Assembly (NCBI GenBank): GCA_041651055.1
Contig: JBAZJW010000001.1
Span: 177,021 to 241,020 of the forward strand
Length of the DNA stretch: 64,000 nucleotides
Reading direction: 5' to 3'
Origin: Minisyncoccota bacterium
GTDB taxonomy: Bacteria; Patescibacteriota; Minisyncoccia; Phycocordibacterales; UBA5272
Shown here: in pieces, positions 1 to 64,000 of the stretch
Position numbering within the stretch: position 1 is the first letter of the stretch
How the letters are laid out: the number at the start of each line of letters is the position of its first letter
Notes under the pieces: model-generated
Database searches by the model: none
What the model saw: only the letters and a program-made list of their open reading frames with translations
What the model was told of the DNA's origin: nothing
Program-made: the position numbers and the translations under genes

Positions 1-13
1 ATTCAATATTCCT

Positions 14-643
14 TTGGTTCTCAAAACCCAAAACGATATGGCGTTTGCTATATCAATAGGAATCTCAGTACTCGTATCAATCGTGTATATTTATTTTTTA
101 CAGTTCATGTCCGAAACAGCAAAAGATGAAACTTCCCGTGGATATGCTCTTGCAGTAGGAATACCGATGTTTGTTGGTATGCTTTATTTCTTAAATGTTA
201 TTCCTGCTGTTCCATTATCATTGCATGCAGGCGGAACCTACCACAACATTATTCGTACAGAAGAAGGGGAATACCTTGCGAGAGAAGAAGTTGATAGTAG
301 ATTTATGGCGAAGTATCGTACTCCTGTGTATCGTCTTACGCCAGTAGATAATGGTGTGTTCTTTTTTAGTTCAATAGATGCACCCGCCGAACTGACGGCG
401 CCGATTACACATGTTTGGGAATATTATGATACGACAAAAAAAAGATGGATTCCGTCAACTGTTATTTCCTTCACCTTAGCAGGAGGAAGGGACGACGGTT
501 ACCGTGCTTATTCTCATAAAGAAAATATTACGGAGGGACTTTGGCGTGTCACGGTTAAAGTTGATCAAAGCCGTATTGTTGGACGAGTAAAGTTTTGGAT
601 AGAAAAACAAAATAGTGCTGAGATCGTAGAAACAAAAATTTAA
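14..643 (+). CDS. hypothetical membrane protein
   Basis: 209 aa ORF with N-terminal hydrophobic segments; no recognisable catalytic motif. Confidence 0.4.
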   Translation: MVLKTQNDMAFAISIGISVLVSIVYIYFLQFMSETAKDETSRGYALAVGIPMFVGMLYFLNVIPAVPLSLHAGGTYHNIIRTEEGEYLAREEVDSRFMAKYRTPVYRLTPVDNGVFFFSSIDAPAELTAPITHVWEYYDTTKKRWIPSTVISFTLAGGRDDGYRAYSHKENITEGLWRVTVKVDQSRIVGRVKFWIEKQNSAEIVETKI

Positions 644-818
644 AAAAGACGAAGAATAAAAAGGACAATGGCGACAATAAGGAGTACGTGAATAAATTTA
701 CCAAGGGAATGCCCACTAACAACTCCGAGTAGCCAAAGAACAAGTAGCACGATAGCAATATTTGTAAGCATAGTACTTCTTATGACGAATACACGTCCGA
801 AATCTTACAAAAGAGGCA

Positions 819-1718
819 TTACGGTAGGCTGCAAACTGTTTTCAGTGACTGAATATCTTCATTGCTGAGCGTCAGAGTGTTTGCGGTATTGAGTTCATAC
901 ATAATAGAAAGAGGGTTGGTATTATGGTCAAGAGAAAGGGCGTGGCCAAACTCATGTGCAAGAATACGCAGTAATTTGTATTGTGTACTAAACTCATAAA
1001 TATTTATCGTACGAGTACTCGGATCATAGGTTCCTTCCTGAAATTCTTTTCCGGCACGAGCATTGATAGTTCCGATGCGTACATTTGCATCACGCACAAG
1101 AAGATTATATTTTTGAATAAAAGCATTAACTTGATCGACTTGCGCATTTAATGCGAGGCGCTTTGATTCGAGATAGGATTGTTTTGTTTCAAGTTCTCGC
1201 TGTAGAGCTACAAGCTTTTGATACTCGGCAGCAGGAGCTCCTCCTTGATTGTTCCAATACTCTACCTGTGTCTGATACGCATTCTGGTCACTTTCAAAAC
1301 GTGCAAGGTCGGAAGCATAAGCCTCTTTACTGACAGCAAGATCTGCTTCAAGTTTTGTATACTCTTCCTTTATTGAACCAGCAAGCTCTCCTGTCTTTTT
1401 CACATCAGCTTGTAGTTCCAAATTTTGCTGTGTCACTTTTTGACGCTCATCATAAATGAGATTCACCGTAAGATCACCTTTCGGATCATACATAAATAAA
1501 TTCTTACCAACAGATGTCGACCAAACGGCAGAAGATTGTTCGAGTGCTGCAAGAAAATCTTTTTTAGATATACCAAAGTTTTCATCAAAGGAACCTATTC
1601 TGTACGTAAGCGGTGCCGCACATGGTTTTGTTTGTAGGCGATACAAAATCCCAGCAACAATAATTGTGATCATAAAGAAAACAAGGAGACCAGATACTGT
1701 GCGGGATAGGCTTGCCAT
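819..1718 (-). CDS. membrane-anchored zinc metalloprotease, matrixin/metzincin-like
   Basis: N-terminal TM helix, long coiled-coil region, C-terminal HEFGHALSLDHN (HExxHxxxxxH) zinc-binding motif. Confidence 0.6.
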   Translation of the reverse strand: MASLSRTVSGLLVFFMITIIVAGILYRLQTKPCAAPLTYRIGSFDENFGISKKDFLAALEQSSAVWSTSVGKNLFMYDPKGDLTVNLIYDERQKVTQQNLELQADVKKTGELAGSIKEEYTKLEADLAVSKEAYASDLARFESDQNAYQTQVEYWNNQGGAPAAEYQKLVALQRELETKQSYLESKRLALNAQVDQVNAFIQKYNLLVRDANVRIGTINARAGKEFQEGTYDPSTRTINIYEFSTQYKLLRILAHEFGHALSLDHNTNPLSIMYELNTANTLTLSNEDIQSLKTVCSLP

Positions 1719-1732
1719 ATGGAGAAAGTATA

Positions 1733-2338
1733 CTACAAACGCTTACCGTTTTTGTTCCAATCAGGAATTCCTGCTGACTGGCACTCTAGCTTCGTCGCAT
1801 TACGAATATATTTTTTATTTTCTTCTGGAACAATAGGGATATGATGTATATCAAAAATAGTTTCTGCAATATGCCACAAATCTTTATCTGACGAAATCCA
1901 CTTTGTCCCAAATCGATTAAGATTAATTGGCTTGGAATACCCCTCTAATGTTTTCTCTCCTGTTGTTGTCAAAAAATATTCATTAAAATAGGAGAGGGCG
2001 AGCTCGCGTATTGTTTTGTAAATCGGATCTCGATAACGAAGTACTGCATGATTCGTTTTACTAATAGCACCCCAATAACCATTTCGTTTGTAAAGAGCAA
2101 TCACATGGTCATAATCATCCTTTCTCACCTTTAAACTCATCACGAGAGGTTTACGACCTGATTGTGCAAGTGCACACGCAGCGAGCATTGCGCCTTCGAT
2201 GCAGTGTGCTTTCTTTAAAGAAAGCACACGCATAGGGGACATACAAGTCTCCCCGTGCTCCTCGTAGTTAAAAGGAATCGAATCCAAAAAATCCTGAATC
2301 TTTTCTGGAGTAGTAAGTGTTGCTAAAGGTATAGACAT
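1733..2338 (-). CDS. hypothetical protein, possible transglutaminase-like Cys/His enzyme
   Basis: 201 aa; conserved Cys (KAHCIEGAML) and downstream His (DYDHVI); family assignment tentative. Confidence 0.3.
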   Translation of the reverse strand: MSIPLATLTTPEKIQDFLDSIPFNYEEHGETCMSPMRVLSLKKAHCIEGAMLAACALAQSGRKPLVMSLKVRKDDYDHVIALYKRNGYWGAISKTNHAVLRYRDPIYKTIRELALSYFNEYFLTTTGEKTLEGYSKPINLNRFGTKWISSDKDLWHIAETIFDIHHIPIVPEENKKYIRNATKLECQSAGIPDWNKNGKRL

Positions 2339-2368
2339 GGAATGTTTACCAAAAAAAACGAGAAGCGT

Positions 2369-2569
2369 TTAATACTGTGTTAGTCCTTCGATATATGTCG
2401 AGAGGAAAGAAGGGAGGACAAAGAATAACCCAAGCAAAGGAAGAAGGATGGCGAGTACTGTAACCCACATCGTAGTAAGAAAATACTTTCTCGTCTTTTC
2501 CACAGAAACATATATCGCCTCAATTTTTGCACCTTGCGTGTCTAGTATAGTTTTTATTTCTTGATCCAT
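2369..2569 (-). CDS. small membrane protein
   Basis: 66 aa, hydrophobic core. Confidence 0.3.
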   Translation of the reverse strand: MDQEIKTILDTQGAKIEAIYVSVEKTRKYFLTTMWVTVLAILLPLLGLFFVLPSFLSTYIEGLTQY

Positions 2570-2642
2570 AGACCTTTAGTATACGTCTCTTTGTAAGATT
2601 TAAGAAAAATATACGTCATAAGGGTATATATACAAAGAATCT

Positions 2643-3089
2643 ATGAAATTTTTTACATCTATTTCTCGCATCAAAAGATACACCATCATACTTGGAATGG
2701 TTCTTTTAGTCCCACTTGCATACGCTGCAACACAAGCATCGTTCTTACAACCCAGCACTCTTTTCACTTCACCCGAGACGAATCCTCTCGCTAAGGAGTA
2801 CGAATTAAAACCGCTTTTCTCCTCCACTGAACAAGTAAAGAAAGGTTTAATTGAGGGTATTAATAAAGAACAAGGGTCTTTTGTTTTACGAACAGGAACA
2901 ACATCGCTGGTGATAGAAATTGTAAAAGATACAATAGTCGCGACAGGAAAAGAAAACATCGTTCTCTTTTCAGCGTTAGAAAATAATACAAAGGTGTATG
3001 TTTTTGGATTTATGAAAAGTGACAAGACTTCTCTTCTCGCTTCCAAAATAATTATCGTAAATAGAAGCGTACTAGAAAGAGTTCGTTAA
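2643..3089 (+). CDS. secreted hypothetical protein
   Basis: Signal-peptide-like N-terminus MKFFTSISRIKRYTIILGMVLLVPLAYAA; preferred over fully overlapping antisense ORF 2600..3046. Confidence 0.4.
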   Translation: MKFFTSISRIKRYTIILGMVLLVPLAYAATQASFLQPSTLFTSPETNPLAKEYELKPLFSSTEQVKKGLIEGINKEQGSFVLRTGTTSLVIEIVKDTIVATGKENIVLFSALENNTKVYVFGFMKSDKTSLLASKIIIVNRSVLERVR

Positions 3090-3793
3090 TTTTCCTTTTC
3101 TATATTTTCATGAAGAAAAATATCTTCTTTTGGAAACGTAGCATTATCACGGATAAAACTCTTTCCCATCCCTTTACGAAATCTATGCCGCGATCTCGTA
3201 TATGCGAAAAGTGCAAGTGTGCTTAAGGTAAGCAATGCGCCGAGTCCCGCAGATAACAAATCTTTTGTTGTATCAAAAGGGTCATTGCCTCCGATAAATA
3301 AGTACCCTATGGCCGCATCGTACTTGAGCACGGTCACCCATTCAAAAATTTCATAGAACACTCCAAGTGTGAGTACGGCCATGAAAGGAACGAGGTAACC
3401 CCAAAAACCTTTTATCTGTGCAACGCGTAAGAAAAATTCACGAAGTGGATACACAATTAAAAGCCCAAAAGAAAAGTGGACGAATTTATCGTACATATTA
3501 TCGTTCACATTAAAGATATCTCCTATAGTTTTACCGAATGGTACAGACCCGTAATTGTAATGAGATCCAACAAGATGTAGCATGATAAATATCGTAATCA
3601 ATGTAAGCGACAATTTTGAAAACTGAATATACCAAACACAAAAAAAGTAGACAACAGGAACAGAAAGAAACACTGTTTTATTTTCTAAAAACCAATTCTT
3701 TTCACTTGCTGGGTACCATGCGGACCATAGCCATACACAAACAAAGAAAAAAAGGAGAATATATTTGTAATAGGTATTAAAAAATAATTTCAT
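3086..3793 (-). CDS. polytopic membrane protein, YjdF/DUF2238-like
   Basis: 235 aa with multiple TM segments; weak resemblance to YjdF-type inner membrane proteins. Confidence 0.35.
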   Translation of the reverse strand: MKLFFNTYYKYILLFFFVCVWLWSAWYPASEKNWFLENKTVFLSVPVVYFFCVWYIQFSKLSLTLITIFIMLHLVGSHYNYGSVPFGKTIGDIFNVNDNMYDKFVHFSFGLLIVYPLREFFLRVAQIKGFWGYLVPFMAVLTLGVFYEIFEWVTVLKYDAAIGYLFIGGNDPFDTTKDLLSAGLGALLTLSTLALFAYTRSRHRFRKGMGKSFIRDNATFPKEDIFLHENIEKEN

Positions 3794-3803
3794 AAAGATA
3801 CGG

Positions 3804-4415
3804 TTAGCGTCTTGAAAGTCTCCTCATTCTTTTGAAAAGACGATACTCAATAAGCATGAGCATAATGCCTAGAGAGACAATCACGAACGTCGCCTCAAAC
3901 AAAAACTCAATATTCTGCTCCCATTCACTTCCCAAAAAATAACCAACCAGCCCATATAAGAGAACGTAGGCGATTTCCCCAGCGATTTCGATCATAAAAA
4001 ACGTTTTGTATTTCATTTTTCCAAGCCCTGCAAGAATATTCACCAAAGGACCGACAGTTGTCAAAAATCTACTAAAGAAAATAAGAGAGTACGAGAACTC
4101 TCTAAGGTAAAGGATGACAGATTCATACAAGCGAGAAGCCAAGATTCTTCTAAATCCTATTTTTTGTAATATCTCGACACCGTACAAACGAGCCAAAACA
4201 TAACCCGTCAAATCCCCAAAAAAATTACCGAGGAATGCTACGACAAGAACCCATGTAAGACTAAAATATCCTTGGGCCGCGAATGCGCCTGACGCAGCGA
4301 GAACAGCACTCGACGGAAGCGGCGCCACAAGTGCCGCAAGATAAGAAACCAAAAAAAGCGCAACATATTTATAGAGCAGGAGGAACGAAAGTACTGAATC
4401 AAGAATCGTAATCAT
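3804..4415 (-). CDS. DedA/VTT family membrane protein
   Basis: YKYVALFLVSYLAALVAPLPSSAVLAASGAF...GNFFGDLTGY typical of DedA (SNARE-associated) family. Confidence 0.7.
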   Translation of the reverse strand: MITILDSVLSFLLLYKYVALFLVSYLAALVAPLPSSAVLAASGAFAAQGYFSLTWVLVVAFLGNFFGDLTGYVLARLYGVEILQKIGFRRILASRLYESVILYLREFSYSLIFFSRFLTTVGPLVNILAGLGKMKYKTFFMIEIAGEIAYVLLYGLVGYFLGSEWEQNIEFLFEATFVIVSLGIMLMLIEYRLFKRMRRLSRR

Positions 4416-4416
4416 G

Positions 4417-4788
4417 CTACCTCTGTTTATGTTTTAGGGAATCCAGATACGTACGAACATCATCTTTGATCAGCACAAGAAAAATTGATACGGGGACTCC
4501 GCTTGTTATAGATTCCTTATTGAGTGTTATGTTCGGATACTTTTCATCTGTAATGCGCATTCTATTTTTTAAATACTCTTCCGGTATCATAAATGTTTGA
4601 TTGATATACCCAAACGTCATCCAGGGCTGTATGTTTTCAACCTGCACCTCACTTCCGCGAATATGTCTTGTGTGAAAAGTTACATTACTTGCCATGTGTC
4701 GGTAACGTAAAACAAGAAAAAAGATTGCACAAAAGAGAATGCTCATAGCTGTAAGAAAAAGAATCTGGTATGTATATTTTTTAGACAT
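4417..4788 (-). CDS. hypothetical membrane-anchored protein
   Basis: 123 aa, single N-terminal TM. Confidence 0.35.
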   Translation of the reverse strand: MSKKYTYQILFLTAMSILFCAIFFLVLRYRHMASNVTFHTRHIRGSEVQVENIQPWMTFGYINQTFMIPEEYLKNRMRITDEKYPNITLNKESITSGVPVSIFLVLIKDDVRTYLDSLKHKQR

Positions 4789-4908
4789 ATAAGAAAAAGA
4801 AAGGATTCAACATACATAAAAGTGTACCATAATTTTTTATCAATCATTAAAGGAATAGGCTTTTAGTATCAAAACCTTAACGTTGCACTCTTCCAAGAAA
4901 GGTTTAGA

Positions 4909-5757
4909 ATGAGCTACATGAACAAAATCTCAAGAAAAACGATACTTTTTCTCCTTGCACTTCTTGTGGCGATACTTGCCGTCTCTTTGGTTACTGCTCC
5001 TGATGAAAGCAAAGAAGCATCCTTCATCTCTCATATCATTGCCCCTCTTCAGAAAGAAATACCGATACTTCAAAAGAAGCAGCTCTTTGAATACGTTGAG
5101 ATTATAGATAGCTGCGGACCGTACTTTACAGGAACATGTGTCAATGTTCGAAAAGAACCAAGCAGTACATCAGAAGCGGTCACAAAACTTCGTAATGGTA
5201 TTGTTCTTAAAGTTGAGAATAAAGTGGTGACGAACGGAGAAACGTGGTACAAGGTAACCTTTGATGAGTGGCTCCGCTACCCAGAACGAGTTACGGGCGA
5301 CTGGTATGTTTCCTCTACGTATGCAAAATTATTTTTAGACGAAGGCCCACAAGAACTTTTGGAAAATGTGGTTTCGACAAGTTCGAAACATATCATCGTT
5401 GACCGCTCTTCACAAAAACTCTATGCGTATGATGGCGATGTGCTTTTTATGGAAGAACCTGTATCGACAGGAATAGAAGGCTCACTCACACCGCGTGGAA
5501 TTTTTAACATTTATAGAAAAACTCCGAGCCGTTACATGCAAGGACCTCTTATTGGTATCAGCGAAAAGTACTACGATCTCCCTGGTGTGCCGTGGAATCT
5601 TTACTTCACCGAAGATGGGGCAGTGATTCATGGAGCATACTGGCATGACCATTTTGGAAAGCGTTGGTCTAGTGGTTGTGTGAACATGTCACCAGAAAAA
5701 GCAAAAGAACTGTATGAGTGGGCAGATGTCGGAATCAAAGTTACAGTACAAGATTAA
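4909..5757 (+). CDS. L,D-transpeptidase (YkuD domain) with N-terminal TM and SH3-like region
   Basis: Catalytic signature IHGAYWHDHFGKRWSSGCVNM (His ... Ser-x-Gly-Cys). Confidence 0.8.
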   Translation: MSYMNKISRKTILFLLALLVAILAVSLVTAPDESKEASFISHIIAPLQKEIPILQKKQLFEYVEIIDSCGPYFTGTCVNVRKEPSSTSEAVTKLRNGIVLKVENKVVTNGETWYKVTFDEWLRYPERVTGDWYVSSTYAKLFLDEGPQELLENVVSTSSKHIIVDRSSQKLYAYDGDVLFMEEPVSTGIEGSLTPRGIFNIYRKTPSRYMQGPLIGISEKYYDLPGVPWNLYFTEDGAVIHGAYWHDHFGKRWSSGCVNMSPEKAKELYEWADVGIKVTVQD

Positions 5758-5809
5758 TTGCATCACTTTTTCTATAGACAAGAACCTCACAAAGAACTAC
5801 ACTTCATAC

Positions 5810-6265
5810 ATGAACACCGAAGACAAAATTGCAGAAGTATTATCGTCGCTTCATCAACCACTTGGAGTAATAAGTACCGTAAACGAAGAATGCCACCCCG
5901 AACTTGCAAGCCTCTATTACGTGCACGATGATGCTCTTAATATTTATTTCATCACACGCGAAGGAAGTAGAAAATATAAAAATATAACAAAAAATCCTCA
6001 CGTTGCATTTGTTATTACAACAGAACACCCGGCCCGTACTATTCAGCTTGAAGGAGTCGCAGCAAAAGACACTGATCCACGTGAAGAAAATGAATACTTC
6101 GCAAAACTCGTAGCCCTCGCCTCAGAGCATCTCATCATGCCGCCCGTGAGTCAGATAGAAGACGGAGAAATGCTCTTCATGAAAATGACTACCAGATGGG
6201 CACGTTTAGGTGACTTTGAAATAATGAAAGAAGGCGATAAATTCATAGAAACCAACCTTATCTAA
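5810..6265 (+). CDS. pyridoxamine 5'-phosphate oxidase-like FMN-binding protein
   Basis: PNPOx-like split-barrel pattern (HVAFVITTEHPARTIQLEGVA); start moved to internal ATG 5810 to avoid 44 nt overlap with upstream gene. Confidence 0.5.
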   Translation: MNTEDKIAEVLSSLHQPLGVISTVNEECHPELASLYYVHDDALNIYFITREGSRKYKNITKNPHVAFVITTEHPARTIQLEGVAAKDTDPREENEYFAKLVALASEHLIMPPVSQIEDGEMLFMKMTTRWARLGDFEIMKEGDKFIETNLI

Positions 6266-6345
6266 AGGTTTATTCTCGAAGTGAAAGAAACAAGAAAAGA
6301 AATACGTAGTAGAGGTAAGATATGCCATAGAATGTTTCTGAAGGC

Positions 6346-6651
6346 GTGGCTATTCTAAAAAGAATACTAATCTACATACAACATATGGAAACATTTACCA
6401 TCAACAAAAAGAAGGCGATTATTACAGGAGGTGTCATCGTCGCGTTTATTATAGGAATACTATTTGGTCTGGGTATCGGATCCCACAGAGGAAGAAATTA
6501 TGAAGGGAGGGGGATGATGAGATATTCCAATAATCAGTTCGGAGGAAATCCTACAGACCGACAAGGAATGATGTATCGCATGCATGCTGGACAGTGGAAC
6601 ACTACAGCAACAGGAACTCTTCCTGTAAGCACAACAACAGAAAACAATTAG
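6346..6651 (+). CDS. small membrane protein
   Basis: TM segment then Gly/Met/Asn-rich tail. Confidence 0.3.
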   Translation: MAILKRILIYIQHMETFTINKKKAIITGGVIVAFIIGILFGLGIGSHRGRNYEGRGMMRYSNNQFGGNPTDRQGMMYRMHAGQWNTTATGTLPVSTTTENN

Positions 6652-6671
6652 TCTTTTGTTGTATTACAAAT

Positions 6672-6702
6672 AAAAACTACACCCATACGGGTGTAGTTTT
6701 TA
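6672..6702. terminator. bidirectional rho-independent terminator
   Basis: CTACACCC-ATAC-GGGTGTAG hairpin flanked by A-run and T-run between convergent genes. Confidence 0.6.
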
Positions 6703-6715
6703 GTATTCAATACTA

Positions 6716-6979
6716 CTACTGAGCATCAGAATGAAGCCTGTTCCAAAGCACTGAAATAACAAAACCAAAGAGGTAGCCGATAAGTGTCGTGCATACAATC
6801 AGTGTAAGAGATGCTACTCCATTAAACTGGCCAACTGAAAACATTGGCGTAATCATATGTGCCCAAAAAATAACATCAAAGAAACTTTGGCCGAGATTTA
6901 AGAAAACAAGAAGTGACCAAAACGCATGAAGTCCTCCGATAAGCACTGCAAACAAAAGACCGATTTTGTTATTGTTCAT
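6716..6979 (-). CDS. small membrane protein
   Basis: 87 aa, two to three TM helices. Confidence 0.35.
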   Translation of the reverse strand: MNNNKIGLLFAVLIGGLHAFWSLLVFLNLGQSFFDVIFWAHMITPMFSVGQFNGVASLTLIVCTTLIGYLFGFVISVLWNRLHSDAQ

Positions 6980-7042
6980 AAAAATATTCTTATTGTTACT
7001 AATACACTAAAGTATATTCCTCTTTTTGTTTTTGTGAATAGT

Positions 7043-7270
7043 TTATCTACGGGGCCTCTCTACTGTTGCAATATAGAGCTCTTCTACTTTCTGACGTGCC
7101 CATGGTGTTCTTCGTAAAAATTTAAGACTCGAAGAAACACTTGGATCAGTGGTGAAACATTTTATAGTAATGCTTTCACCGAGATCTTTCCATCCATAAT
7201 AATCAACAAGATACTCTACGATAGACTGAAGTGTTTTTCCATACAGAGGGTCATTTGGATGTTCAGTCAT
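7043..7270 (-). CDS. DUF2132 (VF530-like) small conserved protein
   Basis: 75 aa; YGWKDLGE...[29 protein letters not shown] matches my memory of the DUF2132 family pattern. Confidence 0.5.
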
Positions 7271-7284
7271 GAGCGGTACATGAA

Positions 7285-8340
7285 TTATTTTTCCACAACA
7301 TCATTTACAAGATATGTGTAAATAGAAATAAACGCAAAGAGTAAACTCATCGTAAGAGAGCCTAAGAAAATACCAATAGGGCCGAAAAAGATAATACCAC
7401 CCAAAACAGAGAGAAGAACAAAGAGTGGATGGATCTGTAATTTACGACCAACAAGCTTCGGACCAAGAACATTATCAATCATACCGACAGCAATAGCTCC
7501 CCATATCATGAGACCTACAGCAGAAACAGTATTTCCAACGACGAAGAGATAGATGACGCCCGGAATAATGATCAGCGCTGTACCAATTCCAGGAATAAGT
7601 GCCGCTATAACCGTAAGCGTTCCCCAGAGGATACTATTTGGAATTCCGAAGATTGTGAATCCAATAGTAGTGAGAATTCCTTGTATAAGAGCAATAAGGA
7701 GGCTTCCTTTTACAACAGAGTTCACCGCTGACTCGAGGCGTTCAAAAACAATTTTATCATCCTTATCATCAAGAGGACTTAGCTTAATGATTGCATCTTT
7801 TACCTTAGAACCATCTCGGAGTAAGTAGTAGAGTGAAATAAAGAAAATGAAAAGGTTAAGAAGAAGTGCAGAGATTCCTGAAAGAGCAACACCGAGATGT
7901 TCGATAAGCCATGAAAGACCTTGCTTGATATACATATCGAGATTTGCGGAAAGATTCAAGAAAAATTCACCTGTTCCAGGTACTATCTTTTCAAATGTCT
8001 GCCCAGCGCTTTGAAGTACAGTGACAGCGAGGTCTTGTCTATTTTCTCCCTGAATCGTAGAGCTGTAGAGCGCAACTGCTTCATGGAATATTTGAGTGCC
8101 TAGAAATGTGAGAGGCAAAATAATACAAACGAGACTCACAAAAACAGTAGAGAGAGAAGCAAGTGCCTCTCTATTACCAAAAACACGCAAGAGCTTCCTA
8201 TATAGAGGCTGAAGCACGACTGCGAACATTGCAGCCAAGGCAAGCGGGGCCAAGAATGGCTTGAGAATAAAAAATGATAAAAGTAAAATCCCTGCAAGAA
8301 GTAAAATCAAAAAAGGAAGCTGAAGTTTTCGGTTATTCAT
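7285..8340 (-). CDS. AI-2E family transporter (UPF0118/PerM-like)
   Basis: 351 aa polytopic protein, N-terminal [22 protein letters not shown] typical of the family. Confidence 0.75.
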
Positions 8341-8409
8341 ATACTTCTAATTATATCATAATGAGATAATTCCTTTTATATACGAAAATGATTCTGAAAG
8401 AGTGTGATT

Positions 8410-8805
8410 TTATCGATAGCCTTTTGATAAAAAATCAAAGAATCCCCAAAAAGAAAGCACAAAAGCGGTGAGTGCCGTCGGACAAAAAAGAATCCAAAAA
8501 GAGACACCCATATTCACAAGAAGAAAGAATCCTAAAAGAAATCCAAGCGTCCCAAAAACCATATCCATGATGACGTTTGCTGATGGCTCGATAATAGTAA
8601 TCGCCCACTCAAAAACCTCCCATGCAAGAAGAATAAAGAAAGAGCAGACTAGGGCCAACGTAAATCCAAATCCAAGTTTGTAAAAAAGTGAAGAAAGAAG
8701 AACTCCAGACAAAAAATGTACCAAAGACCAAGTGTCAATGTATGTGCCATGTTTCCAAATATCCATATCGTAATAGTACCATATTCCACAAAATAAAATT
8801 GACAC
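8410..8805 (-). CDS. hypothetical membrane protein
   Basis: 131 aa, four TM segments. Confidence 0.4.
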   Translation of the reverse strand: MSILFCGIWYYYDMDIWKHGTYIDTWSLVHFLSGVLLSSLFYKLGFGFTLALVCSFFILLAWEVFEWAITIIEPSANVIMDMVFGTLGFLLGFFLLVNMGVSFWILFCPTALTAFVLSFWGFFDFLSKGYR

Positions 8806-8864
8806 ACCTTTTATTTTTATATACTCTTTGGTTTGACAATGTTGTCAGATATAGGGAGTCTATC

Positions 8865-9158
8865 TTGTCAGAATACGGCAACGACAGCGATGGTGATAGC
8901 GGAGGCGGTGGCTACGGCGAAAATTACGCCGAAAGAAAGGATGACGGATGCTTCTTTTCCGAGGGGGTGTTCCAAGACAAGCACGCTCTCCAGGTGGTAC
9001 GGCTTCGTCACTTCCGAGACGCCGTCTTGAAACAAAGCAAATTCGGAAGAGAGGTCATCAGACTCTACTACGCGATGTCCCCATGGGCGTCGGCAAAAGT
9101 ACAGAAACATCCACTGGCCCGTGCGGCCATCCGGAGAACCGTCTGCTTGTTCGTGTGA
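8865..9158 (+). CDS. small Gly/Asp-rich hypothetical protein
   Basis: TTG start 6 nt after GGGAG RBS, in frame with ORF 8688..9158; followed by strong terminator; higher GC than surroundings. Confidence 0.3.
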   Translation: MSEYGNDSDGDSGGGGYGENYAERKDDGCFFSEGVFQDKHALQVVRLRHFRDAVLKQSKFGREVIRLYYAMSPWASAKVQKHPLARAAIRRTVCLFV

Positions 9159-9283
9159 ACAAGTGACGCACCCCTCAGCGCTCTCCCAAGAGCGCTGTTT
9201 TTATGTGTATAAGAAAAAGGTTGTTGTAATTATTCTAAAAAGGTAGTAGAGTGCAAACATCTTTTGTTCTTAGGAGAAGAATC

Positions 9284-9805
9284 ATGGAAGCACTTCCAAA
9301 AAATGGCTTGGGCATACTCTCCCAAAACGAGATTGATTTAGAAAAGATTCTAGAAATGGTTCCGGTCGAATGTCGAGGCTTGAGATTTGAAAGAGTTATG
9401 AGAACCTTTCATCCACAAGAAGTAACCAGTATGCTTGAACTTGGTTTTGCTATCGAATGGGCTCAGCGGAATAACGGGGCAAACAATCGTCTACTCGGCA
9501 CTTTTCTGCAAGCAGACGAAGACGATCCGCGAAAAAACTCAATTCCTTGTACTGCACGCGAATGGGAAGTTGCAGAGCTCGTTGCGGCCACAATGGTGAG
9601 GTGGTTACCCACGGCCGTTGGATGCTCCTTTCTTCAAGCGGCATTTAAACAAGGAGGAGGAAGTATGAACTATACACTTCCAGACCCAGCCAAAGGAATA
9701 CCTTCATTTCCCTCATCCCCACCGGAAGCAGTAAACGACCCTGGTCCAATTACTGGCGGAGGGGGTGATGAAAATGACGGAGATGATGACTGGCCTATGA
9801 CATGA
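9284..9805 (+). CDS. hypothetical protein
   Basis: ATG preceded by AGGAGA RBS; acidic Gly-rich C-terminus. Confidence 0.35.
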   Translation: MEALPKNGLGILSQNEIDLEKILEMVPVECRGLRFERVMRTFHPQEVTSMLELGFAIEWAQRNNGANNRLLGTFLQADEDDPRKNSIPCTAREWEVAELVAATMVRWLPTAVGCSFLQAAFKQGGGSMNYTLPDPAKGIPSFPSSPPEAVNDPGPITGGGGDENDGDDDWPMT

Positions 9806-9851
9806 AAAACAAAAGGTACAACTTGAACAAACCGCTCCGGCGGTTTTATTT

Positions 9852-10625
9852 TTATACTACCGTAAACAGCACAATTACTCCTTTGAAAAATATTCTGTCG
9901 ATGAGGGGCAATCTAAGACCTGCCACACGTGTACGTTCGAAATGTTCCTTCACCGTATTGTTCACAAATTCAGGCAAGGGGATTCCTAGATCTTTTGCTT
10001 CTCTTGCAAGGTCAAAAGAAAGTCCTACGGAATTATAGAGAATGGTACGTTGCAGTGTAAGGAATCTTTTTCGTAGTACGCCCGTCTTATCCTCCTTAAG
10101 CATTCTTGTGACCTCGCTCACCCCGAATTCCATATGACCAATCTCCTCATTCAAAATCTTACCGGATAATTCACTGAGTGCCCCATCTGTATGATGCTCA
10201 AGTTCCCTCAAGAAAGAAATATTCAATCCTTCTACGATGAAATTTTGTATGAAGACGCACGCTTCATAATCTTTTCTTTCGATAGCATTAGACATTTCTT
10301 TATCCATGGTACGAAGATATGGAGATACCTGAGAATCATTACGTGGATGTGATCCCACATATGCTGTGAGCAGTTCAAGGTGTATGTCCTCTTCTCTCTG
10401 TTGTTTCAAGAGAAAATCCCGAGCGTAAGCATTGGGTGCGAAAGCTGACATTTTTCTACAATAATCAATAGCAATAGTCTCACCGAAGATGATTTGTAAT
10501 AAATAATGATACCGTGCTTTGCTATATTCTTTCGATTCAGTGGAGGGGTAGGTGAGCGCGTGTACGGACATGATGATAAGAATGAGTATAGCAGGAAAGA
10601 AGGTGTGAGATTCTAAAGTTGACAC
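9852..10625 (-). CDS. ferritin-like diiron-carboxylate protein
   Basis: Two ExxH motifs (EEDIHLE and EEIGHME) in predicted helical segments. Confidence 0.45.
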   Translation of the reverse strand: MSTLESHTFFPAILILIIMSVHALTYPSTESKEYSKARYHYLLQIIFGETIAIDYCRKMSAFAPNAYARDFLLKQQREEDIHLELLTAYVGSHPRNDSQVSPYLRTMDKEMSNAIERKDYEACVFIQNFIVEGLNISFLRELEHHTDGALSELSGKILNEEIGHMEFGVSEVTRMLKEDKTGVLRKRFLTLQRTILYNSVGLSFDLAREAKDLGIPLPEFVNNTVKEHFERTRVAGLRLPLIDRIFFKGVIVLFTVV

Positions 10626-10687
10626 TTTATTCCAAATACTCTAGAGTTGACGACGTAGCCCTTTCATCAACCAACAAGGATAGAATC

Positions 10688-11074
10688 ATGAACATCTTTA
10701 ACTGGAAACCCGTGGTCCGGCTCACTAACTTCGCCGGAAAATCGAGTGCAACAGGCACCCCGGCACTCCATTTCGAAGCCGAGATCGAGTGCCCTTTCTG
10801 CAGACGGTTTTCTGAAATTTCTACTGACGGCTTCACCCTCGGCAGTCCGACCTCAAAGCATCTGCCTTTGAGACTTGAATCCATCTTCAAGGAACTTGTT
10901 CAGCCACGGGAATGCAATTTCTGCGGCATCCTCTTTTCCTTGGTGCCGAAAGAAGTGCGTGACGACTTCGCCAAAGAAGTGCAGGCGCGCGTCCCTCCAG
11001 AATGGGTGGATGCCGAGATCGAAAAGCTCAAGAATCCGGTGGAGAAGGATCCGTTAAATCTCTTCGCGGACTGA
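10688..11074 (+). CDS. hypothetical protein with CxxC...CxxC zinc-ribbon-like motif
   Basis: ECPFCRR and CNFCGILF cysteine pairs; GC-rich relative to genome. Confidence 0.35.
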   Translation: MNIFNWKPVVRLTNFAGKSSATGTPALHFEAEIECPFCRRFSEISTDGFTLGSPTSKHLPLRLESIFKELVQPRECNFCGILFSLVPKEVRDDFAKEVQARVPPEWVDAEIEKLKNPVEKDPLNLFAD

Positions 11075-11092
11075 GCCCGTTTCGAAACCATC

Positions 11093-11278
11093 ATGAACGA
11101 CAATGAACTAGCCGAATGGCTGAATCTTCCGCTTTCGCGGATAGAGGACGATCTCGCAAAATTGACTAAATGGCTCGTCAAAAGTGGCCAGTGGGATTCA
11201 AGAAGTGTGGTAGGGGACGCCCTTATCCGCATCGAAGGCCAACTGCAACGAATCAGGCAGGACCTTCCCAAACCCTGA
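11093..11278 (+). CDS. small hypothetical protein
   Basis: 61 aa ORF directly followed by terminator. Confidence 0.3.
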   Translation: MNDNELAEWLNLPLSRIEDDLAKLTKWLVKSGQWDSRSVVGDALIRIEGQLQRIRQDLPKP

Positions 11279-11298
11279 GAGGGAACTCTCTGAAAACA

Positions 11299-11330
11299 CG
11301 CCCCGCATCACGCGGGGCTTTTTTATTTTT
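11299..11330 (+). terminator. rho-independent terminator
   Basis: GCCCCGC-ATCA-CGCGGGGC hairpin followed by TTTTTTATTTTTT. Confidence 0.7.
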
Positions 11331-11365
11331 TAAATTGAGAAAAGAAAGACTCCTTCTCCTCTTAT

Positions 11366-12142
11366 TTACAATACATCTACCTTCTTGATAGCAAGAGTTA
11401 CCGTATCACCGCCCAATGAAACAATTCCATACTCTGCTTTCGGATTATGATTCCCATCATTCTCCATAAATGAAGGAACAGTAAAATATATTATCCCATC
11501 CATTTCTTCTTTACTGTAAAAATGTGTATGTCCACTGAAGACAGCAAGAACTTTCTCAGATTTCTTCAAGACATTCCTTACAAAGAATTTATTATTGATT
11601 GATGCGCGCTCTGGTCGTTCCTTAAAATAATAATTATTCTCCATGCTTTGATTATCGAGTGGATGATGACAGTACACAATAACTTTATGCTCTGTCTTTT
11701 CTAAATCCTCATTTAGCCACACGAGCTGCTCTTCACTTATATAGTAAGGACCTCGAGGCTCAGTAACATTACCATCGAGCACGACATGATGGTAACCACC
11801 CAAGTCAAATGAATAATAACTCTTCTTCTCACCAACGAGCGAAGCCCATGTTTCTCTGGTGAGATTTCTTACGTCATGATTTCCAGCAACATGTTTTACT
11901 GTTGTCTTTGTTGAAAGAAGAGTCAATGCTTCCTTGTATGTTTCGACATCTTTTTCAGCATTCTCGTCATGAATAAAATCACCAAGATTAATAACTAAAT
12001 CACAGGCATCCATTTCACCCTTCAACTTAGGTATCAATTTTTCATACTCTTCACCGTACACGTTTACATATTCTAGTCCTCTCAGAGTTGGATAATTGGA
12101 GTTCTCTCCGTGGTGAATATCAGTAATGAGAAATATTTTCAT
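11366..12142 (-). CDS. metallophosphoesterase (calcineurin-like)
   Basis: MKIFLITDIHHG, GDFIHDEN, GNHD motifs. Confidence 0.8.
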   Translation of the reverse strand: MKIFLITDIHHGENSNYPTLRGLEYVNVYGEEYEKLIPKLKGEMDACDLVINLGDFIHDENAEKDVETYKEALTLLSTKTTVKHVAGNHDVRNLTRETWASLVGEKKSYYSFDLGGYHHVVLDGNVTEPRGPYYISEEQLVWLNEDLEKTEHKVIVYCHHPLDNQSMENNYYFKERPERASINNKFFVRNVLKKSEKVLAVFSGHTHFYSKEEMDGIIYFTVPSFMENDGNHNPKAEYGIVSLGGDTVTLAIKKVDVL

Positions 12143-12179
12143 ACGTACATTTAATCTACTAAGATAGGCCGATCAGGCA

Positions 12180-12575
12180 TTATGCATCTTGTTTTTTGTA
12201 CTGCGAGAGACCGAGAATATTTCCTTCGGAATCCTTAAACCAAGCCAAGAATCCCATTTCTCCATTTTCTCCCAGAGGCGTCTTACCTCGCACAACAGCG
12301 CCACCATTCTCAACAATTTTTTGTAACGCTAGATCAATATCCGCGACATCAACATAAAACATTGGATGAGGCATAGCGGGGTCACGTTTACTGGAGCCAC
12401 CATTAATGAAACCTGCTTCGACTGGTTGCATTTTTTCATTGACCTCTCCTGTTTGCCAACTCGTGTAGCCAAATTGTTCCCAGTCAAAAGGTTTCCAATC
12501 GAAGACGTTTTGATAAAAAGATTTTGCTCTATCTTTATCGTCCCACGGAAATTCAAAATGTGTAACTTTGTTCAT
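12180..12575 (-). CDS. VOC family protein (glyoxalase/bleomycin-resistance fold)
   Basis: VTHFEFPWDDKDRAKSFYQNVFDWK N-terminus typical of VOC family. Confidence 0.65.
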   Translation of the reverse strand: MNKVTHFEFPWDDKDRAKSFYQNVFDWKPFDWEQFGYTSWQTGEVNEKMQPVEAGFINGGSSKRDPAMPHPMFYVDVADIDLALQKIVENGGAVVRGKTPLGENGEMGFLAWFKDSEGNILGLSQYKKQDA

Positions 12576-12643
12576 AGTGAAACAATTATAGCACTTCTTT
12601 GTTCTAAAAAATCACGAATTGAAGAAGGAAATTCAAACAGTTT

Positions 12644-13456
12644 TTAATCAACCAATGGGAAAATCGCTGATGATCCTTTTGTAAAGTCTTCCACCAAACT
12701 TGGGGTTCCTGCTATGAGGTTTGTGTTTCTATAATCGTAGGTAGTAGCTCCAATATTAACAACAACTCCACCCGCCTCAGACACCAACAGGCTTCCAGGT
12801 GCGAAGTCATAATCTTTTCCAAACGGGTCATAACATATTCTTGCTTCTATTTTTCCCGTGGCAACCAGCACAAATTCATAACCAGAACATATTGTCTGTA
12901 GCAAGAGAGATTTTTCTCGCACCTTATTTCTGAGTTCTACATTTGCCGGTTTAGCCTGATTAGTTTCTAGAGCGACAACTGATTGATTTGTAGGGCGACT
13001 ACTAATACTGATTCTTTTCCCATTTTCGAAAGCACCTTTACCTTTTTCTGCATGATACATCACATCATTTCTAAAATCATAAATCGCAGAAAAAATTACC
13101 TGACCATCTTCAATCAAAGCAACCATTGTTGTACAAAATGGCATCCCTCTAACAAAGTGCAGAGTCCCATCTATCGGGTCCACAAGCCATAGTTTCTTGT
13201 GATCACGGCTACCACCAAATTCTTCACCAGCAAATTCTATCGTTGGGTCAATTTTATTAAATTCAGTTTTAAGATATGACTCAACGTCATGGTCAAGTTG
13301 TGTAACCACGTTATGTGGTGACTCATCCTTTTGTGCAATTACTTCTACCTTGCCATAAAAGGGTAGAGTAATGCTTCTTGTTGAACGAATAATTGGTAAA
13401 ACCTTTTCCGCAATATTTTCCATATGGTTGATTATATCATTTGATGAAGACGACAC
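12644..13456 (-). CDS. inositol monophosphatase family protein
   Basis: WLVDPIDGT signature and downstream Asp-rich metal-binding motifs. Confidence 0.8.
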   Translation of the reverse strand: MSSSSNDIINHMENIAEKVLPIIRSTRSITLPFYGKVEVIAQKDESPHNVVTQLDHDVESYLKTEFNKIDPTIEFAGEEFGGSRDHKKLWLVDPIDGTLHFVRGMPFCTTMVALIEDGQVIFSAIYDFRNDVMYHAEKGKGAFENGKRISISSRPTNQSVVALETNQAKPANVELRNKVREKSLLLQTICSGYEFVLVATGKIEARICYDPFGKDYDFAPGSLLVSEAGGVVVNIGATTYDYRNTNLIAGTPSLVEDFTKGSSAIFPLVD

Positions 13457-13462
13457 TGAAAC

Positions 13463-13759
13463 CTACTTATCTTCCTTAGAAAAACCCCATTGCCATTTTG
13501 GTTTGTCTCCTTTTACATAACAAATACGTATGAGGCCAGCGGTTAATAGTGCCACTGGCACGATAAAAGTAAAGAGAACTTCTCGTGCTGGTGCGTTTTT
13601 ATCAACAATTAAACTAAGGCCAACAAGAAGCTCTACGTAGACAAAAATAGCTAGCCACCCTTGCCATGTCGCTGGGGTCCAACCCCAGCCATAGAGCTTT
13701 CTTTTGAACCAAAGCTTCTTCGGATTGTCTTTAAGATATTCAATATATTCTTTAATCAT
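13463..13759 (-). CDS. hypothetical membrane protein
   Basis: 98 aa, two to three TM segments. Confidence 0.35.
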   Translation of the reverse strand: MIKEYIEYLKDNPKKLWFKRKLYGWGWTPATWQGWLAIFVYVELLVGLSLIVDKNAPAREVLFTFIVPVALLTAGLIRICYVKGDKPKWQWGFSKEDK

Positions 13760-13797
13760 GCATTTAATTATAGCAAACTAACAACATACTTCGTACT

Positions 13798-13819
13798 TGA
13801 GGGGATGAATTGGAACAAA
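13798..13819 (+). repeat. degenerate copy (#0) of the GAGCTGGGRC-N3-TGGGACGA-N2-GTTGGAAC intergenic motif
   Basis: GAGGGGATGAATTGGAACAAAT shares the GGGA..G..TTGGAACAAwT core with copy #1. Confidence 0.3.
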
Positions 13820-13821
13820 TC

Positions 13822-14154
13822 TTAAAAAGTAAGAGCTTCGATTCCACGCTTAATAGCCACAAATCCATACCCCCACAAAAATGGGAGCCATACTGGCATA
13901 ATTCCAAATAAGGAATTTCTGGTAAATGTCTCTACTCCAGTAGCTATAAAAAAGTATTCGAATATAATCATTACAACAAATCCAAAAAGTAAAACGAAAA
14001 TATCTTTTTTAGTACATTTAATAAGATAAAGTGAAAGAGAAATTATTAAGATGTAGAGTAACGTTAAATAATAATCATTTAGAATAATTGGAATAAGTCC
14101 AATCATAACGAGAACAGGGAGGGATACCATGAAAATATATTTCACTTGTTGCAT
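13822..14154 (-). CDS. hypothetical membrane protein (cassette 1)
   Basis: 110 aa, three TM segments. Confidence 0.35.
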   Translation of the reverse strand: MQQVKYIFMVSLPVLVMIGLIPIILNDYYLTLLYILIISLSLYLIKCTKKDIFVLLFGFVVMIIFEYFFIATGVETFTRNSLFGIMPVWLPFLWGYGFVAIKRGIEALTF

Positions 14155-14178
14155 ACTTGTAGTATAGCATTGGATAAT

Positions 14179-14207
14179 TCTGTGGGACGAGGTTGGAACA
14201 ATTATTT
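14179..14207 (+). repeat. intergenic motif copy #1
   Basis: TCTGTGGGACGAGGTTGGAACAATTATTT. Confidence 0.5.
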
Positions 14208-14756
14208 CCCAAAGAGATATTCAAAAGCCTCATTTCGAACACCTTCAAAATCATGCGACACATCAAAATATTTAATCGCGTATTTCTCACATTCTTGCCT
14301 CAAGTATTTACTAAACTCAATCATTTCATCAATCATGGACAACATTTCTTCATCAGAAACACTCTTCGTCCAGTCTATATCACCCTGATGATGCTCTCTT
14401 ACCAAGGCAAGCTTTTCATCTTTCGTTAACTCTGCGTAACCTAAGAAGCAACACTTAACTGGTTTCCCGGCATCAATAAGCTCACTAACTTGGCTTGGCA
14501 AAAGTGAATCACCTTCGATGAGATAGTCACGTTCTTCTTTGAAAAAGAAATTAAAGAAGTGATTTACTAGTGGCCATATTTTCTTTGGTCTATCAAGCAA
14601 AGAATCTTGGTACTTCAAACCAATCTCTGGGACGCCATGTACAACCGCACCGAAGAGAACGTCGAGAGGGAAATAGGGGATCTGTTTTTCAGCAACAGCC
14701 CTACGTGCAAGTAGTGTCTTTCCTGAACGTGACGCGCCGGCAAGTAGATATAACAT
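14202..14756 (-). CDS. P-loop NTPase, putative small-molecule kinase (cassette 2)
   Basis: Walker A GASRSGKT near N-terminus. Confidence 0.5.
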   Translation of the reverse strand: MLYLLAGASRSGKTLLARRAVAEKQIPYFPLDVLFGAVVHGVPEIGLKYQDSLLDRPKKIWPLVNHFFNFFFKEERDYLIEGDSLLPSQVSELIDAGKPVKCCFLGYAELTKDEKLALVREHHQGDIDWTKSVSDEEMLSMIDEMIEFSKYLRQECEKYAIKYFDVSHDFEGVRNEAFEYLFGK

Positions 14757-14837
14757 TTGATAATTATATCATTTATTTATGTAAACACACCAAAGATTAA
14801 AGTATAGATTTCTTTATTCTGTATAGTTATTTTACTT

Positions 14838-14867
14838 AGCTGGGACTGTGGGACGATATTCGAACGG
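14838..14867 (+). repeat. intergenic motif copy #2
   Basis: AGCTGGGACTGTGGGACGATATTCGAACGG. Confidence 0.55.
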
Positions 14868-14876
14868 TTTTAGTTT

Positions 14877-15593
14877 CTACTTCAAAGCAAACGGGTTGAA
14901 GTTTGTCCCGTGATCGTAGGTATCCAACCCCTCCTTCTCCTTAACAATTTTAATCACCCTTCTAGTAACTGGTAGGGCAAGAACCTCCCATGTAGTACAG
15001 AAAAGCACAGTAGATATAACAAGCGGTACAAGCTCTGGAAGAGTAAACCATCCGGCAAAGTAGAAGACAGCAAAGAAAGCAATTCCGTTATCTACGATTT
15101 GTCCGAATAATGTTGAAATCACAAGTCTTGCATTGAGATACTTTCCTTTGAAATGCAGTTTCATTTTCGCAACTATGTATGAGTTTGTCAGTTCACCAGA
15201 AAAGAACGCAACAATAAAAGCAACAGCAACGATTGGTGAAGCTTTAAAGATAGCGTTGAATGCATCATTTAATTCAAATGACGGGTTTGGAACGATGCTG
15301 TAAATGTATGTAAGTGTTGAAGCTAGTAACATACATCCAAATCCAGTCCATACGACTTTTCTAGTAACTCTGTATCCATATACTTCAGTAAAGATATCAG
15401 CAAAAATATAAACAAATGGATACGCTAACGCACCAACTGAGAAAACAAACGTCCCTATGTAAAAAGTTTTTAAAGAAGTAAATACCCCTACAAGAAGAAC
15501 CGTAACCCACAGCATCGCAAAAATGATTAAGTACTTATGAGGCTGATGCGCCGAAATCACTGGATCCGTTATGAGTGCGTTGTTTTGGGTCAT
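14877..15593 (-). CDS. YhhQ/VUT family membrane protein, putative queuosine-precursor transporter (cassette 3)
   Basis: YPFVYIFADIFTEVYGYRVTRKVVW resembles the YhhQ conserved block. Confidence 0.55.
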   Translation of the reverse strand: MTQNNALITDPVISAHQPHKYLIIFAMLWVTVLLVGVFTSLKTFYIGTFVFSVGALAYPFVYIFADIFTEVYGYRVTRKVVWTGFGCMLLASTLTYIYSIVPNPSFELNDAFNAIFKASPIVAVAFIVAFFSGELTNSYIVAKMKLHFKGKYLNARLVISTLFGQIVDNGIAFFAVFYFAGWFTLPELVPLVISTVLFCTTWEVLALPVTRRVIKIVKEKEGLDTYDHGTNFNPFALK

Positions 15594-15627
15594 ATGTGTA
15601 AAGTCTAGCGCATATATCTAAAAAAGC

Positions 15628-15656
15628 GAGCTGGGGCCATGGGACGAAGTTGGAAC
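15628..15656 (+). repeat. intergenic motif copy #3
   Basis: GAGCTGGGGCCATGGGACGAAGTTGGAAC. Confidence 0.55.
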
Positions 15657-15708
15657 TTTTTTTGGAAAAGAGGTAGGATACTGTCAGACAACCAAGAAAG
15701 GGTTCGAT

Positions 15709-16320
15709 ATGAACATTCCATCTTTCCAAATGACCGGCTACGTTAAGACCGTGCTCGTTGCCCACCAACATGACACACATGTTTCCACCCCATCGGAAAA
15801 GATCAAACTGATCCAGGGGCAGGGTGTGCTGCATGACAACCACTACGGGCCACGTCTCGTAGACATTCGCGATTCGAGCATTCTTCGTTTCGGTCTTCCG
15901 AAAGGTATGGAGTGCTTCAATGCAAGACAGTGGAGCGCGGTCTCCCAGGAGGAGCTTGATGAAATCTCGCAGCTCATATATATCCCGGGCATCAATCATG
16001 GACTTCTGGGTGAAAACCTTGTGATCTCCGGAATTCCGAGGTTTACCCAGCTCCCTTCGGGAACTCAACTATTCTTCAAGGGGCAGAAAGGCGAGCTGCG
16101 CTCAACTGTACTTTGTGTTCATAAAGAAAATAACCCTTGCCATCTGCCCGGCGAGATGATTCAAGCGCAGTTTCCAGGACAAGAGAAACTTGCGGGGGCA
16201 TTCACGAAGCATGCCAAGCGTCGGCGAGGCGTCGTGGGGTTCGTTATTTGTTCCGGCTTTGTGAAGAAGGGAGACACCGTCATCGCTGAAGTTCCGGAAC
16301 AACAACTCTACGAAGGATGA
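15709..16320 (+). CDS. MOSC domain protein (cassette 4)
   Basis: HGLLGENLVISGI block and conserved Cys typical of MOSC (YiiM-like) proteins. Confidence 0.6.
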   Translation: MNIPSFQMTGYVKTVLVAHQHDTHVSTPSEKIKLIQGQGVLHDNHYGPRLVDIRDSSILRFGLPKGMECFNARQWSAVSQEELDEISQLIYIPGINHGLLGENLVISGIPRFTQLPSGTQLFFKGQKGELRSTVLCVHKENNPCHLPGEMIQAQFPGQEKLAGAFTKHAKRRRGVVGFVICSGFVKKGDTVIAEVPEQQLYEG

Positions 16321-16336
16321 TGAGGCATTCGTTGCC

Positions 16337-16385
16337 GCCAAACAAAACCGCCAAGTCAGTTTTGTTTGGCGGTTTTGTTTTTGTT
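16337..16385 (+). terminator. rho-independent terminator
   Basis: 12 bp stem GCCAAACAAAAC/GTTTTGTTTGGC followed by GGTTTTGTTTTTG. Confidence 0.6.
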
Positions 16386-16393
16386 AAAACTAC

Positions 16394-16422
16394 GAGCTGG
16401 GACTGTGGGACGAAGGTGGAAT
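16394..16422 (+). repeat. intergenic motif copy #4
   Basis: GAGCTGGGACTGTGGGACGAAGGTGGAAT. Confidence 0.55.
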
Positions 16423-16473
16423 TAATTTATATAAAAGTGTAGAATAAAATCAATAGCACAAAGGAGAATACAA

Positions 16474-16800
16474 ATGCTTACCGTAACCGAAGTCCCAACC
16501 AAGTCTATCCGGCTATCCGTCCAGATTGAAGATATGGAAATTGGAAGAGCTTGGCTTGTATTGATCAAAAATGACCTCCACTTAAAACCTTACGGCCTTC
16601 TTGAAGATGTGTGGGTTGACTCTAATCACAGAAAGCAAGGTCACGCCACAGCTCTTGTGCAAAAGATCATTGAAATAGCTAAACAAGAAGGCTGTTACAA
16701 GATTATTGCAACAAGTCGTTTCGAACGAGAGAAAGTTCACGACTTATACAAACATCTGGGCTTTATTTCTCACGGATTTGAGTTCAGAATTAATTTGTAA
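16474..16800 (+). CDS. GNAT family N-acetyltransferase (cassette 5)
   Basis: VWVDSNHRKQGHATALVQKIIEIAKQEGCYKI acetyl-CoA binding motif A. Confidence 0.7.
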   Translation: MLTVTEVPTKSIRLSVQIEDMEIGRAWLVLIKNDLHLKPYGLLEDVWVDSNHRKQGHATALVQKIIEIAKQEGCYKIIATSRFEREKVHDLYKHLGFISHGFEFRINL

Positions 16801-16828
16801 AATAAATTCCAGTCAATCAAGAGTTGCA

Positions 16829-16858
16829 GACCCACTTCGGTGGGCTTTTCTTTTTCTA
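16829..16858 (+). terminator. rho-independent terminator
   Basis: CCCAC-TTCG-GTGGG hairpin followed by CTTTTCTTTTTC. Confidence 0.5.
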
Positions 16859-16864
16859 AAAACT

Positions 16865-16894
16865 CAAGCTGGGGCTCTGGGACGACGTTGGAAC
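16865..16894 (+). repeat. intergenic motif copy #5
   Basis: CAAGCTGGGGCTCTGGGACGACGTTGGAAC. Confidence 0.55.
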
Positions 16895-16960
16895 AGAATT
16901 ATTTACTTCGAGTTCTATAAAATAAGTAAGAATTTTCATGTAAAAACGTCATCATATATT

Positions 16961-17512
16961 ATGAAAGTAAAGCACTTGCAACAATCTGGGGAAAAGAGTA
17001 GTGTTAATAGTCTTAATAAAGACTATACTAAAGATATGCTTACTAAGAATCTTCAGCTTCTTAGCTACCTTACAAAGAAGCACCCTCATGCTTCAGTAAC
17101 TGTGTTAATTAAATTATGCTATTTAGTTGATTTAGTTAGTATTAAAAATGGTAGTGAGAAGATTTCAAATTTTACATATATCAGATACTTTTATGGACCT
17201 TTTGACAAAAGTATCTACACAGAATTAGACCAATTACTTGAAAGTGGTGTATTAATAGCAACACCAGAATACAAAGGCGATTCTGAAACAATAATTTATT
17301 CTTTCAACGAAGAAAAGAAACTAGATACTTCCGCTTTAGATAAAAATGAAATAGCTATTCTTGATGAAGTACTAGATTCACTCGATGGGTATGGAGCAAA
17401 GGCACTTACAGATGTTGCCTACAGTACTGCGCCTATGCAAGCACTTAACGCAACTTTAGGTGGTGACGAAAATCTTGGTGTTGAACTTAATCTAAACTTA
17501 GTAAGAGCTTAA
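16961..17512 (+). CDS. Panacea-domain (DUF4065, SocA/PanA-like) protein, candidate antitoxin
   Basis: VTVLIKLCYLVDLVSIKNGSEKISNFTYIRYFYGPFDKSIYTEL matches the KLLYLaD ... yGPv..vY core of the Panacea domain as I remember it; start set at ATG 16961 downstream of GNAT terminator. Confidence 0.45.
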   Translation: MKVKHLQQSGEKSSVNSLNKDYTKDMLTKNLQLLSYLTKKHPHASVTVLIKLCYLVDLVSIKNGSEKISNFTYIRYFYGPFDKSIYTELDQLLESGVLIATPEYKGDSETIIYSFNEEKKLDTSALDKNEIAILDEVLDSLDGYGAKALTDVAYSTAPMQALNATLGGDENLGVELNLNLVRA

Positions 17513-17517
17513 TTTTT

Positions 17518-18030
17518 ATGCCAATGTCTGACGCTGAACATCTAGCTTGTATTAAGCCACGTTCAGCATACATGGACTTCAGGTCATTAGAAGAATCTAC
17601 AGGTGAAGTTAATGCAAAGTATAAATTACTGACAAAAAAATTAGCAGGTGTTTATTTTTTTCACGTTCTTACAAAGAGTGGGATAACTTATCCTCAAGAA
17701 TATCGCATGGAGATACTCAGAAATGATTGGGAATCGCGTGAGCCCCATCCAAGAGGAATGCACCTTGATGAAGATGCTTCGTATTTAGGTTGTCAGCATT
17801 TCCATATGATGAGTGAAAGAGATGTACTCCTTAAAAGGAAAGAATTTCGTAATGGTTTCAATATAAGTGGGCTGTTAAGTCAGACAAAATTTACAGAAGT
17901 TACAGATTTTATAAAAAGAAGTGGAGGTGTCTACTCAAGAAAATCTAATGTAGTGATTCAAGAAGATATAGAGTCTGTTTTTAATAAAGGGGTTATATCG
18001 GATAAAATAAGAAATAAACTCGGGCTTTAA
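17518..18030 (+). CDS. hypothetical protein, candidate toxin partner of the Panacea-domain gene
   Basis: 170 aa ORF starting 6 nt after upstream stop; no recognisable domain. Confidence 0.35.
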   Translation: MPMSDAEHLACIKPRSAYMDFRSLEESTGEVNAKYKLLTKKLAGVYFFHVLTKSGITYPQEYRMEILRNDWESREPHPRGMHLDEDASYLGCQHFHMMSERDVLLKRKEFRNGFNISGLLSQTKFTEVTDFIKRSGGVYSRKSNVVIQEDIESVFNKGVISDKIRNKLGL

Positions 18031-18049
18031 TTATTCTTTTTTGTATAAG

Positions 18050-19711
18050 TTAAGATAATCCATCAATATACTGTATTGGTGTTATACCATAATCCCACAC
18101 AGTTGAACTTCTTGAAGGGTCAACTGCCCCATGAACCGCAACACCAAGAACACCATTGTCTTTATCAACTACTGGTGAACCACTCATTCCTTTGTAAATC
18201 GGTTTATCAATTGTAAATCTCTCAATACTAAGTATTCCTATACCGTTACTTTTTGAACTAATTTTTCCTTCGTAACATTGTGGAGTGTCATTGGTTCTAT
18301 ATCCAGGAAATCCAACAACCGTTATAGCCTCTTTAATTTGAGGAGTTTCAATTGTGCTTTTTTCAAGACTAAAGAATGTTACTGTTGTTGGTGCTAATAT
18401 TTTTAAAACTGCTAAATCAGGAATAGAGCTTTGTTTTACAACCTCAGCTTTGTATACGTCCTTAGTTTCAGAGTTGTAAACTTCAACTATTCCACAAGCA
18501 CCATCTATAACATGATAACAAGTTACAAGCCCAACATCTCTCAACATGAAAGCTGTGCCAGTATATCCGACAGAAGTTTTAATTACCCATATTGCACGTT
18601 TCAATTCATCAATTGCACTAACAGGTAAGTCTACTGAGTGTGGGTCTATTAAACGATTAAGCCTATTTTTAAACTTCCTGTATATTGGATCTTTCCCACT
18701 TCTGATAAATTTTAAGAAAGATATTTTCCCATATAAAACTGGTGTTAGATCTGGTTCATCTTGACGACTGGGATGTAATCTAAAATACACGTTCGAGGCA
18801 TTTACTTTTCCAAATCTTTCCCAAGCATATAATATTGTTCTCAATTCTCTAATGTATTTTCTGGAAACATTACTAAATTCATTAACGGTAAGGCCAGTAA
18901 CTTCTTGTCTCATATAATGTCTCTGTAACCTAACTTTTGACTGATTAATTGAGAAATTATTTTTTTGAATGATTGAAGTTAATTTTTGTCCACATGTAAT
19001 TATTCCGTGTGAACGGGAAACAATATCAAGATTTAGTTCTCTAGAGTTTGTAGAAAAAGTAATGTCATCTGCATATCTTGTATATAAACAATTAGTTTCT
19101 TTTGCTAACTTTTGTAAATCATTATCTAATGTATAGCAAATTAGATTTGATATAACTGGAGAAGTGGGGGCTCCTTGTGGAAGCTTACCCTCATAACAAC
19201 AAATTTGAGCAAGTAAAATTGCAACTTCTCTTGGGAAAGAAAAAGCTGTTGATTGAAATAATCCTATTATACGACCTACATGAATTGATGGGAAGAAGTT
19301 TTCTAAATCAATATTAAAAACAAGATTTTTTCTTGCGTGTAGTCTTGCGTTATCTAAAATATCTTTATCTTTACAAAATCCATAAACAGATGATTTTGGT
19401 TTATAAGCTAAGTATAGAATATATGCCAATTTTTTTTGTAAAATTTTAAGATTAGATATTGGTGCTAAAATCTCTCTTTGTCCACCACTTTTTTTCTTAA
19501 TATAAAATTTTGTATACGGAACTGGTTTATCTGGTCTGTAAAGTAGGTAAATTATTGTAGAGTAGTCAACCTCTAAAAGGTCAGCAACGTCTTGTTTGCT
19601 TTTTAGTGCTCTAAAAATTTTTAGAATATCGTCATCACTTCTTGTTAAGGTTGGTTTCATTTCTGTGTAAAAGAGAGAGTGGAATAATTCTTCCTCCTGC
19701 AAAACAAACAC
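18050..19711 (-). CDS. retron-type reverse transcriptase fused to C-terminal trypsin-like (S1) serine protease
   Basis: RT motifs KKKSGGQREI, NARLH (NAxxH), FNIDLENFFPSI, LPQGAPTSPVISN, YTRYADD, RQEVTGLTVN (VTG); C-terminal GTAFMLRDVGLVTCYHV (His), IPDLAVL (Asp), GMSGSPV (Ser) triad; GTG start. Confidence 0.8.
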   Translation of the reverse strand: MFVLQEEELFHSLFYTEMKPTLTRSDDDILKIFRALKSKQDVADLLEVDYSTIIYLLYRPDKPVPYTKFYIKKKSGGQREILAPISNLKILQKKLAYILYLAYKPKSSVYGFCKDKDILDNARLHARKNLVFNIDLENFFPSIHVGRIIGLFQSTAFSFPREVAILLAQICCYEGKLPQGAPTSPVISNLICYTLDNDLQKLAKETNCLYTRYADDITFSTNSRELNLDIVSRSHGIITCGQKLTSIIQKNNFSINQSKVRLQRHYMRQEVTGLTVNEFSNVSRKYIRELRTILYAWERFGKVNASNVYFRLHPSRQDEPDLTPVLYGKISFLKFIRSGKDPIYRKFKNRLNRLIDPHSVDLPVSAIDELKRAIWVIKTSVGYTGTAFMLRDVGLVTCYHVIDGACGIVEVYNSETKDVYKAEVVKQSSIPDLAVLKILAPTTVTFFSLEKSTIETPQIKEAITVVGFPGYRTNDTPQCYEGKISSKSNGIGILSIERFTIDKPIYKGMSGSPVVDKDNGVLGVAVHGAVDPSRSSTVWDYGITPIQYIDGLS

Positions 19712-19828
19712 ACTTACATAGCAACATTTGCCAAAAACACAAGGGCACGTATCATCTCACCTTAGATACATCGTCGCGTATACACAACGAATAGCAATTT
19801 CCACTCTCTCTTTTAAAAAGAAACTTAC
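19671..19828 (-). ncRNA. candidate retron msr/msd-like non-coding RNA
   Basis: 13 nt perfect inverted repeat AAGAGAGAGTGGA (19801-19813) / TCCACTCTCTCTT (19671-19683, minus-strand sense) bracketing about 117 nt directly upstream of and overlapping the RT start; TATAAT box about 25 nt upstream on the minus strand. Confidence 0.25.
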
Positions 19829-19918
19829 CAGTTGTATTATAAAACAATTACATTATTAATCCTAAAAATGTATTATTTACTCATGTGTATCTGTTTAAGT
19901 GAGTTGTATCTTCTGTTA

Positions 19919-20128
19919 TTATTTTATAATAAATTTTGCACCGGTCTTCTCCATTAAATCTCCTAGTTGCTTACTCGTCTGCCCCAAACTATTAAATAAT
20001 TCTACAATTCGGGAATCTTTTTCTTGAAGTTGTGCTACAAGTTTTCTGTTATCAATAAATAAACCAGCAGTAGCAATACAAGATATTACTAACAACACTG
20101 CTAAAAGTAGAGTGATTTTAGATTTCAT
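19919..20128 (-). CDS. small secreted or membrane-anchored coiled-coil protein
   Basis: 69 aa, N-terminal MKSKITLLLAVLLVISCIATAG signal/lipobox-like segment. Confidence 0.35.
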   Translation of the reverse strand: MKSKITLLLAVLLVISCIATAGLFIDNRKLVAQLQEKDSRIVELFNSLGQTSKQLGDLMEKTGAKFIIK

Positions 20129-20452
20129 ACGTAAGGTTCTATATTAAATTTTTGGTAGCAAAACACCGCCATAGAAATAGGAGAACCTTACGAGTAGACC
20201 CACTCCATGGCGGAGCTTTTATCACAAGGTATTAGGTTTGTTTTGTAAACATAGCATAACAGGGTACAAGGAACCTCTCCCTCAGTAAACTTTTGTCGTC
20301 ACAAAAGTTTCTTCGGGCAACTCTCGTGGTTTCTTTTGCTAAAGAAACATCACTCCGAGTATTCGAGTCCTTGCCGTGAAGGACCCAACGTCCTTCACTT
20401 ACCCCAGCTCACACGACAAAAAAGCGTACTTCGTACTCGATGAAAAGTGTGA

Positions 20453-20523
20453 GCTGGGGTACAAGGACTCGAACCTCGATACTCAGGACCAAAACCTGAT
20501 GTCCTACCATTAGACGATACCCC
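20453..20523 (-). tRNA. tRNA-Gln (anticodon UUG)
   Basis: Cloverleaf folds by hand: 7 bp acceptor stem (U1-A72), U8, D arm GTCT/GGAC, anticodon stem TCAGG/CCTGA with loop TTTTGGT (U33, anticodon TTG), T arm CGAGG-TTCGAGT-CCTTG, discriminator G, no encoded CCA. Confidence 0.75.
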
Positions 20524-20813
20524 AAGATGTAAGTTTTTAGTTGATAGTTATTATTTTTTAGTTAATGCAAAATGAAATTCATTGTGCGGCATGCAATACC
20601 AAAAAAATGACTATCAGTTATTAGCTAGGAGAAATTAAATTCAGAGAATTTCTTACCCCTAACTCCTAACCGTAAACTCCTAACTAACCAAAACACAATA
20701 CCATTTTTGAGAGATTTTTGGAAGAGGGAAGGAAAGATTCTCGGTGAGAGCGCTGTCACAGTAAGCTTTTTGAAATTATACACAGCGTCCACAGAACACC
20801 ACGAAAATTTTGC

Positions 20814-21092
20814 TTGCGCGAGAGGAAAAGAGGGGAGTATACTCTCCTACATTACACACCAATTGTTGCAACTTTTATGTCATCCACGTCATCTCCACTT
20901 TTCCACGCATCGAATACATCAACAGACAGCAACAATTTTAAGCCTTCGGAAAAACTTCCAGAGCACCTGACACATTTCCAGGAAATTGGAAAAGACACTC
21001 GTAAGAAAATGACAGACGTAATGCAATCTCTCCTTGAACTCACTGACAAAATGGCATTACGCGGAGCAGCGACACTTCAAGAAGTAAACTAA
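20814..21092 (+). CDS. hypothetical protein (weak)
   Basis: 92 aa ORF, overlaps another frame; no support beyond ORF length. Confidence 0.2.
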   Translation: MRERKRGEYTLLHYTPIVATFMSSTSSPLFHASNTSTDSNNFKPSEKLPEHLTHFQEIGKDTRKKMTDVMQSLLELTDKMALRGAATLQEVN

Positions 21093-21185
21093 GACCTATA
21101 CACACCTCCTCTTGACGAATTGACGATTGTATGAGAGAGTGAGTATATTATTTACCTTTATTCATAAGGTGAAATAGATATAGTC

Positions 21186-21476
21186 ATGGCACTCAATCAA
21201 GATCTACGATACATTCTCGAACAATCTGAACTCACTTTTGAAGAAGTGAGGGCTTTCGAAACGGGATTCCTTTTGCTTACCGCAGGGGAGCAAGCTGAAT
21301 TCGCAGAGATTATCAAAAACGATCCTGAACTTATCTATCCTCTCTATATTAACTTCAAAGCAAAGCTTCGTGCTGCACGTGGAACAGAACAAGACTGGAC
21401 TGAAGCTATCGAAACAGAAATTGTACAGCTCGAAGACTTTCTCGCAAAACGAAGAGTTGGAGATGAGATAATGTAA
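21186..21476 (+). CDS. hypothetical small acidic protein
   Basis: 96 aa ORF followed by AACACC-GAG-GGTGTT + T-rich terminator at 21524-21552. Confidence 0.4.
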   Translation: MALNQDLRYILEQSELTFEEVRAFETGFLLLTAGEQAEFAEIIKNDPELIYPLYINFKAKLRAARGTEQDWTEAIETEIVQLEDFLAKRRVGDEIM

Positions 21477-21699
21477 AATAGTTTGCAGTCAACAGACTAC
21501 AAGTCAACAGAAAGATTCAAAATAACACCGAGGGTGTTATTTTAATTTTGAATCTCTATCGTCTCACTTACGTTCTTTGTTTTGTATTGTCACCCCAATG
21601 AAAATTGGGGTCCAGTGGACACTGGATTCCAAATCGAGTTTGGAATGACACCTGGTGCCCCGCCTGCTTGCTGCGAGGTGGTTCATTTTTGAATCTCAG

Positions 21700-21762
21700 T
21701 ATGTCATTCCCGCGAAGGCGGGAATCCATTACCTAGATTCCCGCCTTCGCGGGAATGACATA
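21700..21762. repeat. GC-rich twin-hairpin palindrome
   Basis: Two 26 nt perfectly complementary arms TATGTCATTCCCGCGAAGGCGGGAAT / ATTCCCGCCTTCGCGGGAATGACATA separated by 11 nt; each arm is itself a hairpin. Confidence 0.6.
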
Positions 21763-21896
21763 TACTCTTCCGTTTGAATATTGAAAATTGTTTCATTGAA
21801 TATTGCCTAGAATATTGTGCGTATCTTTTCCCATATTCACACTCCTCATATATACTGTTCTCTATGAAGCTACTCGTTCTCAGTCTACGTCTCATC

Positions 21897-22403
21897 ATGG
21901 AACGTCGTGATAGTCGCATGGTCATTATTATTTCGACACTCGTCTTTTTGTTTCTCCTTCTTCTGACACAAAATGGAACAGCAGCATACGATGCACTCGG
22001 GTTCACCTCACTCTCACTTTCTGCGCGTATTGGTCTCTTCTTTTCTACACTTTTTGATATAAAAAACACCTTCACCACAGGATCATTCATTCTTGCCGTG
22101 CTCGGATCATTCTTGGGTGGCATCAATATATCGCTTGCGTACACCTACATGCGTCTACGTGGCCAAATTATCCTCCGTAGCGGACTCTATAGTGGAATAG
22201 GGGTATTCATGGCTTTCTTGGGAATTGGCTGTGCCGCGTGCGGCACAGCCCTTCTCAGTATTCTTCTCGGATTCTTTGGACTTTCGGCCATGCTCAACCT
22301 TCTCCCATACCAAGGACAAGAAATCGGGTACATTGGACTCATTTTTCTTTCTATCGCATCCTATTCACTTGCACAAAAAGTATCAGCACCAAACGTGTGT
22401 TAA
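21897..22403 (+). CDS. hypothetical polytopic membrane protein
   Basis: ORF 21774..22403; several TM segments from about residue 45; true start uncertain (ATG at 21850 or 21897). Confidence 0.4.
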   Translation: MERRDSRMVIIISTLVFLFLLLLTQNGTAAYDALGFTSLSLSARIGLFFSTLFDIKNTFTTGSFILAVLGSFLGGINISLAYTYMRLRGQIILRSGLYSGIGVFMAFLGIGCAACGTALLSILLGFFGLSAMLNLLPYQGQEIGYIGLIFLSIASYSLAQKVSAPNVC

Positions 22404-22412
22404 ACTTTACAC

Positions 22413-22994
22413 ATGTCATCCATTCCTGCAGACGTTTTATCACGAGCAAATGCAATAGGATTCTTTGGTGTTCTGATTCTTCTCATCGCATATTTCTTTG
22501 AAGGTCCACCACTTGGACTTTTTGATATTGGTAAGCATTTACCATCACAAGAAATACCTACGTATTACCAAGTGACGAAAGTTACCGATGGCGACACGAT
22601 TCATGTGAATATAGAAGGTGCAGATGAGGTGATCCGTCTTATTGGTATCAACACACCTGAAACTGTCGACCCACGACGACCAGTACAATGCTTCGGCAAA
22701 GAAGCCTCTGCCAGAATGAAAGAACTTGTCGGAGGGAAAATAGTACGTCTCGAATATGACGACTCTCAAAGCCTTCGTGATACTTACAATCGTTTACTTG
22801 CTTACGTGTACCTTGAAGACGGGGAAATGATCAATCGTAAAATGATTGCAGAAGGGTATGCCTATGAATACACCTACATGACACCGTACAAATATCAGCG
22901 TGAATTTCGTGAATTACAAACCCTCGCACGCACGTCAGCGCGTGGCCTTTGGGCACCAGAAACCTGTAACGGAAGTAAAACACTTTCGAAATAA
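22413..22994 (+). CDS. membrane-anchored thermonuclease (SNase-like)
   Basis: TDGDTIHVNIEGADEVIRLIGINTPE ... RLLAYVYLEDGEMINRKMIAEGYA typical of staphylococcal nuclease homologues. Confidence 0.75.
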   Translation: MSSIPADVLSRANAIGFFGVLILLIAYFFEGPPLGLFDIGKHLPSQEIPTYYQVTKVTDGDTIHVNIEGADEVIRLIGINTPETVDPRRPVQCFGKEASARMKELVGGKIVRLEYDDSQSLRDTYNRLLAYVYLEDGEMINRKMIAEGYAYEYTYMTPYKYQREFRELQTLARTSARGLWAPETCNGSKTLSK

Positions 22995-23000
22995 ACCATT

Positions 23001-23744
23001 ATGGAGACCATACAATTTCTTCTCAAATTTCTTTTTAAATTAGCAATCGCACTCATCATCGCAAGCTTCGTATGGTGGCTTGTAACTGCACTGTATCCCG
23101 CACTAAGTCTTCGAACATTTTTCCTTGCGTCTGGCACTGAAAATAGTTGGTTACCTGCTCCTGGAAGTTGGGGGCCATTACTCGGCAAACAAAAAGTTCC
23201 GAGTGAGTACGATAATATTTATGTTCCGGGTCCACCATACAACGGATATTCCGATGTATACAATAATCCATATGGTAGCGGCGCACAGGTAGATTTCATT
23301 ACCTACACAACTACAGGTGTACAAATAACACGTAATGGGCAAGACATCACAAGAGATGTATCGCAAGGTGGCCAAACTGGAACATCACAAGGAGGGGTGG
23401 ACCGAAACGGATATGCTTCGAAAGAACTCTACATACGCAACCTTTCTATTTATCAAGGTGGATCTATTTATACTGGTATCAGTTTTGTCGGTGAAGCGCG
23501 AAATGTAATGTTTAGTAATGGGAAGTTTCCTATCATCATCGTGGACAATATGGGGCGTGTGGCAACGGTTGCCATTGCGGAAGCAACATCGAATTGGTCA
23601 GTACCAGGATGGGCAAGATTCCAAGTGAAAATAAATGGGGTGATGCCGGTGAAAACGGCGTGCACAATGGTGTTCCAGTCCGGTGTGCCAGAGAATTACA
23701 ATCAGACACCGCTTCGTGTCGCAATACCGATAGTGTGTAATTAA
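23001..23744 (+). CDS. hypothetical secreted/membrane-anchored protein
   Basis: N-terminal TM, Gly/Thr/Tyr-rich body; followed by AAGCCATC/GATGGCTT terminator at 23753-23782. Confidence 0.4.
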   Translation: METIQFLLKFLFKLAIALIIASFVWWLVTALYPALSLRTFFLASGTENSWLPAPGSWGPLLGKQKVPSEYDNIYVPGPPYNGYSDVYNNPYGSGAQVDFITYTTTGVQITRNGQDITRDVSQGGQTGTSQGGVDRNGYASKELYIRNLSIYQGGSIYTGISFVGEARNVMFSNGKFPIIIVDNMGRVATVAIAEATSNWSVPGWARFQVKINGVMPVKTACTMVFQSGVPENYNQTPLRVAIPIVCN

Positions 23745-23837
23745 GAAAAGAAAAAAGCCATCACAGAGGATGGCTTTTTTCATAAAGAAAGGTTCGTATA
23801 TTCTACGTATGAATATGAAGAAGACACAATAGAGATA

Positions 23838-24245
23838 TTATACAATTTCGAAAGCTCCATCTGAACCTCTTCTTACTTCCGGATGATCGACATCACCAGC
23901 CGCAGCTCTTTTTATGTCACCAACATCAGGGGGGAGGGTTGGTCTCAAAACTCTTGAATGTGAACCCCACTCGTGTGGGGGTTCTTTAGGTTCCCATTCA
24001 GAAACCTCTGATGGCCTAGCATCTCCCAGAACCGTTATCCCTTTTTCTTTCAAAAATTTTTCGAGATCATTGTTTGAAAGATTTAAGTGGACAGCGACTC
24101 CAAATAACTTGAAGCGTTCTTTTGGTGTAAGCACAGTACCGAGAATTCCTGCTTCCTGTCTCTCTCGCAGTACTACTTCCAGCGCTTCATCAAGTGAATT
24201 CGGTATTACTTTTTCCGGAGCACTGTTATTTCCAAATGACTCCAT
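23838..24245 (-). CDS. hypothetical protein
   Basis: 135 aa ORF co-directional and adjacent to yqeY-like gene. Confidence 0.3.
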   Translation of the reverse strand: MESFGNNSAPEKVIPNSLDEALEVVLRERQEAGILGTVLTPKERFKLFGVAVHLNLSNNDLEKFLKEKGITVLGDARPSEVSEWEPKEPPHEWGSHSRVLRPTLPPDVGDIKRAAAGDVDHPEVRRGSDGAFEIV

Positions 24246-24251
24246 AGAAGT

Positions 24252-24719
24252 TTATGCGGTGAGTCTATCGATAACAGCTTTTACAAGTGCACCGTCAGCA
24301 TTCGCACCAAGTTCTTTCATCATAATTCCCACGAACTGTCCTTTCTTTGTCGGATCAAGTGGAGAAGCAATGAGTTTCGCTTTCACTGCGGCTTCGATAT
24401 CTGCTTCAGACATCTGTGCAGGGAGAAGCTCTTCGATGATGGCGAGTTCATTTCTTTCATCATCAGCGAGTTCTGGACGACCACCTGAGATGAACTGTTC
24501 CATAGAATCTTTACGCTGCTTTGCGAGGCGCTTGATGACCTTCATACAGTCCTCATCTGAGAGAACTTCCTGTGGAGGACGACCTTGCGTCACGAGTTCA
24601 TTGGTAAATGCAGCTGAAAGCATACGAAGTGTACCGAGACGTACAGCGTCTTTTGCAATCATTGCCGCTTTGATTTCAGCTTTAATTTTTTCTTGCATAG
24701 TCATTTTATTATAGCACAA
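24252..24719 (-). CDS. yqeY: GatB/YqeY domain protein
   Basis: MQEKIKAEIKAAMIAKDAVRLGTLRMLSAAF ... EELLPAQMSEADIEAAV characteristic of YqeY. Confidence 0.8.
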   Translation of the reverse strand: MCYNKMTMQEKIKAEIKAAMIAKDAVRLGTLRMLSAAFTNELVTQGRPPQEVLSDEDCMKVIKRLAKQRKDSMEQFISGGRPELADDERNELAIIEELLPAQMSEADIEAAVKAKLIASPLDPTKKGQFVGIMMKELGANADGALVKAVIDRLTA

Positions 24720-24836
24720 AATGCCTAGTCAAAAGTCTGTAAAGTTAAAAGCCCATAAAGGAGACTCGGACACAAAGAGTCAAACAAAAAACCAGCCGCG
24801 TACGGCTGGTGGGTGAATCGCGAGACATTTCTCGGC

Positions 24837-25133
24837 TCATTGTGATTGTGTGAACAATCTTTCGAGGTCATCGAGACCATTTACGTGCAGTACTGTTCCA
24901 TCTCTCGTGGTTATGACAATATGAGGAACGACCTTTGCAGGATATTCCTCCATGAGCTCCTTCCATTTTGGTCCTCCGAAGAAGAACTCTTCAGGGACGA
25001 CGTTCTGAAGTCGGTGTTTAAGCAAGCTTTTGGCTCGAGCGCAAAAACCGCACGGCGGAGATATTCTGGTGAAAATCACGACTCCTCGGACCTCTTCGGA
25101 TGAGAGTGCTCTAGGTTGTTCGACGGCAAACAT
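24837..25133 (-). CDS. glutaredoxin/thioredoxin-like protein
   Basis: CGFC (CxxC) redox motif after a beta-strand VVIFTRISPP; start placed at internal ATG. Confidence 0.5.
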   Translation of the reverse strand: MFAVEQPRALSSEEVRGVVIFTRISPPCGFCARAKSLLKHRLQNVVPEEFFFGGPKWKELMEEYPAKVVPHIVITTRDGTVLHVNGLDDLERLFTQSQ

Positions 25134-25167
25134 CTTTTGTGAACCTTTCTGAAAGGAGAAGATTATC

Positions 25168-25210
25168 AACAAGGCGAGGCCTTGTAGCTACAAGGCCTCG
25201 CCTTGTTACC
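25168..25210. repeat. perfect palindrome (twin hairpin) AACAAGGCGAGGCCTTGT-AGCT-ACAAGGCCTCGCCTTGTT
   Basis: Each 18 nt arm is itself the hairpin ACAAGGC-GAG-GCCTTGT; a single arm recurs at 30735-30752. Confidence 0.6.
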
Positions 25211-25542
25211 AGCAAAAGTGCTGACACTTATTCATACCATATTTATATGGAAGCGGGCAAATGGGAAAATATTTAATACAACAATATTTAATATTCAAAT
25301 GAATCAAATGCATTTAATCCAAAAAACTCCTCTAGGCTTGCAGGGGTTCTCTGAATTAGTATTTACCTCTTTGTATTTAATTGAATATTATTACGAGCAG
25401 TCTGTATAAAAAAATAGAACCCCCAAAGTGGAGGTTCAGAATGGTCCTTAAGCATTCAATGTGTGAGGATGTTTCGTCAACGGACGATCCACACAGGTTA
25501 CGGAATGGGCGCCGAATGGCTCGGGCCCAACCACCACGCAGT

Positions 25543-26016
25543 TCAGGAGAACGTGCCCGCAGCGACCGTGCCAGCGTCGTCGGCCTGCTTCAGCGCAACT
25601 TCGTCGGCGCCGGGCTGATCCTTGGCCGTGTCGGTCGTGCCGGCGTCCTGCTGCTGTTGACCTTCGATGTTTTCACCAGCGCCGAACTGCTTTTCGCCGT
25701 GCAAAATATCGGTGGTGCCCGCCGCGGTCTTGGCCACGCCGCCTTGCTGCTGCTGGATCAATTTCGACTCGTCGTTGCCGATCTGGTTCACGGCGCCCGT
25801 GGTGCCTTGTTCCATCTGCGGGCTTTGGCCGGTGGCGGTCACGCTGATGTCGGCAGGTTGCGCGCCGGCGTTCACGGTGGTCTTGTGCGGATCGGAGGCG
25901 GCCAGCGCGTCGGGCTTCACGGCGGAATGGATCACATCGGTGCCGTGCGCGGCGCCAACGGCCTGATTCAAAAACAGCGCACCGAGGATCGAGAGACGCA
26001 ATTTCAAGTGGTTCAT
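25543..26016 (-). CDS. secreted Ala/Gly/Thr/Gln-rich protein encoded in a ~65% GC insert
   Basis: ATG preceded by AGGAG RBS, signal peptide MNHLKLRLSILGALFLNQAVGAAHG; composition sharply different from flanks. Confidence 0.45.
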   Translation of the reverse strand: MNHLKLRLSILGALFLNQAVGAAHGTDVIHSAVKPDALAASDPHKTTVNAGAQPADISVTATGQSPQMEQGTTGAVNQIGNDESKLIQQQQGGVAKTAAGTTDILHGEKQFGAGENIEGQQQQDAGTTDTAKDQPGADEVALKQADDAGTVAAGTFS

Positions 26017-26285
26017 GGAAAGCTCCTGGTTGAATTGAAGGGAACGGGAACAACGTGCCACAACGGGATGTTGCGACAAGTAATACTCTACCACATACAT
26101 CAAAATCCTGTCAAGGGATATGGGGATAGTCAAAAGTCTATAAAGTTGAAAGTTCATAAAGTAAATACGGCATACAAATATTCAATGATTCAATTTTCAA
26201 TATTCAAACGATAATCAAAACCACTCCCTCAGTATCCACTTTTGACTTTACGGACTTTCTAAACTTTATAGACTATACTAAGACC

Positions 26286-27344
26286 ATGTCTCCCACCATT
26301 ATCATCACCATTTTCGGCACCATTATCACGGTACTTCTTGCATTACTTCTCATTAAATTAAATACGCCAAAGAAAAAAGACGAAGAGGACCAAACCTTTC
26401 TTATTCTTCAAGACCAACTCGAGCGATTGCGAAATACCGTCGAAAATAAATTGGAACGCTCATCGTCCGAGCTCCATCAAGTACTTCATCGCCAAGGAAC
26501 AGAGGCGAACCGTCTCATCACTGAAATCACCCGTGAACTCACTGAAGTGAAAGAAGGGAACAAGCAAGTTTTCTCCATGACCGAGCAACTTCAAAATCTT
26601 GAAAAGGTTCTGACTCACCAAAAGCAACGAGGAAATCTCGGTGAAGCATCCCTTGAACTCATTCTCTCGAATATGCTCGCCCCAGGCCAGTACGAAATGC
26701 AACACTACTTCAAAAATGGTGAAGTAGTGGACGCCATCATTCATACCAAAGAAGGAATTATTCCTATTGATGCGAAGTATTCACTGGATAATTACCAACG
26801 CCTCATGAATGCAACGGATGAAGAAGAAACAGCGTACTATCAAAATGAATTCAAAAAGGATATTCAAAAAAGAATCGATGAAACCTCAAAGTACATTCGT
26901 CCGGAAGAGGGGACGCTACCCTTTGCTTTCATGTTCATTCCCGCAGAAGGAATATACTACGACCTTCTCGTGAACCAAGTATCAAAAGGTGCTATCAATA
27001 CACAGAATCTTATCGAATATGCGTACAACAAACGAAAAGTAATTATCGTGTCTCCGACGACATTTTATGCATACTTACAATCAGTACTCTATGGATTCAA
27101 GGCGTTTAAGATCGAAGAAAGTGCGAAGCATATTCAACAACGCGTAGAAGAGCTTGGTCGTCACCTCACAGCCTATGAAGACTATATGAAGAAGTTAGGT
27201 GTAACACTTGGCACCAGTGTGAATCATTACAATGCTGCCTATAAAGAATTAAAAAAGGTAGACAAAGATGTACTACGTATTACAGGTGAAGCAATGGGGA
27301 TAGAACCAGCGCTCTTGGATAAGCCGACATTTGAGGAAGAATAA
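26286..27344 (+). CDS. rmuC: DNA recombination protein RmuC
   Basis: N-terminal TM, coiled coil, C-terminal block AFMFIPAEGIYYDLL typical of RmuC. Confidence 0.75.
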   Translation: MSPTIIITIFGTIITVLLALLLIKLNTPKKKDEEDQTFLILQDQLERLRNTVENKLERSSSELHQVLHRQGTEANRLITEITRELTEVKEGNKQVFSMTEQLQNLEKVLTHQKQRGNLGEASLELILSNMLAPGQYEMQHYFKNGEVVDAIIHTKEGIIPIDAKYSLDNYQRLMNATDEEETAYYQNEFKKDIQKRIDETSKYIRPEEGTLPFAFMFIPAEGIYYDLLVNQVSKGAINTQNLIEYAYNKRKVIIVSPTTFYAYLQSVLYGFKAFKIEESAKHIQQRVEELGRHLTAYEDYMKKLGVTLGTSVNHYNAAYKELKKVDKDVLRITGEAMGIEPALLDKPTFEEE

Positions 27345-27385
27345 AAGATAGTCGAGAGCTGATAGTCGGCAGGTCAAATACACAT

Positions 27386-27418
27386 AAAAAAGCCGCCAGT
27401 ACTCTGGCGGCTTTTGAT
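27386..27418. terminator. bidirectional terminator
   Basis: AGCCGCCAG-TACT-CTGGCGGCT hairpin flanked by A-run and T-run. Confidence 0.6.
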
Positions 27419-27431
27419 TCATTGGTGGCAC

Positions 27432-27758
27432 TTACTGAAAGCGCGACCAAAGTGTTTTTCGCGGTGAAGCATCTTTGATGTCGATCTTTTTCGGCCTGTC
27501 AAAAATGGCATAGATGGCGACGAACAGGGCAACGGGCGCGAAAAGGATCATTGCCCAGAAACAGCACCGCTCCTCATCGTCCCCTGAAAAAGAGATTCGC
27601 CCTTTCGCAAGGAAGCGATAAATCAGTATCCCGAGCAGTCCGGGAGTAAAGTAAAGCGCAGGCCCGGCGAGGTCGGGGGACAATCCGAACACCACAAGCA
27701 ATTGAGCCATGTGACTCAGAAGCCAGTCCAGCCAAGCAATCAAACTTTCTTTCATCAT
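27432..27758 (-). CDS. hypothetical membrane protein in a ~55% GC segment
   Basis: 108 aa, three TM segments; a 29 aa TM peptide ORF (27755..27844, minus) overlaps its start by ATGA. Confidence 0.4.
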   Translation of the reverse strand: MMKESLIAWLDWLLSHMAQLLVVFGLSPDLAGPALYFTPGLLGILIYRFLAKGRISFSGDDEERCCFWAMILFAPVALFVAIYAIFDRPKKIDIKDASPRKTLWSRFQ

Positions 27759-27962
27759 TTACCACTCAGGTAAATTGAAATCACCGCCCAGACGGTCCCG
27801 ACGACCACCAAAAGTGAAGCCATAAAACCCCAGTCAATTTCCATGATTTTCTCCGGTGAAGGTGTTAAAACTAAGAGCCCTCCATCATACTACCATTCTT
27901 GTGAGTATAGTCAAGAGCATACTCTTGCACACAATTGTAAAATAGTGTATAATTTCACAACT

Positions 27963-28280
27963 ATGTCATTCGCAGTTATTCAAACAGGGGGTAAACAATA
28001 CAAGGTTGCCGTTGGCGACGAAATCGCAGTTGAGAAATTGGCCGGCGATTTGAAGGTTGGAGATAAAGTTACTATTAGTGAAGTAGTCCTTAAGGATGAC
28101 GGCGCATCGACAACTCTCGGAGCTCCTTATATCACAGGATCTAAAGTAGAAGCTACTATTATCGAATCAGGCAAGCTTGATAAGGTAATGGTCGTACGTT
28201 ATCGACAGAAATCACGTTATCACAAGCGTAACGGTCACCGTCAGCCGTACATGAGTTTGAAGATTGAAGCAATTAACTAA
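27963..28280 (+). CDS. rplU: 50S ribosomal protein L21
   Basis: MSFAVIQTGGKQYKVAVGDEIAVEKL N-terminus; TGTATAAT extended -10 about 12 nt upstream. Confidence 0.85.
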   Translation: MSFAVIQTGGKQYKVAVGDEIAVEKLAGDLKVGDKVTISEVVLKDDGASTTLGAPYITGSKVEATIIESGKLDKVMVVRYRQKSRYHKRNGHRQPYMSLKIEAIN

Positions 28281-28390
28281 AACACAGAAGTAAGGAGAAT
28301 GAAGAAAGGATAAAGAAAAGTCGCATCTACGATGCGACTTTTCTTTATCCTTGTATCACCATCTTCCTACTTCGTACTCCTTGCTTCTTT

Positions 28391-29017
28391 TTAATTCCTT
28401 CTCTCCAGCGCTGACTTAAACGTATCTCTATCCACGTACTCAAGTTCGAGTCCGCTCGATAGCCCTCGTGCAAGGTGTGAAAGAGTAACTTTTTCAATAC
28501 CGACAATTTGCTTAATTATCTTTTCTACATACTCCGTAGTCGTATCTCCATAATCCGTAACAGGAAGGGCAAAAATGACTTCTGTGAGGCTTTCATCTTT
28601 CAATGCGGTATGTATGTGATTCGTGAGTTCTCGTATACGTATGAGCTCAGAAGGCTTTTCTGTAAGTGGTGGCACAAGACCGCCCAAAATAAAATAGAGA
28701 CCATTGTATGAGCCTGTCTTCTCCACTGCATCTAAGTCAAGTTCTTTTTCGACAATCATCAACTCTCTATGATCACGAGAAGCATTATCGCAAATATCAC
28801 ATAAAACTTTTGCCATTTGGGCATTTTTATCACCAAAGAATCGATAGCATTTTTCGCACTGTTTACCAGTGAACTTTAATTCTTCAAGCGCTTTTATGAG
28901 CTGCTCTTTGTAATGAGAATGTTCACGCAACAAAAAATATACGAAGCGTTTTGCTTGCTTCGGACCAATGCCAGGGAATCTCATAAAGAGTTCAGTAAGT
29001 CTGTCGGTAGCGTTCAT
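28391..29017 (-). CDS. recR: recombination protein RecR
   Basis: HhH N-terminus, C4 zinc finger (CEKCYRF ... CDIC), Toprim-like C-terminus. Confidence 0.9.
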   Translation of the reverse strand: MNATDRLTELFMRFPGIGPKQAKRFVYFLLREHSHYKEQLIKALEELKFTGKQCEKCYRFFGDKNAQMAKVLCDICDNASRDHRELMIVEKELDLDAVEKTGSYNGLYFILGGLVPPLTEKPSELIRIRELTNHIHTALKDESLTEVIFALPVTDYGDTTTEYVEKIIKQIVGIEKVTLSHLARGLSSGLELEYVDRDTFKSALERRN

Positions 29018-29116
29018 AATTTTGTTAAGTATAACAAAATTCGTTATTCGTTAGTAGTTATTCGTTAGGAAATGCAAAACTAATAACGAATAACATCCTA
29101 ACGACTAACGGTATTA

Positions 29117-30595
29117 CTAGAATTCTGGTACATTCACCGTTGGCATAGAGAAGTCGCCAAACTCAGACTTTTCAACGGATACGAAAGACGTCTTCTTGTC
29201 ATCAAAGTAAAGCTCAATCATTCCTGTTGGACCGTTACGGTGCTTTTCAATCAAAATTTCTACAATGTTTTTGCGTTCTGTATTCTCGCCGTATTTATCT
29301 TCACGATGAATAAACATAACCACGTCCGCATCTTGTTCGATAGATCCTGAATCACGAAGGTCAGAAAGTCGAGGTTTACCACCACGAGATTCAACAGCAC
29401 GAGAAAGCTGCGAGAGTGCGATCACTGGAGTATTAAATTCCTTGGCAAGCGCTTTCAATGATCGAGAAATTTCTGTCACTTGGTTTACCATATTGTCATA
29501 ACTCTTGGATGTTCCCATCAACTGCAAGTAGTCCACGATAATGAGTCCGATAGGTTTGTCAGTGTTAAGTCGACGAAGTGTACTTCTCATATTCAAAATA
29601 GTATTCGCGGCTTTATCATCGACGAAAATCGGAGCCTTCATGAGCTCGTGCATGCCTTGCTGAAGGCGAGAAAACTCTTCATCAAGGGTGAGCTTCGCAG
29701 TGCGGAGTTTCCAGCTATCCACCTGAGACTGAGCCGAAAGCATACGGTCGACAAGTTGTTCCTTGCTCATTTCCAGTGAGAAAATGGCCACAGGAATACC
29801 ATGCTTCACCGCAGCGTTACGTGCAAAGTCGAGCGCGAGAGATGTCTTTCCAACAGATGGACGTGCCGCGAGAATAATGAGGTCAGATGGCTGAAAGCCA
29901 GAGAGTTTGTTGTCTAAATCTCTGAAGCCACTCGGCGTACCACGCATACCACCATCTTTTTCGGACATCTTTTCAATACGAGACCAGGTTTCATCAATCA
30001 ATTCGTTGAAACCAATAAGACGATCCGAAGATCCACCCTTGGTTGTGATTTCATAAATACTTTTTTCGGATTCTTCGAGGATAGACTCGAGTGAATCAGC
30101 TTCTTCGTAGGCTATTTCTCCAATATGAGATGTTGCCTCGATGAGCTTTCGCAGTAATTCCTTTTTTCGAACAATCTGAGCGTAGTACTTTACGTTTGCC
30201 GCCGAACCAACAAGCCCGAGAAGGTCAGATAAGTACGGTGCACCACCGATTTGATCAAATTCTTTTCTTTGACGAAGCGCAGCTGATACTGTGAGAATAT
30301 CTACTGGTTCTTTTTTGTTGACGAGCTCATCAATGACTTCATAAATAATCTGATGCTTAGCTGCATAAAAACTCTGTGCATTTACAATATCTGCAATATC
30401 AAAAAGTGCATCTGATGAGAGAAGAAGTGACCCAAGCAGTGCCTTTTCAGATTCCAAATCTTGAGGAGGAATGCGCGGACCGCGAAGAGGATCTTCTACC
30501 TGCTTTCGATCGTAGCTTTCATAATTCCCTCCGTATTTCCCACGTGAACGAGGTTTGCTTTTTGAAGAGGCGGATAGTTGGTCAAGTGGAATCAT
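29117..30595 (-). CDS. dnaB: replicative DNA helicase DnaB
   Basis: Walker A ARPSVGKTSLALDFARNAA, RecA-like C-terminal domain. Confidence 0.9.
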   Translation of the reverse strand: MIPLDQLSASSKSKPRSRGKYGGNYESYDRKQVEDPLRGPRIPPQDLESEKALLGSLLLSSDALFDIADIVNAQSFYAAKHQIIYEVIDELVNKKEPVDILTVSAALRQRKEFDQIGGAPYLSDLLGLVGSAANVKYYAQIVRKKELLRKLIEATSHIGEIAYEEADSLESILEESEKSIYEITTKGGSSDRLIGFNELIDETWSRIEKMSEKDGGMRGTPSGFRDLDNKLSGFQPSDLIILAARPSVGKTSLALDFARNAAVKHGIPVAIFSLEMSKEQLVDRMLSAQSQVDSWKLRTAKLTLDEEFSRLQQGMHELMKAPIFVDDKAANTILNMRSTLRRLNTDKPIGLIIVDYLQLMGTSKSYDNMVNQVTEISRSLKALAKEFNTPVIALSQLSRAVESRGGKPRLSDLRDSGSIEQDADVVMFIHREDKYGENTERKNIVEILIEKHRNGPTGMIELYFDDKKTSFVSVEKSEFGDFSMPTVNVPEF

Positions 30596-30929
30596 GTAGG
30601 TAAGTGTACAGGAGCAGGCAGGTCTTGCACAAAAGAAAATAGTATTGTACTCCGCGTAAAACAGTGGATTGTGGGGATAAGGGGGCAGTTTTCAGTTTGT
30701 AGCTTACAGTTTACAGAAAATACGAAATTACAAGGCGAGGCCTTGTAGTAAATAGAATAGTATTATAGAATAATAAAGCTTCACCCCCCCTTCAGCAAGG
30801 AGACTTCCACACCCACCGAGACTCGAAAAGCAAGCAGTTGCCATGTTCCTCGGTCGGGTACTTTTTATTTTCAACAGCCGAGAGTGTCGACAGTATTTGT
30901 TTGAATATTGAATATTTAATTATTAAATA

Positions 30930-32342
30930 TTACTTTGAAATCTCCTGTCCTCCTCCGGTATCTTTCACGCTATAGCCAAGCTTTTTTAATTCATCACGAA
31001 GTCGGTCTGCTTCAGCGAAGTCCTTTGCAAGACGTGCTTTCAAGCGAGCATCGAGCAATGCTTCTACATCTTTTGATACCGTCAACATTTCTTTCGAAGC
31101 TTTATGAAGAGAAAAACCAAGGATAGAACTCATTTCCATAAGAGTTGCGTACTTGTCTTCATTGTTTACCTGTTCATCTTTAAGCAGTGCCCACATTTCA
31201 GCAATACAGGTCGACGTCCCTAAGTCATCGTAAAGAGCTTCCAAAAACACCTTCGTATGGTTCTGATTCACTACACCGCTATGTGTAATGTGTTCCGCTG
31301 ACCAGTCCCATAATTTTTTGTACGCAACAGAAGACGCATCGAGCGCTTCGAAAGAGAACGCAAGTTCTTTACGGTAATGCGTTGTTAAAAGATAGTACCG
31401 AAAGGCGATAGGGTCATATCCTTTATCGACAAGTGTTTGTAATCTCAAAAACTCACCGCTTGATTTTGCCATTTTCCCTGCAGTATCATTCAAGAAATTA
31501 TTGTGCATCCAATAGTTTACGTACGTCTCACCGTTAGCACATTCACTTTGTGCTATTTCATTCGTGTGATGCACAGGAATATGATCGATACCACCTGTGT
31601 GAATATCAAAATGCGGTCCGAGAATCTTCTTTGACATCGCAGAACACTCAATATGCCAACCAGGGAAGCCTTTTCCCCAAGGAGAATCCCATTCCATTTG
31701 ACGTTGTTCATTTTTGGGGACTTGCCCTGAGCGTGTCGAATGGGAGAATTTCCACAGTGCAAAGTCGGTGATGTTTTTCTTCTCTGTATTTTCTTCTACA
31801 CGGGCACCACTTTGTAGTCCTTCTATATCTAAATGTGCGAAATCTGCATACCGTGGGAACTTTGATGTATCGAAATAGATACCATCTGAAATGGCGTAGG
31901 TGTAGCCTTTTTCTTCAAGCGTTTGCACAAGTGCAATTTGTTCAGGAATAGTATCCGTCGCTCTCGGAAAAATGTATTCACTGCGGTTGATATTAAGGAG
32001 GTCTAAACAATGAAAATATTCTTTCGTGTAAAAGTCCGCTATTTCCCACACAGTCTTACCTTCACGCTTTGAACCTTTCTCCATTTTATCTTCACCAGTA
32101 TCACCGTCAGTCACCAAATGACCAACATCTGTGATATTAATAACATGCGTAACATCATATCCAGCAGAAAGAAACATATTGTGGAGAGTATCCGCAAAAA
32201 CCACCGCGCGCATATTACCGAGGTGCTGATAATGATACACCGTCGGACCACATGAATACATACCAACCTTACCTTCAGTTATCGGTTTAAATTCTTCAGT
32301 GGTTCTAGATTTTGTATTGTGAAGTTTAATTATCGGGGTCAT
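30930..32342 (-). CDS. cysS: cysteinyl-tRNA synthetase
   Basis: MYSCGPTVYHYQHLGN (HIGH-type) and KMAKSSG (KMSKS) motifs. Confidence 0.9.
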   Translation of the reverse strand: MTPIIKLHNTKSRTTEEFKPITEGKVGMYSCGPTVYHYQHLGNMRAVVFADTLHNMFLSAGYDVTHVINITDVGHLVTDGDTGEDKMEKGSKREGKTVWEIADFYTKEYFHCLDLLNINRSEYIFPRATDTIPEQIALVQTLEEKGYTYAISDGIYFDTSKFPRYADFAHLDIEGLQSGARVEENTEKKNITDFALWKFSHSTRSGQVPKNEQRQMEWDSPWGKGFPGWHIECSAMSKKILGPHFDIHTGGIDHIPVHHTNEIAQSECANGETYVNYWMHNNFLNDTAGKMAKSSGEFLRLQTLVDKGYDPIAFRYYLLTTHYRKELAFSFEALDASSVAYKKLWDWSAEHITHSGVVNQNHTKVFLEALYDDLGTSTCIAEMWALLKDEQVNNEDKYATLMEMSSILGFSLHKASKEMLTVSKDVEALLDARLKARLAKDFAEADRLRDELKKLGYSVKDTGGGQEISK

Positions 32343-32356
32343 ATATTCCGTAAAAG

Positions 32357-33628
32357 ATGTTCCTTCATTCTATCATAAAGACAAGGTATACTGATGGCTA
32401 TATGAATGAACATCCACGTATATCTAAAAAATACATTATTCGCAGTATCGGCATAGGAGGTCTGGTCTTCGGGCTTTTTGCTTTTGGTTTTTTGATGGGA
32501 AATGCGATGGGTAGCCCAAGTTATGCATCTCAAGTAACCGGACAAATGAATAGCACCCTTCTCGGAAAGGTACAGTCAACACTTGGTGAAAAATTCGTGT
32601 TCTGGAAAGCGTCGTCAACACTTCCAACAGATAAAGAACTCGAGTACGGCATGATAAAAGGCTACGTCGAAAGTTACAAAGATCCGTACACGGTCTTTTT
32701 CCCACCAGCAGAGGCAAAAAGCTTCACTGAAAATGTACAAGGATCCTTCGGTGGTGTAGGAATGAATGTTGGCATGAAAGATGGCAACATCGTCGTTATT
32801 TCCCCACTCAAAGATTCTCCAGCAATGAAAGCCGGAATAAAGGCAGGGGATATAATCACTGCCGTAAACGATAAAAACATGGTTGGGCTTTCATCAGACG
32901 AAGCAGTGAATCTCATTCGTGGACCGATTGATACAAGTGTAAAGATAACCGTACTTCATACAGGAGGAAAGGCGGTAACAGATATCACTATTGTTCGTAA
33001 AGAAATAAAAATCCCAACAATAGATACTGAAACTAAAAATGGCGTATTCGTAATTCATTTGTATAACTTCTCTGCTGAATCTCCGGCACTTTTCGGTGGA
33101 GCATTAAATAGTTTTCTTACATCAAAGCTAAAATACCTCGTGATTGATCTTCGAGGAAACCCAGGAGGATACCTTGAGGCTGCAGTGAATATGGCAAGTT
33201 ACTTTTTGAAAGATGGAGCCGTAGTAGTGAGCGAGAGACAGGGAAAGGATGAGCTTGTTGTAAATCATAGAAGCACAGGAATTAGAGCTCTAGAAGCGTC
33301 GACAAAAGTGGTTGTCTTGATTGATGGAGGGTCAGCTTCAGCATCTGAAATATTAGCTGGAGCTTTGAAGGATTCAGCTGGCGCAAAAATTGTCGGTGAA
33401 AAGTCGTTTGGCAAAGGATCTGTGCAAGAACTTGTAAACTTTGACGATGGATCATCACTTAAAGTAACGATTGCAAAATGGTATACGCCAAACGGTGTGA
33501 ACATTTCTGTGAACGGTATCAAGCCTGACGTGGAAAGTGTTGCAACGACAACGGTAAAAGGAAAAGATGGTAAACCACTTGATGTACAACTTTTGAAAGC
33601 GATCGAGGTGGTGAAGGGGATGAGGTAA
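32357..33628 (+). CDS. ctpA: C-terminal processing protease (S41, CtpA-like) with PDZ domain
   Basis: DLRGNPGGYL and LIDGGSASASEILAGAL S41 motifs; start may instead be ATG at 32402. Confidence 0.8.
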   Translation: MFLHSIIKTRYTDGYMNEHPRISKKYIIRSIGIGGLVFGLFAFGFLMGNAMGSPSYASQVTGQMNSTLLGKVQSTLGEKFVFWKASSTLPTDKELEYGMIKGYVESYKDPYTVFFPPAEAKSFTENVQGSFGGVGMNVGMKDGNIVVISPLKDSPAMKAGIKAGDIITAVNDKNMVGLSSDEAVNLIRGPIDTSVKITVLHTGGKAVTDITIVRKEIKIPTIDTETKNGVFVIHLYNFSAESPALFGGALNSFLTSKLKYLVIDLRGNPGGYLEAAVNMASYFLKDGAVVVSERQGKDELVVNHRSTGIRALEASTKVVVLIDGGSASASEILAGALKDSAGAKIVGEKSFGKGSVQELVNFDDGSSLKVTIAKWYTPNGVNISVNGIKPDVESVATTTVKGKDGKPLDVQLLKAIEVVKGMR

Positions 33629-33676
33629 AAACAGTTTTTAGTTTCCAGTTTTTAGTTTTTAGAAAATACAAACACA

Positions 33677-33716
33677 CGAAGAAGCGCGCCTACAGCGCGC
33701 TTCTTGTATTGTATTA
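33677..33716 (+). terminator. rho-independent terminator
   Basis: 13 bp stem CGAAGAAGCGCGC/GCGCGCTTCTTG followed by TATTGTATT. Confidence 0.6.
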
Positions 33717-33796
33717 ACTCACAACCCCTAACTGCCAACTCCTAACTCTTGCCCCCACTGGGCCCCTCTGTAATTATTTGCTATAATCAACCTACT

Positions 33797-34237
33797 ATGA
33801 AAATAATTCTCCTCAAAGATACGGCAAATCTCGGTAAACGAGGCGATGTAAAAGATGTGCCAGAAGTGTATGCAATCAACGTCCTCATCAAAAAAGGTAA
33901 CGCTCTCCAAGCCACACCAGCTGAACTTCTTAAGTGGAAACAAAAGAACGAATCAGAGAAGCATAAGAAGGAAATTCAAACGAACACCTTCCTACAACTC
34001 ATTGATAAACTTCACAAAGAAAAAGTCACCATTACTGGCAAGAAGCATGATGATAAAGGACAACTCTTCGCTCAAATAAAAGATGTCGATATAGCTGATG
34101 CTATTTTTGCACTCACATCCTTTTCAATAGATCCGAAGCAAGTAACAATCTCGTCACCAATTAAATCAATCGGCGCACACATCGTAGAACTCAAACAAGG
34201 AGCACAAAAAGAAAAGATAACGATAGAGGTGAAATAA
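33797..34237 (+). CDS. rplI: 50S ribosomal protein L9
   Basis: MKIILLKDTANLGKRGDVKDV N-terminus; TATAAT 8 nt upstream of ATG. Confidence 0.85.
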   Translation: MKIILLKDTANLGKRGDVKDVPEVYAINVLIKKGNALQATPAELLKWKQKNESEKHKKEIQTNTFLQLIDKLHKEKVTITGKKHDDKGQLFAQIKDVDIADAIFALTSFSIDPKQVTISSPIKSIGAHIVELKQGAQKEKITIEVK

Positions 34238-34238
34238 C

Positions 34239-34838
34239 ATGCCAAAATTACAACTGTCAGATATTCTACAGTTCACAGAACTCCTTAATACTTTTACTGG
34301 CATAAAAAGAGTTTGTTATATACCTAAAACTAATATTCGGGAGAATGACGTAGAGCACAGCTATGGGCTTGCGATACTGGCATGGTATATAGCAGAAAAT
34401 AGCTCTATTGTTTTAGATAAAAATCTAGTTCTTAAATATGCTTTAATACATGATCTGGTAGAAGTCTACGCGGGGGATACGTATCTCTACTCTGAAAACC
34501 AAAACGACCATGATAGTAAAAAAGAAAGGGAGGAATCTGCTCGTTTACGCATACTTGAAGAGTTTCCTCTATTTAAAGATCTGCACAAAACTATCTTAGA
34601 TTATGAAAAGAGAGAAGATGAAGAAAGTCGTTTCGTTTATGTGTTAGATAAAATTCATCCCGTAATTCAAATGTATTTAGATAACGGAAGAATGTGGAAA
34701 GAACAGAAAGTCACTCTTGCTATGCTTATAGAAAAGAAAGCGGACAAAGCGCTTCTTTCTACAGAACTCTTGCCGTATTGGGATGAGTTACTAAAGCTAT
34801 TAACAGAGAGTGAGGACAAACTATTCCATAAAAAATAA
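34239..34838 (+). CDS. HD-domain phosphohydrolase (YfbR-like)
   Basis: VEHSYGLAILAW ... IHDLVEVYAGDT (H...HD...D) motifs. Confidence 0.7.
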   Translation: MPKLQLSDILQFTELLNTFTGIKRVCYIPKTNIRENDVEHSYGLAILAWYIAENSSIVLDKNLVLKYALIHDLVEVYAGDTYLYSENQNDHDSKKEREESARLRILEEFPLFKDLHKTILDYEKREDEESRFVYVLDKIHPVIQMYLDNGRMWKEQKVTLAMLIEKKADKALLSTELLPYWDELLKLLTESEDKLFHKK

Positions 34839-34867
34839 AACCGCTCAGATGAGCGGTTTTATTTTGA

Positions 34868-35158
34868 CTACTTTGTCTTTGGTTCGAGACCGACGTTTGC
34901 CACCTTCTTTCGCTTGAGTGTTCCATCAAGATGCTTCATGCGTCGTTCTGTAAATGATACCTTTCCTTCCACAAGTGCGAAAAGAGTGTGATCACGTCCA
35001 AGTCCAACGTTCTTTCCTGGCATGATTTTTGTACCACGCTGGCGAACGATAATAGCACCAGCTGACGCTGTTTCTCCAGCATAAAGCTTAGTACCAAGGT
35101 ACTTTGGCTTACTGTCTGTTAGGTTTTTTGCCGAACCTGCGGCTTTTCTTGTTGCCAT
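34868..35158 (-). CDS. rpmA: 50S ribosomal protein L27
   Basis: [29 protein letters not shown] ... [32 protein letters not shown]. Confidence 0.85.
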
Positions 35159-35170
35159 AGCGTATACTAA

Positions 35171-35530
35171 ATGTTAAATATTATGTTGCGTAGTATACAA
35201 GATTATGCAAAAAGAATCAATAGCAGTCTCCCGCGTGCGAATGTCTTTAGTCTTTTGATTACAGCATTATTCCTCCTTTGTTTTACGGTTTTTCTGTACA
35301 TAAAGAGGGGAGCAGACGATATTCCTGTATCTTATATACCAAACAACAGCCCTTCCACTGACCAAAAAGAAGTCGATTCACGTCCATTTGCAAGCAAAAA
35401 CGGCAAGACCTACACATTTTCATGGTGCAGTGGTAGCACGAACATTTCCCTGAAAAATAAGATTTATTTTGTGGACGAGGCTACCGCTCAAGCTTCGGGG
35501 CGTACGCTTTCAAAATTGTGTACTAAATAA
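35171..35530 (+). CDS. hypothetical membrane-anchored protein
   Basis: N-terminal TM; C-terminal [10 protein letters not shown]...[18 protein letters not shown] weakly reminiscent of Ada-type metal-binding folds. Confidence 0.3.
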
Positions 35531-35722
35531 TAGTTGTCCACTTTCAACTTTATACTTTTAACTTTACACTGTGTACATATGGCAAAAAAAGAACAACACG
35601 GAACACGTGAAAAAAAGAAGGCAAAGAAGGTAGTCGTTAAATAATATAAAGTAAGCAATAAAAAATGCCCATCCGAGTAAACCCGGAGGGCGTTTGTTGA
35701 TTAAGAGGAGGGCAGACCCTGC

Positions 35723-36145
35723 TTAGTCTTGCAGTGGTAGGGCGCGAAGGATTTTCATCTCCTTGCGTACACGCAGGAATGCAAACACTGTAGCAATGGC
35801 AGCCAGCGATATGCCGCACCATGCCATGAATGATACGTAGTCAGTGTGCACATACTTTGTGATCCAGAGATACAAGAATCCTGCGATCAAAGCCCCTCCA
35901 GCGACACCAGACAACATCTTCTTCATGATAGATGCTGCTATGAAGAAGAAGGAAGCTGTGAATGATATGACCACGAATGTGGTGATCTCGTCTTCCCACT
36001 TGGGGTACAGGGTCGTCGCATCAGTTCCCAAAAAGAGCAGGACAGACCACGGCAAAAGCATCCAAAATGCGAAACCGTAGAGCATGTCTGAATATGCCTT
36101 GGAAAAGACGGGACCCCAATCAACCTTTTCAACGTCTGATTGCAT
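35723..36145 (-). CDS. hypothetical membrane protein (GC-rich insert)
   Basis: ATG preceded by AAGGAG RBS; four TM segments; about 58% GC. Confidence 0.4.
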   Translation of the reverse strand: MQSDVEKVDWGPVFSKAYSDMLYGFAFWMLLPWSVLLFLGTDATTLYPKWEDEITTFVVISFTASFFFIAASIMKKMLSGVAGGALIAGFLYLWITKYVHTDYVSFMAWCGISLAAIATVFAFLRVRKEMKILRALPLQD

Positions 36146-36159
36146 GGCAATCTCCTTGA

Positions 36160-36594
36160 CTATGTGCGGCGCAATTTCTGTGCCGCGATGTGAACGAACA
36201 AGAATACCGTCGCGATGGCCGGCAAGACCACGGCGCAGACGACCGTGATGGTGGTAGCGTAGACCGTGCCCGCCTGTGCGAACAACGCGAAGGAAGACGC
36301 TGCCCAAAACATGCTGCATGCGACCAAAAGTACCACACGTCCTTGCCTCAACTCCATAAGGTTCCACACTTGCAATAGAACCATTACAAGCGGGGTAAAG
36401 AAACACCCCGTCATGCCGATGCCCATGGACCAGAACCATTCTTGCTGCCACTCGGGCCCGCTGAGCACTGCGCGCCTGAGCACGAGGGTCAGGAGACCAA
36501 AAACAGCTGCGACGGCAGACACGCTGTAAAAACGCATCAGCCACCAGTTAAAGTACTCCAAAGCCGATTCAGGCTTTTCCAAGACGATTGTCAT
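36160..36594 (-). CDS. hypothetical membrane protein (GC-rich insert)
   Basis: ATG preceded by AAAGGAGCACCCC; four TM segments. Confidence 0.4.
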   Translation of the reverse strand: MTIVLEKPESALEYFNWWLMRFYSVSAVAAVFGLLTLVLRRAVLSGPEWQQEWFWSMGIGMTGCFFTPLVMVLLQVWNLMELRQGRVVLLVACSMFWAASSFALFAQAGTVYATTITVVCAVVLPAIATVFLFVHIAAQKLRRT

Positions 36595-36727
36595 GGGGTG
36601 CTCCTTTCTAAATAATGTTGAGCAAGTTTACAATACTATATTTTTAGTAGTCTGTCAATGAATACCCTCTATACACACATCTTAAATCTGGCGACTGATA
36701 TACTCAACACTTCACCTCCTAAAAATT

Positions 36728-37462
36728 ATGCTCGAACTATATCTCCCCATACTCATTTCACTTTTTATTATTGAAGTTTTGCTTTCTGTCGACAACGCAC
36801 TTGTAAACGCAACACTCGCAGAATCTCTTCCGGAGGAAAAACGAAAGCGCGCGATACGTATCGGTATTTTACTCGGAGCAGTTTTCCGTATCGTCGCACT
36901 TTTCTTGGTGGCGATTATTATTCAAAATGTGTGGCTAAAAGTTTTAGGAGGTCTCTATCTTGTATACCTTGCAATTGCCCATCTTGGAAAAGCGGTAACG
37001 GAAGAAGGTAAAGCCATAACCCCGAAAACCACATATCGAGGGGTCATTATACAAATCGCACTCGCAGACATTGTTTTTAGTATTGATAACGTTATTTCTG
37101 CGGTAAGTTTTTCAGAAAATATTTATATCGTCATGCTGGGTGTCGGCATCGGTGTCATCAGTATGCTTTTCATTACGCCAATTCTTTCGAAACTTATTCA
37201 CAAGTATAAAGGTATGCCACAAGCCGCATATGCAATAGTGGGGATTGTTGGAATAACACTTCTCATTGAAACACTCACAACCCTACACATAACCGAAGCT
37301 GCAAAATTCGCGATGGTTCTTGGTATTGTCTTCTTTACTATATTCTACGAACACAGTCTTAGGTTACGGAGACTTTCAAATCCGATTCTTATCAAATTAC
37401 AATATATCATTGCGCTTCCTCTGGATATCATGTACGCCATCAGAGCCCATCTCCAAAAATAA
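36728..37462 (+). CDS. TerC family membrane protein
   Basis: LSVDNALVNA and IDNVISAVS duplicated TerC motifs. Confidence 0.75.
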   Translation: MLELYLPILISLFIIEVLLSVDNALVNATLAESLPEEKRKRAIRIGILLGAVFRIVALFLVAIIIQNVWLKVLGGLYLVYLAIAHLGKAVTEEGKAITPKTTYRGVIIQIALADIVFSIDNVISAVSFSENIYIVMLGVGIGVISMLFITPILSKLIHKYKGMPQAAYAIVGIVGITLLIETLTTLHITEAAKFAMVLGIVFFTIFYEHSLRLRRLSNPILIKLQYIIALPLDIMYAIRAHLQK

Positions 37463-37492
37463 GAAAGTTGTTTCTTTTGCTATACTGATCTC

Positions 37493-40400
37493 ATGGAACC
37501 AACTTTCGAGAGTCGTTACAAAGCACTCAATCAAGCACAGAAGAAAGCTGTAGATACTACTGACGGCCCTGTGATGGTTATAGCTGGTCCTGGAAGTGGA
37601 AAGACAGAACTTCTCTCACTTCGCGTGGGAAACATTCTTAAAAACGGCACAGCGAAGGCCTCGAACATTCTCCTTCTCACTTTTACTGAGACAGCTGCAC
37701 AAAATATGCGCGAGAGATTGGAAGCGCTCATCGGAGCAGATGCGTATCGTGTCGCTATCTACACCTTCCATGGATTTTGTACGGACATTATAGGGAGATA
37801 CCCGGAATACTTTTTCAATGCCACACACTTCAGACCAGCGAGTGACTTGGCTCAAAGTGAAATTTTGCAGACGATTTTCGAGCATCTTCCTCACAAGCAC
37901 ATACTCGGGAGCTATCACCCAGAGCGAGGGTATGCTTATTTGAAAGAATGTCAGGTGAGAATTAAAGATATTAAAAAAGGTGGACTGACACCGATGAGAT
38001 GGAGGGAGTTGATGGGGGAAAATGCGGCAGCATTTTCCACATTAAACGATATTCTTGCAACCCACCTCCCAGAGCGAATCGGAAAAGATTCTCACACTGC
38101 TTTTGAAACAATGCAATCACTCTTTGAAAAAACGGGAAGCAATCTCGGTCACATGTATGCACTTTCAATTAAAGAAGCACTTGATGAGGTAGACGCTACC
38201 GAAAAAACAACACCACTTTCAGAATGGAAAACAGACTTCACAGGAAAAGACGAGAATGGTAAGCGGGTATTCAAAGATTTTTTGTTGCTTCCGAAGCTTA
38301 TAGCACTCGGAGATGTGTATGAGATGTATCAGAATGCACTTCACACTGCCGGATACTTTGATTATGAAGATATGATTCTTCAAGTAGTGGAAGCTCTCGG
38401 CAAACATGTGACGCTTCGCACAGAGCTTGAAGAAATGTATCAGTACATCATGGTGGACGAATTCCAAGACACCAACAATGCACAACTCTCACTTGTAAAA
38501 GCTATTTCGAGTAACCCAGTGCATGAAGGTAGACCGAATGTCTGTGTGGTAGGGGATGATGATCAAGCCATTTACAAATTCCAAGGGGCGGAGATTTCAA
38601 ACATTCATTCCTTCAAAGAACTTTACAACGATGTGGAGACTATCGTTCTCACAGAAAATTATCGATCGACTCAAAAGGTGCTGGATTTTGCACGTGCCAT
38701 TGTAACCCAAGGTGTGAATCGTCTCGAAACTCGTTATGAAGAAATTAGTAAAGTGCTCATTGCTAAAAATAAAAAACTAGAATCAGGGACCATTTATACA
38801 CAGGCTTTTTCGACAGCCGAAGAAGAGTACGTCTACATCGCTGGAGAAGTGGAACGACATTTAGCAGAAGGTGTTCCTGCAAAAGAGATAGCCCTCATCG
38901 CACGCGAACACAAACAGCTCATTTTATTATTGCCATATCTCGACGCACTCCATGTACCGTACACATACACGCGCAAAGAAAATGTGTTCGACGAGAAACA
39001 TGTAAAAGAACTTATTATGTTATGTCGTTTTTTGGCAACTGTAAGCGATAGCACTAATGAACGAGATGATTTATTGCCGGAGATTTTGGCCTTCCCATTT
39101 TGGGGGCTCAATCGTATCAGTATTTGGCGCATCGCCGAACATGCTAAAAGAGAAAACATTTCGTGGCTTACCGCAATGTCACAGTCGGAAGACATTCGTA
39201 TCAAAGATCTCGCAGCATTCTTGATAGAGCTCGGTGTCGCCAGCCAAACCACACCACTAGAAATTATTTTGGACACGCTCATTGGCAGTAAAGACGTACC
39301 ACTTACAACTGAGTCACCAGAAGATGATGCGAACTTTGACCCGACATCACTTCATTTAGAAACATCTTTCACCTCACCATACAAAGAATACTATTTTGGA
39401 AAAGACGCACTCAAACATAATGCGAGTACATATATTAATTTCCTTTCATCACTTCGTGTTTTTATGCATGCACTTCGTGAATATAAAGAAGGGGAGACCC
39501 TTCGCACGCATGATGTCGGAGCCTTCGTCGATATTCATACTGACTACAATATTCCACTCATCAATGAGACACCCTTTGCGCATAATGAAAACTCTGTGTC
39601 GCTCCTTACCTCTCACGGCGCGAAGGGACTGGAGTTCGCTTATGTCTTTGTCGTGTCCGTTAACGATGCTATTTGGGCCGGAAGTAAAAAGGGGAACAAA
39701 CTTTCATTTCCAATCAACCTTCCACTTGCAAGTGCGGGGGACAACGAGGACGATTTCATTCGACTCTTTTACGTAGCACTCACACGCGCACGTCACACAC
39801 TCTATATCACACATCACAAAAGTCCATTACGATTTTTATCGACGAGTGAATTGCCGGATACAGAAACATCACGCCCAACACTTGAAGTCCCGGACCTTCT
39901 TGCTCACGGTCTTTCTGTGTATCACGCTCCTCCATTTGCAAAAGATGAAAAAGCCTTGCTTCAAAAAGTGGTAGAAGGGTACATGTTGTCACCGACGCAT
40001 CTCAATAACTTTTTGGACTTAACAAAAGGGGGTCCGATGATGTTCCTGGAACAGAACCTCCTTCGTTTTCCTCAAGCCAAGAATGCAAGCAGTGTCTATG
40101 GTACAGCGATTCACAAGGCGCTCGAAGATGCACACATCATGGCTCGCAAAGATGGGAAAGTTCCACCACTTGAAACACTTATCAAAACATTTGTTCATGA
40201 ACTAAAACGTGGCCGCCTACAGGACTTTGAAGAAGATAAATTATTAGCACGTGGAGAAAAAGTGTTGACGCAGTATTACGATATCAAGAAAAAAGATATT
40301 AGCGGTGAACATATTGTCGAACTCAACTTCTCCAAGCAGTCCGTGATGGTTGGCGGAGCATTGCTCACAGGAAAGATAGATAAAATTATTGAAGATGAAA

Positions 40401-40798
40401 ATAAAGACTGGACCGTGGTAGATTTAAAAACAGGAAAAGGATTCAGTGCATGGGACGAGCCGAAGCAAAGTGTGTACGACGAAATAAAACTTCACCACTA
40501 CAAGTACCAACTAATGATGTACAAAGTGCTCGTAGAAAATTCTCGAGATCATAATACGCGGACCGTAAAAGAAGGAGTGCTTGAATTCGTCGAAGAAGAA
40601 GTGGCAGGGAAAATACAAGAGCTGTCGCTTTCTTTTAAAGATAAAGACGTGGAGCACGACCTCGCAAAATTTACCAAGCTTATTATGGCGGTGTACACCA
40701 AAATCACGAACCTCGATTTCCCAGATACAAGCACGTACGCAGAAAGTTTGGAGGGCATCAAAGAATTCGAAGAAGATTTAATCGCCGGAGTTATATAA
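37493..40798 (+). CDS. UvrD/PcrA-type helicase fused to C-terminal RecB-family (PD-(D/E)xK) nuclease, AddA-like
   Basis: Walker A AGPGSGKTE, helicase motifs (DEFQDTN, VVGDDDQAIYKFQGA), C-terminal GKIDKI...VVDLKTGK nuclease motif. Confidence 0.8.
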   Translation: MEPTFESRYKALNQAQKKAVDTTDGPVMVIAGPGSGKTELLSLRVGNILKNGTAKASNILLLTFTETAAQNMRERLEALIGADAYRVAIYTFHGFCTDIIGRYPEYFFNATHFRPASDLAQSEILQTIFEHLPHKHILGSYHPERGYAYLKECQVRIKDIKKGGLTPMRWRELMGENAAAFSTLNDILATHLPERIGKDSHTAFETMQSLFEKTGSNLGHMYALSIKEALDEVDATEKTTPLSEWKTDFTGKDENGKRVFKDFLLLPKLIALGDVYEMYQNALHTAGYFDYEDMILQVVEALGKHVTLRTELEEMYQYIMVDEFQDTNNAQLSLVKAISSNPVHEGRPNVCVVGDDDQAIYKFQGAEISNIHSFKELYNDVETIVLTENYRSTQKVLDFARAIVTQGVNRLETRYEEISKVLIAKNKKLESGTIYTQAFSTAEEEYVYIAGEVERHLAEGVPAKEIALIAREHKQLILLLPYLDALHVPYTYTRKENVFDEKHVKELIMLCRFLATVSDSTNERDDLLPEILAFPFWGLNRISIWRIAEHAKRENISWLTAMSQSEDIRIKDLAAFLIELGVASQTTPLEIILDTLIGSKDVPLTTESPEDDANFDPTSLHLETSFTSPYKEYYFGKDALKHNASTYINFLSSLRVFMHALREYKEGETLRTHDVGAFVDIHTDYNIPLINETPFAHNENSVSLLTSHGAKGLEFAYVFVVSVNDAIWAGSKKGNKLSFPINLPLASAGDNEDDFIRLFYVALTRARHTLYITHHKSPLRFLSTSELPDTETSRPTLEVPDLLAHGLSVYHAPPFAKDEKALLQKVVEGYMLSPTHLNNFLDLTKGGPMMFLEQNLLRFPQAKNASSVYGTAIHKALEDAHIMARKDGKVPPLETLIKTFVHELKRGRLQDFEEDKLLARGEKVLTQYYDIKKKDISGEHIVELNFSKQSVMVGGALLTGKIDKIIEDENKDWTVVDLKTGKGFSAWDEPKQSVYDEIKLHHYKYQLMMYKVLVENSRDHNTRTVKEGVLEFVEEEVAGKIQELSLSFKDKDVEHDLAKFTKLIMAVYTKITNLDFPDTSTYAESLEGIKEFEEDLIAGVI

Positions 40799-40802
40799 CT
40801 GT

Positions 40803-41114
40803 GTGAAAAAAGTAAATGAACGAGGAACGCACACGACAACTATTGAGGGTGCAAAAGATATACTGAAAGCTTTTAATAAAATTGGAGTGGTTGTATCGCC
40901 TGGGGTAATCGAAGCCAATGCAAAATCAAGAGGCAAAAGCGTGAAGTTAAAAAAAGTAAACAATGAGACATTCGAAATGGTTGTCGTTGTGAATAGTAGC
41001 AAACAAACATTCAAAGTATACGGTGAAAATCAAAGAGATATTATCAAGCTTATCAATAGTTTCAAATCAGAAAATTGGAATGTGCAGAAGGTGTTGGATA
41101 TTTCGGGAAAATAA
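40803..41114 (+). CDS. hypothetical protein
   Basis: 103 aa ORF 5 nt after helicase stop; followed by terminator 41142-41178. Confidence 0.35.
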   Translation: MKKVNERGTHTTTIEGAKDILKAFNKIGVVVSPGVIEANAKSRGKSVKLKKVNNETFEMVVVVNSSKQTFKVYGENQRDIIKLINSFKSENWNVQKVLDISGK

Positions 41115-41187
41115 AACACAGTAGCAAAATATAAGGCAAATAAAAAAGCCGTCCCGTAGGGGCGGCCTTTGTTGCGAACAAGGAAGG

Positions 41188-41598
41188 TCAGGCTTCAATA
41201 CGAATCCTGCTGTTGTACGCATCCCACAACTTGCGAAGAGCAAGGGGGTACTGCACCCGGAAGTTATTGTGGAGCTCATTTCCCACTTCAACCCTTGGGG
41301 CAAGGACGAAGGCTCCGAGATTGAATATTTTCCTGTTCTTGAGGTGCCTTGCGAACCTGCTGGAAAATCTCTTGTTCGGAAAGGCTTCAAAGAAGCTGAT
41401 AACCGGGAAATTTTCCCAATTGGCGCCGTCCTGAAACATCTCCCTTAAAGCTTTGAGATCACTGAGAGCCTTCGGGGCCTCCAGTTTTCCTTGGCGATCG
41501 AGGATTTCAACCCTTTCAATCGCCCAGTTGACAGCGAACTTTGCCTGAGCCAAATGTTCAGGGTCGGGTTTTTCCTTCTTTTTCACAGAGGTTACCAT
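41188..41598 (-). CDS. hypothetical protein (GC-rich insert)
   Basis: ATG preceded by AAGGAGAAGCTC RBS; about 52% GC. Confidence 0.35.
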   Translation of the reverse strand: MVTSVKKKEKPDPEHLAQAKFAVNWAIERVEILDRQGKLEAPKALSDLKALREMFQDGANWENFPVISFFEAFPNKRFSSRFARHLKNRKIFNLGAFVLAPRVEVGNELHNNFRVQYPLALRKLWDAYNSRIRIEA

Positions 41599-42053
41599 GA
41601 GCTTCTCCTTGAGGTTGTTGCGTGGTGGTTACCACGGGCGGCCGGGGTCCTTGCTTGCAGAGCAAGTGCGTACAAGTGGCGCTGCCTCTCCGCGCCAGAC
41701 TTTTCGAGCTCGTGAAGAATGAAAAACAGTTCCCGTGTGGAAGCTGTTAGGAATGCCGACACTGTCGAGATCCCAACTTCTTCAAAACGAAGAACTGTCA
41801 TCTTGCACGTACAAATCTCTCCCAGCGCAAAATCAATAGGGCCAAGAGATTCAGAAACGGAGATGCGAGCATGGAGCAACAGTTCTAACGCCCCTCTCAG
41901 TCGTGCGGCATCCTCTTCCGTAACTTCCAAAGGGGGAAGGAATCTTAACGCAAAATCATTTTTAAGTCGCAACAATAGACGACAAGACTGAGCGGCGTGA
42001 GATAAGTCATTCCTCATCTCCACTCGGTCCAAAAGATGTGGCTTTTGATTCAT
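41592..42053 (-). CDS. hypothetical protein (GC-rich insert)
   Basis: Start set at ATG with GAAGGAAAACC RBS; ORF-track version 41592..42203. Confidence 0.3.
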   Translation of the reverse strand: MNQKPHLLDRVEMRNDLSHAAQSCRLLLRLKNDFALRFLPPLEVTEEDAARLRGALELLLHARISVSESLGPIDFALGEICTCKMTVLRFEEVGISTVSAFLTASTRELFFILHELEKSGAERQRHLYALALQARTPAARGNHHATTSRRSSW

Positions 42054-42203
42054 GGTTTTCCTTCTTATTGTGATCACCTTACGGGGATCGGGGTTGAAAA
42101 AACTAAGAACTGAAGGGAATACTATACCACGCAGATAGTTTGAGGTCAATAATTTTTTACATGCACAACAACCCTTTCCTCTTACTGCTATACTAGAATA
42201 CAT

Positions 42204-43091
42204 ATGCCAGACAAATATTCAGCAGTATGGGTGTCACATTCTTCGATGGGGGACTTTCTAAAATGTCCTCGACTGTACTACTTGCACAACATGTACAAGA
42301 GTCCAAAAACGGGACACAAGATGTCTATCGTGAGTCCACACATGTCTCTCGGTATCGCAGTACATGAAGTATTGGAAGGGCTCGCGGAATATCCATCACA
42401 TGAAAGAATGAACATTGACCTTCGTGCAAAGTTCGAAGAAGCTTGGCTTAAGGTGACGGGGAAAAAAGGAGGGTTCACCTCAGTCGACGAAGAGGAGGGG
42501 TTCAAGTCTCGCGGCAAAGAAATGATAAACAACGTCATCAAAGATCCACGTTTTTTACCGAATAAATGCATCAAGCTAAAGCGCGATACCATGCCGTGTA
42601 ATTTTTACATTAGCGAAGATCACAATATTATTCTAAACGGCCTTGTTGACTGGATTGAATATCTTCCAGAAACCGACTCCCTTCATATTGTTGACTTCAA
42701 AACAGGAAAGCATGAGGAGAAAGAAGGGTCACTGCAACTTCCAATTTATCTTTTGCTTTGTAATGCATTACAAAAGCGTGCAGTGACGAAGGCGAGTTAT
42801 TGGTATCTCGAAACAGACGAAATGAAAGAGGTGTCTCTCCCCGACAAAGACAAGGCCGAGAAAGATGTGCTCGCTATCGCCATGCAAGTAAAAGAAGCTC
42901 GCGTGAAAGCAAAGAGAGAAGGTGAGAAGAGCGTATTCGTTTGTCCACAGGGGCCGTATAATCCAGAAACAAAAGAAGGCGGATGTTTCGGGTGTCGGCC
43001 ATATGAGATGATTCTTGCGGGCGACGAAAGCATGGAATCAGTCGGTATCGGAGGGTTCAATCAGGACATGTACATAGTAAGAACTATGTAA
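42204..43091 (+). CDS. PD-(D/E)xK nuclease with C-terminal Cys cluster (Cas4/AddB-nuclease-like)
   Basis: IVDFKTGK nuclease motif; C-terminal CPQGPYNPETKEGGCFGCRPYE cysteines typical of Fe-S nucleases. Confidence 0.6.
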   Translation: MPDKYSAVWVSHSSMGDFLKCPRLYYLHNMYKSPKTGHKMSIVSPHMSLGIAVHEVLEGLAEYPSHERMNIDLRAKFEEAWLKVTGKKGGFTSVDEEEGFKSRGKEMINNVIKDPRFLPNKCIKLKRDTMPCNFYISEDHNIILNGLVDWIEYLPETDSLHIVDFKTGKHEEKEGSLQLPIYLLLCNALQKRAVTKASYWYLETDEMKEVSLPDKDKAEKDVLAIAMQVKEARVKAKREGEKSVFVCPQGPYNPETKEGGCFGCRPYEMILAGDESMESVGIGGFNQDMYIVRTM

Positions 43092-43100
43092 ACTATTCAT

Positions 43101-43577
43101 ATGACAAAAATAACAACAAAACAATTATTGCTTGCTCAAACTATTGTTCTTCTTCTTGGAACACTCTTTGCATGGTCAAAACTACTGGAACAAATAAGCA
43201 CATTCCAACTTCGCTATGGTACTTTATTTCGCTTTCGCGACTGTACACTACCAAACCCATTTACCACACCGTGTCTCTATGGATCTATTGCTTTTCTTGT
43301 CGCTCTTGCGTGGAGTTATTATCTTTTCCTCAAACCAAATGAAAAGCAAGAAAGACTCCTTCGCAATTTTCTCATCTTTTGTGTGGCTTTTGCCGGTACA
43401 GTATTTGCGTATGAACTCATCGACTATTACAAAGTGTTTGATACCGGGGGCATTATCAAAAGCTGCTCACCGGGGACCGTGCCATTTAAGACACCATGTT
43501 TCTACGGACTGATATTCTTTACCTTAGCGTGCAGTGTTTCATTTGTCATTACAAAAAACAAAAAACTCCACTTGTAA
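43101..43577 (+). CDS. membrane protein with internally duplicated Cys motif
   Basis: DCTLPNPFTTPCLYG and SCSPGTVPFKTPCFYG each followed by a TM helix. Confidence 0.4.
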   Translation: MTKITTKQLLLAQTIVLLLGTLFAWSKLLEQISTFQLRYGTLFRFRDCTLPNPFTTPCLYGSIAFLVALAWSYYLFLKPNEKQERLLRNFLIFCVAFAGTVFAYELIDYYKVFDTGGIIKSCSPGTVPFKTPCFYGLIFFTLACSVSFVITKNKKLHL

Positions 43578-43604
43578 TATCCAAAAAGTGATACACTTAT
43601 TATT

Positions 43605-44000
43605 ATGAATACATACGATTACTATCTAACACTTATCAGACCAACATGGGCGCCACCAGCATGGATATTTGGCCCTGTCTGGACCGTGCTGTATATCATC
43701 ATTGCGGTTACGTTTGGGTATGTCTTGTATCAGTGTTGGAAAGGTAAACTTACAAGGGGGACATTCTTTCCTTTCATGCTCAACATTATCTTTAACCTTG
43801 CGTTTACACCAATTCAATTCGGATTACAGAACAACCTCCTCGCGTCTCTTGATATCATTTTAGTTCTCATCACTCTTCTTTGGGCAATGTTTTCTATACA
43901 AAAGAAATATACATGGGTAGCACTTGCAAACTTTCCTTACCTCGTATGGGTATCCTTCGCAACCGTACTACAACTTACAGTCACCTATTTAAATCTCTAA
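43605..44000 (+). CDS. tspO: TspO/MBR family protein
   Basis: IRPTWAPPAWIFGPVWTVLYIIIAVTFGY matches the TspO conserved N-terminal block. Confidence 0.7.
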   Translation: MNTYDYYLTLIRPTWAPPAWIFGPVWTVLYIIIAVTFGYVLYQCWKGKLTRGTFFPFMLNIIFNLAFTPIQFGLQNNLLASLDIILVLITLLWAMFSIQKKYTWVALANFPYLVWVSFATVLQLTVTYLNL

Positions 44001-44456
44001 ATGGCAGCAACTAAAACTAAACAAAAATATTTACTCGGAGTAGTTTTACTTATTCTTGGAATTTATCTTGGTGGGGGACTTGTGCAGTATGTACATGAAC
44101 AGAAAAAAGAAACAGCTAAGAAGCAAGTGGCAGATGATCTTAACAATACAGACACCCGTGTCAAAGGTTTGTATACGCAGATGAGCAACACCCTCTATGA
44201 CTCGATTCCGGATAAAGATTTCGTAAACTTCGCAAAGACTATCATCGAACCACGATGTCCATTCTATGTGCCTAACGGCATCACATATCGTGAATGTCTC
44301 TCAGATTGGGAACAAGGTCTCGAAGCAAAAACATTGACTGAAGCCGTGGATGAAGTGCATGCGTATTGCACAACATTTACAAAAAAGTATACCGACGAAA
44401 GCTCTCTTGAAGGGCAAGAGCTTTTTCTCAAATGTGCCATCTATAAACTTCAGTGA
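44001..44456 (+). CDS. hypothetical membrane-anchored protein
   Basis: N-terminal TM, Cys-containing body; terminator at 44483-44516. Confidence 0.35.
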   Translation: MAATKTKQKYLLGVVLLILGIYLGGGLVQYVHEQKKETAKKQVADDLNNTDTRVKGLYTQMSNTLYDSIPDKDFVNFAKTIIEPRCPFYVPNGITYRECLSDWEQGLEAKTLTEAVDEVHAYCTTFTKKYTDESSLEGQELFLKCAIYKLQ

Positions 44457-44551
44457 CAGTAAGAAAATAACAAAGAGAAAATAAAGAGCGGTGCCACAGG
44501 CACCGCTCTTTATTTGAATTATTTTAGTTATACACAGTTGTTCTATTGTAC

Positions 44552-44567
44552 TAGAACAACTGTTCTA
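44552..44567 (+). promoter_or_regulatory. LexA (SOS) box TAGAACAACTGTTCTA overlapping the lexA promoter
   Basis: GAAC-N4-GTTC palindrome 6 nt upstream of TAGAAT -10, which is 2 nt upstream of the lexA ATG; a third half-site GTTCTA lies at 44540-44545. Confidence 0.55.
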
Positions 44568-44581
44568 CTACACTAGAATAC

Positions 44582-45145
44582 ATGAAAGACGATCAAGAAC
44601 TAGCAGCATTCTTCACGAGATGGAAGCGCATGCCGACATACGAAGAAATGAAAGATCTTTTCGGTGTCGCTTCGAAAAACACCGTCGCGTACAGAGTCAA
44701 AAAAATGATTGAGGCCGGTATATTGGAGAAGAATGGCAACAAGCTCTCTCTCGTACAAACAGGCAGCGTCATGAGGCTTGGAACCGTTCAGGCGGGATTC
44801 CCGACAGCGGCCGAAGAAGATATCGCCTCAGAACTCATGTCACTCGATGACTTCCTTATCGAAAGAAAACAATCGACCTATATGTTAGAAGTCAGAGGGG
44901 AGTCAATGAAAGACGCAGGTATCATGGAAGGAGATCTCGTGCTCGTAGAAAGAGGAAGGACGGCCAAAAGAGGAGACATCGTCCTTGCCCTCGTAGACAA
45001 TGAATACACGCTTAAATATTTAGAAACAGAAAAAGGTAAACCCGTACTCGTTCCCGCAAACAAAGCTTTCAAAAAAATTTATCCTAACCCAAACACCTTA
45101 CGCATAGAAGCAGTCCTTAAAGCAGTTATTAGAAAATACAAATAA
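44582..45145 (+). CDS. lexA: LexA-family repressor (S24 peptidase)
   Basis: N-terminal wHTH, VQAGFP cleavage-site region, EVRGESM (Ser) and KRGDIVLA (Lys) S24 dyad. Confidence 0.8.
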   Translation: MKDDQELAAFFTRWKRMPTYEEMKDLFGVASKNTVAYRVKKMIEAGILEKNGNKLSLVQTGSVMRLGTVQAGFPTAAEEDIASELMSLDDFLIERKQSTYMLEVRGESMKDAGIMEGDLVLVERGRTAKRGDIVLALVDNEYTLKYLETEKGKPVLVPANKAFKKIYPNPNTLRIEAVLKAVIRKYK

Positions 45146-45292
45146 TCCATGAACACATTACACCTCATCATCAGTACTATCCGGTCACCTAAAAAAGTAG
45201 AGCGAGTACATCTCAGTCGAGATATCAAAACTCTTCTCGAATGGAGTGTCCAGTAATCTATTTACAAAAAATATCAAACCTAAATTATCATC

Positions 45293-45724
45293 ATGACATC
45301 CACCCGAGCAATCATTCACATACGAGCGGCAAGTAAAGTAGTTACCTCCATCAACTACAGTAGACGCATGTATGCTGTCATCAGACGCTACACACCGGAC
45401 GTTGTAGAAGGAAGCGCAAATGAATGCCTTGCGGACCTCACTGGATTGCGTACATTCTTTAAAATGACCTATGCCGAAATCGCTGAAAATATAATCAAAG
45501 AACTTTCTCGAGAAATCGGTGTGAAGTTCACACTTAGTATTGCGACCAACAAAGCGTTTACCGACGCCAAAAACAAAGGCAAGAAAGTGCAGAGCATTTC
45601 TACCTACAAAGAAATCAATTCACTCTTCGCTGGATCTTCATTTGTACACAAAGGACATCGCTCGCGGATTGGAAAAGTGCACGGAAGACGTCTCGCCGTT
45701 CCTTTCATTGGAAAAGTTTCATAG
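45293..45724 (+). CDS. hypothetical protein
   Basis: 143 aa ORF, no recognisable motif. Confidence 0.3.
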   Translation: MTSTRAIIHIRAASKVVTSINYSRRMYAVIRRYTPDVVEGSANECLADLTGLRTFFKMTYAEIAENIIKELSREIGVKFTLSIATNKAFTDAKNKGKKVQSISTYKEINSLFAGSSFVHKGHRSRIGKVHGRRLAVPFIGKVS

Positions 45725-45744
45725 AGTATCGTATCATAAAGGGA

Positions 45745-46260
45745 ATGATACCTACTCCACAAACAGTTGTTGTCCATGATAGCTTTCAGAAAAACTATAC
45801 CTATACACGCACAGAAGAAGTGGGTAAGAATTTTGACCCACTTTTTAAACCAGACCTTACTCCGAAAGAAATGCTCGCTCTCGGTGTCTTCGGTGGGAAA
45901 TATATGACAGATTGTAGGGATGAATTTCCGGCGGATTGGTTTACGCACGCCAAACTTTCTCCAATCAAAAAAGATAAAGAGCTGAACTATTTTAAAGTAA
46001 ACGCTAGCCAGTCACTTTCCATGTGGAAACTTAATGGATGGCTTCATAAAGATGATCCTAGAGGATGGTTCCAGTGGTACTGTAGATATTACATGGGTAG
46101 ACGCCTTCCAAAAGAAGACGAGAGGCAGATCAAGCGCTGGCGCAACATGACTCGCCATGTGGCACAACTGCGAAACAAGTGTAGAGCAGGGGACGCGTCA
46201 TGTAATACCAGACAACGACAAGCCTTGCTTCACTGGGCCTATGATTCGAGAAAACTTTAA
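45745..46260 (+). CDS. conserved hypothetical protein (possibly DUF4385-like)
   Basis: LFKPDLTPKEMLALGVFGGKYM ... DPRGWFQWYCRYYMGRR pattern recalled from a conserved family of unknown function. Confidence 0.35.
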   Translation: MIPTPQTVVVHDSFQKNYTYTRTEEVGKNFDPLFKPDLTPKEMLALGVFGGKYMTDCRDEFPADWFTHAKLSPIKKDKELNYFKVNASQSLSMWKLNGWLHKDDPRGWFQWYCRYYMGRRLPKEDERQIKRWRNMTRHVAQLRNKCRAGDASCNTRQRQALLHWAYDSRKL

Positions 46261-46261
46261 T

Positions 46262-46816
46262 ATGCAACACCAACTCATGTTTGAGGGAAATACTATTACC
46301 TATACTCGTACCCTAAGCACGCGTGCAAGAGCGATTCGACTAGCTGTATACCACGACGGAAGCTGTAAACTTACTACACCACGACATGTACGTGAAGATT
46401 TTGTAGAAAAATTTCTCAATGAGAAAGCTGCTTGGATATACGAGAAAGTAACACATTTCAAAAATAACCCTCGCACCGTTCTAGGAAAAGGGACCAAGAA
46501 AGAATTAAACGTTCACAAAGAAGCTGTACATACACTTGTAATGGAACGACTCCTTCACTTCAACCAACACTACAAGACAAAATGGAACAAGATCACCATC
46601 AGAAACCAGTCGTCACGCTGGGGAAGCTGTTCAAAGCAGGGAAATTTAAGTTTTAATTACAAATTGATTGATATACCACAAGCACTTTCGGATTACATTA
46701 TTGTGCATGAACTTTGCCATTTGAAAGAAATGAACCACTCAGCTAATTTTTGGAAACTTGTTGAACAAACAATTCCTGACTATAAGAATCGCCGGAAACT
46801 TTTGAAAAATCTGTAG
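46262..46816 (+). CDS. YgjP-like metal-dependent hydrolase (DUF45, M48-related)
   Basis: WGSCSKQGNLSFNYKLIDIPQALSDYIIVHELCHLKEMNHSANFW signature. Confidence 0.7.
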   Translation: MQHQLMFEGNTITYTRTLSTRARAIRLAVYHDGSCKLTTPRHVREDFVEKFLNEKAAWIYEKVTHFKNNPRTVLGKGTKKELNVHKEAVHTLVMERLLHFNQHYKTKWNKITIRNQSSRWGSCSKQGNLSFNYKLIDIPQALSDYIIVHELCHLKEMNHSANFWKLVEQTIPDYKNRRKLLKNL

Positions 46817-47011
46817 ACTGTTTGCTGTAGACTGTTATACTGTCTACATGCAACTTATTTCACTTATTCTCAATTTTATTCTCAGTATACTTAGTATGCT
46901 CCTTCAAGCGTTGGCTGATTTCTTCAATTTCATTCTCCATTTTTTTAGTATTATCTTCTCGTAAGATACTTGGTTTACTTAGATGAGGTAGAGGTCTATA
47001 CTAAATGGCAT

Positions 47012-47770
47012 ATGACACTATTAGGAAAAACGATTACGGGTATTTTTATTATTAGCGTATTACTTGGTTCATATGTATGGTTTTCTCATCAGAAAAACAA
47101 AACTGAACCTATTACCTTTACAATAAACGGTGAAACCGTAACGCTCGCCGATGAGACTCATGTAGAAGATTCTCTCGGCGGAGTCACATCAAGAACACTA
47201 ACAACCTATTTCGGCAATGATGTGCGAGGAGACTTTAATGGAGACACAAAAGAAGATAAAGCCTTTCTCGTTACTCAAAACACAGGTGGCTCAGGCACCT
47301 TCTATTATGTAGCAACAACATTAGGAGGTGAAGCACTTTTCCTTGGTGACCGTATCGCACCTCAATCGACCGACTATAAAAATGGAGAAATTGTTGTGAA
47401 CTATGCAGATAGAAATAACACTGACCCAATGACCACACAACCCTCCGTTGGTGTTTCAAAATATTTTATCGTGAAAGAAGGAAAGCTTACAGAAGTGAAA
47501 CATGATATACCAGAGGCACAAGAAAGCCCTGTTACACCTACTGGTACAACGACACCGAAAGAATCAACGACGGGGACAACGACGTCAAACGGAATGGCGT
47601 GCACGAAAGTTGGCGGCACCTGGTCCGAAACTTACAAAGAATGCACAGGAATATCGGAAGTATCATGTAAAGAAATTAAAGGAGTGTTCAACGAATGCGC
47701 TTCTGCCTGCCGCCATGACCCAGAGGCAAAGGTCTGTGTCATGATGTGTGCTATCATCTGTCAGCTCTAA
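47012..47770 (+). CDS. secreted hypothetical protein with Cys-rich C-terminus
   Basis: N-terminal TM/signal, Thr/Gly-rich linker, C-terminal eight Cys; terminator 47803-47835. Confidence 0.4.
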   Translation: MTLLGKTITGIFIISVLLGSYVWFSHQKNKTEPITFTINGETVTLADETHVEDSLGGVTSRTLTTYFGNDVRGDFNGDTKEDKAFLVTQNTGGSGTFYYVATTLGGEALFLGDRIAPQSTDYKNGEIVVNYADRNNTDPMTTQPSVGVSKYFIVKEGKLTEVKHDIPEAQESPVTPTGTTTPKESTTGTTTSNGMACTKVGGTWSETYKECTGISEVSCKEIKGVFNECASACRHDPEAKVCVMMCAIICQL

Positions 47771-47906
47771 AAGATCTACTACGAATACCAGAAGTAAAAA
47801 TAAAAAGAACCTACCGCAAGCAGGTTCTTTTTTAATATTGTCGTGACAATACTCTGAGAGTTAAAGGGTGCTAAATTACAATAAATATGCTATACTGTCT
47901 AGTACT

Positions 47907-48668
47907 ATGACAGAAAACACCTATCTCTACGGGAGAAACCCTTTACAGGAGGCACTTCTTGCTAAAAAACGAGGACAGGTACTTTCTATTGAACAACTTT
48001 TACTCACTAAAACAGCAGAGGAAGACCCGGCCATTATGAGTCTTGTTCAGAGTAATAATCTTGACTACAAAATAGTTACCGTAGCCGAAATCGAAAGCCT
48101 CATCGGGCGCGGTGCTGTACACCAAGGAGTCTGTGCTTTGCTGAATGAAAAAGAACTCTACACCCCACTTGAAGATGTGCTCGCAAAAGCAGCAGCTAAG
48201 GAAAATCTCGGAAAGAAATCTGTCTTTGTTCTTCTCGATGAATTACAAGACCCTCACAATGTCGGAGCGATTATTCGTAGTGCTGTAGCCTTCGGAGCAG
48301 ATGCAATACTTATTCCCGATCATGATCAGACACAAATCACAGGGACCGTCATCAAGACATCCTCAGGTATGACCTTTGCTATTCCTATTGTACGTATTGG
48401 CAATGTAAACACAATACTTACAAAATTAAAAGAACAGAAGTTCTGGGTGTATGGTCTCACCGGAAACGGAGATTCGAAGCTGCATACAACAAAATTTGAT
48501 GCAAATGCAATAATCATAATCGGAAGTGAAGGTGAAGGTATTCGTCCAAAGACACTTGAGCTATGTGACTTCAAACTTTCAATAGAAACAAGTAAGCTTT
48601 GTGAATCATTGAATGCTTCAAATGCAGCTGCAGTAGTGCTTCACGAATGGTATACACAAAATAACTAA
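47907..48668 (+). CDS. SpoU/TrmH family RNA 2'-O-methyltransferase (RlmB-like)
   Basis: LLDELQDPHNVGAIIRSAVAFGADAILIP and IIIGSEGEGI motifs; alternative start 47868. Confidence 0.8.
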   Translation: MTENTYLYGRNPLQEALLAKKRGQVLSIEQLLLTKTAEEDPAIMSLVQSNNLDYKIVTVAEIESLIGRGAVHQGVCALLNEKELYTPLEDVLAKAAAKENLGKKSVFVLLDELQDPHNVGAIIRSAVAFGADAILIPDHDQTQITGTVIKTSSGMTFAIPIVRIGNVNTILTKLKEQKFWVYGLTGNGDSKLHTTKFDANAIIIIGSEGEGIRPKTLELCDFKLSIETSKLCESLNASNAAAVVLHEWYTQNN

Positions 48669-48669
48669 T

Positions 48670-49941
48670 ATGAAAAATCAATCCGGAGACGCAAAGATCT
48701 GGGATGTTGTTGTTATTGGTGGTGGTCCAGCGGGCATGATGGCTGCAGGTCGCGCAGCGGAACGAGGAAAATCTGTACTCCTTGTAGAAAAGAATCCTGC
48801 TCTTGGTAAAAAACTTCTCATCACAGGTGGAGGGCGATGCAACGTCACCAACAATAAGCCAGATAATCGCGCAATGCTCGCGAAATATAAAGGAAACGAC
48901 CAGTTTCTTTTTTCGGCATTCTCACAATGGAACGTAGAGAGTACACTTTCATTTTTTAATTCTCGAGGCATGGCAACCAAAGAAGAAAACGAGGGAAGAA
49001 TTTTCCCAGTGTCTAATTCTTCACAATCAGTCTTTGATGTTCTCTATAACTACATGCAAAAAGGAGGAGTTGTTATTCATAAAAGCACCAATGTCCGAGG
49101 TATTGATATCGAAAAACACACAGGAGATATTGTCATAAATACAGCGAGCGGAAATAGTATTCGTGCAAAAGCTTGCGTCTTAGCTACGGGAGGTACATCT
49201 CGTCCAGAAACAGGATCAACTGGTGAAGGTTTCCAATGGCTCAAAAAACTTCATCACACTATCGTGGAGAATGATGTCGCTCTTGTACCTATCGCATTAC
49301 GTGATGAATGGGTCAAGAAAATAAGTGGTGTTACGCTCACAGACATCAAGCTTACAACCTTCCAACACCATGAAGATAAATCCGTAAAGCAAGAATCTTA
49401 CAAAGGGAAACTTCTTTTTACGCACACAGGAATCAGCGGTCCAACCGTATTAAATATGAGCAAGGACGTTGGGGAATTGCTCAAGTACGGCGAGGTCACA
49501 CTTGCTCTTGATCTCTTTCCGGCAAAAGACGAAGGGAAATTACGTCAGGAACTTCAAACTATTCTCGTAGAAGATAGCAACAAGAAATTAAAAAATGTTC
49601 TTGCGCAACTAGTGCCTGCGGCACTACAGTCTGTTCTTCTTGAAATTTCAGGAATTGACGGAGAGACATTTTGTCATAGTGTACGAAGCGAAGACCGTGC
49701 AACACTTGCCAAAGTGCTGAAAGCAGTCCCACTTCATGTAAAAGGATTACTTGGCAAAGAAAAAGCCATCGTCTCATCAGGTGGTGTAGCGCTTACGGAA
49801 GTTGATTTCAAAACAATGCAATCACGCGTCGTACCAAATCTCTACCTCGTAGGAGATGTTTTAAATATTGATCGTCCGTCGGGAGGATACAGTCTTCAGC
49901 TATGTTGGACAACGGGATTCGTCGCGGGGGACAATTGTTAG
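48670..49941 (+). CDS. HI0933-like FAD-dependent oxidoreductase
   Basis: VVVIGGGPAGMMAA dinucleotide-binding motif and GGGRCNVTN block. Confidence 0.7.
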   Translation: MKNQSGDAKIWDVVVIGGGPAGMMAAGRAAERGKSVLLVEKNPALGKKLLITGGGRCNVTNNKPDNRAMLAKYKGNDQFLFSAFSQWNVESTLSFFNSRGMATKEENEGRIFPVSNSSQSVFDVLYNYMQKGGVVIHKSTNVRGIDIEKHTGDIVINTASGNSIRAKACVLATGGTSRPETGSTGEGFQWLKKLHHTIVENDVALVPIALRDEWVKKISGVTLTDIKLTTFQHHEDKSVKQESYKGKLLFTHTGISGPTVLNMSKDVGELLKYGEVTLALDLFPAKDEGKLRQELQTILVEDSNKKLKNVLAQLVPAALQSVLLEISGIDGETFCHSVRSEDRATLAKVLKAVPLHVKGLLGKEKAIVSSGGVALTEVDFKTMQSRVVPNLYLVGDVLNIDRPSGGYSLQLCWTTGFVAGDNC

Positions 49942-50023
49942 GAGCAGATGTAGAGATTAGATTTTAGACTTTAGAGTTCATACAAAAAGCCACCTTCACG
50001 GTGGCTTTTTCTCTTTTCATTAC

Positions 50024-53000
50024 TTACTTCATATCCTTATATTTCTTCCCGGGGTATCTATAGAAGAGTAACGGTACAAGTACGAGCGTGAGCACCATAG
50101 CAAAGGCAAGTCCGAACATAATTGCAAACGCAAGCGGCCCCCATAATGCAGACGCTCCGGCGAGTGGAATCATACCAATCACGGTCGTGATTGTGGTGAG
50201 GAAAATCGGACGAAGACGAATCGCAGATGATTCAACAATCACATCATGTAAGTTCGCAGTGCTTCCACTTTCTTTCTCTTGCTCTAGCCTGTGTAAAATA
50301 GAATCAAGCAAAATAATACCATGATTAATAATCACTCCGGCGAGGGCAATGAACCCGAGCATTGATGAGAATGAAAGAGATTGTCCAGTTATTGCAAGCC
50401 CCCCGAGCACACCAATCAAAGAAAATGGAACAGCAAGGAGAAGATACATTGCATAGCGTATAGAATTAAATTCAAGAACAAGTATTGCAAGCATGCCAAC
50501 CATTCCAGCAATAAGTGCAAGACTCATTTCTTTGAAAGAGTTGTTCACATCTTCTGTTTCTCCACCGTAACTAATGACTACAGACTCTGGAAGATGTAAA
50601 TCTTTTTCATGTTTCTTAAATTCAGCGACAACCTCTGTCGCCGTTTTGTCTGGACGCAAAGAGCTCGTAACACTTGCTACGCGCTTTTTATCTTCATGAC
50701 TAATGACAGCACGTGACGGTACAAGCGATGTACTAATGAGAGAGCCAAGGAGCACCGTCTGTCCGCTCGGTGTCGAAATAGGAAGTTGTTTAATACTGTC
50801 AACACTTGTCTTAATCGTATCCTCAGGATTAATGAATGCTGGATTAAGATCCGTCTTTACAAGCACGTCGATATCGTCTGACTGTTTTTTGATTGTTGTT
50901 GCTACTGTTCCCGAAACAGAAGCGCGCAGTACTTGCGCAACAGATGATGCAGAAAGACCAACCTGAGAAGCTTTTGCTCTATCGATGGTAATTTCAAATT
51001 GAGAACCATCATCACGAAGTGATGTTTGTACATCAAGGGTACCATCAATACCTTGAAGTATTTTTTCAGCTGCATCAACTGCAAGTGAAATATCATCAAG
51101 ATTGTCACCCAAGAATTTTATCGTAACAGGAGAACCTGACGGAGGACCATTGCTTCCTTGGCCCACACGCACCTCCGCTGACACAATAGGTGCGAATTCT
51201 TTACGAAAAACTTCAACGGCTTCTGTCGAGGTTATCGTGCGCTTTTTGTTCAACATTACCGTAATGTTTGCTGTCTTTGTATTTGCTCCTCCGCCACTAT
51301 TAGAAAAAGCAGATCCTGCTCCAACAGTTGTGACAAACGAATCAACAAGAGGACTTGTATACAAAAGCTCTTCAACTTCACGAACAGAAAGATCTGTCTG
51401 CAAAAGAGGAGTTCCTTGAGGCTTTTCGATGGTCACGAAAACAAATTCTTGGTCATCTTGAGGGAAAAATTGCACCTTCACGAGCCCGAGAACTGGCAAC
51501 ATGATCGCTACCACAAAACCGAGCCCGAGCGCCGCTAGGAAGCGATTTTGTGCCTTTCGACTAGAAAGAATACCTCCCAAAAAACCCTTGTACCATGCTC
51601 TCGCTTTTTCGGACCACTGCTCCTGCATTTCTTCAAAACGGTTTTTATGTGGTTTGGTGAGTAAAATAGCAAGTAGTGGAACCATGCCGAGTGCCACGAA
51701 AATAGATGCGAGTAGTACAAAGATAATCGTGAAAGGAATAGATGAAATAAATTTTCCAACAACACCGGAAAGGAAAAAGAGTGGTGCGAACACTGCGACC
51801 GTCGTCATTGTTCCGGCAATAAGCGGCCACGCATACTCTTTAATGGCTGCAACAGCGGCGCCTTCAGCGTTACCATATTTTTTTAAACGTGTGTGAATTG
51901 CTTCGGCAACTACAATACCTGAGTCCACTAAAATCCCAATTGCTAAAATAAGAGAGAAGAGCGAAATGAAGTTAATCGTATTTCCAGAAACATAGAGACC
52001 TGTGAAAGCAATCACAAACGAAAGGGGAATGGAGAGACCTGCAACAATAGACTCTCTCCAACCAATGGTGAGAAAGAGCATAAGCATCACGAGGGCAACT
52101 GTCTCAAAACCAACACGTGTAAGTTCCGTTAAATCTTTTTCTACACGCTCACCTCCGTCAAAAGAAATTACAACCTGCGCACCGGCTAATTTTGTTGTCT
52201 TCAATTCTTCAAGCTTCGCGCGCACATCTCTAGCAACACGCGTCACATCACCACCTGATTTTTTGTAAATATTTAATGTGAGTGACTGTTCAGCGGGAGC
52301 TGCTGCTACCGAGACCCTCGAAAGCGTTGAAGGTGGAGCGAGGCCGTCTGCCACAAAAGCAACATCTCGCAAGTATACTGGCACGCCATTTTTTGAGGTA
52401 ATAGTGATATCAGGAATTTGAATCGCTTCTGTAATTGATCCTGCAAAACGAATTGGATAATCGATATCAGAAACCGTGATCGTTCCGATCGGGAACGATG
52501 CATTTGCCGAAGCAATAGCCCCAATGACCTCATTGATAGAAAGACCGTAATTTGCTAACTGATCTTTACGAATAACTACTTGTACTTCACGTTTACGAGT
52601 TCCTGCAATATTTACCTTAGAAATACCGGGAACTTTTTTTATTTCACTTTCAAGATCTGCTCCGAGGGCTGTCAATCCAGCAGGGGACGTGTCTTGTGAA
52701 ATAGAAACAATAAGTATAGGTTGGTCCGCAAAGTTTACTTTGGATACGACCGGATCGAGAGCGTCAGATGGAAATTTCACCTTTGCACGATCCACAGCAT
52801 CTTTCAAATCTTGAATAGATTTTTCTATATCTGCTTTGGCATTAAACTGGGCCGTTACAACAGACACACCTTCACGTGATGATGATGTGACCGTATCAAT
52901 ATTTTCAATATTCGCGACTTCGTCTTCTATGCGATTTGTAATTAACTTCTCAGTATCTTCTGCTGACGCCCCACGAAGCACTGTAGAAACAACGCCAATA

Positions 53001-53131
53001 GGAACAATAACTTCCGGTGAAGATTCTTTTGGTATAGCTACAAGAGAATAAGTTCCGATGGAAATAAGTGCGAACATCACCATGTAGGTGAACGATCGTT
53101 TATTGAGAAAAAAGATCCAGAAATTATGCAT
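50024..53131 (-). CDS. RND family efflux transporter permease (AcrB-like)
   Basis: 1035 aa, 12 TM architecture with two large periplasmic loops. Confidence 0.85.
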   Translation of the reverse strand: MHNFWIFFLNKRSFTYMVMFALISIGTYSLVAIPKESSPEVIVPIGVVSTVLRGASAEDTEKLITNRIEDEVANIENIDTVTSSSREGVSVVTAQFNAKADIEKSIQDLKDAVDRAKVKFPSDALDPVVSKVNFADQPILIVSISQDTSPAGLTALGADLESEIKKVPGISKVNIAGTRKREVQVVIRKDQLANYGLSINEVIGAIASANASFPIGTITVSDIDYPIRFAGSITEAIQIPDITITSKNGVPVYLRDVAFVADGLAPPSTLSRVSVAAAPAEQSLTLNIYKKSGGDVTRVARDVRAKLEELKTTKLAGAQVVISFDGGERVEKDLTELTRVGFETVALVMLMLFLTIGWRESIVAGLSIPLSFVIAFTGLYVSGNTINFISLFSLILAIGILVDSGIVVAEAIHTRLKKYGNAEGAAVAAIKEYAWPLIAGTMTTVAVFAPLFFLSGVVGKFISSIPFTIIFVLLASIFVALGMVPLLAILLTKPHKNRFEEMQEQWSEKARAWYKGFLGGILSSRKAQNRFLAALGLGFVVAIMLPVLGLVKVQFFPQDDQEFVFVTIEKPQGTPLLQTDLSVREVEELLYTSPLVDSFVTTVGAGSAFSNSGGGANTKTANITVMLNKKRTITSTEAVEVFRKEFAPIVSAEVRVGQGSNGPPSGSPVTIKFLGDNLDDISLAVDAAEKILQGIDGTLDVQTSLRDDGSQFEITIDRAKASQVGLSASSVAQVLRASVSGTVATTIKKQSDDIDVLVKTDLNPAFINPEDTIKTSVDSIKQLPISTPSGQTVLLGSLISTSLVPSRAVISHEDKKRVASVTSSLRPDKTATEVVAEFKKHEKDLHLPESVVISYGGETEDVNNSFKEMSLALIAGMVGMLAILVLEFNSIRYAMYLLLAVPFSLIGVLGGLAITGQSLSFSSMLGFIALAGVIINHGIILLDSILHRLEQEKESGSTANLHDVIVESSAIRLRPIFLTTITTVIGMIPLAGASALWGPLAFAIMFGLAFAMVLTLVLVPLLFYRYPGKKYKDMK

Positions 53132-53146
53132 AGAGGTTCGTGAAGA

Positions 53147-54763
53147 TTATTGAGTTACGGTTACAATCATTCCTTCTTTGAGACCGCGTGCATCTTTTAC
53201 AATCTGAAGATCTCCCGTTATGCCAGAAAGTATTTGAATCTCTTCACCCATTAATGCTCCAATCTCAACAGGAACAGAGACAAGGGAGCTCGATGTACTC
53301 ATGGTAAAAACAAAGGATCCTTTTGGTGTGATTTTGAGCGCAGAAAGGGGAATATGGATAGGACCTTGCACGGCCGTTGTTACTTTTGTTTGTGTACGAC
53401 TCACCGAAATACGAACAGATTGACCATTAATAAGGGATGATGTTTTATCAGTAATACCGATACGTACTTCTATTTTCTTTGTGCGAGGATCAATAGCTGA
53501 CGCAATACGTGTGATTACCCCTTTAAAGACCCCATCAATCATAACAGGACTTCCAACAGCTGCACGTTTGGCGTCATCTTCTGTTACGTAGGCGAGCACT
53601 TCAAGTGCTCCATTATTAGAAACAATAGCCACTTCTGTAAACGCAGAAACAAAGTCTCCTGTTTCTATGGAAAGGGAATTAAGTGTTCCTGTGATAGGAC
53701 TTCGTACTACTGTTTTTTCAAGACGGGAAAGCGCCGCATTGTACGCACCTTGTGCTTGTTTTACCTGAGCATCCGCTGATGTAACATTTGCATCTGTATC
53801 ACCGGATGTTTTTCCTGCGACAAGTGACGCTGCAAGGCTCGCATTCAGTGCTGTACGACTAGCGCTCAGCGACCCGATTGTACCTGCGATAGTACTTCTA
53901 GCAATACCAACCGTAGTCTTACCACTATCGATCGCTGCTTGTGTAAAAGAAGAATCGGTAAGTGCTTTTGAGTATGCGGTAGCCAAATCATCAAAGTAGC
54001 TTTTTACTGCTTGTGCTTCTGTTTGAACAGTATTTAATTCCGCGACAAGATCGCTATCTGTTGTAAGCGTACGATTACGAGCCTCACGAAGGACGAGACT
54101 ACGTTCTATATTCCTTCGGCGATCTTCAAGAGAAAGCGTAAGATGTGCATCTGGAACAGACATCATAAAATGAACACTGCTTTCACGGGGAGAACTATAA
54201 ACGTTGTCTGTTTTCGCACGAATAACATCATCCATCGTAGCGTACGCATTTGAAATAGCACTGAGTGCATTTGTTTTAGTGTCTGAGAGAGAAGAATTCG
54301 TACTACCGCTATTGATACGAGAAATATCACGAGCAGCTTTTGCGGCATCGTAAGAACCTTCAGCTTGAAGGAGGGATGCTCTTTCTGCAGAGTTTTCAAA
54401 TTCAGCAATCACTTGACCAGCAGTTACATAGTCACCAAGTTTTTTATAGACACGAGTAAGCTTGCCAGATGATTCTGCTCGGATTGTTGCTTCGCTTGTA
54501 GAGGTCACTGTACCCAAAAGAGGAAGAGCTGATTCATTGTTTGTTAAATCGGAAACAAGGGCAAGGGTAACTGCACGGGGCGCTTTTACAATTTCTGATA
54601 CTGGTGCAGTTCCCGTGAATGCACGCACAATAACTACAAAGAGAACAAGAACAGCTGCACCAACCCCAATCTGTTTTGGGCGAGACAATTCCTTGTACCA
54701 ACTCCAGAGTTGATTCTTAATGTCCTTTGTATCATTAATGACTTTTTCTAAGTGTCTGTTCAT
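53147..54763 (-). CDS. RND efflux periplasmic adaptor (membrane fusion protein) with extended coiled coil
   Basis: N-terminal TM, biotinyl/lipoyl-like hairpin, long alpha-helical insert, C-terminal beta-barrel region. Confidence 0.65.
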   Translation of the reverse strand: MNRHLEKVINDTKDIKNQLWSWYKELSRPKQIGVGAAVLVLFVVIVRAFTGTAPVSEIVKAPRAVTLALVSDLTNNESALPLLGTVTSTSEATIRAESSGKLTRVYKKLGDYVTAGQVIAEFENSAERASLLQAEGSYDAAKAARDISRINSGSTNSSLSDTKTNALSAISNAYATMDDVIRAKTDNVYSSPRESSVHFMMSVPDAHLTLSLEDRRRNIERSLVLREARNRTLTTDSDLVAELNTVQTEAQAVKSYFDDLATAYSKALTDSSFTQAAIDSGKTTVGIARSTIAGTIGSLSASRTALNASLAASLVAGKTSGDTDANVTSADAQVKQAQGAYNAALSRLEKTVVRSPITGTLNSLSIETGDFVSAFTEVAIVSNNGALEVLAYVTEDDAKRAAVGSPVMIDGVFKGVITRIASAIDPRTKKIEVRIGITDKTSSLINGQSVRISVSRTQTKVTTAVQGPIHIPLSALKITPKGSFVFTMSTSSSLVSVPVEIGALMGEEIQILSGITGDLQIVKDARGLKEGMIVTVTQ

Positions 54764-54801
54764 ATATGTTGTATGTATAAATGCGTTAATAAATATTCCT
54801 T

Positions 54802-55281
54802 CTACTTCTTGATGAGAAGATTTGAGAGGACTGTGGTGAAGTTTTTCATAATACCTTTACGTTCACTATCTTTAATGACATCAAAAATAATATGTAGTTC
54901 GTGTTCGATAATGGTACGAGCTTGTTCAAAAGCCTTGCGACCTTTTGCGGTAATCGTAATGATGTGTTTACGGCGATTTTCTTTATTTTCAACACGAGAA
55001 AGATACCCAAGGGCTACAAGCGTAGAGATATGTCTACTCACAGTAGCCTCGGTCACATGGAGTTGCTCTGCAATAGCAGTTTGAGACACTGGTCCAGTAG
55101 CCGAGCATTGAAAGCCGACCAAAACCATAAACTGAGAAAAAGATAAAGAGCTTTTTTGCGAAAGGATATGCTCGAGTCGTTTTTCCACCAAGAAGTACAT
55201 CTGGTGGATAGAATACATGAAGCTCTTCGAGAAGTCATGAGAGTCGTCACAATGGTCTATATTGTTGCATTGGGTTATCAT
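54802..55281 (-). CDS. MarR family transcriptional regulator
   Basis: LSFSQFMVLVGF ... QTAIAEQLHVTEATVSRHISTLVALGYLSR wHTH. Confidence 0.75.
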   Translation of the reverse strand: MITQCNNIDHCDDSHDFSKSFMYSIHQMYFLVEKRLEHILSQKSSLSFSQFMVLVGFQCSATGPVSQTAIAEQLHVTEATVSRHISTLVALGYLSRVENKENRRKHIITITAKGRKAFEQARTIIEHELHIIFDVIKDSERKGIMKNFTTVLSNLLIKK

Positions 55282-55851
55282 AGATCAATTCTACAACTTC
55301 AAGGAACTATTAGCAAGCTAAGTAAGAAATTCAGCCGATGTGCTCCACAGGCTTATTACGTTAACTATTTCTTATTTTTAAATAAGAAGGGAAGAGTCTT
55401 GTCTTCACCCGGATGGCAGGCGAGGGAGCTAATAAATAAAATAAGGAAAAAATAAGGAAGGAAGAGCAATTACCAAAAACGCTTTATGGATATGGTCGAG
55501 GGGCCGGTTTTGATTATAGGTCAATGTCGCACAATATATCTTTTACGACGTACAGTGGGCAAAGATGCCCGCGTAAGTACGTTGTAAAAGATCCGGCTAC
55601 TGTGCGACATTAATGTACTCATAATGTCGCACAGTAGTGTTTTACGACCACATTTAAACCAAAAGAAAACACCCCCTCGTGTTTATCTATTAAAAATAAA
55701 AACAAGAAAAGAATTTTACTTCATCTTCACAAGAATGAACCATGAAGCAACAGCAGCTCCAACTAAAAATGCGAAGAAGAGTACAAGAATAAATGCGGGC
55801 GTAGTGAATGAAATCATGGGTATGAAAATTATGTGTATAGAGTACAGTCTA

Positions 55852-57147
55852 CTACAAGTAGCTGAGTGGGTTAAGGTATCCAGCCTTTGGGGCAAGTGGC
55901 ATGATCATGTATGTACCACACACTTTACTCTTGTATTCCGTCGGAGCTGATATGTGTACTGAGTCCGAAGCGTATACCGTGAAGTGAAGATGTGGACCGG
56001 TACTGTAACCGGTGTTACCGGAGAGTCCGACCTTATCTCCAGAAGCAACCGTCTGGCCAGAGGTTGCTTGTATGACGGACAAGTGGGCATACAGTGTCGT
56101 TAGACCATTCGTGTGACGTATAAGAACCCATTTACCGTACGAGACACCGGAACAAGCAGAATCTGTGTTTCCAGTTCCGACAACAGTGCCGGCAGCTGCA
56201 GCTAGGATCGGCGTACCAACTTTTACCCCGAAGTCTATACCATTATGTCCAGAGCCATTATAGACCTGAGGATTTTTACTGGCAAATGGCGTATTACCAA
56301 AATACTGCGTAATAATAACGTTGGCGACAGGGTACTGCAGTACCCCCTTTCCGTATTTAGGGAGTTTACTTGCATCAACAATAACTTTAAGCTTAGATTC
56401 AACATCGAGCATCTCGGCCTCCAACTCCCCTTTTTTACGCTTTCGATCGGCAAGTAATTTTTGATATTCAGTCTCTTTATTTTTCGTCTGAACAAGAAGT
56501 GAATTTTTATCTTTCGTTGTCTGATCAACGAGAAGCTTTTGATCCGTGAGCGTTGCGTTTAAACTTTCGAGTGTTTTTTTATTTGACTCAAACGTTTCTT
56601 TTTGTGTGTTTAATTCTTGTTTGACCGAACTAAGCTCGTCAACCTTTTGATTGATGGCATGCGAAACATCTGCTCCACGTTTGATGATATCTAGTGCATC
56701 TGATAAATGTGAACCGGGAGCAAGGACACTCATAACTGCTGGCATACCCGTATCTTGATATACGAGAGATCGCAATGTTTCTGCAAGTGCAGACTGGGTG
56801 CGGGTAAGTCGCTTCGTAGTAACATTGATCTCGGTAACCGTTGTACTAATATGTGTTTGAGCTTCAGTAATGCGCAACTTTGTACGATCAATCTCTTTGG
56901 AAAGAGCGGTACGTCTTAACTCAAGACCTGCAAGCGCTTGCTTTAATGTCTTTGCCTCGCCTTGTGTTGTGTTAATTTTAGAATTAAATTCTTTAATCTC
57001 TTTATCGAGCGACTGAATCTGTGAAGACAGTGAATTGAGATTAGACTGTAATTGATCAGCTGTTTGAGCACGAGAAAAAACTGGCATCAAAAGCATGGTT
57101 CCAAAAGTAAGTGTAAGCAGAAGAGAAGAAAAAGAGCGAGAAGACAT
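55852..57147 (-). CDS. M23 family peptidase with N-terminal coiled coil (EnvC/LytM-like)
   Basis: GHNGIDFGV ... TLYAHLS ... GPHLHFTVY zinc-binding motifs. Confidence 0.8.
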   Translation of the reverse strand: MSSRSFSSLLLTLTFGTMLLMPVFSRAQTADQLQSNLNSLSSQIQSLDKEIKEFNSKINTTQGEAKTLKQALAGLELRRTALSKEIDRTKLRITEAQTHISTTVTEINVTTKRLTRTQSALAETLRSLVYQDTGMPAVMSVLAPGSHLSDALDIIKRGADVSHAINQKVDELSSVKQELNTQKETFESNKKTLESLNATLTDQKLLVDQTTKDKNSLLVQTKNKETEYQKLLADRKRKKGELEAEMLDVESKLKVIVDASKLPKYGKGVLQYPVANVIITQYFGNTPFASKNPQVYNGSGHNGIDFGVKVGTPILAAAAGTVVGTGNTDSACSGVSYGKWVLIRHTNGLTTLYAHLSVIQATSGQTVASGDKVGLSGNTGYSTGPHLHFTVYASDSVHISAPTEYKSKVCGTYMIMPLAPKAGYLNPLSYL

Positions 57148-57163
57148 ATAACAATACTAACAG

Positions 57164-58594
57164 TTATGAATCTAGTGTGTGACAAACTTCTCTAAGGCGA
57201 GCGAGAGTTTCCTCTTTACCCAACACATAGCAAATCGTAAATGGGTCAACAGATTTTTCTTGACCTGATAGGGACATACGGAGTGGCCATAACACATTCC
57301 CCTTCCCTTCCGCTTCAGCGTAGGGCATAATAGCTTGCTTAATTGCTTCCGCTGAAGAAAAATCTGCAGCAGATATAATTTCTTGCACTTTTTCTAAATG
57401 ACGAATTGCAACGTGAGCTTCATCATCTTTGTAGAGTACTCGTTCTTTTTCAATCGTCGGGCGTTTTACAAAAAAACCAAACTCTGCATCTGCAATAGAG
57501 GTCAGTTCTCCGTAGGTAGAGATACGATCGACGATTGTTGGAACAAGTCTGTGCAAGAGGCCGGCTGGGTATGTCGACATATACGGAGCAATTGCTTCAA
57601 GTTGCTTTTCCTTAGACTGTGCACGTATATGCTCCTTGTTCATCCACAATAATTTTTCTTCATCAAACATAGCTCCTGCTTTGTGTATTTTTGCAATATC
57701 AAAAAGAGAAACAATTTCCTGTGGGGTCATGACTTCTTTGTCCCCTCCTGGATTCCAACCAAGAAGAGCTAAGAAGTTCATCATTGCCTCTGGTAGATAC
57801 CCTTCATTTTTATAGTCTAAAATATCTTTCGCTCCATCACGTTTGCCAAGTTTTTTATTTCCTGCCGGAGCAAGAATCGGGGGTAAGGTGACAAACACCG
57901 GGTACGTAATACCGAGAGCATCATAGAGAGCCAGATAGTTCGGCATAGACGCAATGAATTCATCAGCGCGCATAATATGTGTCACACCCATCTCAAGGTC
58001 ATCAATAATATGCGCGAAGTTGTACGTCGGATACCCGTCACTCTTAATGAGTACAAAATCATCCAACGCTTCAGGACCGGCTGAGAGCTCTCCGCGTACC
58101 GCATCCTGCCATGTGTAACTTTTTATTTCAGGAATCTTAAAACGAAGAGGAGTGGTTCCATCCCATACCGCTGTCGTCGTTGGGCGATGATCACGATACA
58201 AAAACGCACGCTTCTCAGATTCTGCTACCACACGAAAGGCAGCAAGCTCCTCTTTCGTATAAGGGTCAGCATATGCATATCCTTTTTCGATAAGAACTTC
58301 GGCATATTTTTTATATGAATCGAGACGTTCTGATTGAATGTAGGGTGCGTGTGGACCACCAATATCTACCCCTTCATCCCATGTAATACCAAGCCATGTT
58401 AGCGACTCAATAATATGTGGAATAGAACCCTCTACTTCTCGAGCTTTATCAGTATCTTCAATACGAAGAATAAATCTTCCATTATTTTTTCGTGCCCAAG
58501 CCCATGCATAGAGTGCAGTTCTGACACCTCCTACATGCATGTACCCAGTAGGTGATGGTGCGAATCGTGTAACGACGTGAGGTATAGTAGACAT
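57164..58594 (-). CDS. gltX: glutamyl-tRNA synthetase
   Basis: FAPSPTGYMHVGGVRTALY (HIGH-type) and KKLGKRDG (KMSKS-type); start trimmed to internal ATG. Confidence 0.9.
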   Translation of the reverse strand: MSTIPHVVTRFAPSPTGYMHVGGVRTALYAWAWARKNNGRFILRIEDTDKAREVEGSIPHIIESLTWLGITWDEGVDIGGPHAPYIQSERLDSYKKYAEVLIEKGYAYADPYTKEELAAFRVVAESEKRAFLYRDHRPTTTAVWDGTTPLRFKIPEIKSYTWQDAVRGELSAGPEALDDFVLIKSDGYPTYNFAHIIDDLEMGVTHIMRADEFIASMPNYLALYDALGITYPVFVTLPPILAPAGNKKLGKRDGAKDILDYKNEGYLPEAMMNFLALLGWNPGGDKEVMTPQEIVSLFDIAKIHKAGAMFDEEKLLWMNKEHIRAQSKEKQLEAIAPYMSTYPAGLLHRLVPTIVDRISTYGELTSIADAEFGFFVKRPTIEKERVLYKDDEAHVAIRHLEKVQEIISAADFSSAEAIKQAIMPYAEAEGKGNVLWPLRMSLSGQEKSVDPFTICYVLGKEETLARLREVCHTLDS

Positions 58595-58601
58595 GGTAAT
58601 T

Positions 58602-59714
58602 TTATGATGAATGAGAAAGACTAATGCGCACAAGTTCTCGAGCAATGACGGCGGACGCATTGCGTGAAGTTTCAACAGCTCGACAACTTTCTACCATCTT
58701 TGTATATGCTGCCTCGTTTCCAAGAATACGTCCAACCTCAGACACTAAGACTGAAGTTCCAATATTATTTTCTTCGAGGACTGTTGCCACACCACGCCCT
58801 GCCATAGCGTAAGCATTGCTACATTGATCACGACTTATTGTTTCCGGGATTGGAATAATGATCATAGGTAATTGCCATTCGATAGCTTCAAACAAAACAG
58901 AAGATCCTGCACGAGTAATAATCATATCGACCTTAGGATAAAAAATTCCAACATCGATAAACCCGTCGATAAAATATCTGTCCTTGTACTGATGCTGTAG
59001 TAACACTGATGTAGTAATCTGTTTCATCTCTTCTAAGTTATTGACGCCGACTTGGTGAACTACGTCGTACGTGTCGAGAAGCAGAGGAAGAGAATTGAGT
59101 ATCGCTTCATTCATTCGCTTACTACCTTGTGAACCTCCTAAAATCAGAATCACAGGCCTTTCTTTTTGACTATATGTACGTTTAAAACTTTCAAGAGGCA
59201 AGAGTGCGTCACGTATTGGCTGACCAGTAAGTGCGGTTGTTTCTTTCGGATAAAAGGGAGCTGCTTCTGGATAAGAAATAGCGACGCGTTCAGCAAATTT
59301 TCCTGCCCACAATGTCGTACGGCCAGGGACTGTATCGCTTTCATGGACAACGACAGGAATAGAAAGGATGCGCGCTGCGAGTAAAGTTGGGAAACTTGCA
59401 TACCCCCCTTTTGCGAAAACAACATCAGGATACACTGCGTACAATTTAAAAAGCGCAACAACACACCCCCATGCAGTCTTGAAGAGGTTCGTGACTGTCT
59501 CAAGTGATGGATACACATGAAGTTTGCCTGCAGGAACTTTTACAAATTTTATCTGAGAATCAAAGAGCGCCTTTTCATCATACGGTGCGTCAGAGAAAAA
59601 GTACAAATCTGGTTGAACAAGCTTCTGAACAAACACTTCTTTCCGCATACGTTCAGCAACCGCAATAAGCGGATAAAAATGCCCCCCTCCTGCTCCTGTT
59701 AAAACTACTTTCAT
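58602..59714 (-). CDS. murG: UDP-N-acetylglucosamine--N-acetylmuramyl-(pentapeptide) pyrophosphoryl-undecaprenol N-acetylglucosamine transferase MurG
   Basis: MKVVLTGAGGGHFYPLIAV N-terminal glycine-rich motif, GT-B fold. Confidence 0.85.
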   Translation of the reverse strand: MKVVLTGAGGGHFYPLIAVAERMRKEVFVQKLVQPDLYFFSDAPYDEKALFDSQIKFVKVPAGKLHVYPSLETVTNLFKTAWGCVVALFKLYAVYPDVVFAKGGYASFPTLLAARILSIPVVVHESDTVPGRTTLWAGKFAERVAISYPEAAPFYPKETTALTGQPIRDALLPLESFKRTYSQKERPVILILGGSQGSKRMNEAILNSLPLLLDTYDVVHQVGVNNLEEMKQITTSVLLQHQYKDRYFIDGFIDVGIFYPKVDMIITRAGSSVLFEAIEWQLPMIIIPIPETISRDQCSNAYAMAGRGVATVLEENNIGTSVLVSEVGRILGNEAAYTKMVESCRAVETSRNASAVIARELVRISLSHSS

Positions 59715-60811
59715 ACGTATAATTGTGTTGTTTTAGAAATGTTAAGAAGTACGCCGAGTTCAAATAGTGCTGCCATAAGTGCTGTTCCCCCATGGGACAC
59801 AAGAGGCAGAGGGACTCCCGTGAGAGGCAATAATCCAAGCATGGAAGCAATGTTTAAAGTTGCCTGAGCTAGAATGATTACGGTTATACCGATTGCCAGT
59901 AAACTACTAAATTGGTCCGGGGTATTTTTTGAAATCATATACCCTCGTACCCCTACTATACCATAGAGTGTAAGAAGAAATAGCACCCCAACAAAACCAA
60001 GCTCTTCTCCTAAAACAGCAAAGATGGAGTCGCCTATCGGCTCAGGAAGATAGTTAAATTTCTGCACACTTTGCCCAAGACCTCTTCCCATTACCCCTCC
60101 CCCACCAAGAGCAATAAGCGACTGATTAAGCTGCCAAGAAGAACCCCGTGGGTCATGTCCACTATCTACGAAAGTCTTCACACGCTCCAACATGTATGGA
60201 CGAAGTGATACCAATACAATGAGACCAATCAAACCTAAACCAATAAGCGTAAGAATATGTTTCCTTCTCGCTCCCCCTACGAAATAGACAGCAAACGATG
60301 CCGTCATTATTACAAGATACGTACCGAAATCCGGCTGCGCAAGTAACACCAAAGAAACGAACCCTGCACTTATTAAATATGGAAGAAGCCCATACTTCCA
60401 ATCTTTAAACAAAGGGCGATACGTCGCGCACCAAAATGCCATAAAAACAACAAAGGCAAACTTAAGCATTTCGCTTGGCTGCAGCGATAGCGGACCAAGA
60501 TCTATCCAGCGATGTGCTCCTCCGTGGTAGACAGAAAGACCCGGAACAAAGACGAGCATTGTCACAAGAAGAGCTCCCACAAAAATACCATATGCATACT
60601 TTTTATAGAATGAGGTTGGAATACGTACTCCAAGATACAGTGCAAATGTTCCACCAACAAGCGCATAAATAAGTTGCGTCTTAATAACAGCATAAAACTT
60701 CACTTCGTTTACTGCGAGCACACCAAGTGCTGCAGATCCGAAAATAACAAGACCACCCAAGAGTAAAATAATGATTGTTACAAAAAGAGTTTTATCGACG
60801 CGTGCAAACAT
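59711..60811 (-). CDS. ftsW: FtsW/RodA/SpoVE family peptidoglycan glycosyltransferase
   Basis: 366 aa, about 10 TM helices with conserved family blocks. Confidence 0.8.
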   Translation of the reverse strand: MFARVDKTLFVTIIILLLGGLVIFGSAALGVLAVNEVKFYAVIKTQLIYALVGGTFALYLGVRIPTSFYKKYAYGIFVGALLVTMLVFVPGLSVYHGGAHRWIDLGPLSLQPSEMLKFAFVVFMAFWCATYRPLFKDWKYGLLPYLISAGFVSLVLLAQPDFGTYLVIMTASFAVYFVGGARRKHILTLIGLGLIGLIVLVSLRPYMLERVKTFVDSGHDPRGSSWQLNQSLIALGGGGVMGRGLGQSVQKFNYLPEPIGDSIFAVLGEELGFVGVLFLLTLYGIVGVRGYMISKNTPDQFSSLLAIGITVIILAQATLNIASMLGLLPLTGVPLPLVSHGGTALMAALFELGVLLNISKTTQLYV

Positions 60812-60815
60812 AACA

Positions 60816-61883
60816 TTAACTTACCAAAACAATTACAACACCAAGGAGCGCGCACACATACGAAACGATCCAATACCGCATAACAATTTTATGACGAGGC
60901 CAACCCTTGGCTTCAAAGTGATGATGAAGCGGCGCAACCAAAAATAACTTTCTCTTAAAAATCTTCTTCCATGAAAGCTGAAAAATCACCGATAGCACTG
61001 TAACAACCAGAGGGAAAGCGATGATGGGAAGATACATGACGGCATTCGTCAAAAACGCAATGATAGAAAGCGCTAACAAAATAGCCATAATACCTGTCTC
61101 CCCCATCATAAATGCTGCCGGTGGAATATTAAACCACAAGAATGAAACTATCGCTCCCGCAATAACAAAACACAAAGCTGCTATGTCTATCTGGTGATGC
61201 ATGAACGCAATAGCACCGTAGGCAGAAAAAATAGCTGAGAAAATACCACCAGATAACCCATCAATACCATCGATAACACTTGTTGAAAAAAGTGCAACAG
61301 TTACGAGCACAAAAAATAATACAAAAACAACACCTCCTACAGTGAACATTCCGTAGAATGGAAGGTATATAGCTGACACTCCAAGTTTAAAATAAAACCA
61401 AAACCCAGCAAAGGCCCCCATAGAAGCAACAGCACTTAATCGCACAGGAAAAGAGAGTCCCCCTCCGATATATGTACCAACCCTTCCTGCAACTTGAGAA
61501 ACAAGGAGGTCATCTAGTCCTCCAACAATTGCGCCAACAAGCATACCCATAAGAGGTAGCCATGTTTGATTACGAGAAATAAAATCTAATTTTTCAGTTA
61601 GTGCTGTTGGATATACTCTAGAAACTGTCCAAAATAAAAGAGCAGTAAAAAATACCGAGACCCAGACAACAATACCCCCCATTCGAAGAAGCTTTTTTTC
61701 TTCATCATTATGCAATGCTGATGTAATGGGCGCATCATGACCATCCATACTCTTTGAGACGCTTTTCTTTTTCCAAATTTTATGACGTGCTAAAAATCGC
61801 ATGACAAAAGGTGCAATAATAATTCCAAACACAAAGGCAACAATGGCCGGAAGAAGAACCTTGAAGGGGTCGAGTGCAAACAT
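60816..61883 (-). CDS. mraY: phospho-N-acetylmuramoyl-pentapeptide transferase MraY
   Basis: 355 aa polytopic; LHHHFE block near C-terminus. Confidence 0.85.
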   Translation of the reverse strand: MFALDPFKVLLPAIVAFVFGIIIAPFVMRFLARHKIWKKKSVSKSMDGHDAPITSALHNDEEKKLLRMGGIVVWVSVFFTALLFWTVSRVYPTALTEKLDFISRNQTWLPLMGMLVGAIVGGLDDLLVSQVAGRVGTYIGGGLSFPVRLSAVASMGAFAGFWFYFKLGVSAIYLPFYGMFTVGGVVFVLFFVLVTVALFSTSVIDGIDGLSGGIFSAIFSAYGAIAFMHHQIDIAALCFVIAGAIVSFLWFNIPPAAFMMGETGIMAILLALSIIAFLTNAVMYLPIIAFPLVVTVLSVIFQLSWKKIFKRKLFLVAPLHHHFEAKGWPRHKIVMRYWIVSYVCALLGVVIVLVS

Positions 61884-61931
61884 AAAACCTAGTATATCAC
61901 GAAAGAAATACTCCTGTCTCTGTGTACAGCC

Positions 61932-62855
61932 TTACGGCGTAACGCTTTTTCTAAGTGCGTTATAGAGTATTTCTACGTCAGAAAACCTCTCATCTCGAGT
62001 AGACCCGAGTACGACAATCGCAACAGGATGACCAACAGTTATATCAACAATAACCGCAAGATTTCCTCCTGCACTATCAGTAAAACCAGTTTTCGAAGCC
62101 TCGGCCCCACTTAAATTTGTAATGACTTGGTTTGTATTTGGAATACCTGAAACTTTTCCCGTACTTGCTGTCACTGTCAGTCGAGCATGTGTTGTGGCAT
62201 CGAGCAATTCAGGAAATCGCTTACGTGCAGCTACGAGTAATTTTGCAACATCAAGAACTGTTCCCTCGCCTCCTAATTTTCCATTCACATCAAGCCCTGC
62301 AGGGTCGGTAAAATGTAGAGCAAGACCAAGCAATGCAGCGTCGGTGTTCATTTGTTCTACATACAAGGCATGTCCACCAAAGGTGTTCGCTATTGCTTGC
62401 GCTCCATCATTTGAAGAAAATACAAGCGTATATTTAAGCAGTTCACTTAATTTCCATGTCTGTCCCTTTTTGAGACCAAGATCAAAACCTCCTTGGGGTA
62501 CTATTTTTCCTATAGTCACTGTAGTTTTCATATCGTGATGAATACGAGCAGTCATTGCCATCATAATTTTTGAAATACTCGCAAGAGGTAGCACTGCTGT
62601 TTCATTTTTTGAAGCAATAATTTTTTCGTCAACGATATCATATACAATATATGCTTTTGCCCGCACAGTAACGGTATCAAATGTCTTTGAAGTAAAGAGC
62701 GCTGAGGTTTCTTCTTTCGCTTTTTGTGGAGCAATAATACCAAGACGTGAACCCTCCATAGGACTCGCAATCAAAGAAAGTAAAAAAACTGCAATAATAG
62801 CACCCCCATAAAGAAGTACAGGTGCGAAGTGGTCGTGTCGTGCGTGATGAATCAT
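61932..62855 (-). CDS. D-alanyl-D-alanine carboxypeptidase (S11, PBP5-like)
   Basis: ASISKIM (SxxK), SND, KTG-type motifs. Confidence 0.75.
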   Translation of the reverse strand: MIHHARHDHFAPVLLYGGAIIAVFLLSLIASPMEGSRLGIIAPQKAKEETSALFTSKTFDTVTVRAKAYIVYDIVDEKIIASKNETAVLPLASISKIMMAMTARIHHDMKTTVTIGKIVPQGGFDLGLKKGQTWKLSELLKYTLVFSSNDGAQAIANTFGGHALYVEQMNTDAALLGLALHFTDPAGLDVNGKLGGEGTVLDVAKLLVAARKRFPELLDATTHARLTVTASTGKVSGIPNTNQVITNLSGAEASKTGFTDSAGGNLAVIVDITVGHPVAIVVLGSTRDERFSDVEILYNALRKSVTP

Positions 62856-62866
62856 GTGCTGGAATA

Positions 62867-63373
62867 TTATATTTCTCGTGCCTCTAATTTTTCTTTCAAT
62901 TCTCTATGAATGGTTTCGTACTCTGGAAGCTCTTCCACAGTAGTTACGCCGAGATGTTTGAGCGCTTCTGCAGTGAGAACACATACTTCAGCCTGGCGAC
63001 TTATCAAACCACGAACAGTGAGCGTACGAACAGACTGTGATGATTGCACTCCGCGGATATAGGATATTTGTTCTCGCGTAGCATTTCCAAGATAAGCAAC
63101 GAGTGTGAGTACTTGAAGTGTTGCGGGTGTGAGTTCACCGGAGAGTTCTTCTTTCCAGAACGCTTCCACAAGCGGCGCATAGGTTGATTGCGTTACAATA
63201 GATAATTCACCGTTACTTCGTAAGAGCGCTAAACCAATTTGATTAAGTGCTGTTGCTAGCCCTTCAATATTTGCTTCTACTTCTTCCGGTTTCACTTGAA
63301 GAAGTGTTGCAATAGCGGTGATGGGCAAAGGGTCACCGGAAAGGTAGAGGAGTGTAACGATTTGTTGCAGCAT
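62867..63373 (-). CDS. scpB: segregation and condensation protein B
   Basis: Tandem winged-helix pattern LLYLSGDPLPITAIATLL ... LTVRGLISRQ. Confidence 0.8.
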   Translation of the reverse strand: MLQQIVTLLYLSGDPLPITAIATLLQVKPEEVEANIEGLATALNQIGLALLRSNGELSIVTQSTYAPLVEAFWKEELSGELTPATLQVLTLVAYLGNATREQISYIRGVQSSQSVRTLTVRGLISRQAEVCVLTAEALKHLGVTTVEELPEYETIHRELKEKLEAREI

Positions 63374-63672
63374 GGTAGCTTCATTGTACCATAGGAGATT
63401 TTTAATTTAGAAGTTCAAGTAATAATTTCTTCTCCTTTTAACATCAGTCGCTCAGGACGAATTCAATTCTTTTTCCTTTTTATCTTTTTCCATCGAACTA
63501 AACGGTATAATTTTTTGCTAAAAATTTGCCTCACTCTCGCGCCGTCAGTCGACCGGTAAATTGGTCGACACCTGTAGACGGGCTGCGAGAGTTAGTTCTC
63601 ACGGAAAAAGATGGGTTTAATTGAATATTGATTCATTGAATATTTTTACTCCTAACCCCTAACTGCTGCCTC

Positions 63673-64000
63673 CTAACGCATCTGCTGTATCTCTATCTCT
63701 CCCCTGTCGTTTTGCTCGGCGTTCAGTGCGCCGGAACGAAGTAGTTCAAGTAATGCAATAAAATTTACAATCAATAATTTCTTTCTCTCTTCAACTGTCT
63801 TTGCACCCTCAGCCAAGCTCGCGAGTGTCATCGATTGCATCGTTCTCACACGCGAAAGAAGCGACTCAATCACATTCTCGATACGAAGTGCTTGCTCTAC
63901 CGCCACCTTCACGAGAGCTTTAGGCGTCACAAATGACGCGAGAGTGAGGAGCGCAATAGATTGTAACATTGAAGCATCCACTCGTGGATCAGGTACAAAA
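63673..64000 (-). CDS. scpA: segregation and condensation protein A (C-terminal part; gene continues beyond window end)
   Basis: C-terminal LALLELLRSGALNAEQNDRGEIEI typical of ScpA; reading frame open to the window edge. Confidence 0.6.
   Translation of the reverse strand, partial: FVPDPRVDASMLQSIALLTLASFVTPKALVKVAVEQALRIENVIESLLSRVRTMQSMTLASLAEGAKTVEERKKLLIVNFIALLELLRSGALNAEQNDRGEIEIQQMR

Follow-up and report, generated by a model that had tools for sequence, protein, structure and literature searches.

Immediately downstream of an intact tRNA-Gln gene, the 64,000-nucleotide stretch of DNA analyzed here (the window), from a Candidatus Paceibacterota (CPR) assembly, carries a single non-coding unit of ~190 nt at 20259-20452 on the minus strand. 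It consists of a spacer hairpin, an arm (arm I) that contains a hairpin termed P2, a structured core, and D2, which repeats the tRNA end in direct orientation. Units of this family directly follow the 3' ends of tRNA genes in Paceibacteria-like (CPR) genomes, and such structured insertion modules, matched to a tRNA end, apparently represent an undescribed family in CPR bacteria. Considering the arms found across the family, the covarying core, and the insertion of the unit, it is probably a non-autonomous mobile element or recombination site that is matched to its target and rebuilds an integration hot spot. tRNA genes are classic landing sites of genomic islands, and these sites are normally viewed as passive.

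Organization of the unit in the window

The tRNA-Gln gene was placed on the minus strand by both ARAGORN and Rfam; a preliminary description of the sequence had given it at 20453-20523. A repeat search returned the perfect 15-nt inverted repeat TACCCCAGCTCACAC (20400-20414 / 20447-20461) with 32 nt between its arms; the preliminary description had recognized this repeat but given it as 13 bp long with a distance of 33 nt. A second perfect inverted repeat of 12 nt, TTCGAGTCCTTG, pairs 20362-20373 with 20462-20473. The two perfect hairpins of 9 and 10 bp that had been described were both recovered without mismatch, at 20376-20384 / 20390-20398 and 20287-20296 / 20301-20310. The 11-mer GGGTACAAGGA occurs in direct orientation at 20262 and 20457 and is part of the 18-nt D2 (20260-20277), a direct copy of the tRNA end that had previously been noticed as a fragment at 20261-20276. 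In the 64 kb, the exact 15-mer has 2 sites only, at a chance expectation of ~1e-4 exact 15-mers, and the 12-mer has the same 2 exact sites only, with one additional site at 1 mismatch. The non-coding region, earlier given as about 580 bp, spans 578 bp (20129-20706), provided that the 69-aa ORF at 19919-20128 is real. The features of the locus are as follows.

20453-20524, minus strand: intact tRNA-Gln(UUG) gene (ARAGORN; Rfam tRNA, 59.9 bits at 20454-20524).
20454-20473 and 20447-20453, minus strand: D1, the target segment, consisting of the last 20 nt of tRNA-Gln (T loop to discriminator) and 7 nt of its trailer.
20415-20446, minus strand: spacer, 32 nt that form a loop and include a T6 run as well as a weak hairpin, GTAC-GAA-GTAC (sequence; fold).
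20400-20414, minus strand: arm I part a, GTGTGAGCTGGGGTA, the perfect complement of the acceptor 3' strand, the discriminator, and 7 nt of the trailer.
20376-20398, minus strand: P2, a 9-bp hairpin with a 5-nt loop that splits arm I at the acceptor/T-stem boundary (repeat search; all 9 pairs covary).
20362-20373, minus strand: arm I part b, CAAGGACTCGAA, the perfect complement of the T-stem 3' strand and the T loop.
20278-20361, minus strand: structured core (covariance-model alignment; fold; alignment A3), with an 8-bp hairpin (20329-20336 / 20341-20348), the 10-bp hairpin (20287-20296 / 20301-20310), TACTG (20283-20287), and AGAG.
20260-20277, minus strand: D2, GAGGTTCCTTGTACCCTG, the tRNA 3' end repeated in direct orientation, in decayed form (repeat search; covariance-model alignment).
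10626-20452, no strand: variable island of ~9.8 kb (synteny with L003-L005; Pfam, PADLOC), given as context and not as part of the module.

All features by which membership of the family is recognized are present in the window unit, namely a perfect arm of 15 + 12 nt, a 26-nt insert, and the distal direct copy D2. Its spacer corresponds to the terminator-like spacer hairpin of other loci. The core belongs to a divergent subtype with a longer hairpin in place of the usual 5-bp hairpin with a GTA loop. Compared with the tRNA 3' end, D2 has lost the 5 nt GAGTC and reads CCCTG for CCCCAG. Arm I of the window copy is perfect, but with a degenerate D2 and an altered core this copy may be inactive, a fossil.

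Position of the unit at the edge of a variable island

The genes above 20525 show synteny with three related genomes (L003-L005), and downstream of the tRNA synteny resumes only at 9852-10625, which equals L005 1283-2014. The gap between these flanks delimits 10626-20452 as a variable island. tRNA-Gln thus forms the boundary between conserved core genes and variable DNA, which bears out the earlier view that the non-coding region borders an island. Besides the module and the 69-aa ORF, the island contains a type XI retron, a SocA/Panacea-domain gene, and genes for GNAT, MOSC, Vut_1, inositol monophosphatase, glyoxalase, and metallophosphoesterase; its G+C content is low (0.31-0.34) at 17-20 kb.

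Every relative carries a different island at tRNA-Gln. In L005, where the island is another one without a retron and the tRNA has a different acceptor and T stem, the unit is built from that genome's own tRNA-Gln: downstream of the gene there are direct copies of its own tRNA end as well as inverted copies that a hairpin interrupts, again between acceptor and T stem. L004 has no unit, and an HUH Rep gene is present at its tRNA instead. The view that the fragments are scars of this particular island is contradicted by L005, which has its own version next to other DNA. A repeat of the att type at the far end of the island was absent from 8000-20300 and from the remainder of the window, the sole direct copy being the one 177 nt (end to start) from the tRNA.

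The 553-aa ORF at 18050-19711 (true start 19660) encodes a type XI retron reverse transcriptase (RT) fused to a trypsin-like protease (PADLOC RT-Protease_XI, E = 1e-171). A further contig, P0002, encodes an RT that is 72% identical and has the same synteny. Because the unit lies on the same strand as the RT-protease gene and ~600 nt upstream of it, and because its nested hairpins and flanking inverted repeats are like those of retron RNAs, the msr-msd RNA of this retron was considered as its identity. This is extremely improbable. A conserved retron RNA candidate flanked by a1/a2 repeats was found elsewhere, at 19668-19684 / 19799-19815, outside the unit, and recurs in 6 other RT-protease loci. 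With the L001 and L002 loci (RT 70-71% identical), the window has DNA in common only from ~19870 downward, and neither locus has a tRNA in its vicinity; most loci that bear the module are without an RT.

Recurrence of the unit behind tRNA genes

A 30-nt probe from the tRNA-Gln body yielded 119 metagenomic loci with diverse 3' ends, and repeats were counted over 107 loci. Within 260 nt downstream, 22/107 tRNA-Gln loci had ≥10 nt of the gene's own last 24 nt repeated exactly in inverted orientation and 19/107 had ≥11 nt repeated exactly in direct orientation, with 0 in the upstream control in either case. A looser scan of the same loci gave similar numbers. The unit itself is present at about a quarter of the 107 related metagenomic tRNA-Gln genes, and the ~25 units in all come without exception from tRNA loci picked by the single 30-nt probe.

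Offsets from the tRNA are stereotyped, with arm I at +56 to +80 and D2 at +130 to +220. At 8 loci including the window, in 7 distinct sequences (L057 = L120), the inverted copy carries a 24-26-nt insert at the acceptor/T-stem boundary. The units follow a common plan, described here in the reading direction of the tRNA strand. After the tRNA comes a spacer, usually with a terminator-like hairpin, and then the portion of arm I that is complementary to the discriminator and acceptor 3' strand. P2, whose loop is GGG or CTGC, is next. Beyond it, arm I continues with the part that complements the T-stem 3' strand and T loop. A long hairpin (P3), interrupted by a GAG/C internal loop and capped by an apex of the GA-GCGAAGC-GAA type, precedes (G)TACTG, a 5-bp hairpin with a T-GTA-A loop, GAGA, and finally D2. 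Both shorter and longer core subtypes are known among the loci.

The repeat scan and the covariance model described below also found units behind one tRNA-Asp (L061) and one tRNA-Thr (L087). They contain the same core families, and their arms match those tRNAs in segments that include trailer or CCA. In the second unit of L061, the arms match the trailer alone and not the tRNA. The anti-T-loop part of arm I mirrors the tRNA of its own locus and reads ACTCGAA, ATTCGAA, GCTCGAA, ACTTGAA, or GATTGAA, corresponding to the T-loop variants TTCGAGT, TTCGAAT, TTCGAGC, TTCAAGT, and TTCAATC. This tracking persists where D2 lacks the T loop, and arm I therefore follows the tRNA itself.

Insertion, tandem arrays, and cassettes

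At loci without a unit, the sequence is often ...CAG/CCAACTCGTGC..., with an encoded CCA end. Loci with a unit have C and the spacer after the tRNA, and a trailer of the CCAAC type is back directly after D2. The sequence following D2 agrees with the trailers of unit-free loci at 15-17/22 positions in L024, L059, L119, L083, and L005, compared with a background that has its 95th percentile at 13 and its maximum at 14 of 22 (position-anchored identity, as the flanks are too short for blastn). Since the ancestral trailer resumes right after D2, the unit is an insertion between tRNA and trailer. Spacer and arm I co-occur in every module-bearing locus, and because the spacer never appears without arm I, the inserted unit comprises spacer, arm I, core, and D2.

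Tandem units are present in L138 (two), L005, L090, and L061. In L005, a 239-nt unit occurs twice with 91% identity and flanks a DUF5677 gene. Later D/spacer junctions hold genes or whole elements in L005, L060, and L107, those of L060 and L107 being occupied by genes or by a serine-recombinase/Rep element, which indicates that every unit recreates a usable target. The cargo after the units includes NUDIX, DUF4145, DUF5677, DUF4440, Cdd1, and an ABC transporter, and in the window a small ORF and then the retron take this place. At two loci, an ORF resembling a DNA methyltransferase follows the unit, as judged by eye from its translation, with no Pfam match.

Fold and covariation

On the tRNA strand, a 222-nt stretch folds with -101.2 kcal/mol (z = -9.0), and 0/200 shuffled sequences were as stable. 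In the predicted fold of the window unit, arm I and the tRNA end pair with each other, and a three-way junction is formed with the spacer and P2. A covariance model (R1) trained on 7 other loci, with the window excluded, matched the window at 20259-20407 (minus strand) with 45.4 bits (E = 7e-11 over 620 kb). It also detected units that had not been used for training, in L090, L033, L037, L117, L061, L111, L103, L060, L005, L083, and L107.

In an alignment of 7 units with MAFFT and RNAalifold, 24 of the 33 pairs were compensatory. When 23 units were aligned, 93.6% of the cells were paired, compared with 59.5% for shuffled columns and 38-47% for slid partners, and 32/33 pairs changed on both sides; this 23-sequence alignment (A3) was fitted to the model, so that its pair counts are inflated and lean towards structure. 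Wobble pairs are biased, with 31 G.T pairs compared with 12 A.C pairs. The excess of G.T over A.C indicates that the folded strand is the one of tRNA sense, which RNA and single-stranded DNA fit alike.

The wobble bias also bears on the strand of the inverted copy. The preliminary description had read it as a pseudo-copy of the tRNA 3' half on the plus strand; the sequence is real, but this strand reading is misleading, as the bias identifies the copy as an antisense arm on the tRNA strand. A disrupted second tRNA-Gln or tRNA-like gene on the plus strand would account for the order of T loop, T stem, acceptor 3' strand, and trailer, all of which is reproduced. However, such a gene is extremely improbable. 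ARAGORN and Rfam (gathering and E-value modes) detect the minus-strand tRNA-Gln only, the T-stem 5' strand is lost, the D and anticodon arms are missing, and the bias prefers the opposite strand. The trailer common to both copies further implies that DNA of the locus was copied and not a gene.

The covariation and the G.T bias agree equally well with a function as RNA. According to this alternative, which has a limited but real chance of being correct, the unit is a structured small RNA or processing element that is transcribed with or after tRNA-Gln. It might serve as an acceptor/T-stem mimic for RNase P/Z, as a clamp that binds the pre-tRNA 3' end in antisense, or as a leader of the downstream gene, and its arms would match the tRNA because the RNA must pair with it or mimic it. 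Apart from the strong covariation and the 31 G.U-type pairs (12 A.C) on the tRNA-sense strand, several details speak for such an RNA. Some I arms retain the tRNA's own wobble (TGAGG or GGAGG versus CCTTG), and P2 branches off precisely at the position that the D and anticodon arms take in a genuine tRNA. The downstream genes are often on the same strand, and in L005 the repeat reaches into the 5' leader of the next gene. On the other hand, a terminator-like hairpin usually lies between the tRNA and the unit, a conserved promoter was not seen, and the cargo genes are unrelated, at times on the opposite strand, or lacking altogether. The absence of an Rfam match even at permissive thresholds also argues against it, and an RNA role alone does not account for the duplicated tRNA end with the ancestral trailer, for the tandem arrays, or for the trailer-matched arms in the second L061 unit. 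A role as mobile element and a role as RNA could coexist in the same unit.

The same data address the interpretation in the preliminary description that the fragments are integration or recombination scars. Insertion at the tRNA 3' end is borne out, but inert scars of this island are not. Rather than degenerate leftovers, the fragments are the ends of a conserved, covarying unit of ~150-200 nt that is also found alone between a tRNA and the ancestral trailer. In its general form, the scar interpretation takes the repeats as functionless att-type duplications or rearrangements left over from integrase-mediated integration and excision at tRNA-Gln. A direct repeat of the tRNA 3' end is indeed the classic footprint of integration, the site is a hot spot with different islands in each relative, and D2 of the window is degenerate. 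Nevertheless, we consider inert scars improbable: neither a covarying core common to the loci nor a match by an independent covariance model is expected from them, a 24-26-nt hairpin occupies one boundary in 7 distinct sequences, the inverted arm follows single-base differences of the T loop, and the far end of the island is without a matching repeat.

Enzymes at the site and database searches

The large serine recombinases are the commonest gene family just downstream of tRNA-Gln, where they abut the tRNA at 10 loci; the serine recombinase ORF of L107 and that of L137 run into the tRNA in antisense orientation. A G2P-like HUH Rep was found at this end in L004 and L107 only. No recombinase or transposase was present in or beside the window unit or among the 39 window ORFs scanned, and the syntenic flanks showed no tyrosine recombinase.

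Covariance models, suggested earlier as a check, were run over the region and returned no known structured RNA apart from tRNA-Gln. With Rfam at gathering and permissive thresholds, only tRNA passed in the window and in 16 + 4 module loci, and the best non-tRNA matches were chance hairpins of the microRNA type far under threshold. In IMG/VR, two arm patterns gave chance or coding matches only and two core patterns gave zero matches. Searches with blastn returned zero matches against plasmids and only tRNA-Gln genes against phages. Accordingly, no free or circular form of the unit and no copy of it was found in the viral, phage, and plasmid collections. A full-text literature search, which is weak evidence because its coverage is incomplete, returned no description of a unit of such kind.

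Proposed mechanism

As a non-autonomous mobile element or recombination site, the unit would be active in the form of a single strand of tRNA sense, folded such that arm I pairs with the tRNA 3' end across the spacer. The resulting three-way-junction hairpin would set the insertion point right after ...CAG/C. Recombination or cleavage at this position would fall to an enzyme provided in trans; large serine recombinases and HUH Rep proteins are the mobile-element enzymes seen there at other loci. With a fresh target copy at its end, the unit would restore the site at every insertion. A restored target would in turn explain the tandem units, the cassettes at later D/spacer junctions, and the build-up of islands, including the retron island of the window. 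Against this interpretation count the lack of a recombinase or transposase at the window unit and among the ORFs scanned, the lack of free, circular, viral, phage, or plasmid copies in the collections searched, the decayed state of the window copy, and a covariation that suits an RNA equally well.

A more far-reaching proposal, which we put forward only tentatively, is a new class of nucleic-acid-guided mobile element, in which a conserved structured core of ~100 nt would be served by a trans-acting enzyme and a 5' arm would pair with ~20 nt of the target strand, a tRNA 3' end, and direct insertion to the position right behind it. If this were true, re-targeting to Gln, Asp, Thr, or even a trailer would need nothing but new arms. 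The unit would then be a CPR counterpart of the IS200/IS605 guides, the group II EBS-IBS pairing, and the IS110 bridge RNAs, and a device that builds arrays of cassettes and defence genes behind tRNA genes.

Comparison with known systems

The unit fails to show the defining features of each known family that could be assessed. Among its closest parallels are recombination sites that act as folded single strands, namely integron attC sites and the CTX-phi attP(+) hairpin (XerCD). In all of these, two inverted arms close a variable structured region, and shape and covariation are kept rather than sequence. One arm has an extra-helical feature, P2 in the unit and extrahelical bases in attC, and the arm duplex mimics the chromosomal target. 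Small unrelated single-gene cassettes (NUDIX, GNAT, glyoxalase, DUF4440) are arrayed by a fixed chromosomal site, and recombination at the 3' edge of one arm would apply to the unit as well. The attC-like traits, comprising a covarying imperfect hairpin, the one-sided P2, and units between genes (L005, L060), concern the working principle only. An integron attC site was rejected as the identity of the unit: RYYYAAC/GTTRRRY boxes are absent, no IntI or Xer gene was seen beside the site, and the arms are derived from the tRNA and end in ...CAG/C. In contrast to CTX-phi attP(+), the unit is without a dif-like 28-mer. Compared with both systems, its arms copy a tRNA 3' end and vary with that tRNA, the units are often gene-free, and, unlike in these systems, its role as single-stranded DNA is one that we infer.

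With tRNA-targeted integrative elements and their non-autonomous remnants (attL/attR duplications; cis-mobilizable elements, CIMEs), the unit shares insertion at a tRNA 3' end, a direct repeat of 12-25 nt or more, and tandem accumulation at one site; its mobilization would likewise be in trans. It differs from them in its size of just 100-200 nt and in the occurrence of the same core family at three different tRNAs, and the covarying core and the inverted target copy both do not belong to a classical attP. A classical att duplication by an integrase was rejected, as there is no repeat at the far island end and no integrase gene near the tRNA in the scanned ORFs.

IS200/IS605, group II EBS-IBS pairing, and IS110 bridge RNAs resemble the unit in that an internal segment complements the bases directly 5' of the point of insertion. 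Further likenesses to these guided systems are a fixed orientation relative to the target strand, hairpins around a short conserved single-stranded motif, (G)TACTG in the unit, and a target that appears to be re-programmed by arm change alone. The differences are that no TnpA, TnpB, IS110 recombinase, or intron-encoded protein was seen at the units, that there is no ribozyme core, that the pairing comprises 20 nt compared with 4 in IS200/IS605, and that the guide of an integrated unit would pair with its target in cis. As regards IS200/IS605-type or other HUH single-strand elements, hairpins and a target-complementary arm are present, a Y1 transposase was not seen, and an HUH Rep was seen only in L004 and L107.

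The ssoA origins of rolling-circle plasmids contain an RSB (TTATGCCGAGAAAATTT) and a CS-6 (TAGCGT) (PMC4598088). They and the units are orientation-specific folded elements of ~150 nt, and many units have a CGAGAA-type motif at the base and TAGCGA / GCGAAGC in the apical loop of the long hairpin. HUH Rep genes, which L004 and L107 carry at this tRNA end, add to the likeness. However, the likeness is looser than that to the other systems, the motifs agree only in part, ACTCGAA is fully accounted for as the complement of the T loop, and blastn against plasmids gave no match.

Four other candidates were rejected. A MITE does not agree with arms that vary with the adjacent tRNA (Gln, Asp, Thr) or with a duplicated segment of variable length (12-38 nt). 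By eye, the CUGAUGA...GAAA core of a hammerhead is absent; a group I intron lacks support, as the 5' junction is not U.G and the P3-P9 core is absent; and the unit is far too small for a group II intron.

Significance for CPR genomes

The unit is a small non-coding element of conserved fold. It copies and complements a tRNA end, restores the target behind itself, and occupies the spot at which defence islands are inserted. In CPR genomes, this is the place of accumulation of retrons, serine-recombinase elements, restriction-modification genes, and cassettes of a single gene, and the unit is useful as a marker of island borders. If the arms are guides, the units would constitute a compact and re-programmable insertion system. 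If they are not, the units would still be an undescribed family of structured repeats that explains how reduced genomes arrange their variable DNA.

Candidate msr-msd of the Type XI Retron

The variable island bordering tRNA-Gln encodes a type XI retron reverse transcriptase (RT) fused to a trypsin-like protease. A candidate msr-msd adjoins this gene, and the arrangement is as follows.

18050-19660, minus strand: RT-protease gene of the type XI retron
19668-19815, minus strand: candidate msr-msd of the canonical type XI retron
19799-19815, minus strand: a1, a perfect 17-nt inverted repeat with a2
19668-19684, minus strand: a2, a perfect 17-nt inverted repeat with a1

The two repeats are separated by 114 nt, and the RT starts 7 nt past the end of a2. 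The same a1/a2 layout recurs at six further loci with an RT-protease gene (L001, L002, and L142-L145; RT identity, 47-71%). Across these loci compensatory a1/a2 changes were observed, and a hairpin containing U.G is kept. Type XI retrons were listed without a recognisable ncRNA by Mestre 2020 (PMC7736814), and a 2026 preprint gives ncRNA candidates for protease-less XI-like lineages only (10.64898/2026.05.14.725207).

Genes and Repeats beside the Retron

Further features of this region are listed here.

16706-17512, plus strand: SocA/Panacea-domain protein
17518-18030, plus strand: 170-aa protein with no family match, encoded next after the SocA/Panacea-domain gene
19919-20128: 69-aa membrane-anchored ORF

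The SocA/Panacea-domain and 170-aa proteins may form a toxin-antitoxin pair; their genes lie beside the retron, in the low-G+C part of the island (17-20 kb, G+C 0.31-0.34). Immediately upstream of where the 69-aa ORF begins, positions 20130-20219 contain a pair of inverted repeats that interleave, CGTAAGGTTCT / AGAACCTTACG with AAAACACCGCCATAGA / TCCATGGCGGAGCTTT, for which no counterpart was found in any of the fetched loci. Elsewhere in the window, positions 25000-26200 have a G+C of 0.53 against a background of ~0.41 and yielded no Rfam match. Both strands carry long overlapping ORFs there, one of which encodes a low-complexity, secreted-looking protein.

Elements at tRNA Genes

Type XI retrons may land repeatedly at tRNA sites. 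In L145 (~1200-1240), a tRNA 3' end with its terminator was seen, and another type XI retron lies ~270 nt downstream.

In 10 metagenomic loci (L028, L038, L053, L054, L072, L078, L080, L107, L113, and L137), large serine recombinase genes directly adjoin the 3' end of tRNA-Gln. These loci represent an element family integrating at ...CCCAG|CA; in L107 and L137 the antisense strand of tRNA-Gln encodes the C terminus of the recombinase ORF. Two G2P-like HUH replication proteins (PF23343) are encoded beside tRNA-Gln.

L004 3630-4577, plus strand: G2P-like HUH replication protein
L107 1917-2855 (oriented coordinates), minus strand: G2P-like HUH replication protein, paired with the serine recombinase

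Both genes probably belong to rolling-circle or inovirus-like elements that have integrated. In an IMG/VR phage tRNA cluster, L018 7997-8051 is surrounded by six tRNA genes. Its reverse complement reads as the 3' half of a tRNA in which 36 nt separate the T stem from the acceptor strand as an insert, and it may represent an interrupted tRNA or a pseudo tRNA.

Trailers of tRNA-Gln Loci Lacking the Hairpin-rich Insertion

Where the recurrent hairpin-rich insertion 3' of tRNA genes is missing, tRNA-Gln loci have in common the trailer motifs CCAACTCGTGCTAGCACGAG... and ...TGCATAGCTACTGAGTGTAGCCAGCCAAAGCTAAAAAGCACCC plus a terminator, as exemplified by the first ~120 nt past tRNA-Gln in L116, L104, L028, L128, and L038. 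These shared motifs suggest that tRNA-Gln is followed by a further conserved element, either a small RNA or a leader.

Follow-up and report, generated by a model that had tools for sequence, protein, structure and literature searches.

We found that a GC-rich segment in a Candidatus Paceibacterota genome (41% GC) contains a real protein-coding gene, called gene X here. On balance, we favor the interpretation that gene X is the payload of a single-copy expression module conserved in one Paceibacterota clade and located in the spacer, with its divergent promoters, between yqeY and rmuC. All coordinates refer to the window, that is, the whole 64-kb stretch of DNA that was analyzed (Table 1).

Table 1. 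Features of the yqeY-rmuC region, with coordinates in the window.
Feature	Position	Strand	Remarks
yqeY, conserved left flank	24252..24707	-	Pfam YqeY E = 7e-35; conserved 72-87% in relatives
44-nt repeat, copy 1	24726..24769	+	overlaps -35 (TTGACT) of predicted yqeY promoter
Glutaredoxin-like gene, second occupant of spacer	24837..25133	-	Pfam Glutaredoxin E = 3.4e-5; NCBIfam weak
Predicted intrinsic terminator of gene X	25407..25437	-	GAACCTCCACTTTGGGGGTTC then T-run
GC-rich structured 3' UTR of gene X	25438..25542	-	first ~75 nt conserved with homolog L001
Gene X CDS	25543..26016	-	ATG at 26016, TGA 25545-25543; translation 157 aa
Signal-peptide-like segment of gene X	residues 1-25 = 26016-25942	-	by inspection
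5' leader of gene X, ~62 nt	26017..26078	-	5'-terminal stem-loop and Shine-Dalgarno sequence
Predicted sigma-70-type promoter of gene X	26085..26114	-	TTGACA 26114-26109, 18-nt spacer, TG-extended TAGAGT 26090-26085
44-nt direct repeat, copy 2	26127..26170	+	tandem AAAGTYYAT units, immediately 5' of gene X promoter
AT-rich tandem TTCAAT/TTGAATA cluster	26176..26211	+	partner 25267-25302, 78% identity
Inverted rearranged partial copy of 44-nt repeat	26233..26274	+	within rmuC promoter region
rmuC, conserved right flank, divergent	26286..27344	+	Pfam RmuC E = 8e-54; 72-92% identity in 41 relatives

Gene X and its expression signals

The window has a mean GC content of 41.3%. The stretch from 25439 to 26042, defined by a GC content of at least 0.60 per 150 nt, is 65-71% GC with a peak of 0.71. 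This is the strongest GC island in the window; the second and last is at 36151-36553 (GC 0.61). An initial annotation of this DNA had described an insert of ~65% GC in a background of ~40%, and sliding-window measurements agreed with it (0.635-0.665 in 200-nt windows from 25500 to 25999). The annotation had also placed a single complete gene in the insert. We found this gene, on the minus strand, and it corresponds to NCBI MFA5131916.1 (locus tag WC444_01160). The GC content of gene X is 0.64, compared to 0.42 for native genes, and is 0.66, 0.46, and 0.80 at codon positions 1, 2, and 3, respectively. GC3 in native genes is 0.38±0.085, and the codon table of gene X is inverted relative to theirs. 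Both composition and codon usage are strikingly unlike those of native genes.

Gene X appears to be a complete transcription unit. Consensus scans indicated that a predicted promoter and a predicted factor-independent terminator enclose a single open reading frame. The promoter scored 10/12, with a TG upstream of the -10, and just three sites of this class are present in the window; it is probably strong. The leader contains a stem-loop, UGUCGCAAC-AUCCC-GUUGUGGCA (26078-26056), and its predicted fold is -16.4 kcal/mol (z = -1.8). One relative (L004) preserves the stem through G-U/A-U exchanges. As the initial annotation reported, there is a consensus AGGAG Shine-Dalgarno sequence, located at 26027-26023, 6 nt upstream of the ATG. 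The annotation was also correct that neighboring native genes lack such sites: even the 4-mer core was present at just 2 of 44 native starts, compared to 8.8% of random positions. The Shine-Dalgarno sequence and the long leader are both unlike those of native genes, and yqeY appears to be leaderless (TATAAT 4 nt upstream of its ATG). Downstream of the coding sequence, the DNA alignment of gene X to the locus of its homolog (L001) extends beyond the stop codon, and the region containing the 3' UTR (25408-25545) is structured (z = -2.7). The terminator scan identified a 9-bp stem followed by TATTTTTTTA. There was no second copy of the promoter-leader module in the window, as determined with an nhmmer profile.

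The product of gene X is probably exported and disordered, judging from features of its sequence. The N-terminus, MNHLKLRLSILGALFLNQAVGAAHG, has positive (K5 and R7), hydrophobic (LSILGALFL), and small-residue (AVGAAHG) regions in turn, and this signal-peptide-like pattern is also kept in the homolog, P0002. Beyond residue 25 the product is of low complexity and rich in Q, G, A, T, and D. The AlphaFold model (pLDDT 47) is disordered except for helices at residues 4-23, 76-92, and 137-148.

The yqeY-rmuC site in related genomes

The genes near gene X are yqeY, grx, rmuC, rplU, and recR, and there was no integrase, recombinase, or tRNA at the site. Conservation of the divergent yqeY/rmuC pair extends to ~40 related genomes. 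(All genomes compared are MAGs.) Among 37 relatives, the spacer between the two genes was 26 nt to 2.06 kb long, and in 12 of them it was empty (26-50 nt). The contents of the spacer were mostly unrelated among relatives, as judged by blastn. Unrelated glutaredoxin-like genes are present in the spacers of four relatives (L006, L021, L025, and L031), and in L021 the order of this gene and the GC-rich open reading frame differs from that in the window.

We found that 11-12 relatives have a homologous GC-rich module in the same place and on the same strand as gene X. The parts of the module are a cTTGACAAg-17-TGnTAnAnT promoter, a leader of ~60 nt, a strong Shine-Dalgarno sequence, a GC-rich open reading frame, a GC-rich 3' UTR, and a terminator. 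The promoter block is near-invariant and common to the modules of 10 relatives. The open reading frames encode 31-157 aa and always end in TGA; small open reading frames in relatives were picked by Shine-Dalgarno sequence and GC content, which biases them towards the module pattern. Modules are concentrated at this site. Although the spacer makes up only 4% of the 428 kb of sequence from relatives, it contains 10 of the 22 GC islands (p = 4e-9). In addition, 11 of the 13 GC-rich open reading frames led by a Shine-Dalgarno sequence in these 428 kb are in the spacer (p = 3e-14).

The shell of the module, that is, the expression signals around the open reading frame, is homologous between species. 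In leave-one-out searches, a profile of the other modules matched the leader region of gene X and nothing else in the window (E = 0.006). Leave-one-out nhmmer searches also recovered the modules of L002 (1.5e-7), L017 (3.5e-5), L003, and L004, and the profile recovered two modules on which it had not been trained, L040 (down to 3e-7) and L082 (2.4e-7), all in the correct place and on the correct strand. Support was marginal or absent for L019, L035, L036, and L021. On a tree of rmuC, genomes with the module range from the deepest branches to the crown and are interspersed with genomes in which the site is empty or has other contents. The nearest neighbor, L005, has the same shell around a wholly different open reading frame of 37 aa. 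There were no GC islands of this type in more distant relatives (rmuC 56-64% identical); the module is limited to one clade. We found no description of a GC-rich yqeY-rmuC module in the literature searched.

Sequence evolution of the payloads

Gene X is an orphan. Its protein had one relative among ~15 billion proteins, 52% identical and encoded on a 574-bp contig with flanks of ~40% GC. There was no homolog of gene X in 80 rmuC loci, and no relative in JGI metagenome contigs, IMG/VR viral contigs, plasmids, phages, or high-GC genomes. Sequence searches of Pfam, NCBIfam, PHROGs, PADLOC, and PDB with gene X and the other payloads gave no match. Searched with a profile, 1.84 billion representatives yielded just gene X, P0002, and P0003; we rejected P0003, a T/A/S/G-rich repeat protein, as a compositional false positive. 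The sole relative of the L035 payload occupies the same yqeY-rmuC slot, and a homolog search with the L036 payload returned no candidate. None of the relatives sampled has gene X itself, and the contig with its sole homolog carries no genomic context.

Between species, payloads mostly cannot be aligned, even as DNA, and show weak similarity around the stop codon. Their composition is similar. They are rich in A, G, T, S, Q, and P and in C-ending codons, with a GC3 of 0.7-0.98, and they share a codon usage (GGC 84%, GCC 61%, ACC 64%, third-position C 53%). Payloads other than gene X do not have a signal-peptide-like N-terminus. The 3' UTRs of a subset of modules have a TGACGA...TCGTC / GGTGACAAAGGAC motif; RNAalifold found no pairs in a consensus structure of the 3' UTRs.

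Three pairs of payloads are orthologous, and we used them to estimate rates of change. dN/dS was 0.63, 0.69, and 0.47, compared to 0.00-0.07 for the flanks. Payload dS was 0.59 where that of RmuC was 1.33 and that of YqeY 0.37, and 0.37 where that of RmuC was 0.61. GC3 was 0.68-0.81 in both members of the pairs, whereas that of the flanking rmuC was ~0.36. Because high GC3 persists while the flanks have reached a dS of 0.6-1.3, we infer that GC-richness is maintained and is not the fading mark of an import. This amelioration test is based on two payload pairs and is indicative only. Descent in place is suggested by the shell, the three orthologous pairs, and the weak similarity in the region of the stop codon.

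We rejected the notion that high GC serves RNA structure in the coding sequence (z = +1.4). GC-biased gene conversion also fit poorly as the source of GC, as yqeY and rmuC, the recombining genes, show no GC enrichment and the limits of the GC-rich segment seem to track the transcription unit.

In the mechanism that we favor, the module shell would be inherited or exchanged inside the clade and remain recognizable, while the open reading frame within it would turn over extremely fast, with its composition constrained and its sequence not. The payload in gene X would be a protein of 157 aa with a predicted Sec-type signal peptide and a disordered body that includes two short, conserved blocks of helix. 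Most likely it is abundant and, by export, reaches the cell surface or the medium. Cells of this lineage are believed to attach to other cells, and in this lifestyle the product would be a rapidly diversifying protein for interaction or protection.

Origin of gene X and significance

It is possible, but we think unlikely, that the coding sequence or the whole unit was recently acquired by horizontal transfer from a high-GC bacterium, and that its GC content and Shine-Dalgarno sequence have not been ameliorated. This was the conclusion of the initial annotation. The GC3 and the preferences for GGC, GCC, ACC, CCG, AAG, and CAG are typical of high-GC Proteobacteria, gene X is missing from ~40 relatives, with an empty site in 12, and its Shine-Dalgarno sequence and leader are not of the native type. 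However, the searches yielded no donor-side homolog among ~15 billion proteins, plasmids, phages, or viral contigs, and the one homolog that exists is flanked by DNA of ~40% GC, as in a CPR genome. Furthermore, homology to the relatives' modules covers the promoter and the leader up to the Shine-Dalgarno sequence, so an import junction would have to fall at the start codon. GC-rich payloads also persist across speciation, with a dS below that of the neighboring rmuC, and the site has no integrase, tRNA, or scar. With a shell shared by 11-12 relatives and GC3 retained across speciation, recent acquisition is not the best reading. For gene X specifically, the payload may have been replaced from outside.

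Repeats also bracket gene X. The annotation reported a 34-bp direct repeat at 24727 and 26128. The copies are there, but the length was imprecise: a 25-nt pattern is exact at both positions and nowhere else in the window (chance expectation 0), and it lengthens to 44 nt at 82% identity. The inverted rearranged copy near 26238-26274 is real (arms 26128-26142/26233-26247, 87%, and 26135-26147/26262-26274, 100%), and so is the AT-rich motif family on both sides of the insert (TTGAATATTGAA-type motifs at 25287-25298 and 26189-26207). Nevertheless, these are native intergenic motifs and not scars. The TTGAATATTGAA-type family is enriched over the window (29 matches, compared to 15.4±4.2 expected). 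The TTCAAT/TTGAATA motifs, found further at 21774, 30901, and 63621, are a genome-wide intergenic family. The motif family of the 44-nt repeat is present at several further intergenic sites in L005, L019, L020, and L023, from which we infer that the repeat is native, and a related motif adjoins yqeY in L019, L023, and L005. We rejected the 44-nt repeat as a target-site duplication or att site; in relatives, its motif family lies at other intergenic sites, and their occupied spacers are not flanked by it.

A second, rather improbable, scenario is that members of the clade swap whole modules or spacer contents through uptake of DNA and then homologous recombination in yqeY and rmuC, and that gene X came from an unsampled relative. 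The interleaving of module, empty, and other-content states on the rmuC tree is consistent with swapping, as are the mostly unrelated contents, the different gene order in L021, and the shared shell with a different open reading frame in L005. On the other hand, the three payload pairs resemble co-divergence in place, and swapping leaves the GC-richness unaccounted for. For the modules as a class, swapping is compatible with a clade-conserved module and differs just in how this genome got gene X.

It is highly improbable that the segment is a gene for a structured non-coding RNA with an incidental open reading frame. GC-rich DNA is poor in stop codons, there are several open frames on both strands, the 3' UTR is significantly structured, and GC-rich islands of AT-rich genomes are often RNA genes. 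However, gene X has a strong three-base periodicity (GC3 > GC1 > GC2). Every indel relative to the homolog is in frame, the Shine-Dalgarno sequence, ATG, and signal-peptide pattern are kept, dN/dS is 0.63, and synonymous changes exceed non-synonymous ones in conserved blocks. In addition, the full transcript folded no better than shuffled sequences (z = +1.4). Rfam searches found nothing in 25380-26300 even at E <= 5, and only tRNAs in the window (gathering thresholds) and in the loci of 12 relatives.

An assembly chimera, in which a high-GC fragment of another organism was mis-joined and which the initial annotation considered the only alternative to import, would fit the sharp composition boundaries but has a negligible chance of being correct: a second assembly record (ENA ERZ27247363, a 559-kb contig; the NCBI contig is 775 kb) is 100% identical over 6,615 bp including both junctions, the GC-rich coding sequence directly adjoins a promoter and leader of native type, different studies have produced at least 12 independent MAGs with this architecture, and two precise junctions would have had to create a full promoter-SD-ORF-terminator unit.

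The arrangement resembles several known systems. Phage morons, described in the lambdoid-phage literature of Hendrix and Juhala, are autonomous transcription units inserted between conserved genes. Similarly, gene X is a single gene with its own predicted sigma-70 promoter and terminator between two conserved genes, its base composition departs sharply from that of its neighbors, and its product is predicted to be of a secreted or surface type. Unlike morons, it is not in a prophage (phage genes are not among its neighbors, PHROGs gave no match, and viral contigs contained no relative), and at this site the shell is conserved across a clade at one locus while the open reading frame changes. 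Minimal mobile elements (MMEs) of Neisseria are hypervariable intergenic sites of naturally competent bacteria. They too have conserved flanks around different or no content by lineage, a patchy distribution, and usually no dedicated mobility genes, but at yqeY-rmuC different GC-rich open reading frames share a homologous promoter-leader-terminator shell. Islets from high-GC donors share with gene X the atypical GC content and codon usage, the absence from relatives, and the orphan status; here, however, neither a donor homolog nor an integrase, tRNA, or scar was found, relatives have the regulatory region in common, and sister payloads stay GC-rich across speciation. As in integron cassettes, small variable open reading frames in the same orientation are found at one site behind a fixed expression signal, and the leader hairpin of gene X matches the R''/R' boxes at 5/7 each, by eye only; but each yqeY-rmuC unit has its own predicted promoter and terminator, there is no adjacent integrase, and nothing resembling an attC site was recognized. 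Finally, payloads resemble proteins of the hydrophilin or general-stress type in being of low complexity, rich in G, A, T, S, Q, K, and D, and predicted to be disordered, and in changing sequence quickly while keeping composition. Gene X differs in having a predicted signal peptide, no match to such Pfam or NCBIfam families, and a GC3 bias that its amino-acid composition does not account for.

Our results indicate that a GC spike plus a Shine-Dalgarno sequence is not proof of recent horizontal transfer, as atypical composition can persist through speciation. The anti-Shine-Dalgarno motif is reported to be missing in some Parcubacteria (PMC9297842). If the 16S rRNA of this clade also lacks it, then the conserved AAGGAG on the modules would pose a direct question about translation initiation.

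A bolder reading, and a quite doubtful one, is that the yqeY-rmuC slot is a strongly expressed "nursery" that keeps short open reading frames GC-rich, C-ending, and led by a Shine-Dalgarno sequence in an AT-rich, leaderless genome without such sequences. The cause could be a local GC-favoring process tied to the transcription unit and continually remaking the protein, or the genes could be tuned to a foreign translation apparatus, such as a high-GC host cell's. If true, either cause would make the slot a hypervariable locus of a new kind.

CPR/Patescibacteria genomes are rich in orphan small proteins that are thought to mediate an attached lifestyle. The yqeY-rmuC locus is a tractable case of the origin and expression of orphan genes in these bacteria: a conserved shell at a fixed chromosomal address holds a payload that almost every species has remade and whose codon usage is the reverse of the genome's.

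Gene X and its GC island

The window averages 41.3% GC. Between ~25440 and ~26040, GC rises to 0.64-0.67 (200-nt windows; peak 0.71 over 150 nt), and this is the strongest GC island within the 64 kb. The initial annotation had described a sharp GC-rich insert encoding one complete gene with an AGGAG Shine-Dalgarno (SD) site. Both descriptions hold, with the strand of the gene corrected to minus. We refer to this gene (NCBI MFA5131916.1, locus tag WC444_01160, on a 775-kb contig of a Candidatus Paceibacterota MAG) as X. The GC-richness extends over its coding sequence and the proximal part of the 3' UTR, and is weaker in the leader.

Features of gene X and other elements in the window
Feature	Position	Strand	Remarks
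X coding sequence	ATG 26016, TGA 25545-25543	-	157 codons
X SD, AGGAG	6 nt upstream of ATG	-	
X promoter, TTGACA-18 nt-TG-extended TAGAGT	26114-26085	-	consensus-based prediction
X leader		-	predicted; ~62 nt, initial 23 nt a stem-loop
X 3' UTR		-	105 nt, GC-rich; significantly structured (fold z = -2.7)
X terminator, GAACCTCCACTTTGGGGGTTC + T-run	25437-25407	-	consensus-based prediction
Grx-like gene	24837-25133	-	between yqeY and rmuC
Perfect 40-nt palindrome, arms AACAAGGCGAGGCCTTGTAG and CTACAAGGCCTCGCCTTGTT	25168-25207		upstream of Grx-like gene; one arm recurs intergenically at ~30735-30753
Inverted, rearranged partial copy of 44-nt repeat	26233-26274		
TTGAATA/TTCAAT clusters	21774-21807, 25267-25302, 26176-26211, 30901-30919, 63621-63650		intergenic tandem 7-8-nt units
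Orphan genes, strong SD and/or promoter	35723-36594, 41188-41598, 27432-27758	-	
Second GC island, among the orphans	36151-36553		
TTGACT...TGgTAGTAT promoter	27914-27887		precedes orphan membrane protein
Reverse transcriptase-protease gene	18050-19711	-	553 aa
tRNA-Gln	20453-20524	-	adjoins reverse transcriptase-protease gene

X is a protein gene. GC at positions 1, 2 and 3 of its codons is 0.66, 0.46 and 0.80, compared to a GC3 of 0.38±0.085 in native genes. We compared X to its sole homolog, P0002. Indels of 3, 9, 12 and 15 nt separate the two, which are 52-54% identical and have the start codon, SD and a signal-peptide-like N-terminus in common. Two blocks are conserved, and within them there are more synonymous than non-synonymous changes. 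The whole X transcript folded no better than shuffled sequences (z = +1.4), and Rfam gave no match even at E <= 5. An AlphaFold model of X had a pLDDT of 47; apart from an N-terminal hydrophobic helix (residues 4-23), it showed only two short helices, both located at the conserved blocks. The product is low-complexity and, based on this model, probably disordered. The N-terminus, to which a signal peptide had been assigned, looks Sec-type on inspection.

We searched 5.8 billion clusters with a word index and, exhaustively, 1.84 billion representatives with a profile, and recovered only X and P0002; a third profile match was rejected as a compositional false positive. No relative of X was found in JGI metagenome contigs, IMG/VR, plasmids or phages, and Pfam, NCBIfam, PHROGs, PADLOC and PDB had no match. 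A check for best hits in high-GC Proteobacteria or Actinobacteria had been proposed; the searches led only to P0002. Its contig is 574 bp, with a coding sequence of GC3 0.80 and short flanks of ~40% GC. Because of these flanks, P0002 resembles an island of this kind from a second AT-rich genome rather than a gene from a high-GC donor.

A conserved shell between yqeY and rmuC

A scan of species-representative genomes for RmuC gave 80 loci, 41 of them with RmuC 72-92% identical to that of the window. In relatives within this range the divergent yqeY/rmuC pair is conserved, and X is absent from all of them. We measured start-codon distances in the 37 relatives in which both flanks are present. 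The spacer was 26-50 nt in 12, merely two back-to-back -10 boxes; 51-300 nt in four; and up to 2.06 kb in the remaining 21. In the window it holds 1.58 kb, containing the Grx-like gene and X. Judging from this spread of lengths, the site is hypervariable and, compared to an empty site, the window content is an insertion.

A sharp GC island (0.64-0.78) is also present in this spacer in ten relatives. Although it accounts for just 4% of the 428 kb examined, the spacer has 10 of the 22 GC islands (p = 4e-9) and 11 of the 13 SD-led GC-rich ORFs (p = 3e-14); both values ignore shared ancestry, and the relatives, all MAGs like the window, are phylogenetically non-independent. The spacer islands each contain, on the minus strand, an ORF of 31-93 aa (GC3 0.67-0.98), chosen by SD and GC. 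These ORFs have CAAGGAGAA or CCAGGAG upstream and a TGA stop, after which come a GC-rich 3' UTR and a predicted terminator. Nothing similar was present in more distant relatives (RmuC 56-64% identical).

Sequences upstream of these ORFs align, with a near-invariant cTTGACAAg-17 nt-TGnTAnAnT, a TTGTC-type start region, a hairpin and an SD. The window and locus L004 have the same leader stem, kept via G-U/A-U exchanges. Since a profile necessarily matches the sequences it was built from, we searched with leave-one-out profiles. The leader of X was the only match in the 64-kb window (E = 0.006). The module is single-copy there. Recovery was well supported for L002 (1.5e-7), L017 (3.5e-5), and L003 and L004 (~0.003-0.005), and two loci never used in training were found as well (L040, down to 3e-7; L082, 2.4e-7). 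Four others (L016, L019, L035 and L036) scored 0.05-0.3, and by this measure their shell homology is marginal. L021 was not recovered. All matches were at the expected place and strand. On an rmuC tree, loci with the module range from the deepest branch (L036, L035/L040) up to the crown, with empty sites interleaved. The window's nearest neighbor, L005, has the same shell and an unrelated 37-aa ORF.

The spacer has other occupants. In L017 it also contains an ORF for a DDE-type transposase (322 aa; 3285-4253, minus strand), indicating that the site tolerates insertions. Small Grx-like genes recur in L006, L021, L025 and L031; these and that of the window are highly divergent (27% identity or undetectable), and their order relative to the GC-rich ORF differs among spacers.

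Gene starts and intergenic motifs of the resident genome

The SD of X is exceptional in this genome, as had been proposed. Among 44 curated gene starts from the whole window, only 2 had an SD core of at least 4 nt at -4 to -18, compared to 8.8% of random positions. A -10-like hexamer lay within 22 nt of the ATG in 22 of 44, compared to 14% at random; half of the native genes have a TATAAT-like box that precedes the ATG by 4-22 nt. Based on these frequencies, most native mRNAs appear to be leaderless or nearly so. Tsurumaki et al. (RNA 2022, PMC9297842) report that no more than 48% of Parcubacteria had a detected anti-SD motif, and the scarcity of SDs is consistent with its frequent absence. 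The other orphan genes with a strong SD or promoter (table) have raised GC3 (0.72, 0.58, 0.59, 0.60), and none matched Pfam. It seems that in this genome an SD, a long leader and higher GC3 mark accessory genes.

Repeats bracketing X had been described. The exact 25-nt pair is present (two occurrences, 0 expected by chance), as is its inverted copy; the direct repeat extends to 44 nt at 82% identity, rather than 34 nt. TTGAATATTGAA-like motifs do lie on both sides of X. The 44-nt repeat is composed of tandem AAAGTYYAT units, a family also found beside yqeY and downstream of rmuC and recR in L005, L019, L020 and L023. The TTGAATATTGAA family is also intergenic in the window at 21774, 30901 and 63621. 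With both families at other intergenic sites, we rejected them as insertion scars; they are motifs native to intergenic DNA and may be promoter-upstream or protein-binding elements. The TTGAATA/TTCAAT clusters (29 matches, 15 expected) may form an array of sites bound by a regulator or nucleoid protein, and the 40-nt palindrome looks like a REP-like dispersed element.

Elsewhere in the window, the lowest-GC stretch (17-20 kb, 0.31-0.34 GC) contains a gene whose product joins a reverse transcriptase to a trypsin-like protease; it matched PADLOC RT-Protease_XI (type XI retron) at E = 1e-171. This locus, in a CPR genome, resembles a defence islet.

Turnover of the payload and origin of X

We compared payloads, the GC-rich ORFs within the shell, in three pairs. 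Payload dN/dS was 0.63 (dS 0.59) for X and P0002, which has no flanks to compare; 0.69 (dS 0.59) for L002 and L003; and 0.47 (dS 0.37) for L035 and L082. Flanking genes gave dN/dS of 0.00 (dS 1.33) for rmuC and 0.07 (dS 0.37) for yqeY in L002/L003, and 0.01 (dS 0.61) for rmuC in L035/L082. Payload dS is comparable to or below flank dS, as expected for co-divergence in place. The relative of the L035 payload is 170 nt from a divergent rmuC, that is, in the same slot; no homolog of the L036 payload was found. Outside the three pairs, payloads were unalignable except for a weak similarity, CTGAACCTSGGCGGCC, at the boundary of stop codon and 3' UTR (z up to 7.5 against codon shuffles), which connects deep and crown lineages.

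Payload GC3 is 0.68-0.81 in both members of each pair and flanking GC3 ~0.36. Pooled payload codon usage (GGC 84%, GCC 61%, ACC 64%, AAG 73%; third positions C 53%, A 7%) is the inverse of native, and the payloads are rich in A, G, T, S, Q and P. The GC-richness is maintained and is not the fading mark of an import. As causes, RNA structure is unsupported for the coding sequence, given the fold of the X transcript, amino-acid composition leaves GC3 unexplained, and gene conversion fits poorly because the flanks lack GC enrichment.

The module 3' UTRs gave no consensus fold. In those of L002, L003, L005, L017 and L021, a shared TGACGA...TCGTC hairpin precedes GGTGACAAAGGAC(T)CACC. In L019 (~5190-5220) and L023 (~4780-4810, both minus strand), a 9-codon mini-ORF (MKVRNNGPG*) with an AAGGAG SD lies 3' of the payload; it differs by synonymous changes only and is followed by a GC hairpin.

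Whole modules may be swapped among clade members by recombination in the flanks. This is compatible with all of the data and may account for the patchy distribution. Recent foreign acquisition of X, as first proposed, agrees with its non-native GC3 and its absence from relatives, but not with a shell shared with relatives or with maintained GC3; we consider it unlikely that the payload was imported from an unsampled source. An assembly chimera, the other explanation originally offered, is very unlikely, because the clade-typical promoter and leader are contiguous with the GC-rich coding sequence and the same architecture occurs in a dozen MAGs from different studies. In addition, a second assembly (ENA ERZ27247363, a 559-kb contig, possibly from the same reads and hence not wholly independent) is 100% identical over 22543-29157, across both junctions.

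Of the readings considered, the best supported has X as the present payload of an expression module that is moron-like, single-copy and conserved in the clade, and that occupies a hypervariable site. In this reading the shell is conserved and the ORF turns over fast under compositional, not sequence, constraint. For X, the putative signal peptide and the disorder point to an abundant protein, exported or at the surface, which might act in cell-cell interaction or protection.

Follow-up and report, generated by a model that had tools for sequence, protein, structure and literature searches.

Where do the short GC-rich gene islands of this locus come from, and why do their genes begin translation differently from the genes around them? 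The window, that is, the whole 64,000-nucleotide stretch of DNA analysed, derives from a CPR/Paceibacteria bacterium (Candidatus Paceibacterota) and has a GC content of 41.3%. Against this value, three segments singled out in a sequence-only reading were confirmed to be GC-rich at 50–52%: 27425–27850 (50.2%, percentile 96.5 among windows of equal size), 35700–36600 (52.3%, percentile 99.1) and 41150–42100 (50.1%, percentile 98.5). The higher figures in that reading, 55–58%, are reached only as local maxima at the 200-bp scale. Third codon positions hold most of the excess (GC3 of 0.48–0.72 in island genes versus a core median of 0.37). All six genes of the three islands, I1, I2 and I3, lie on the minus strand, and each island consists of a TTGACn/−10 promoter, a leader of 30–65 nt that includes a GGAG-type Shine–Dalgarno (SD) motif, a pair of small ORFs and, last, an intrinsic terminator. 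None of the six proteins had a match in Pfam, PADLOC or PHROGs, and integrase genes, tRNA targets, direct repeats and inverted repeats were looked for at the island borders and not found. The sequence-only reading had explained such islands by repeated uptake from higher-GC donors. We instead think it fairly probable that the genome has two expression classes and that the islands are slot cassettes long resident in the lineage, with GC excess and SD-led translation as stable traits of their class, not donor leftovers.

Cassette I1 occupies approximately 27345–27920, between the rmuC stop codon and the rplU promoter; its borders were set by alignment with L019, L027 and L009, in which the rmuC–rplU gap is 53–61 bp. 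A promoter scan located TTGACT-N16-TAGTAT, with TG ahead of the −10 box, at 27887–27914, and its −35 plus the stretch aatggtagtatga can be aligned with the orthologous cassette of L036. The unit encodes I1a (27755–27844; 29 amino acids, one predicted transmembrane (TM) segment; GGAG SD at 27851–27854) and I1b (27432–27758; 108 amino acids, two predicted TM segments). Because the SD of I1b is weak and the gene shares 4 nt with I1a, its translation is probably coupled to that of I1a. No homologue of I1a was detected, and I1b resembles proteins in the same slot of L036 (6025–6396; 37% identity, E = 1e-7) and, with weaker, marginal similarity, L006 (1073–1426). The I1 terminator at 27388–27415 combines a 12-bp stem with a trailing U6 (−20.4 kcal/mol; z = −5.4).

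In the h119|TerC slot, the I2 promoter (TTGACA-N17-TATTGT; 36630–36658, promoter scan) precedes two genes for proteins with four predicted TM segments each, I2a (36160–36594; 144 amino acids; AAGGAG SD at 36601–36606) and I2b (35723–36145; 140 amino acids; its own AAGGAG SD at 36152–36157), and a terminator at about 35667–35691 (−17.0 kcal/mol, then U6). I2a is 28% identical over 124 amino acids (E = 1e-20) to a protein of L022 (10107–10529) whose gene sits in the same slot and is likewise GC-rich and SD-led. A database search with I2b returned self-matches only; I2a and I2b may be distant paralogues.

Cassette I3 fills 41115–42180, in the AddA|PDDEXK slot, between the h103 stop codon and the promoter of the PD-(D/E)XK nuclease gene. 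Its promoter (TTGACC-N17-TATAGT with TG ahead of the −10 box; 42121–42149) was the top promoter-like site of the scan within 25–44 kb of the window. I3a (41592–42053; AAGGAA SD) is a helical protein of 153 amino acids without predicted TM segments; its family conserves CxC and RQxHLxALA motifs, and its AF2 model reached a pLDDT of 90.7, although fold comparison gave no confident match. I3b (41188–41598; 136 amino acids, no predicted TM segment; AAGGAG SD at 41605–41610) overlaps I3a by 7 nt, and homology between the two is marginal. A word-indexed search of a 5.8-billion-protein collection with I3b found only itself, yet jackhmmer recovered a family of 12 members from the AddA|PDDEXK slot. The I3a family has 10 members in this slot of related genomes, and one or both families are present in 12 of the 18 genomes possessing it. 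The terminator hairpin at 41148–41166 is also placed to terminate the convergent h103 gene. Across the islands, the hairpins described as bounding each unit were found only at the 3′ end (−17 to −20 kcal/mol, then a U-run), the 5′ boundary being the promoter; the strong SD ascribed to every gene holds for I1a, I2a, I2b and I3b (GGAG/AAGGAG), but that of I3a is moderate and that of I1b weak.

The flanking core genes start differently. Ahead of rmuC, rplU, recR, the helicase gene at 37493, the nuclease gene at 42204 and lexA, a TATACT, TATAAT or TACACT box ends 6–10 nt upstream of the ATG and an SD is absent, in line with the sequence-only reading. On the plus strand, these boxes include TATACT at 26274–26279 (6 nt upstream of the rmuC ATG at 26286), TATAAT at 27948–27953 (9 nt upstream of the rplU ATG at 27963; conserved in L019, L027 and L009), TGcTATACT with its box at 37481–37486 (6 nt upstream of the ATG at 37493 of the AddA-like helicase-nuclease gene; likewise arranged in L022 and L024) and TGcTATACT with its box at 42189–42194 (9 nt upstream of the PD-(D/E)XK nuclease ATG at 42204). 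For rplU, the first ATG of the ORF was rejected as the start in favour of 27963.

To place these genes in a wider context, we compared 84 related loci with 1,154 ORFs (core, n = 476; variable, n = 493). Each gene was taken as the longest ORF beginning at its first start codon, a scoring that probably lets in some spurious 'variable' ORFs and misses many true starts, and a canonical anti-SD was assumed for the host. On this basis, an SD preceded the first start of 3.2% of core versus 18.7% of variable genes (Fisher p = 1e-15). A −10 box 4–12 nt upstream showed the reverse distribution (30.5% of core versus 7.5% of variable genes; Fisher p = 1e-20), and at control internal starts a −10-like hexamer occurred in 9%. 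The SD motif peaked at −12 to −9, with 0.28 per variable gene against 0.05 in core genes and a background of 0.03–0.06. Box-to-start spacing had its mode at 6–9 nt, and ATG made up 94% of starts behind a −10 box versus 75% of SD-led starts. A logo of native promoters, built from 68 core genes, reads TG-TATACT, with at most 0.3 bit at each −35 position. The position of the −10 box, the ATG bias and the lack of both SD and −35 information make the core genes look leaderless, or short-leadered, which agrees with the earlier suggestion.

Near-consensus −35/−10 promoters preceded 24% of GC-rich variable genes versus 4% of core genes, several matching the consensus at 12 of 12 positions. GC-rich variable genes were antiparallel to co-oriented flanking core genes in 39 of 57 cases (68%; p = 0.0075). 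In L022 and L024 the division is nearly complete: all core genes read 'TATACT...ATG', and almost all slot genes combine GGAG with high GC3. The island genes of the window fall outside the native distribution, and the proposal of two gene classes with distinct composition and distinct start signals was borne out. Across host GC of 35–53%, no stratum lacks the split between SD-led and leaderless-looking starts, and hosts whose variable genes show no GC excess are included; the start signals are therefore not tied to a high-GC origin.

The GC excess itself behaves as a property of the class. GC exceeded that of host core genes in 27 of 27 family members (14 hosts of 33–45% GC; p = 1.5e-8), and the slope of member GC on host GC was about 1.25. 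Codons ending in G and codons ending in C are both raised, and no GC spill-over or gradient was found in flanking core genes. The excess is a persistent offset rather than a fading donor signature. One would not expect such a lasting excess where genes evolve fast and the genome is biased towards AT; it might be maintained by GC-biased gene conversion limited to the cassettes or by repeated exchange within a clade-wide pool.

I1b, I2a, I3a and I3b have remote homologues (28–37% identity to the island proteins; 16–37% within the families) in the matching intergenic slot of other species. These same-slot homologues, together with the I1 promoter alignable between the window and L036, indicate from sequence comparison that the cassettes predate the divergence of species with 70–80% identical core proteins. 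Identity in I3a falls from 87% when AddA is 96% identical to about 28–32% when AddA identity is 80%. The divergence rate of cassette proteins is at least threefold that of core proteins. Some relatives lack islands and have tight junctions (L019, L027 and L009 for I1; L016 for I3, where the flanking core genes are only about 32–45 bp apart). Since core proteins of even the nearest relatives are only about 78–80% identical, gain here and loss elsewhere look the same for any single island.

Under the preferred reading, conserved core genes (rmuC, rplU, recR, dnaB and the AddA-like helicase and PD-(D/E)XK nuclease genes) would form a first class with promoters reduced to an extended −10 box, tTGnTATA(C/A)T, which lacks a −35 and ends 6–10 nt upstream of the ATG. 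With the box so placed, their mRNA should begin at, or a few bases from, the start codon and would be translated without an SD. The second class would comprise short autonomous transcription units, the three islands among them, that are housed in a small number of intergenic slots separating core genes and are mostly oriented against these neighbours. Each would be driven by a −35/−10 promoter (TTGACn, 16–18 nt, TGnTAnnnT), with a leader of about 25–65 nt in which the 5′ end of a GGAG-type SD lies 9–12 nt upstream of the start codon, and would carry one to three small, often overlapping ORFs for membrane or small helical proteins before an intrinsic terminator. The same families would keep the same slots across species while individual cassettes are lost, duplicated or replaced; such turnover and fast divergence would explain both their orphan look and their absence from some relatives. 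A foreign origin is plausible for the first ancestor of each family. That the proteins serve variable cell-envelope or DNA-associated roles is only a guess.

Continued movement of the cassettes among related genomes is possible, although we consider it unlikely as the main account. Here a flexible pool would circulate among CPR genomes of differing GC, uptake and recombination through conserved flanking core genes would keep each family in its slot, and alleles entering a 41% GC host would on average be GC-richer, their own promoter, SD and terminator working anywhere. The constancy of slots across species fits this account, as do pairs in which slot genes differ sharply at high core identity: between L003 and L004 (core 93%) one slot gene is 31% identical and its neighbour 87%, and L007 and L011 (core 94%) share 49% identity in a slot gene. 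Recent transfer does occur, an SPFH gene being 92–98% identical where core proteins are 69–74%. Over 47–58 loci, variable-gene GC rises with host GC with a slope of 0.57–0.78 and crosses it at ~47–50% GC, as expected of a shared pool; variable genes of more distant hosts with over 50% GC are slightly GC-poorer, which suits an exchanged pool of ~47–50% GC at least as well as strict residency. The four island families, however, show a uniformly positive offset and a slope above rather than below 1, no GC-rich cassette was found to exceed core-gene similarity between two genomes, and flanking core genes, being free of a GC gradient, bear no recombination-tract signature.

We regard as improbable the origin first proposed, taken here as separate and fairly recent imports from an unrelated higher-GC donor, such as a host bacterium, that retained donor composition and SD. 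Atypical synonymous-site composition, the empty sites in some relatives, a neighbouring gene at 25543–26016 with 65% GC, a distance from the host that an internal process does not easily account for, and foreign DNA entry at 16.7–20 kb speak for it. Yet searches of 5.8 and 1.8 billion proteins found no non-CPR homologues of I3b, I2b and I3a that could mark a donor, whereas related CPR species hold positional homologues of four of the island proteins; the GC excess follows host GC, the start-signal split is independent of GC difference, cassette −10 boxes share the TGn extension with native promoters, and the borders are free of the mobility features listed above. The two gene classes and the leaderless-looking native genes of the sequence-only reading are hence retained, and its repeated high-GC uptake is not. 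Almost no weight can be given to the idea that the GC-rich pieces are assembly chimeras or their ORFs not genuine genes. The window is a metagenome assembly and the island proteins lack known domains, but the same proteins recur in independent records (an ENA contig, an NCBI MAG contig, also at JGI, and a Logan assembly), dozens of independent assemblies from related species show this architecture, the SD peak is position-specific, and I3a combines a confident fold prediction with conserved motifs.

Several known systems resemble parts of this arrangement. Phage morons, described by Hendrix and colleagues, are small units added between genes, with their own promoter and terminator and odd base composition. 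Slot cassettes share these features, but they adjoin chromosomal housekeeping genes and lie in no prophage, the island proteins matched no viral fold and no family of phage proteins, and their families persist in a slot across species. Chromosomal hotspots or 'islets' of pangenomes are sites, flanked by conserved core genes, at which genes are gained and lost; here too, a few core-flanked positions hold variable, non-homologous or highly diverged cargo per genome, but the cargo is very small (0.5–1 kb), uniform in regulatory build, consistently positive in GC offset and free of mobility genes or repeats. Integron gene cassettes are promoterless. The one-orientation arrays of small ORFs, mostly without assigned function, in L022 and L024 recall them, but each slot cassette has its own promoter, and no integrase or attC-like repeats occur, the sole repeated junction being a terminator followed by a promoter. 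In the GeneMarkS-2 'group C' (Actinobacteria, Deinococcus-Thermus), leaderless transcription is frequent, with a Pribnow box 6–10 nt from the start codon of operon-first genes and SD sites elsewhere, and atypical genes are more often GC-poorer than typical ones (PMC6028130). The core genes of the window show the identical Pribnow-to-start arrangement; here, however, the split follows gene class (core versus slot cassette) beyond operon position alone, and the SD-led class also differs in GC3 and promoter type and is GC-richer, against the GC-poorer atypical genes of that study. Our literature search found no paper connecting leaderless genes with CPR/Paceibacteria.

Two further blocks bear on the same pattern. 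The weaker GC-rich segment at 8860–11330 (46.5%, percentile 97.7 among windows of equal size), presented earlier as one five-gene block, proved to be a mosaic. On the plus strand, at 8865–11278, it contains the GC-rich, SD-led genes 8865–9158 (terminator at about 9176–9200), 9284–9805 and 10688–11074, then 11093–11278. Amid them on the minus strand lies a ferritin-like gene (9852–10571) of native type, with a GC of 0.41 and a TATACT box 14 nt ahead of the ATG at 10571. A neighbouring minus-strand island of the same build as I1–I3 spans 25417–26114 at 65% GC, with a promoter at 26085–26114, an AGGAG-led gene for a secreted-looking protein of 157 amino acids (25543–26016) and a terminator at 25417–25437. 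The single known homologue of this protein (52% identity) is also GC-rich, and a foreign origin of the gene is plausible. Separately, the AT-rich defence island at 16.7–20 kb indicates that foreign DNA does enter this genome.

The GC-rich segments picked out by the sequence-only reading are real. The three main cassettes, I1 (27425-27850), I2 (35700-36600) and I3 (41150-42100), have GC contents of 50.2%, 52.3% and 50.1%, respectively, and the weaker block at 8860-11330 has 46.5%, compared to 41.3% for the window, which places all four segments between the 96.5th and 99.1st percentiles of same-size windows. Synonymous sites are also atypical, as island GC3 exceeds that of core genes by 0.11 to 0.35. 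I1, I2 and I3 repeat one build three times, read on the minus strand, consisting of a promoter, a leader, a Shine-Dalgarno (SD) sequence, two small ORFs (a and b in each cassette) and a terminator. A promoter scan of the minus strand located promoter-like sites at I1 (TTGACT-16-TAGTAT), I2 (TTGACA-17-TATTGT) and I3 (TTGACC-17-TATAGT), all ranking among the best in 25-44 kb. The leaders are ~30-65 nt long with GGAG-type SD sequences, and the 3′ hairpins (-17 to -20 kcal/mol) are followed by a U-run. Four of the island proteins are predicted to be membrane proteins and two soluble.

Several details of the initial description had to be narrowed. Terminator hairpins had been taken as borders on both sides of each island; they were found at the 3′ ends and were missing from the 5′ ends. 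The strong SD ascribed to every island gene does not hold for I1b, a gene overlapping I1a, where it is weak, or for I3a, where it is moderate. The ferritin-like gene within the 8860-11330 block is of the native type. The native genes behave as proposed, with a TATACT or TATAAT hexamer ending 6-10 nt before the ATG and SD absent. The start of rplU was corrected to 27963; the first in-frame ATG of this ORF lies 120 nt upstream, at 27843.

No island protein had a match in Pfam, PADLOC or PHROGs, and neither did nine proteins of relatives encoded in slots, the intergenic sites between conserved core genes. For I3a, a PDB profile search gave no hits and BFVD nothing significant, and neither lent support to a guess that it is an RNA polymerase alpha-CTD-like helix-hairpin-helix protein. 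An hhalign comparison of I3a with I3b gave a probability of 17%, and the signal for paralogy of I2a and I2b was weak.

The cassettes had been attributed to repeated uptake of DNA from donors richer in GC, with donor-style translation signals retained. Some relatives do have empty sites, with 53-61 bp between rmuC and rplU in two genomes (L009 and L019) and about 32-45 bp between the conserved flanking gene h103 and the nuclease gene in another (L016). The island proteins matched nothing in the relatives by tblastn except for one weak I3a match, and I3b matched only itself among 5.8 billion proteins. A concatenated I1b, I2a and I2b query, capped at 8000 candidates, yielded a mis-called I2b alone among the matches listed; owing to this cap and to the lack of self-hits for I1b and I2a, the search was a weak one. 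Exhaustive phmmer searching, in turn, found nine remote I3a homologues. Both of those on long contigs (2/2) occupy, in other Paceibacteria, the same slot as I3a, flanked by the AddA-like helicase and PD-(D/E)XK nuclease genes (AddA|PDDEXK), and belong there to arrays made up of 7-9 small SD-led genes. A jackhmmer search of the fetched loci yielded 10 I3a-family and 12 I3b-family members, all in this slot, and one or both families are present in 12 of the 18 genomes having it. I2a has a counterpart (28% identity, E 1e-20) in the same slot of L022, between h119 and TerC, and I1b has one (37% identity, E 1e-7) in the same slot of L036, between rmuC and rplU, where the I1 cassette promoter is also alignable. 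These same-slot homologues contradict repeated recent uptake for the three main islands.

The island flanks carry no convincing direct or inverted repeats, target-site duplications or terminal inverted repeats, and no integrase or transposase gene or tRNA target adjoins the islands. Of the marks of a recently acquired foreign island, atypical composition was found; positional absence, donor-lineage homologues and mobility signatures were not. I3a identity is 87% where AddA is 96% identical and falls to about 30% where AddA is 80% identical. The orphan appearance and patchy spread can be accounted for by rapid divergence together with loss, duplication or replacement in a lineage-specific compartment. 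For island detection in general, atypical GC combined with absence from some relatives is insufficient to establish recent foreign acquisition.

The contrast in translation signals was assessed by gene class across the clade. A scan with the AddA-like helicase, using one genome per species, gave 19 orthologous loci from records labelled Nomurabacteria, Paceibacterota or Saccharibacteria, with helicases 58-81% identical to that of the window, which places the source organism among the CPR/Patescibacteria with small genomes. ORFs were called mechanically, as the longest ORF with its first start codon, in the window, the 19 genome loci, four loci obtained via I3a homologues and 80 metagenome loci obtained via RmuC, and were grouped by family into core (present in at least 10 loci) and variable (at most two loci). 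Over 84 loci, an SD was present at the first start of 3.2% of core genes (n = 476) and 18.7% of variable genes (n = 493; Fisher p 1e-15), and the first start was preceded at 4-12 nt by a -10-like hexamer in 30.5% and 7.5%, respectively (Fisher p 1e-20). The hexamer rate was 9% at control internal starts; for core genes it was 51% if any candidate start was counted. In variable genes, and in these alone, the SD motif rises sharply at -12 to -9. The logo of native promoters reads tTGnTATACT, in which the -35 positions carry no information, and a near-consensus -35/-10 pair 26-69 nt upstream was found for 24% of GC-rich variable genes versus 4% of core genes. In L022 and L024 the contrast between core and slot genes is visible gene by gene. 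The distinction drawn in the window therefore extends to the whole clade.

ATG accounts for 94% of starts behind a -10 box versus 75% of SD-led starts, and the spacing from box to start has a mode of 6-9 nt, as expected of leaderless mRNAs. The native genes are probably leaderless, a reading to which the sequence statistics lend good support. The pattern agrees with 'group C', a leaderless-transcription genome type (PMC6028130), in which a -10 box lies 6-10 nt before the start codon of the first genes of operons, as in the core genes here, and leaderless genes lack an SD while other genes have one. Our literature search found no paper tying leaderless genes to CPR or Parcubacteria. Should most of the Paceibacteria core be leaderless, models that allow for leaderless genes are needed to annotate gene starts in these abundant, uncultured bacteria. 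Within the window, at 35158-35171, only 12 nt separate the first ATG of rpmA (L27, minus strand) from that of a divergent, conserved gene of 119 aa (plus strand). Were the two genes leaderless, each -10 box would have to sit within the 5′ coding end of the other gene; translation of the 119 aa gene may in fact begin further downstream.

The GC excess follows the host. The four families I1b, I2a, I3a and I3b have 27 members in 14 hosts (core GC 33-45%), and all 27 exceed the core genes of their own host (Wilcoxon p 1.5e-8), by 0.4 to 14.9 points in GC and 5 to 35 points in GC3, with a slope of GC against host GC of 1.25 and only a small shift at codon positions 1 and 2. The GC excess of the four families is a maintained trait. 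In the wider set, variable-gene GC regresses toward about 47-50% and lies slightly below that of core genes in hosts of >50% GC. The split between SD-led and leaderless genes holds in every host-GC stratum, and the translation signals are therefore independent of a high-GC origin. As to the cause of high GC3, codon selection for expression was rejected, with ribosomal protein genes at core-level GC3, as was a strand effect, since minus-strand core genes are not GC3-rich. A regional effect would be expected to appear in the flanking core genes, which show no GC3 gradient, and a preference for C-ending codons alone does not account for G- and C-ending codons both being raised.

When L003 is compared with L004, a slot gene of 31% identity adjoins one of 87%. 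Three genomes with core proteins 69-74% identical share an SPFH/Band 7 gene (L004 20040-20792, L007 19867-20616 and L015 18588-19340) at 92-98% identity, a clear case of recent transfer within the clade. Some exchange within the clade clearly happens. In L022 (1154-5243) and L024 (5212-9629), the AddA|PDDEXK slot has expanded into arrays of 7-9 small, SD-led, GC-rich genes without known domains, among them two to four I3a- and I3b-family copies. In L022, a junction composed of a terminator, TTTTTTATGC and TTGACT-17-TAnnnT recurs between neighbouring cassettes with 73% identity, which suggests that cassettes duplicate along with their control regions. This favoured array slot lies between two recombination nuclease genes, those for the AddA-like helicase and the PD-(D/E)XK nuclease. 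Cassette terminators have similar tails, TTTTT(T)ATG(T/C), seen in L022 at about 1908, 2832, 3342 and 4326 and in L021 at about 985; the tail 9-mer TTTTTTATG is not enriched over the window as a whole. A 13-mer, TTTTTATGTGTAT, is identical at two cassettes of the window (9196-9208, plus strand, and 27379-27391, minus strand).

Taken together, the genome is best described as having two classes of genes, a probably leaderless conserved core and autonomous SD-led, fast-evolving, GC3-rich cassettes in fixed slots, a variation on what is known from leaderless bacterial genomes, from hotspots of gene gain and loss, and from units resembling morons. Like phage morons, the cassettes enclose a few ORFs between their own promoter and terminator; unlike morons, which sit in phages or prophages, they lie between conserved housekeeping genes whose order is shared by at least 19 species. 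Integron arrays have attC sites, an integrase and promoterless cassettes, whereas every cassette here has its own promoter, the L022 and L024 loci contain no integrase and their sole inter-cassette repeats are the terminator-plus-promoter junctions. The 29 aa single-TM peptide I1a recalls the small membrane toxins of type I toxin-antitoxin systems, which are paired with an overlapping antisense RNA; no Rfam family other than tRNA was matched in the window.

A further, rather doubtful extension of the two-class description would have two expression channels, with leaderless minimal promoters serving the core and promoter-leader-SD units serving hypervariable slot cassettes that are kept GC-richer by a cassette-specific force. 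A candidate for this force would be GC-biased gene conversion arising from frequent allele exchange. If the two-channel reading is true, variable and possibly host- or phage-facing proteins could be regulated through the state of the ribosome or initiation factors, and GC3 would mark the recombining compartment in ultra-small genomes. 

The stable positive GC offset of fast-evolving genes in an AT-biased genome offers a clean natural setting in which to weigh GC-biased gene conversion against selection in bacteria. An own -35 promoter, an SD, a GC3 excess and a fixed slot also provide a route from sequence alone to fast-evolving, lineage-specific CPR genes. The cassette genes, most of them now 'hypothetical orphans', are likely candidates for host or phage interaction.

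Other parts of the window differ in composition. GC-poor accessory DNA is also present, as evident from an AT-rich island at 16706-20128 (29-35% GC, GC3 0.18-0.26) next to tRNA-Gln (20453-20524, minus strand). It encodes three proteins, one with a Panacea/SocA antitoxin domain (16706-17512), one of 170 aa (17518-18030) and one, on the minus strand, in which a reverse transcriptase is joined to a trypsin-like protease (18050-19711), and looks like a defence-type RT system. The most extreme island, I0 (25417-26114, minus strand), is 58-67% GC and has an AGGAG SD, a TTGACA-18-TAGAGT promoter and a terminator. Its 157 aa protein is Q/G/A/T-rich with an apparent signal peptide; the one homologue found (52% identity), likewise GC-rich and SD-led, comes from a contig of 574 nt. 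A GC-rich palindrome, caaggcgaggccttgtagctacaaggcctcgccttg (25166-25205), follows a glutaredoxin-like gene (24837-25172, minus strand) and is related to the hairpin tacaaggcctcgccttgta at 30729-30747; the two may represent a repeated terminator-like element. At 21568-21790, two divergent ORFs are separated by a GC-rich inverted repeat that consists of gtcattcccgcgaaggcgggaatctaggta and its complement.
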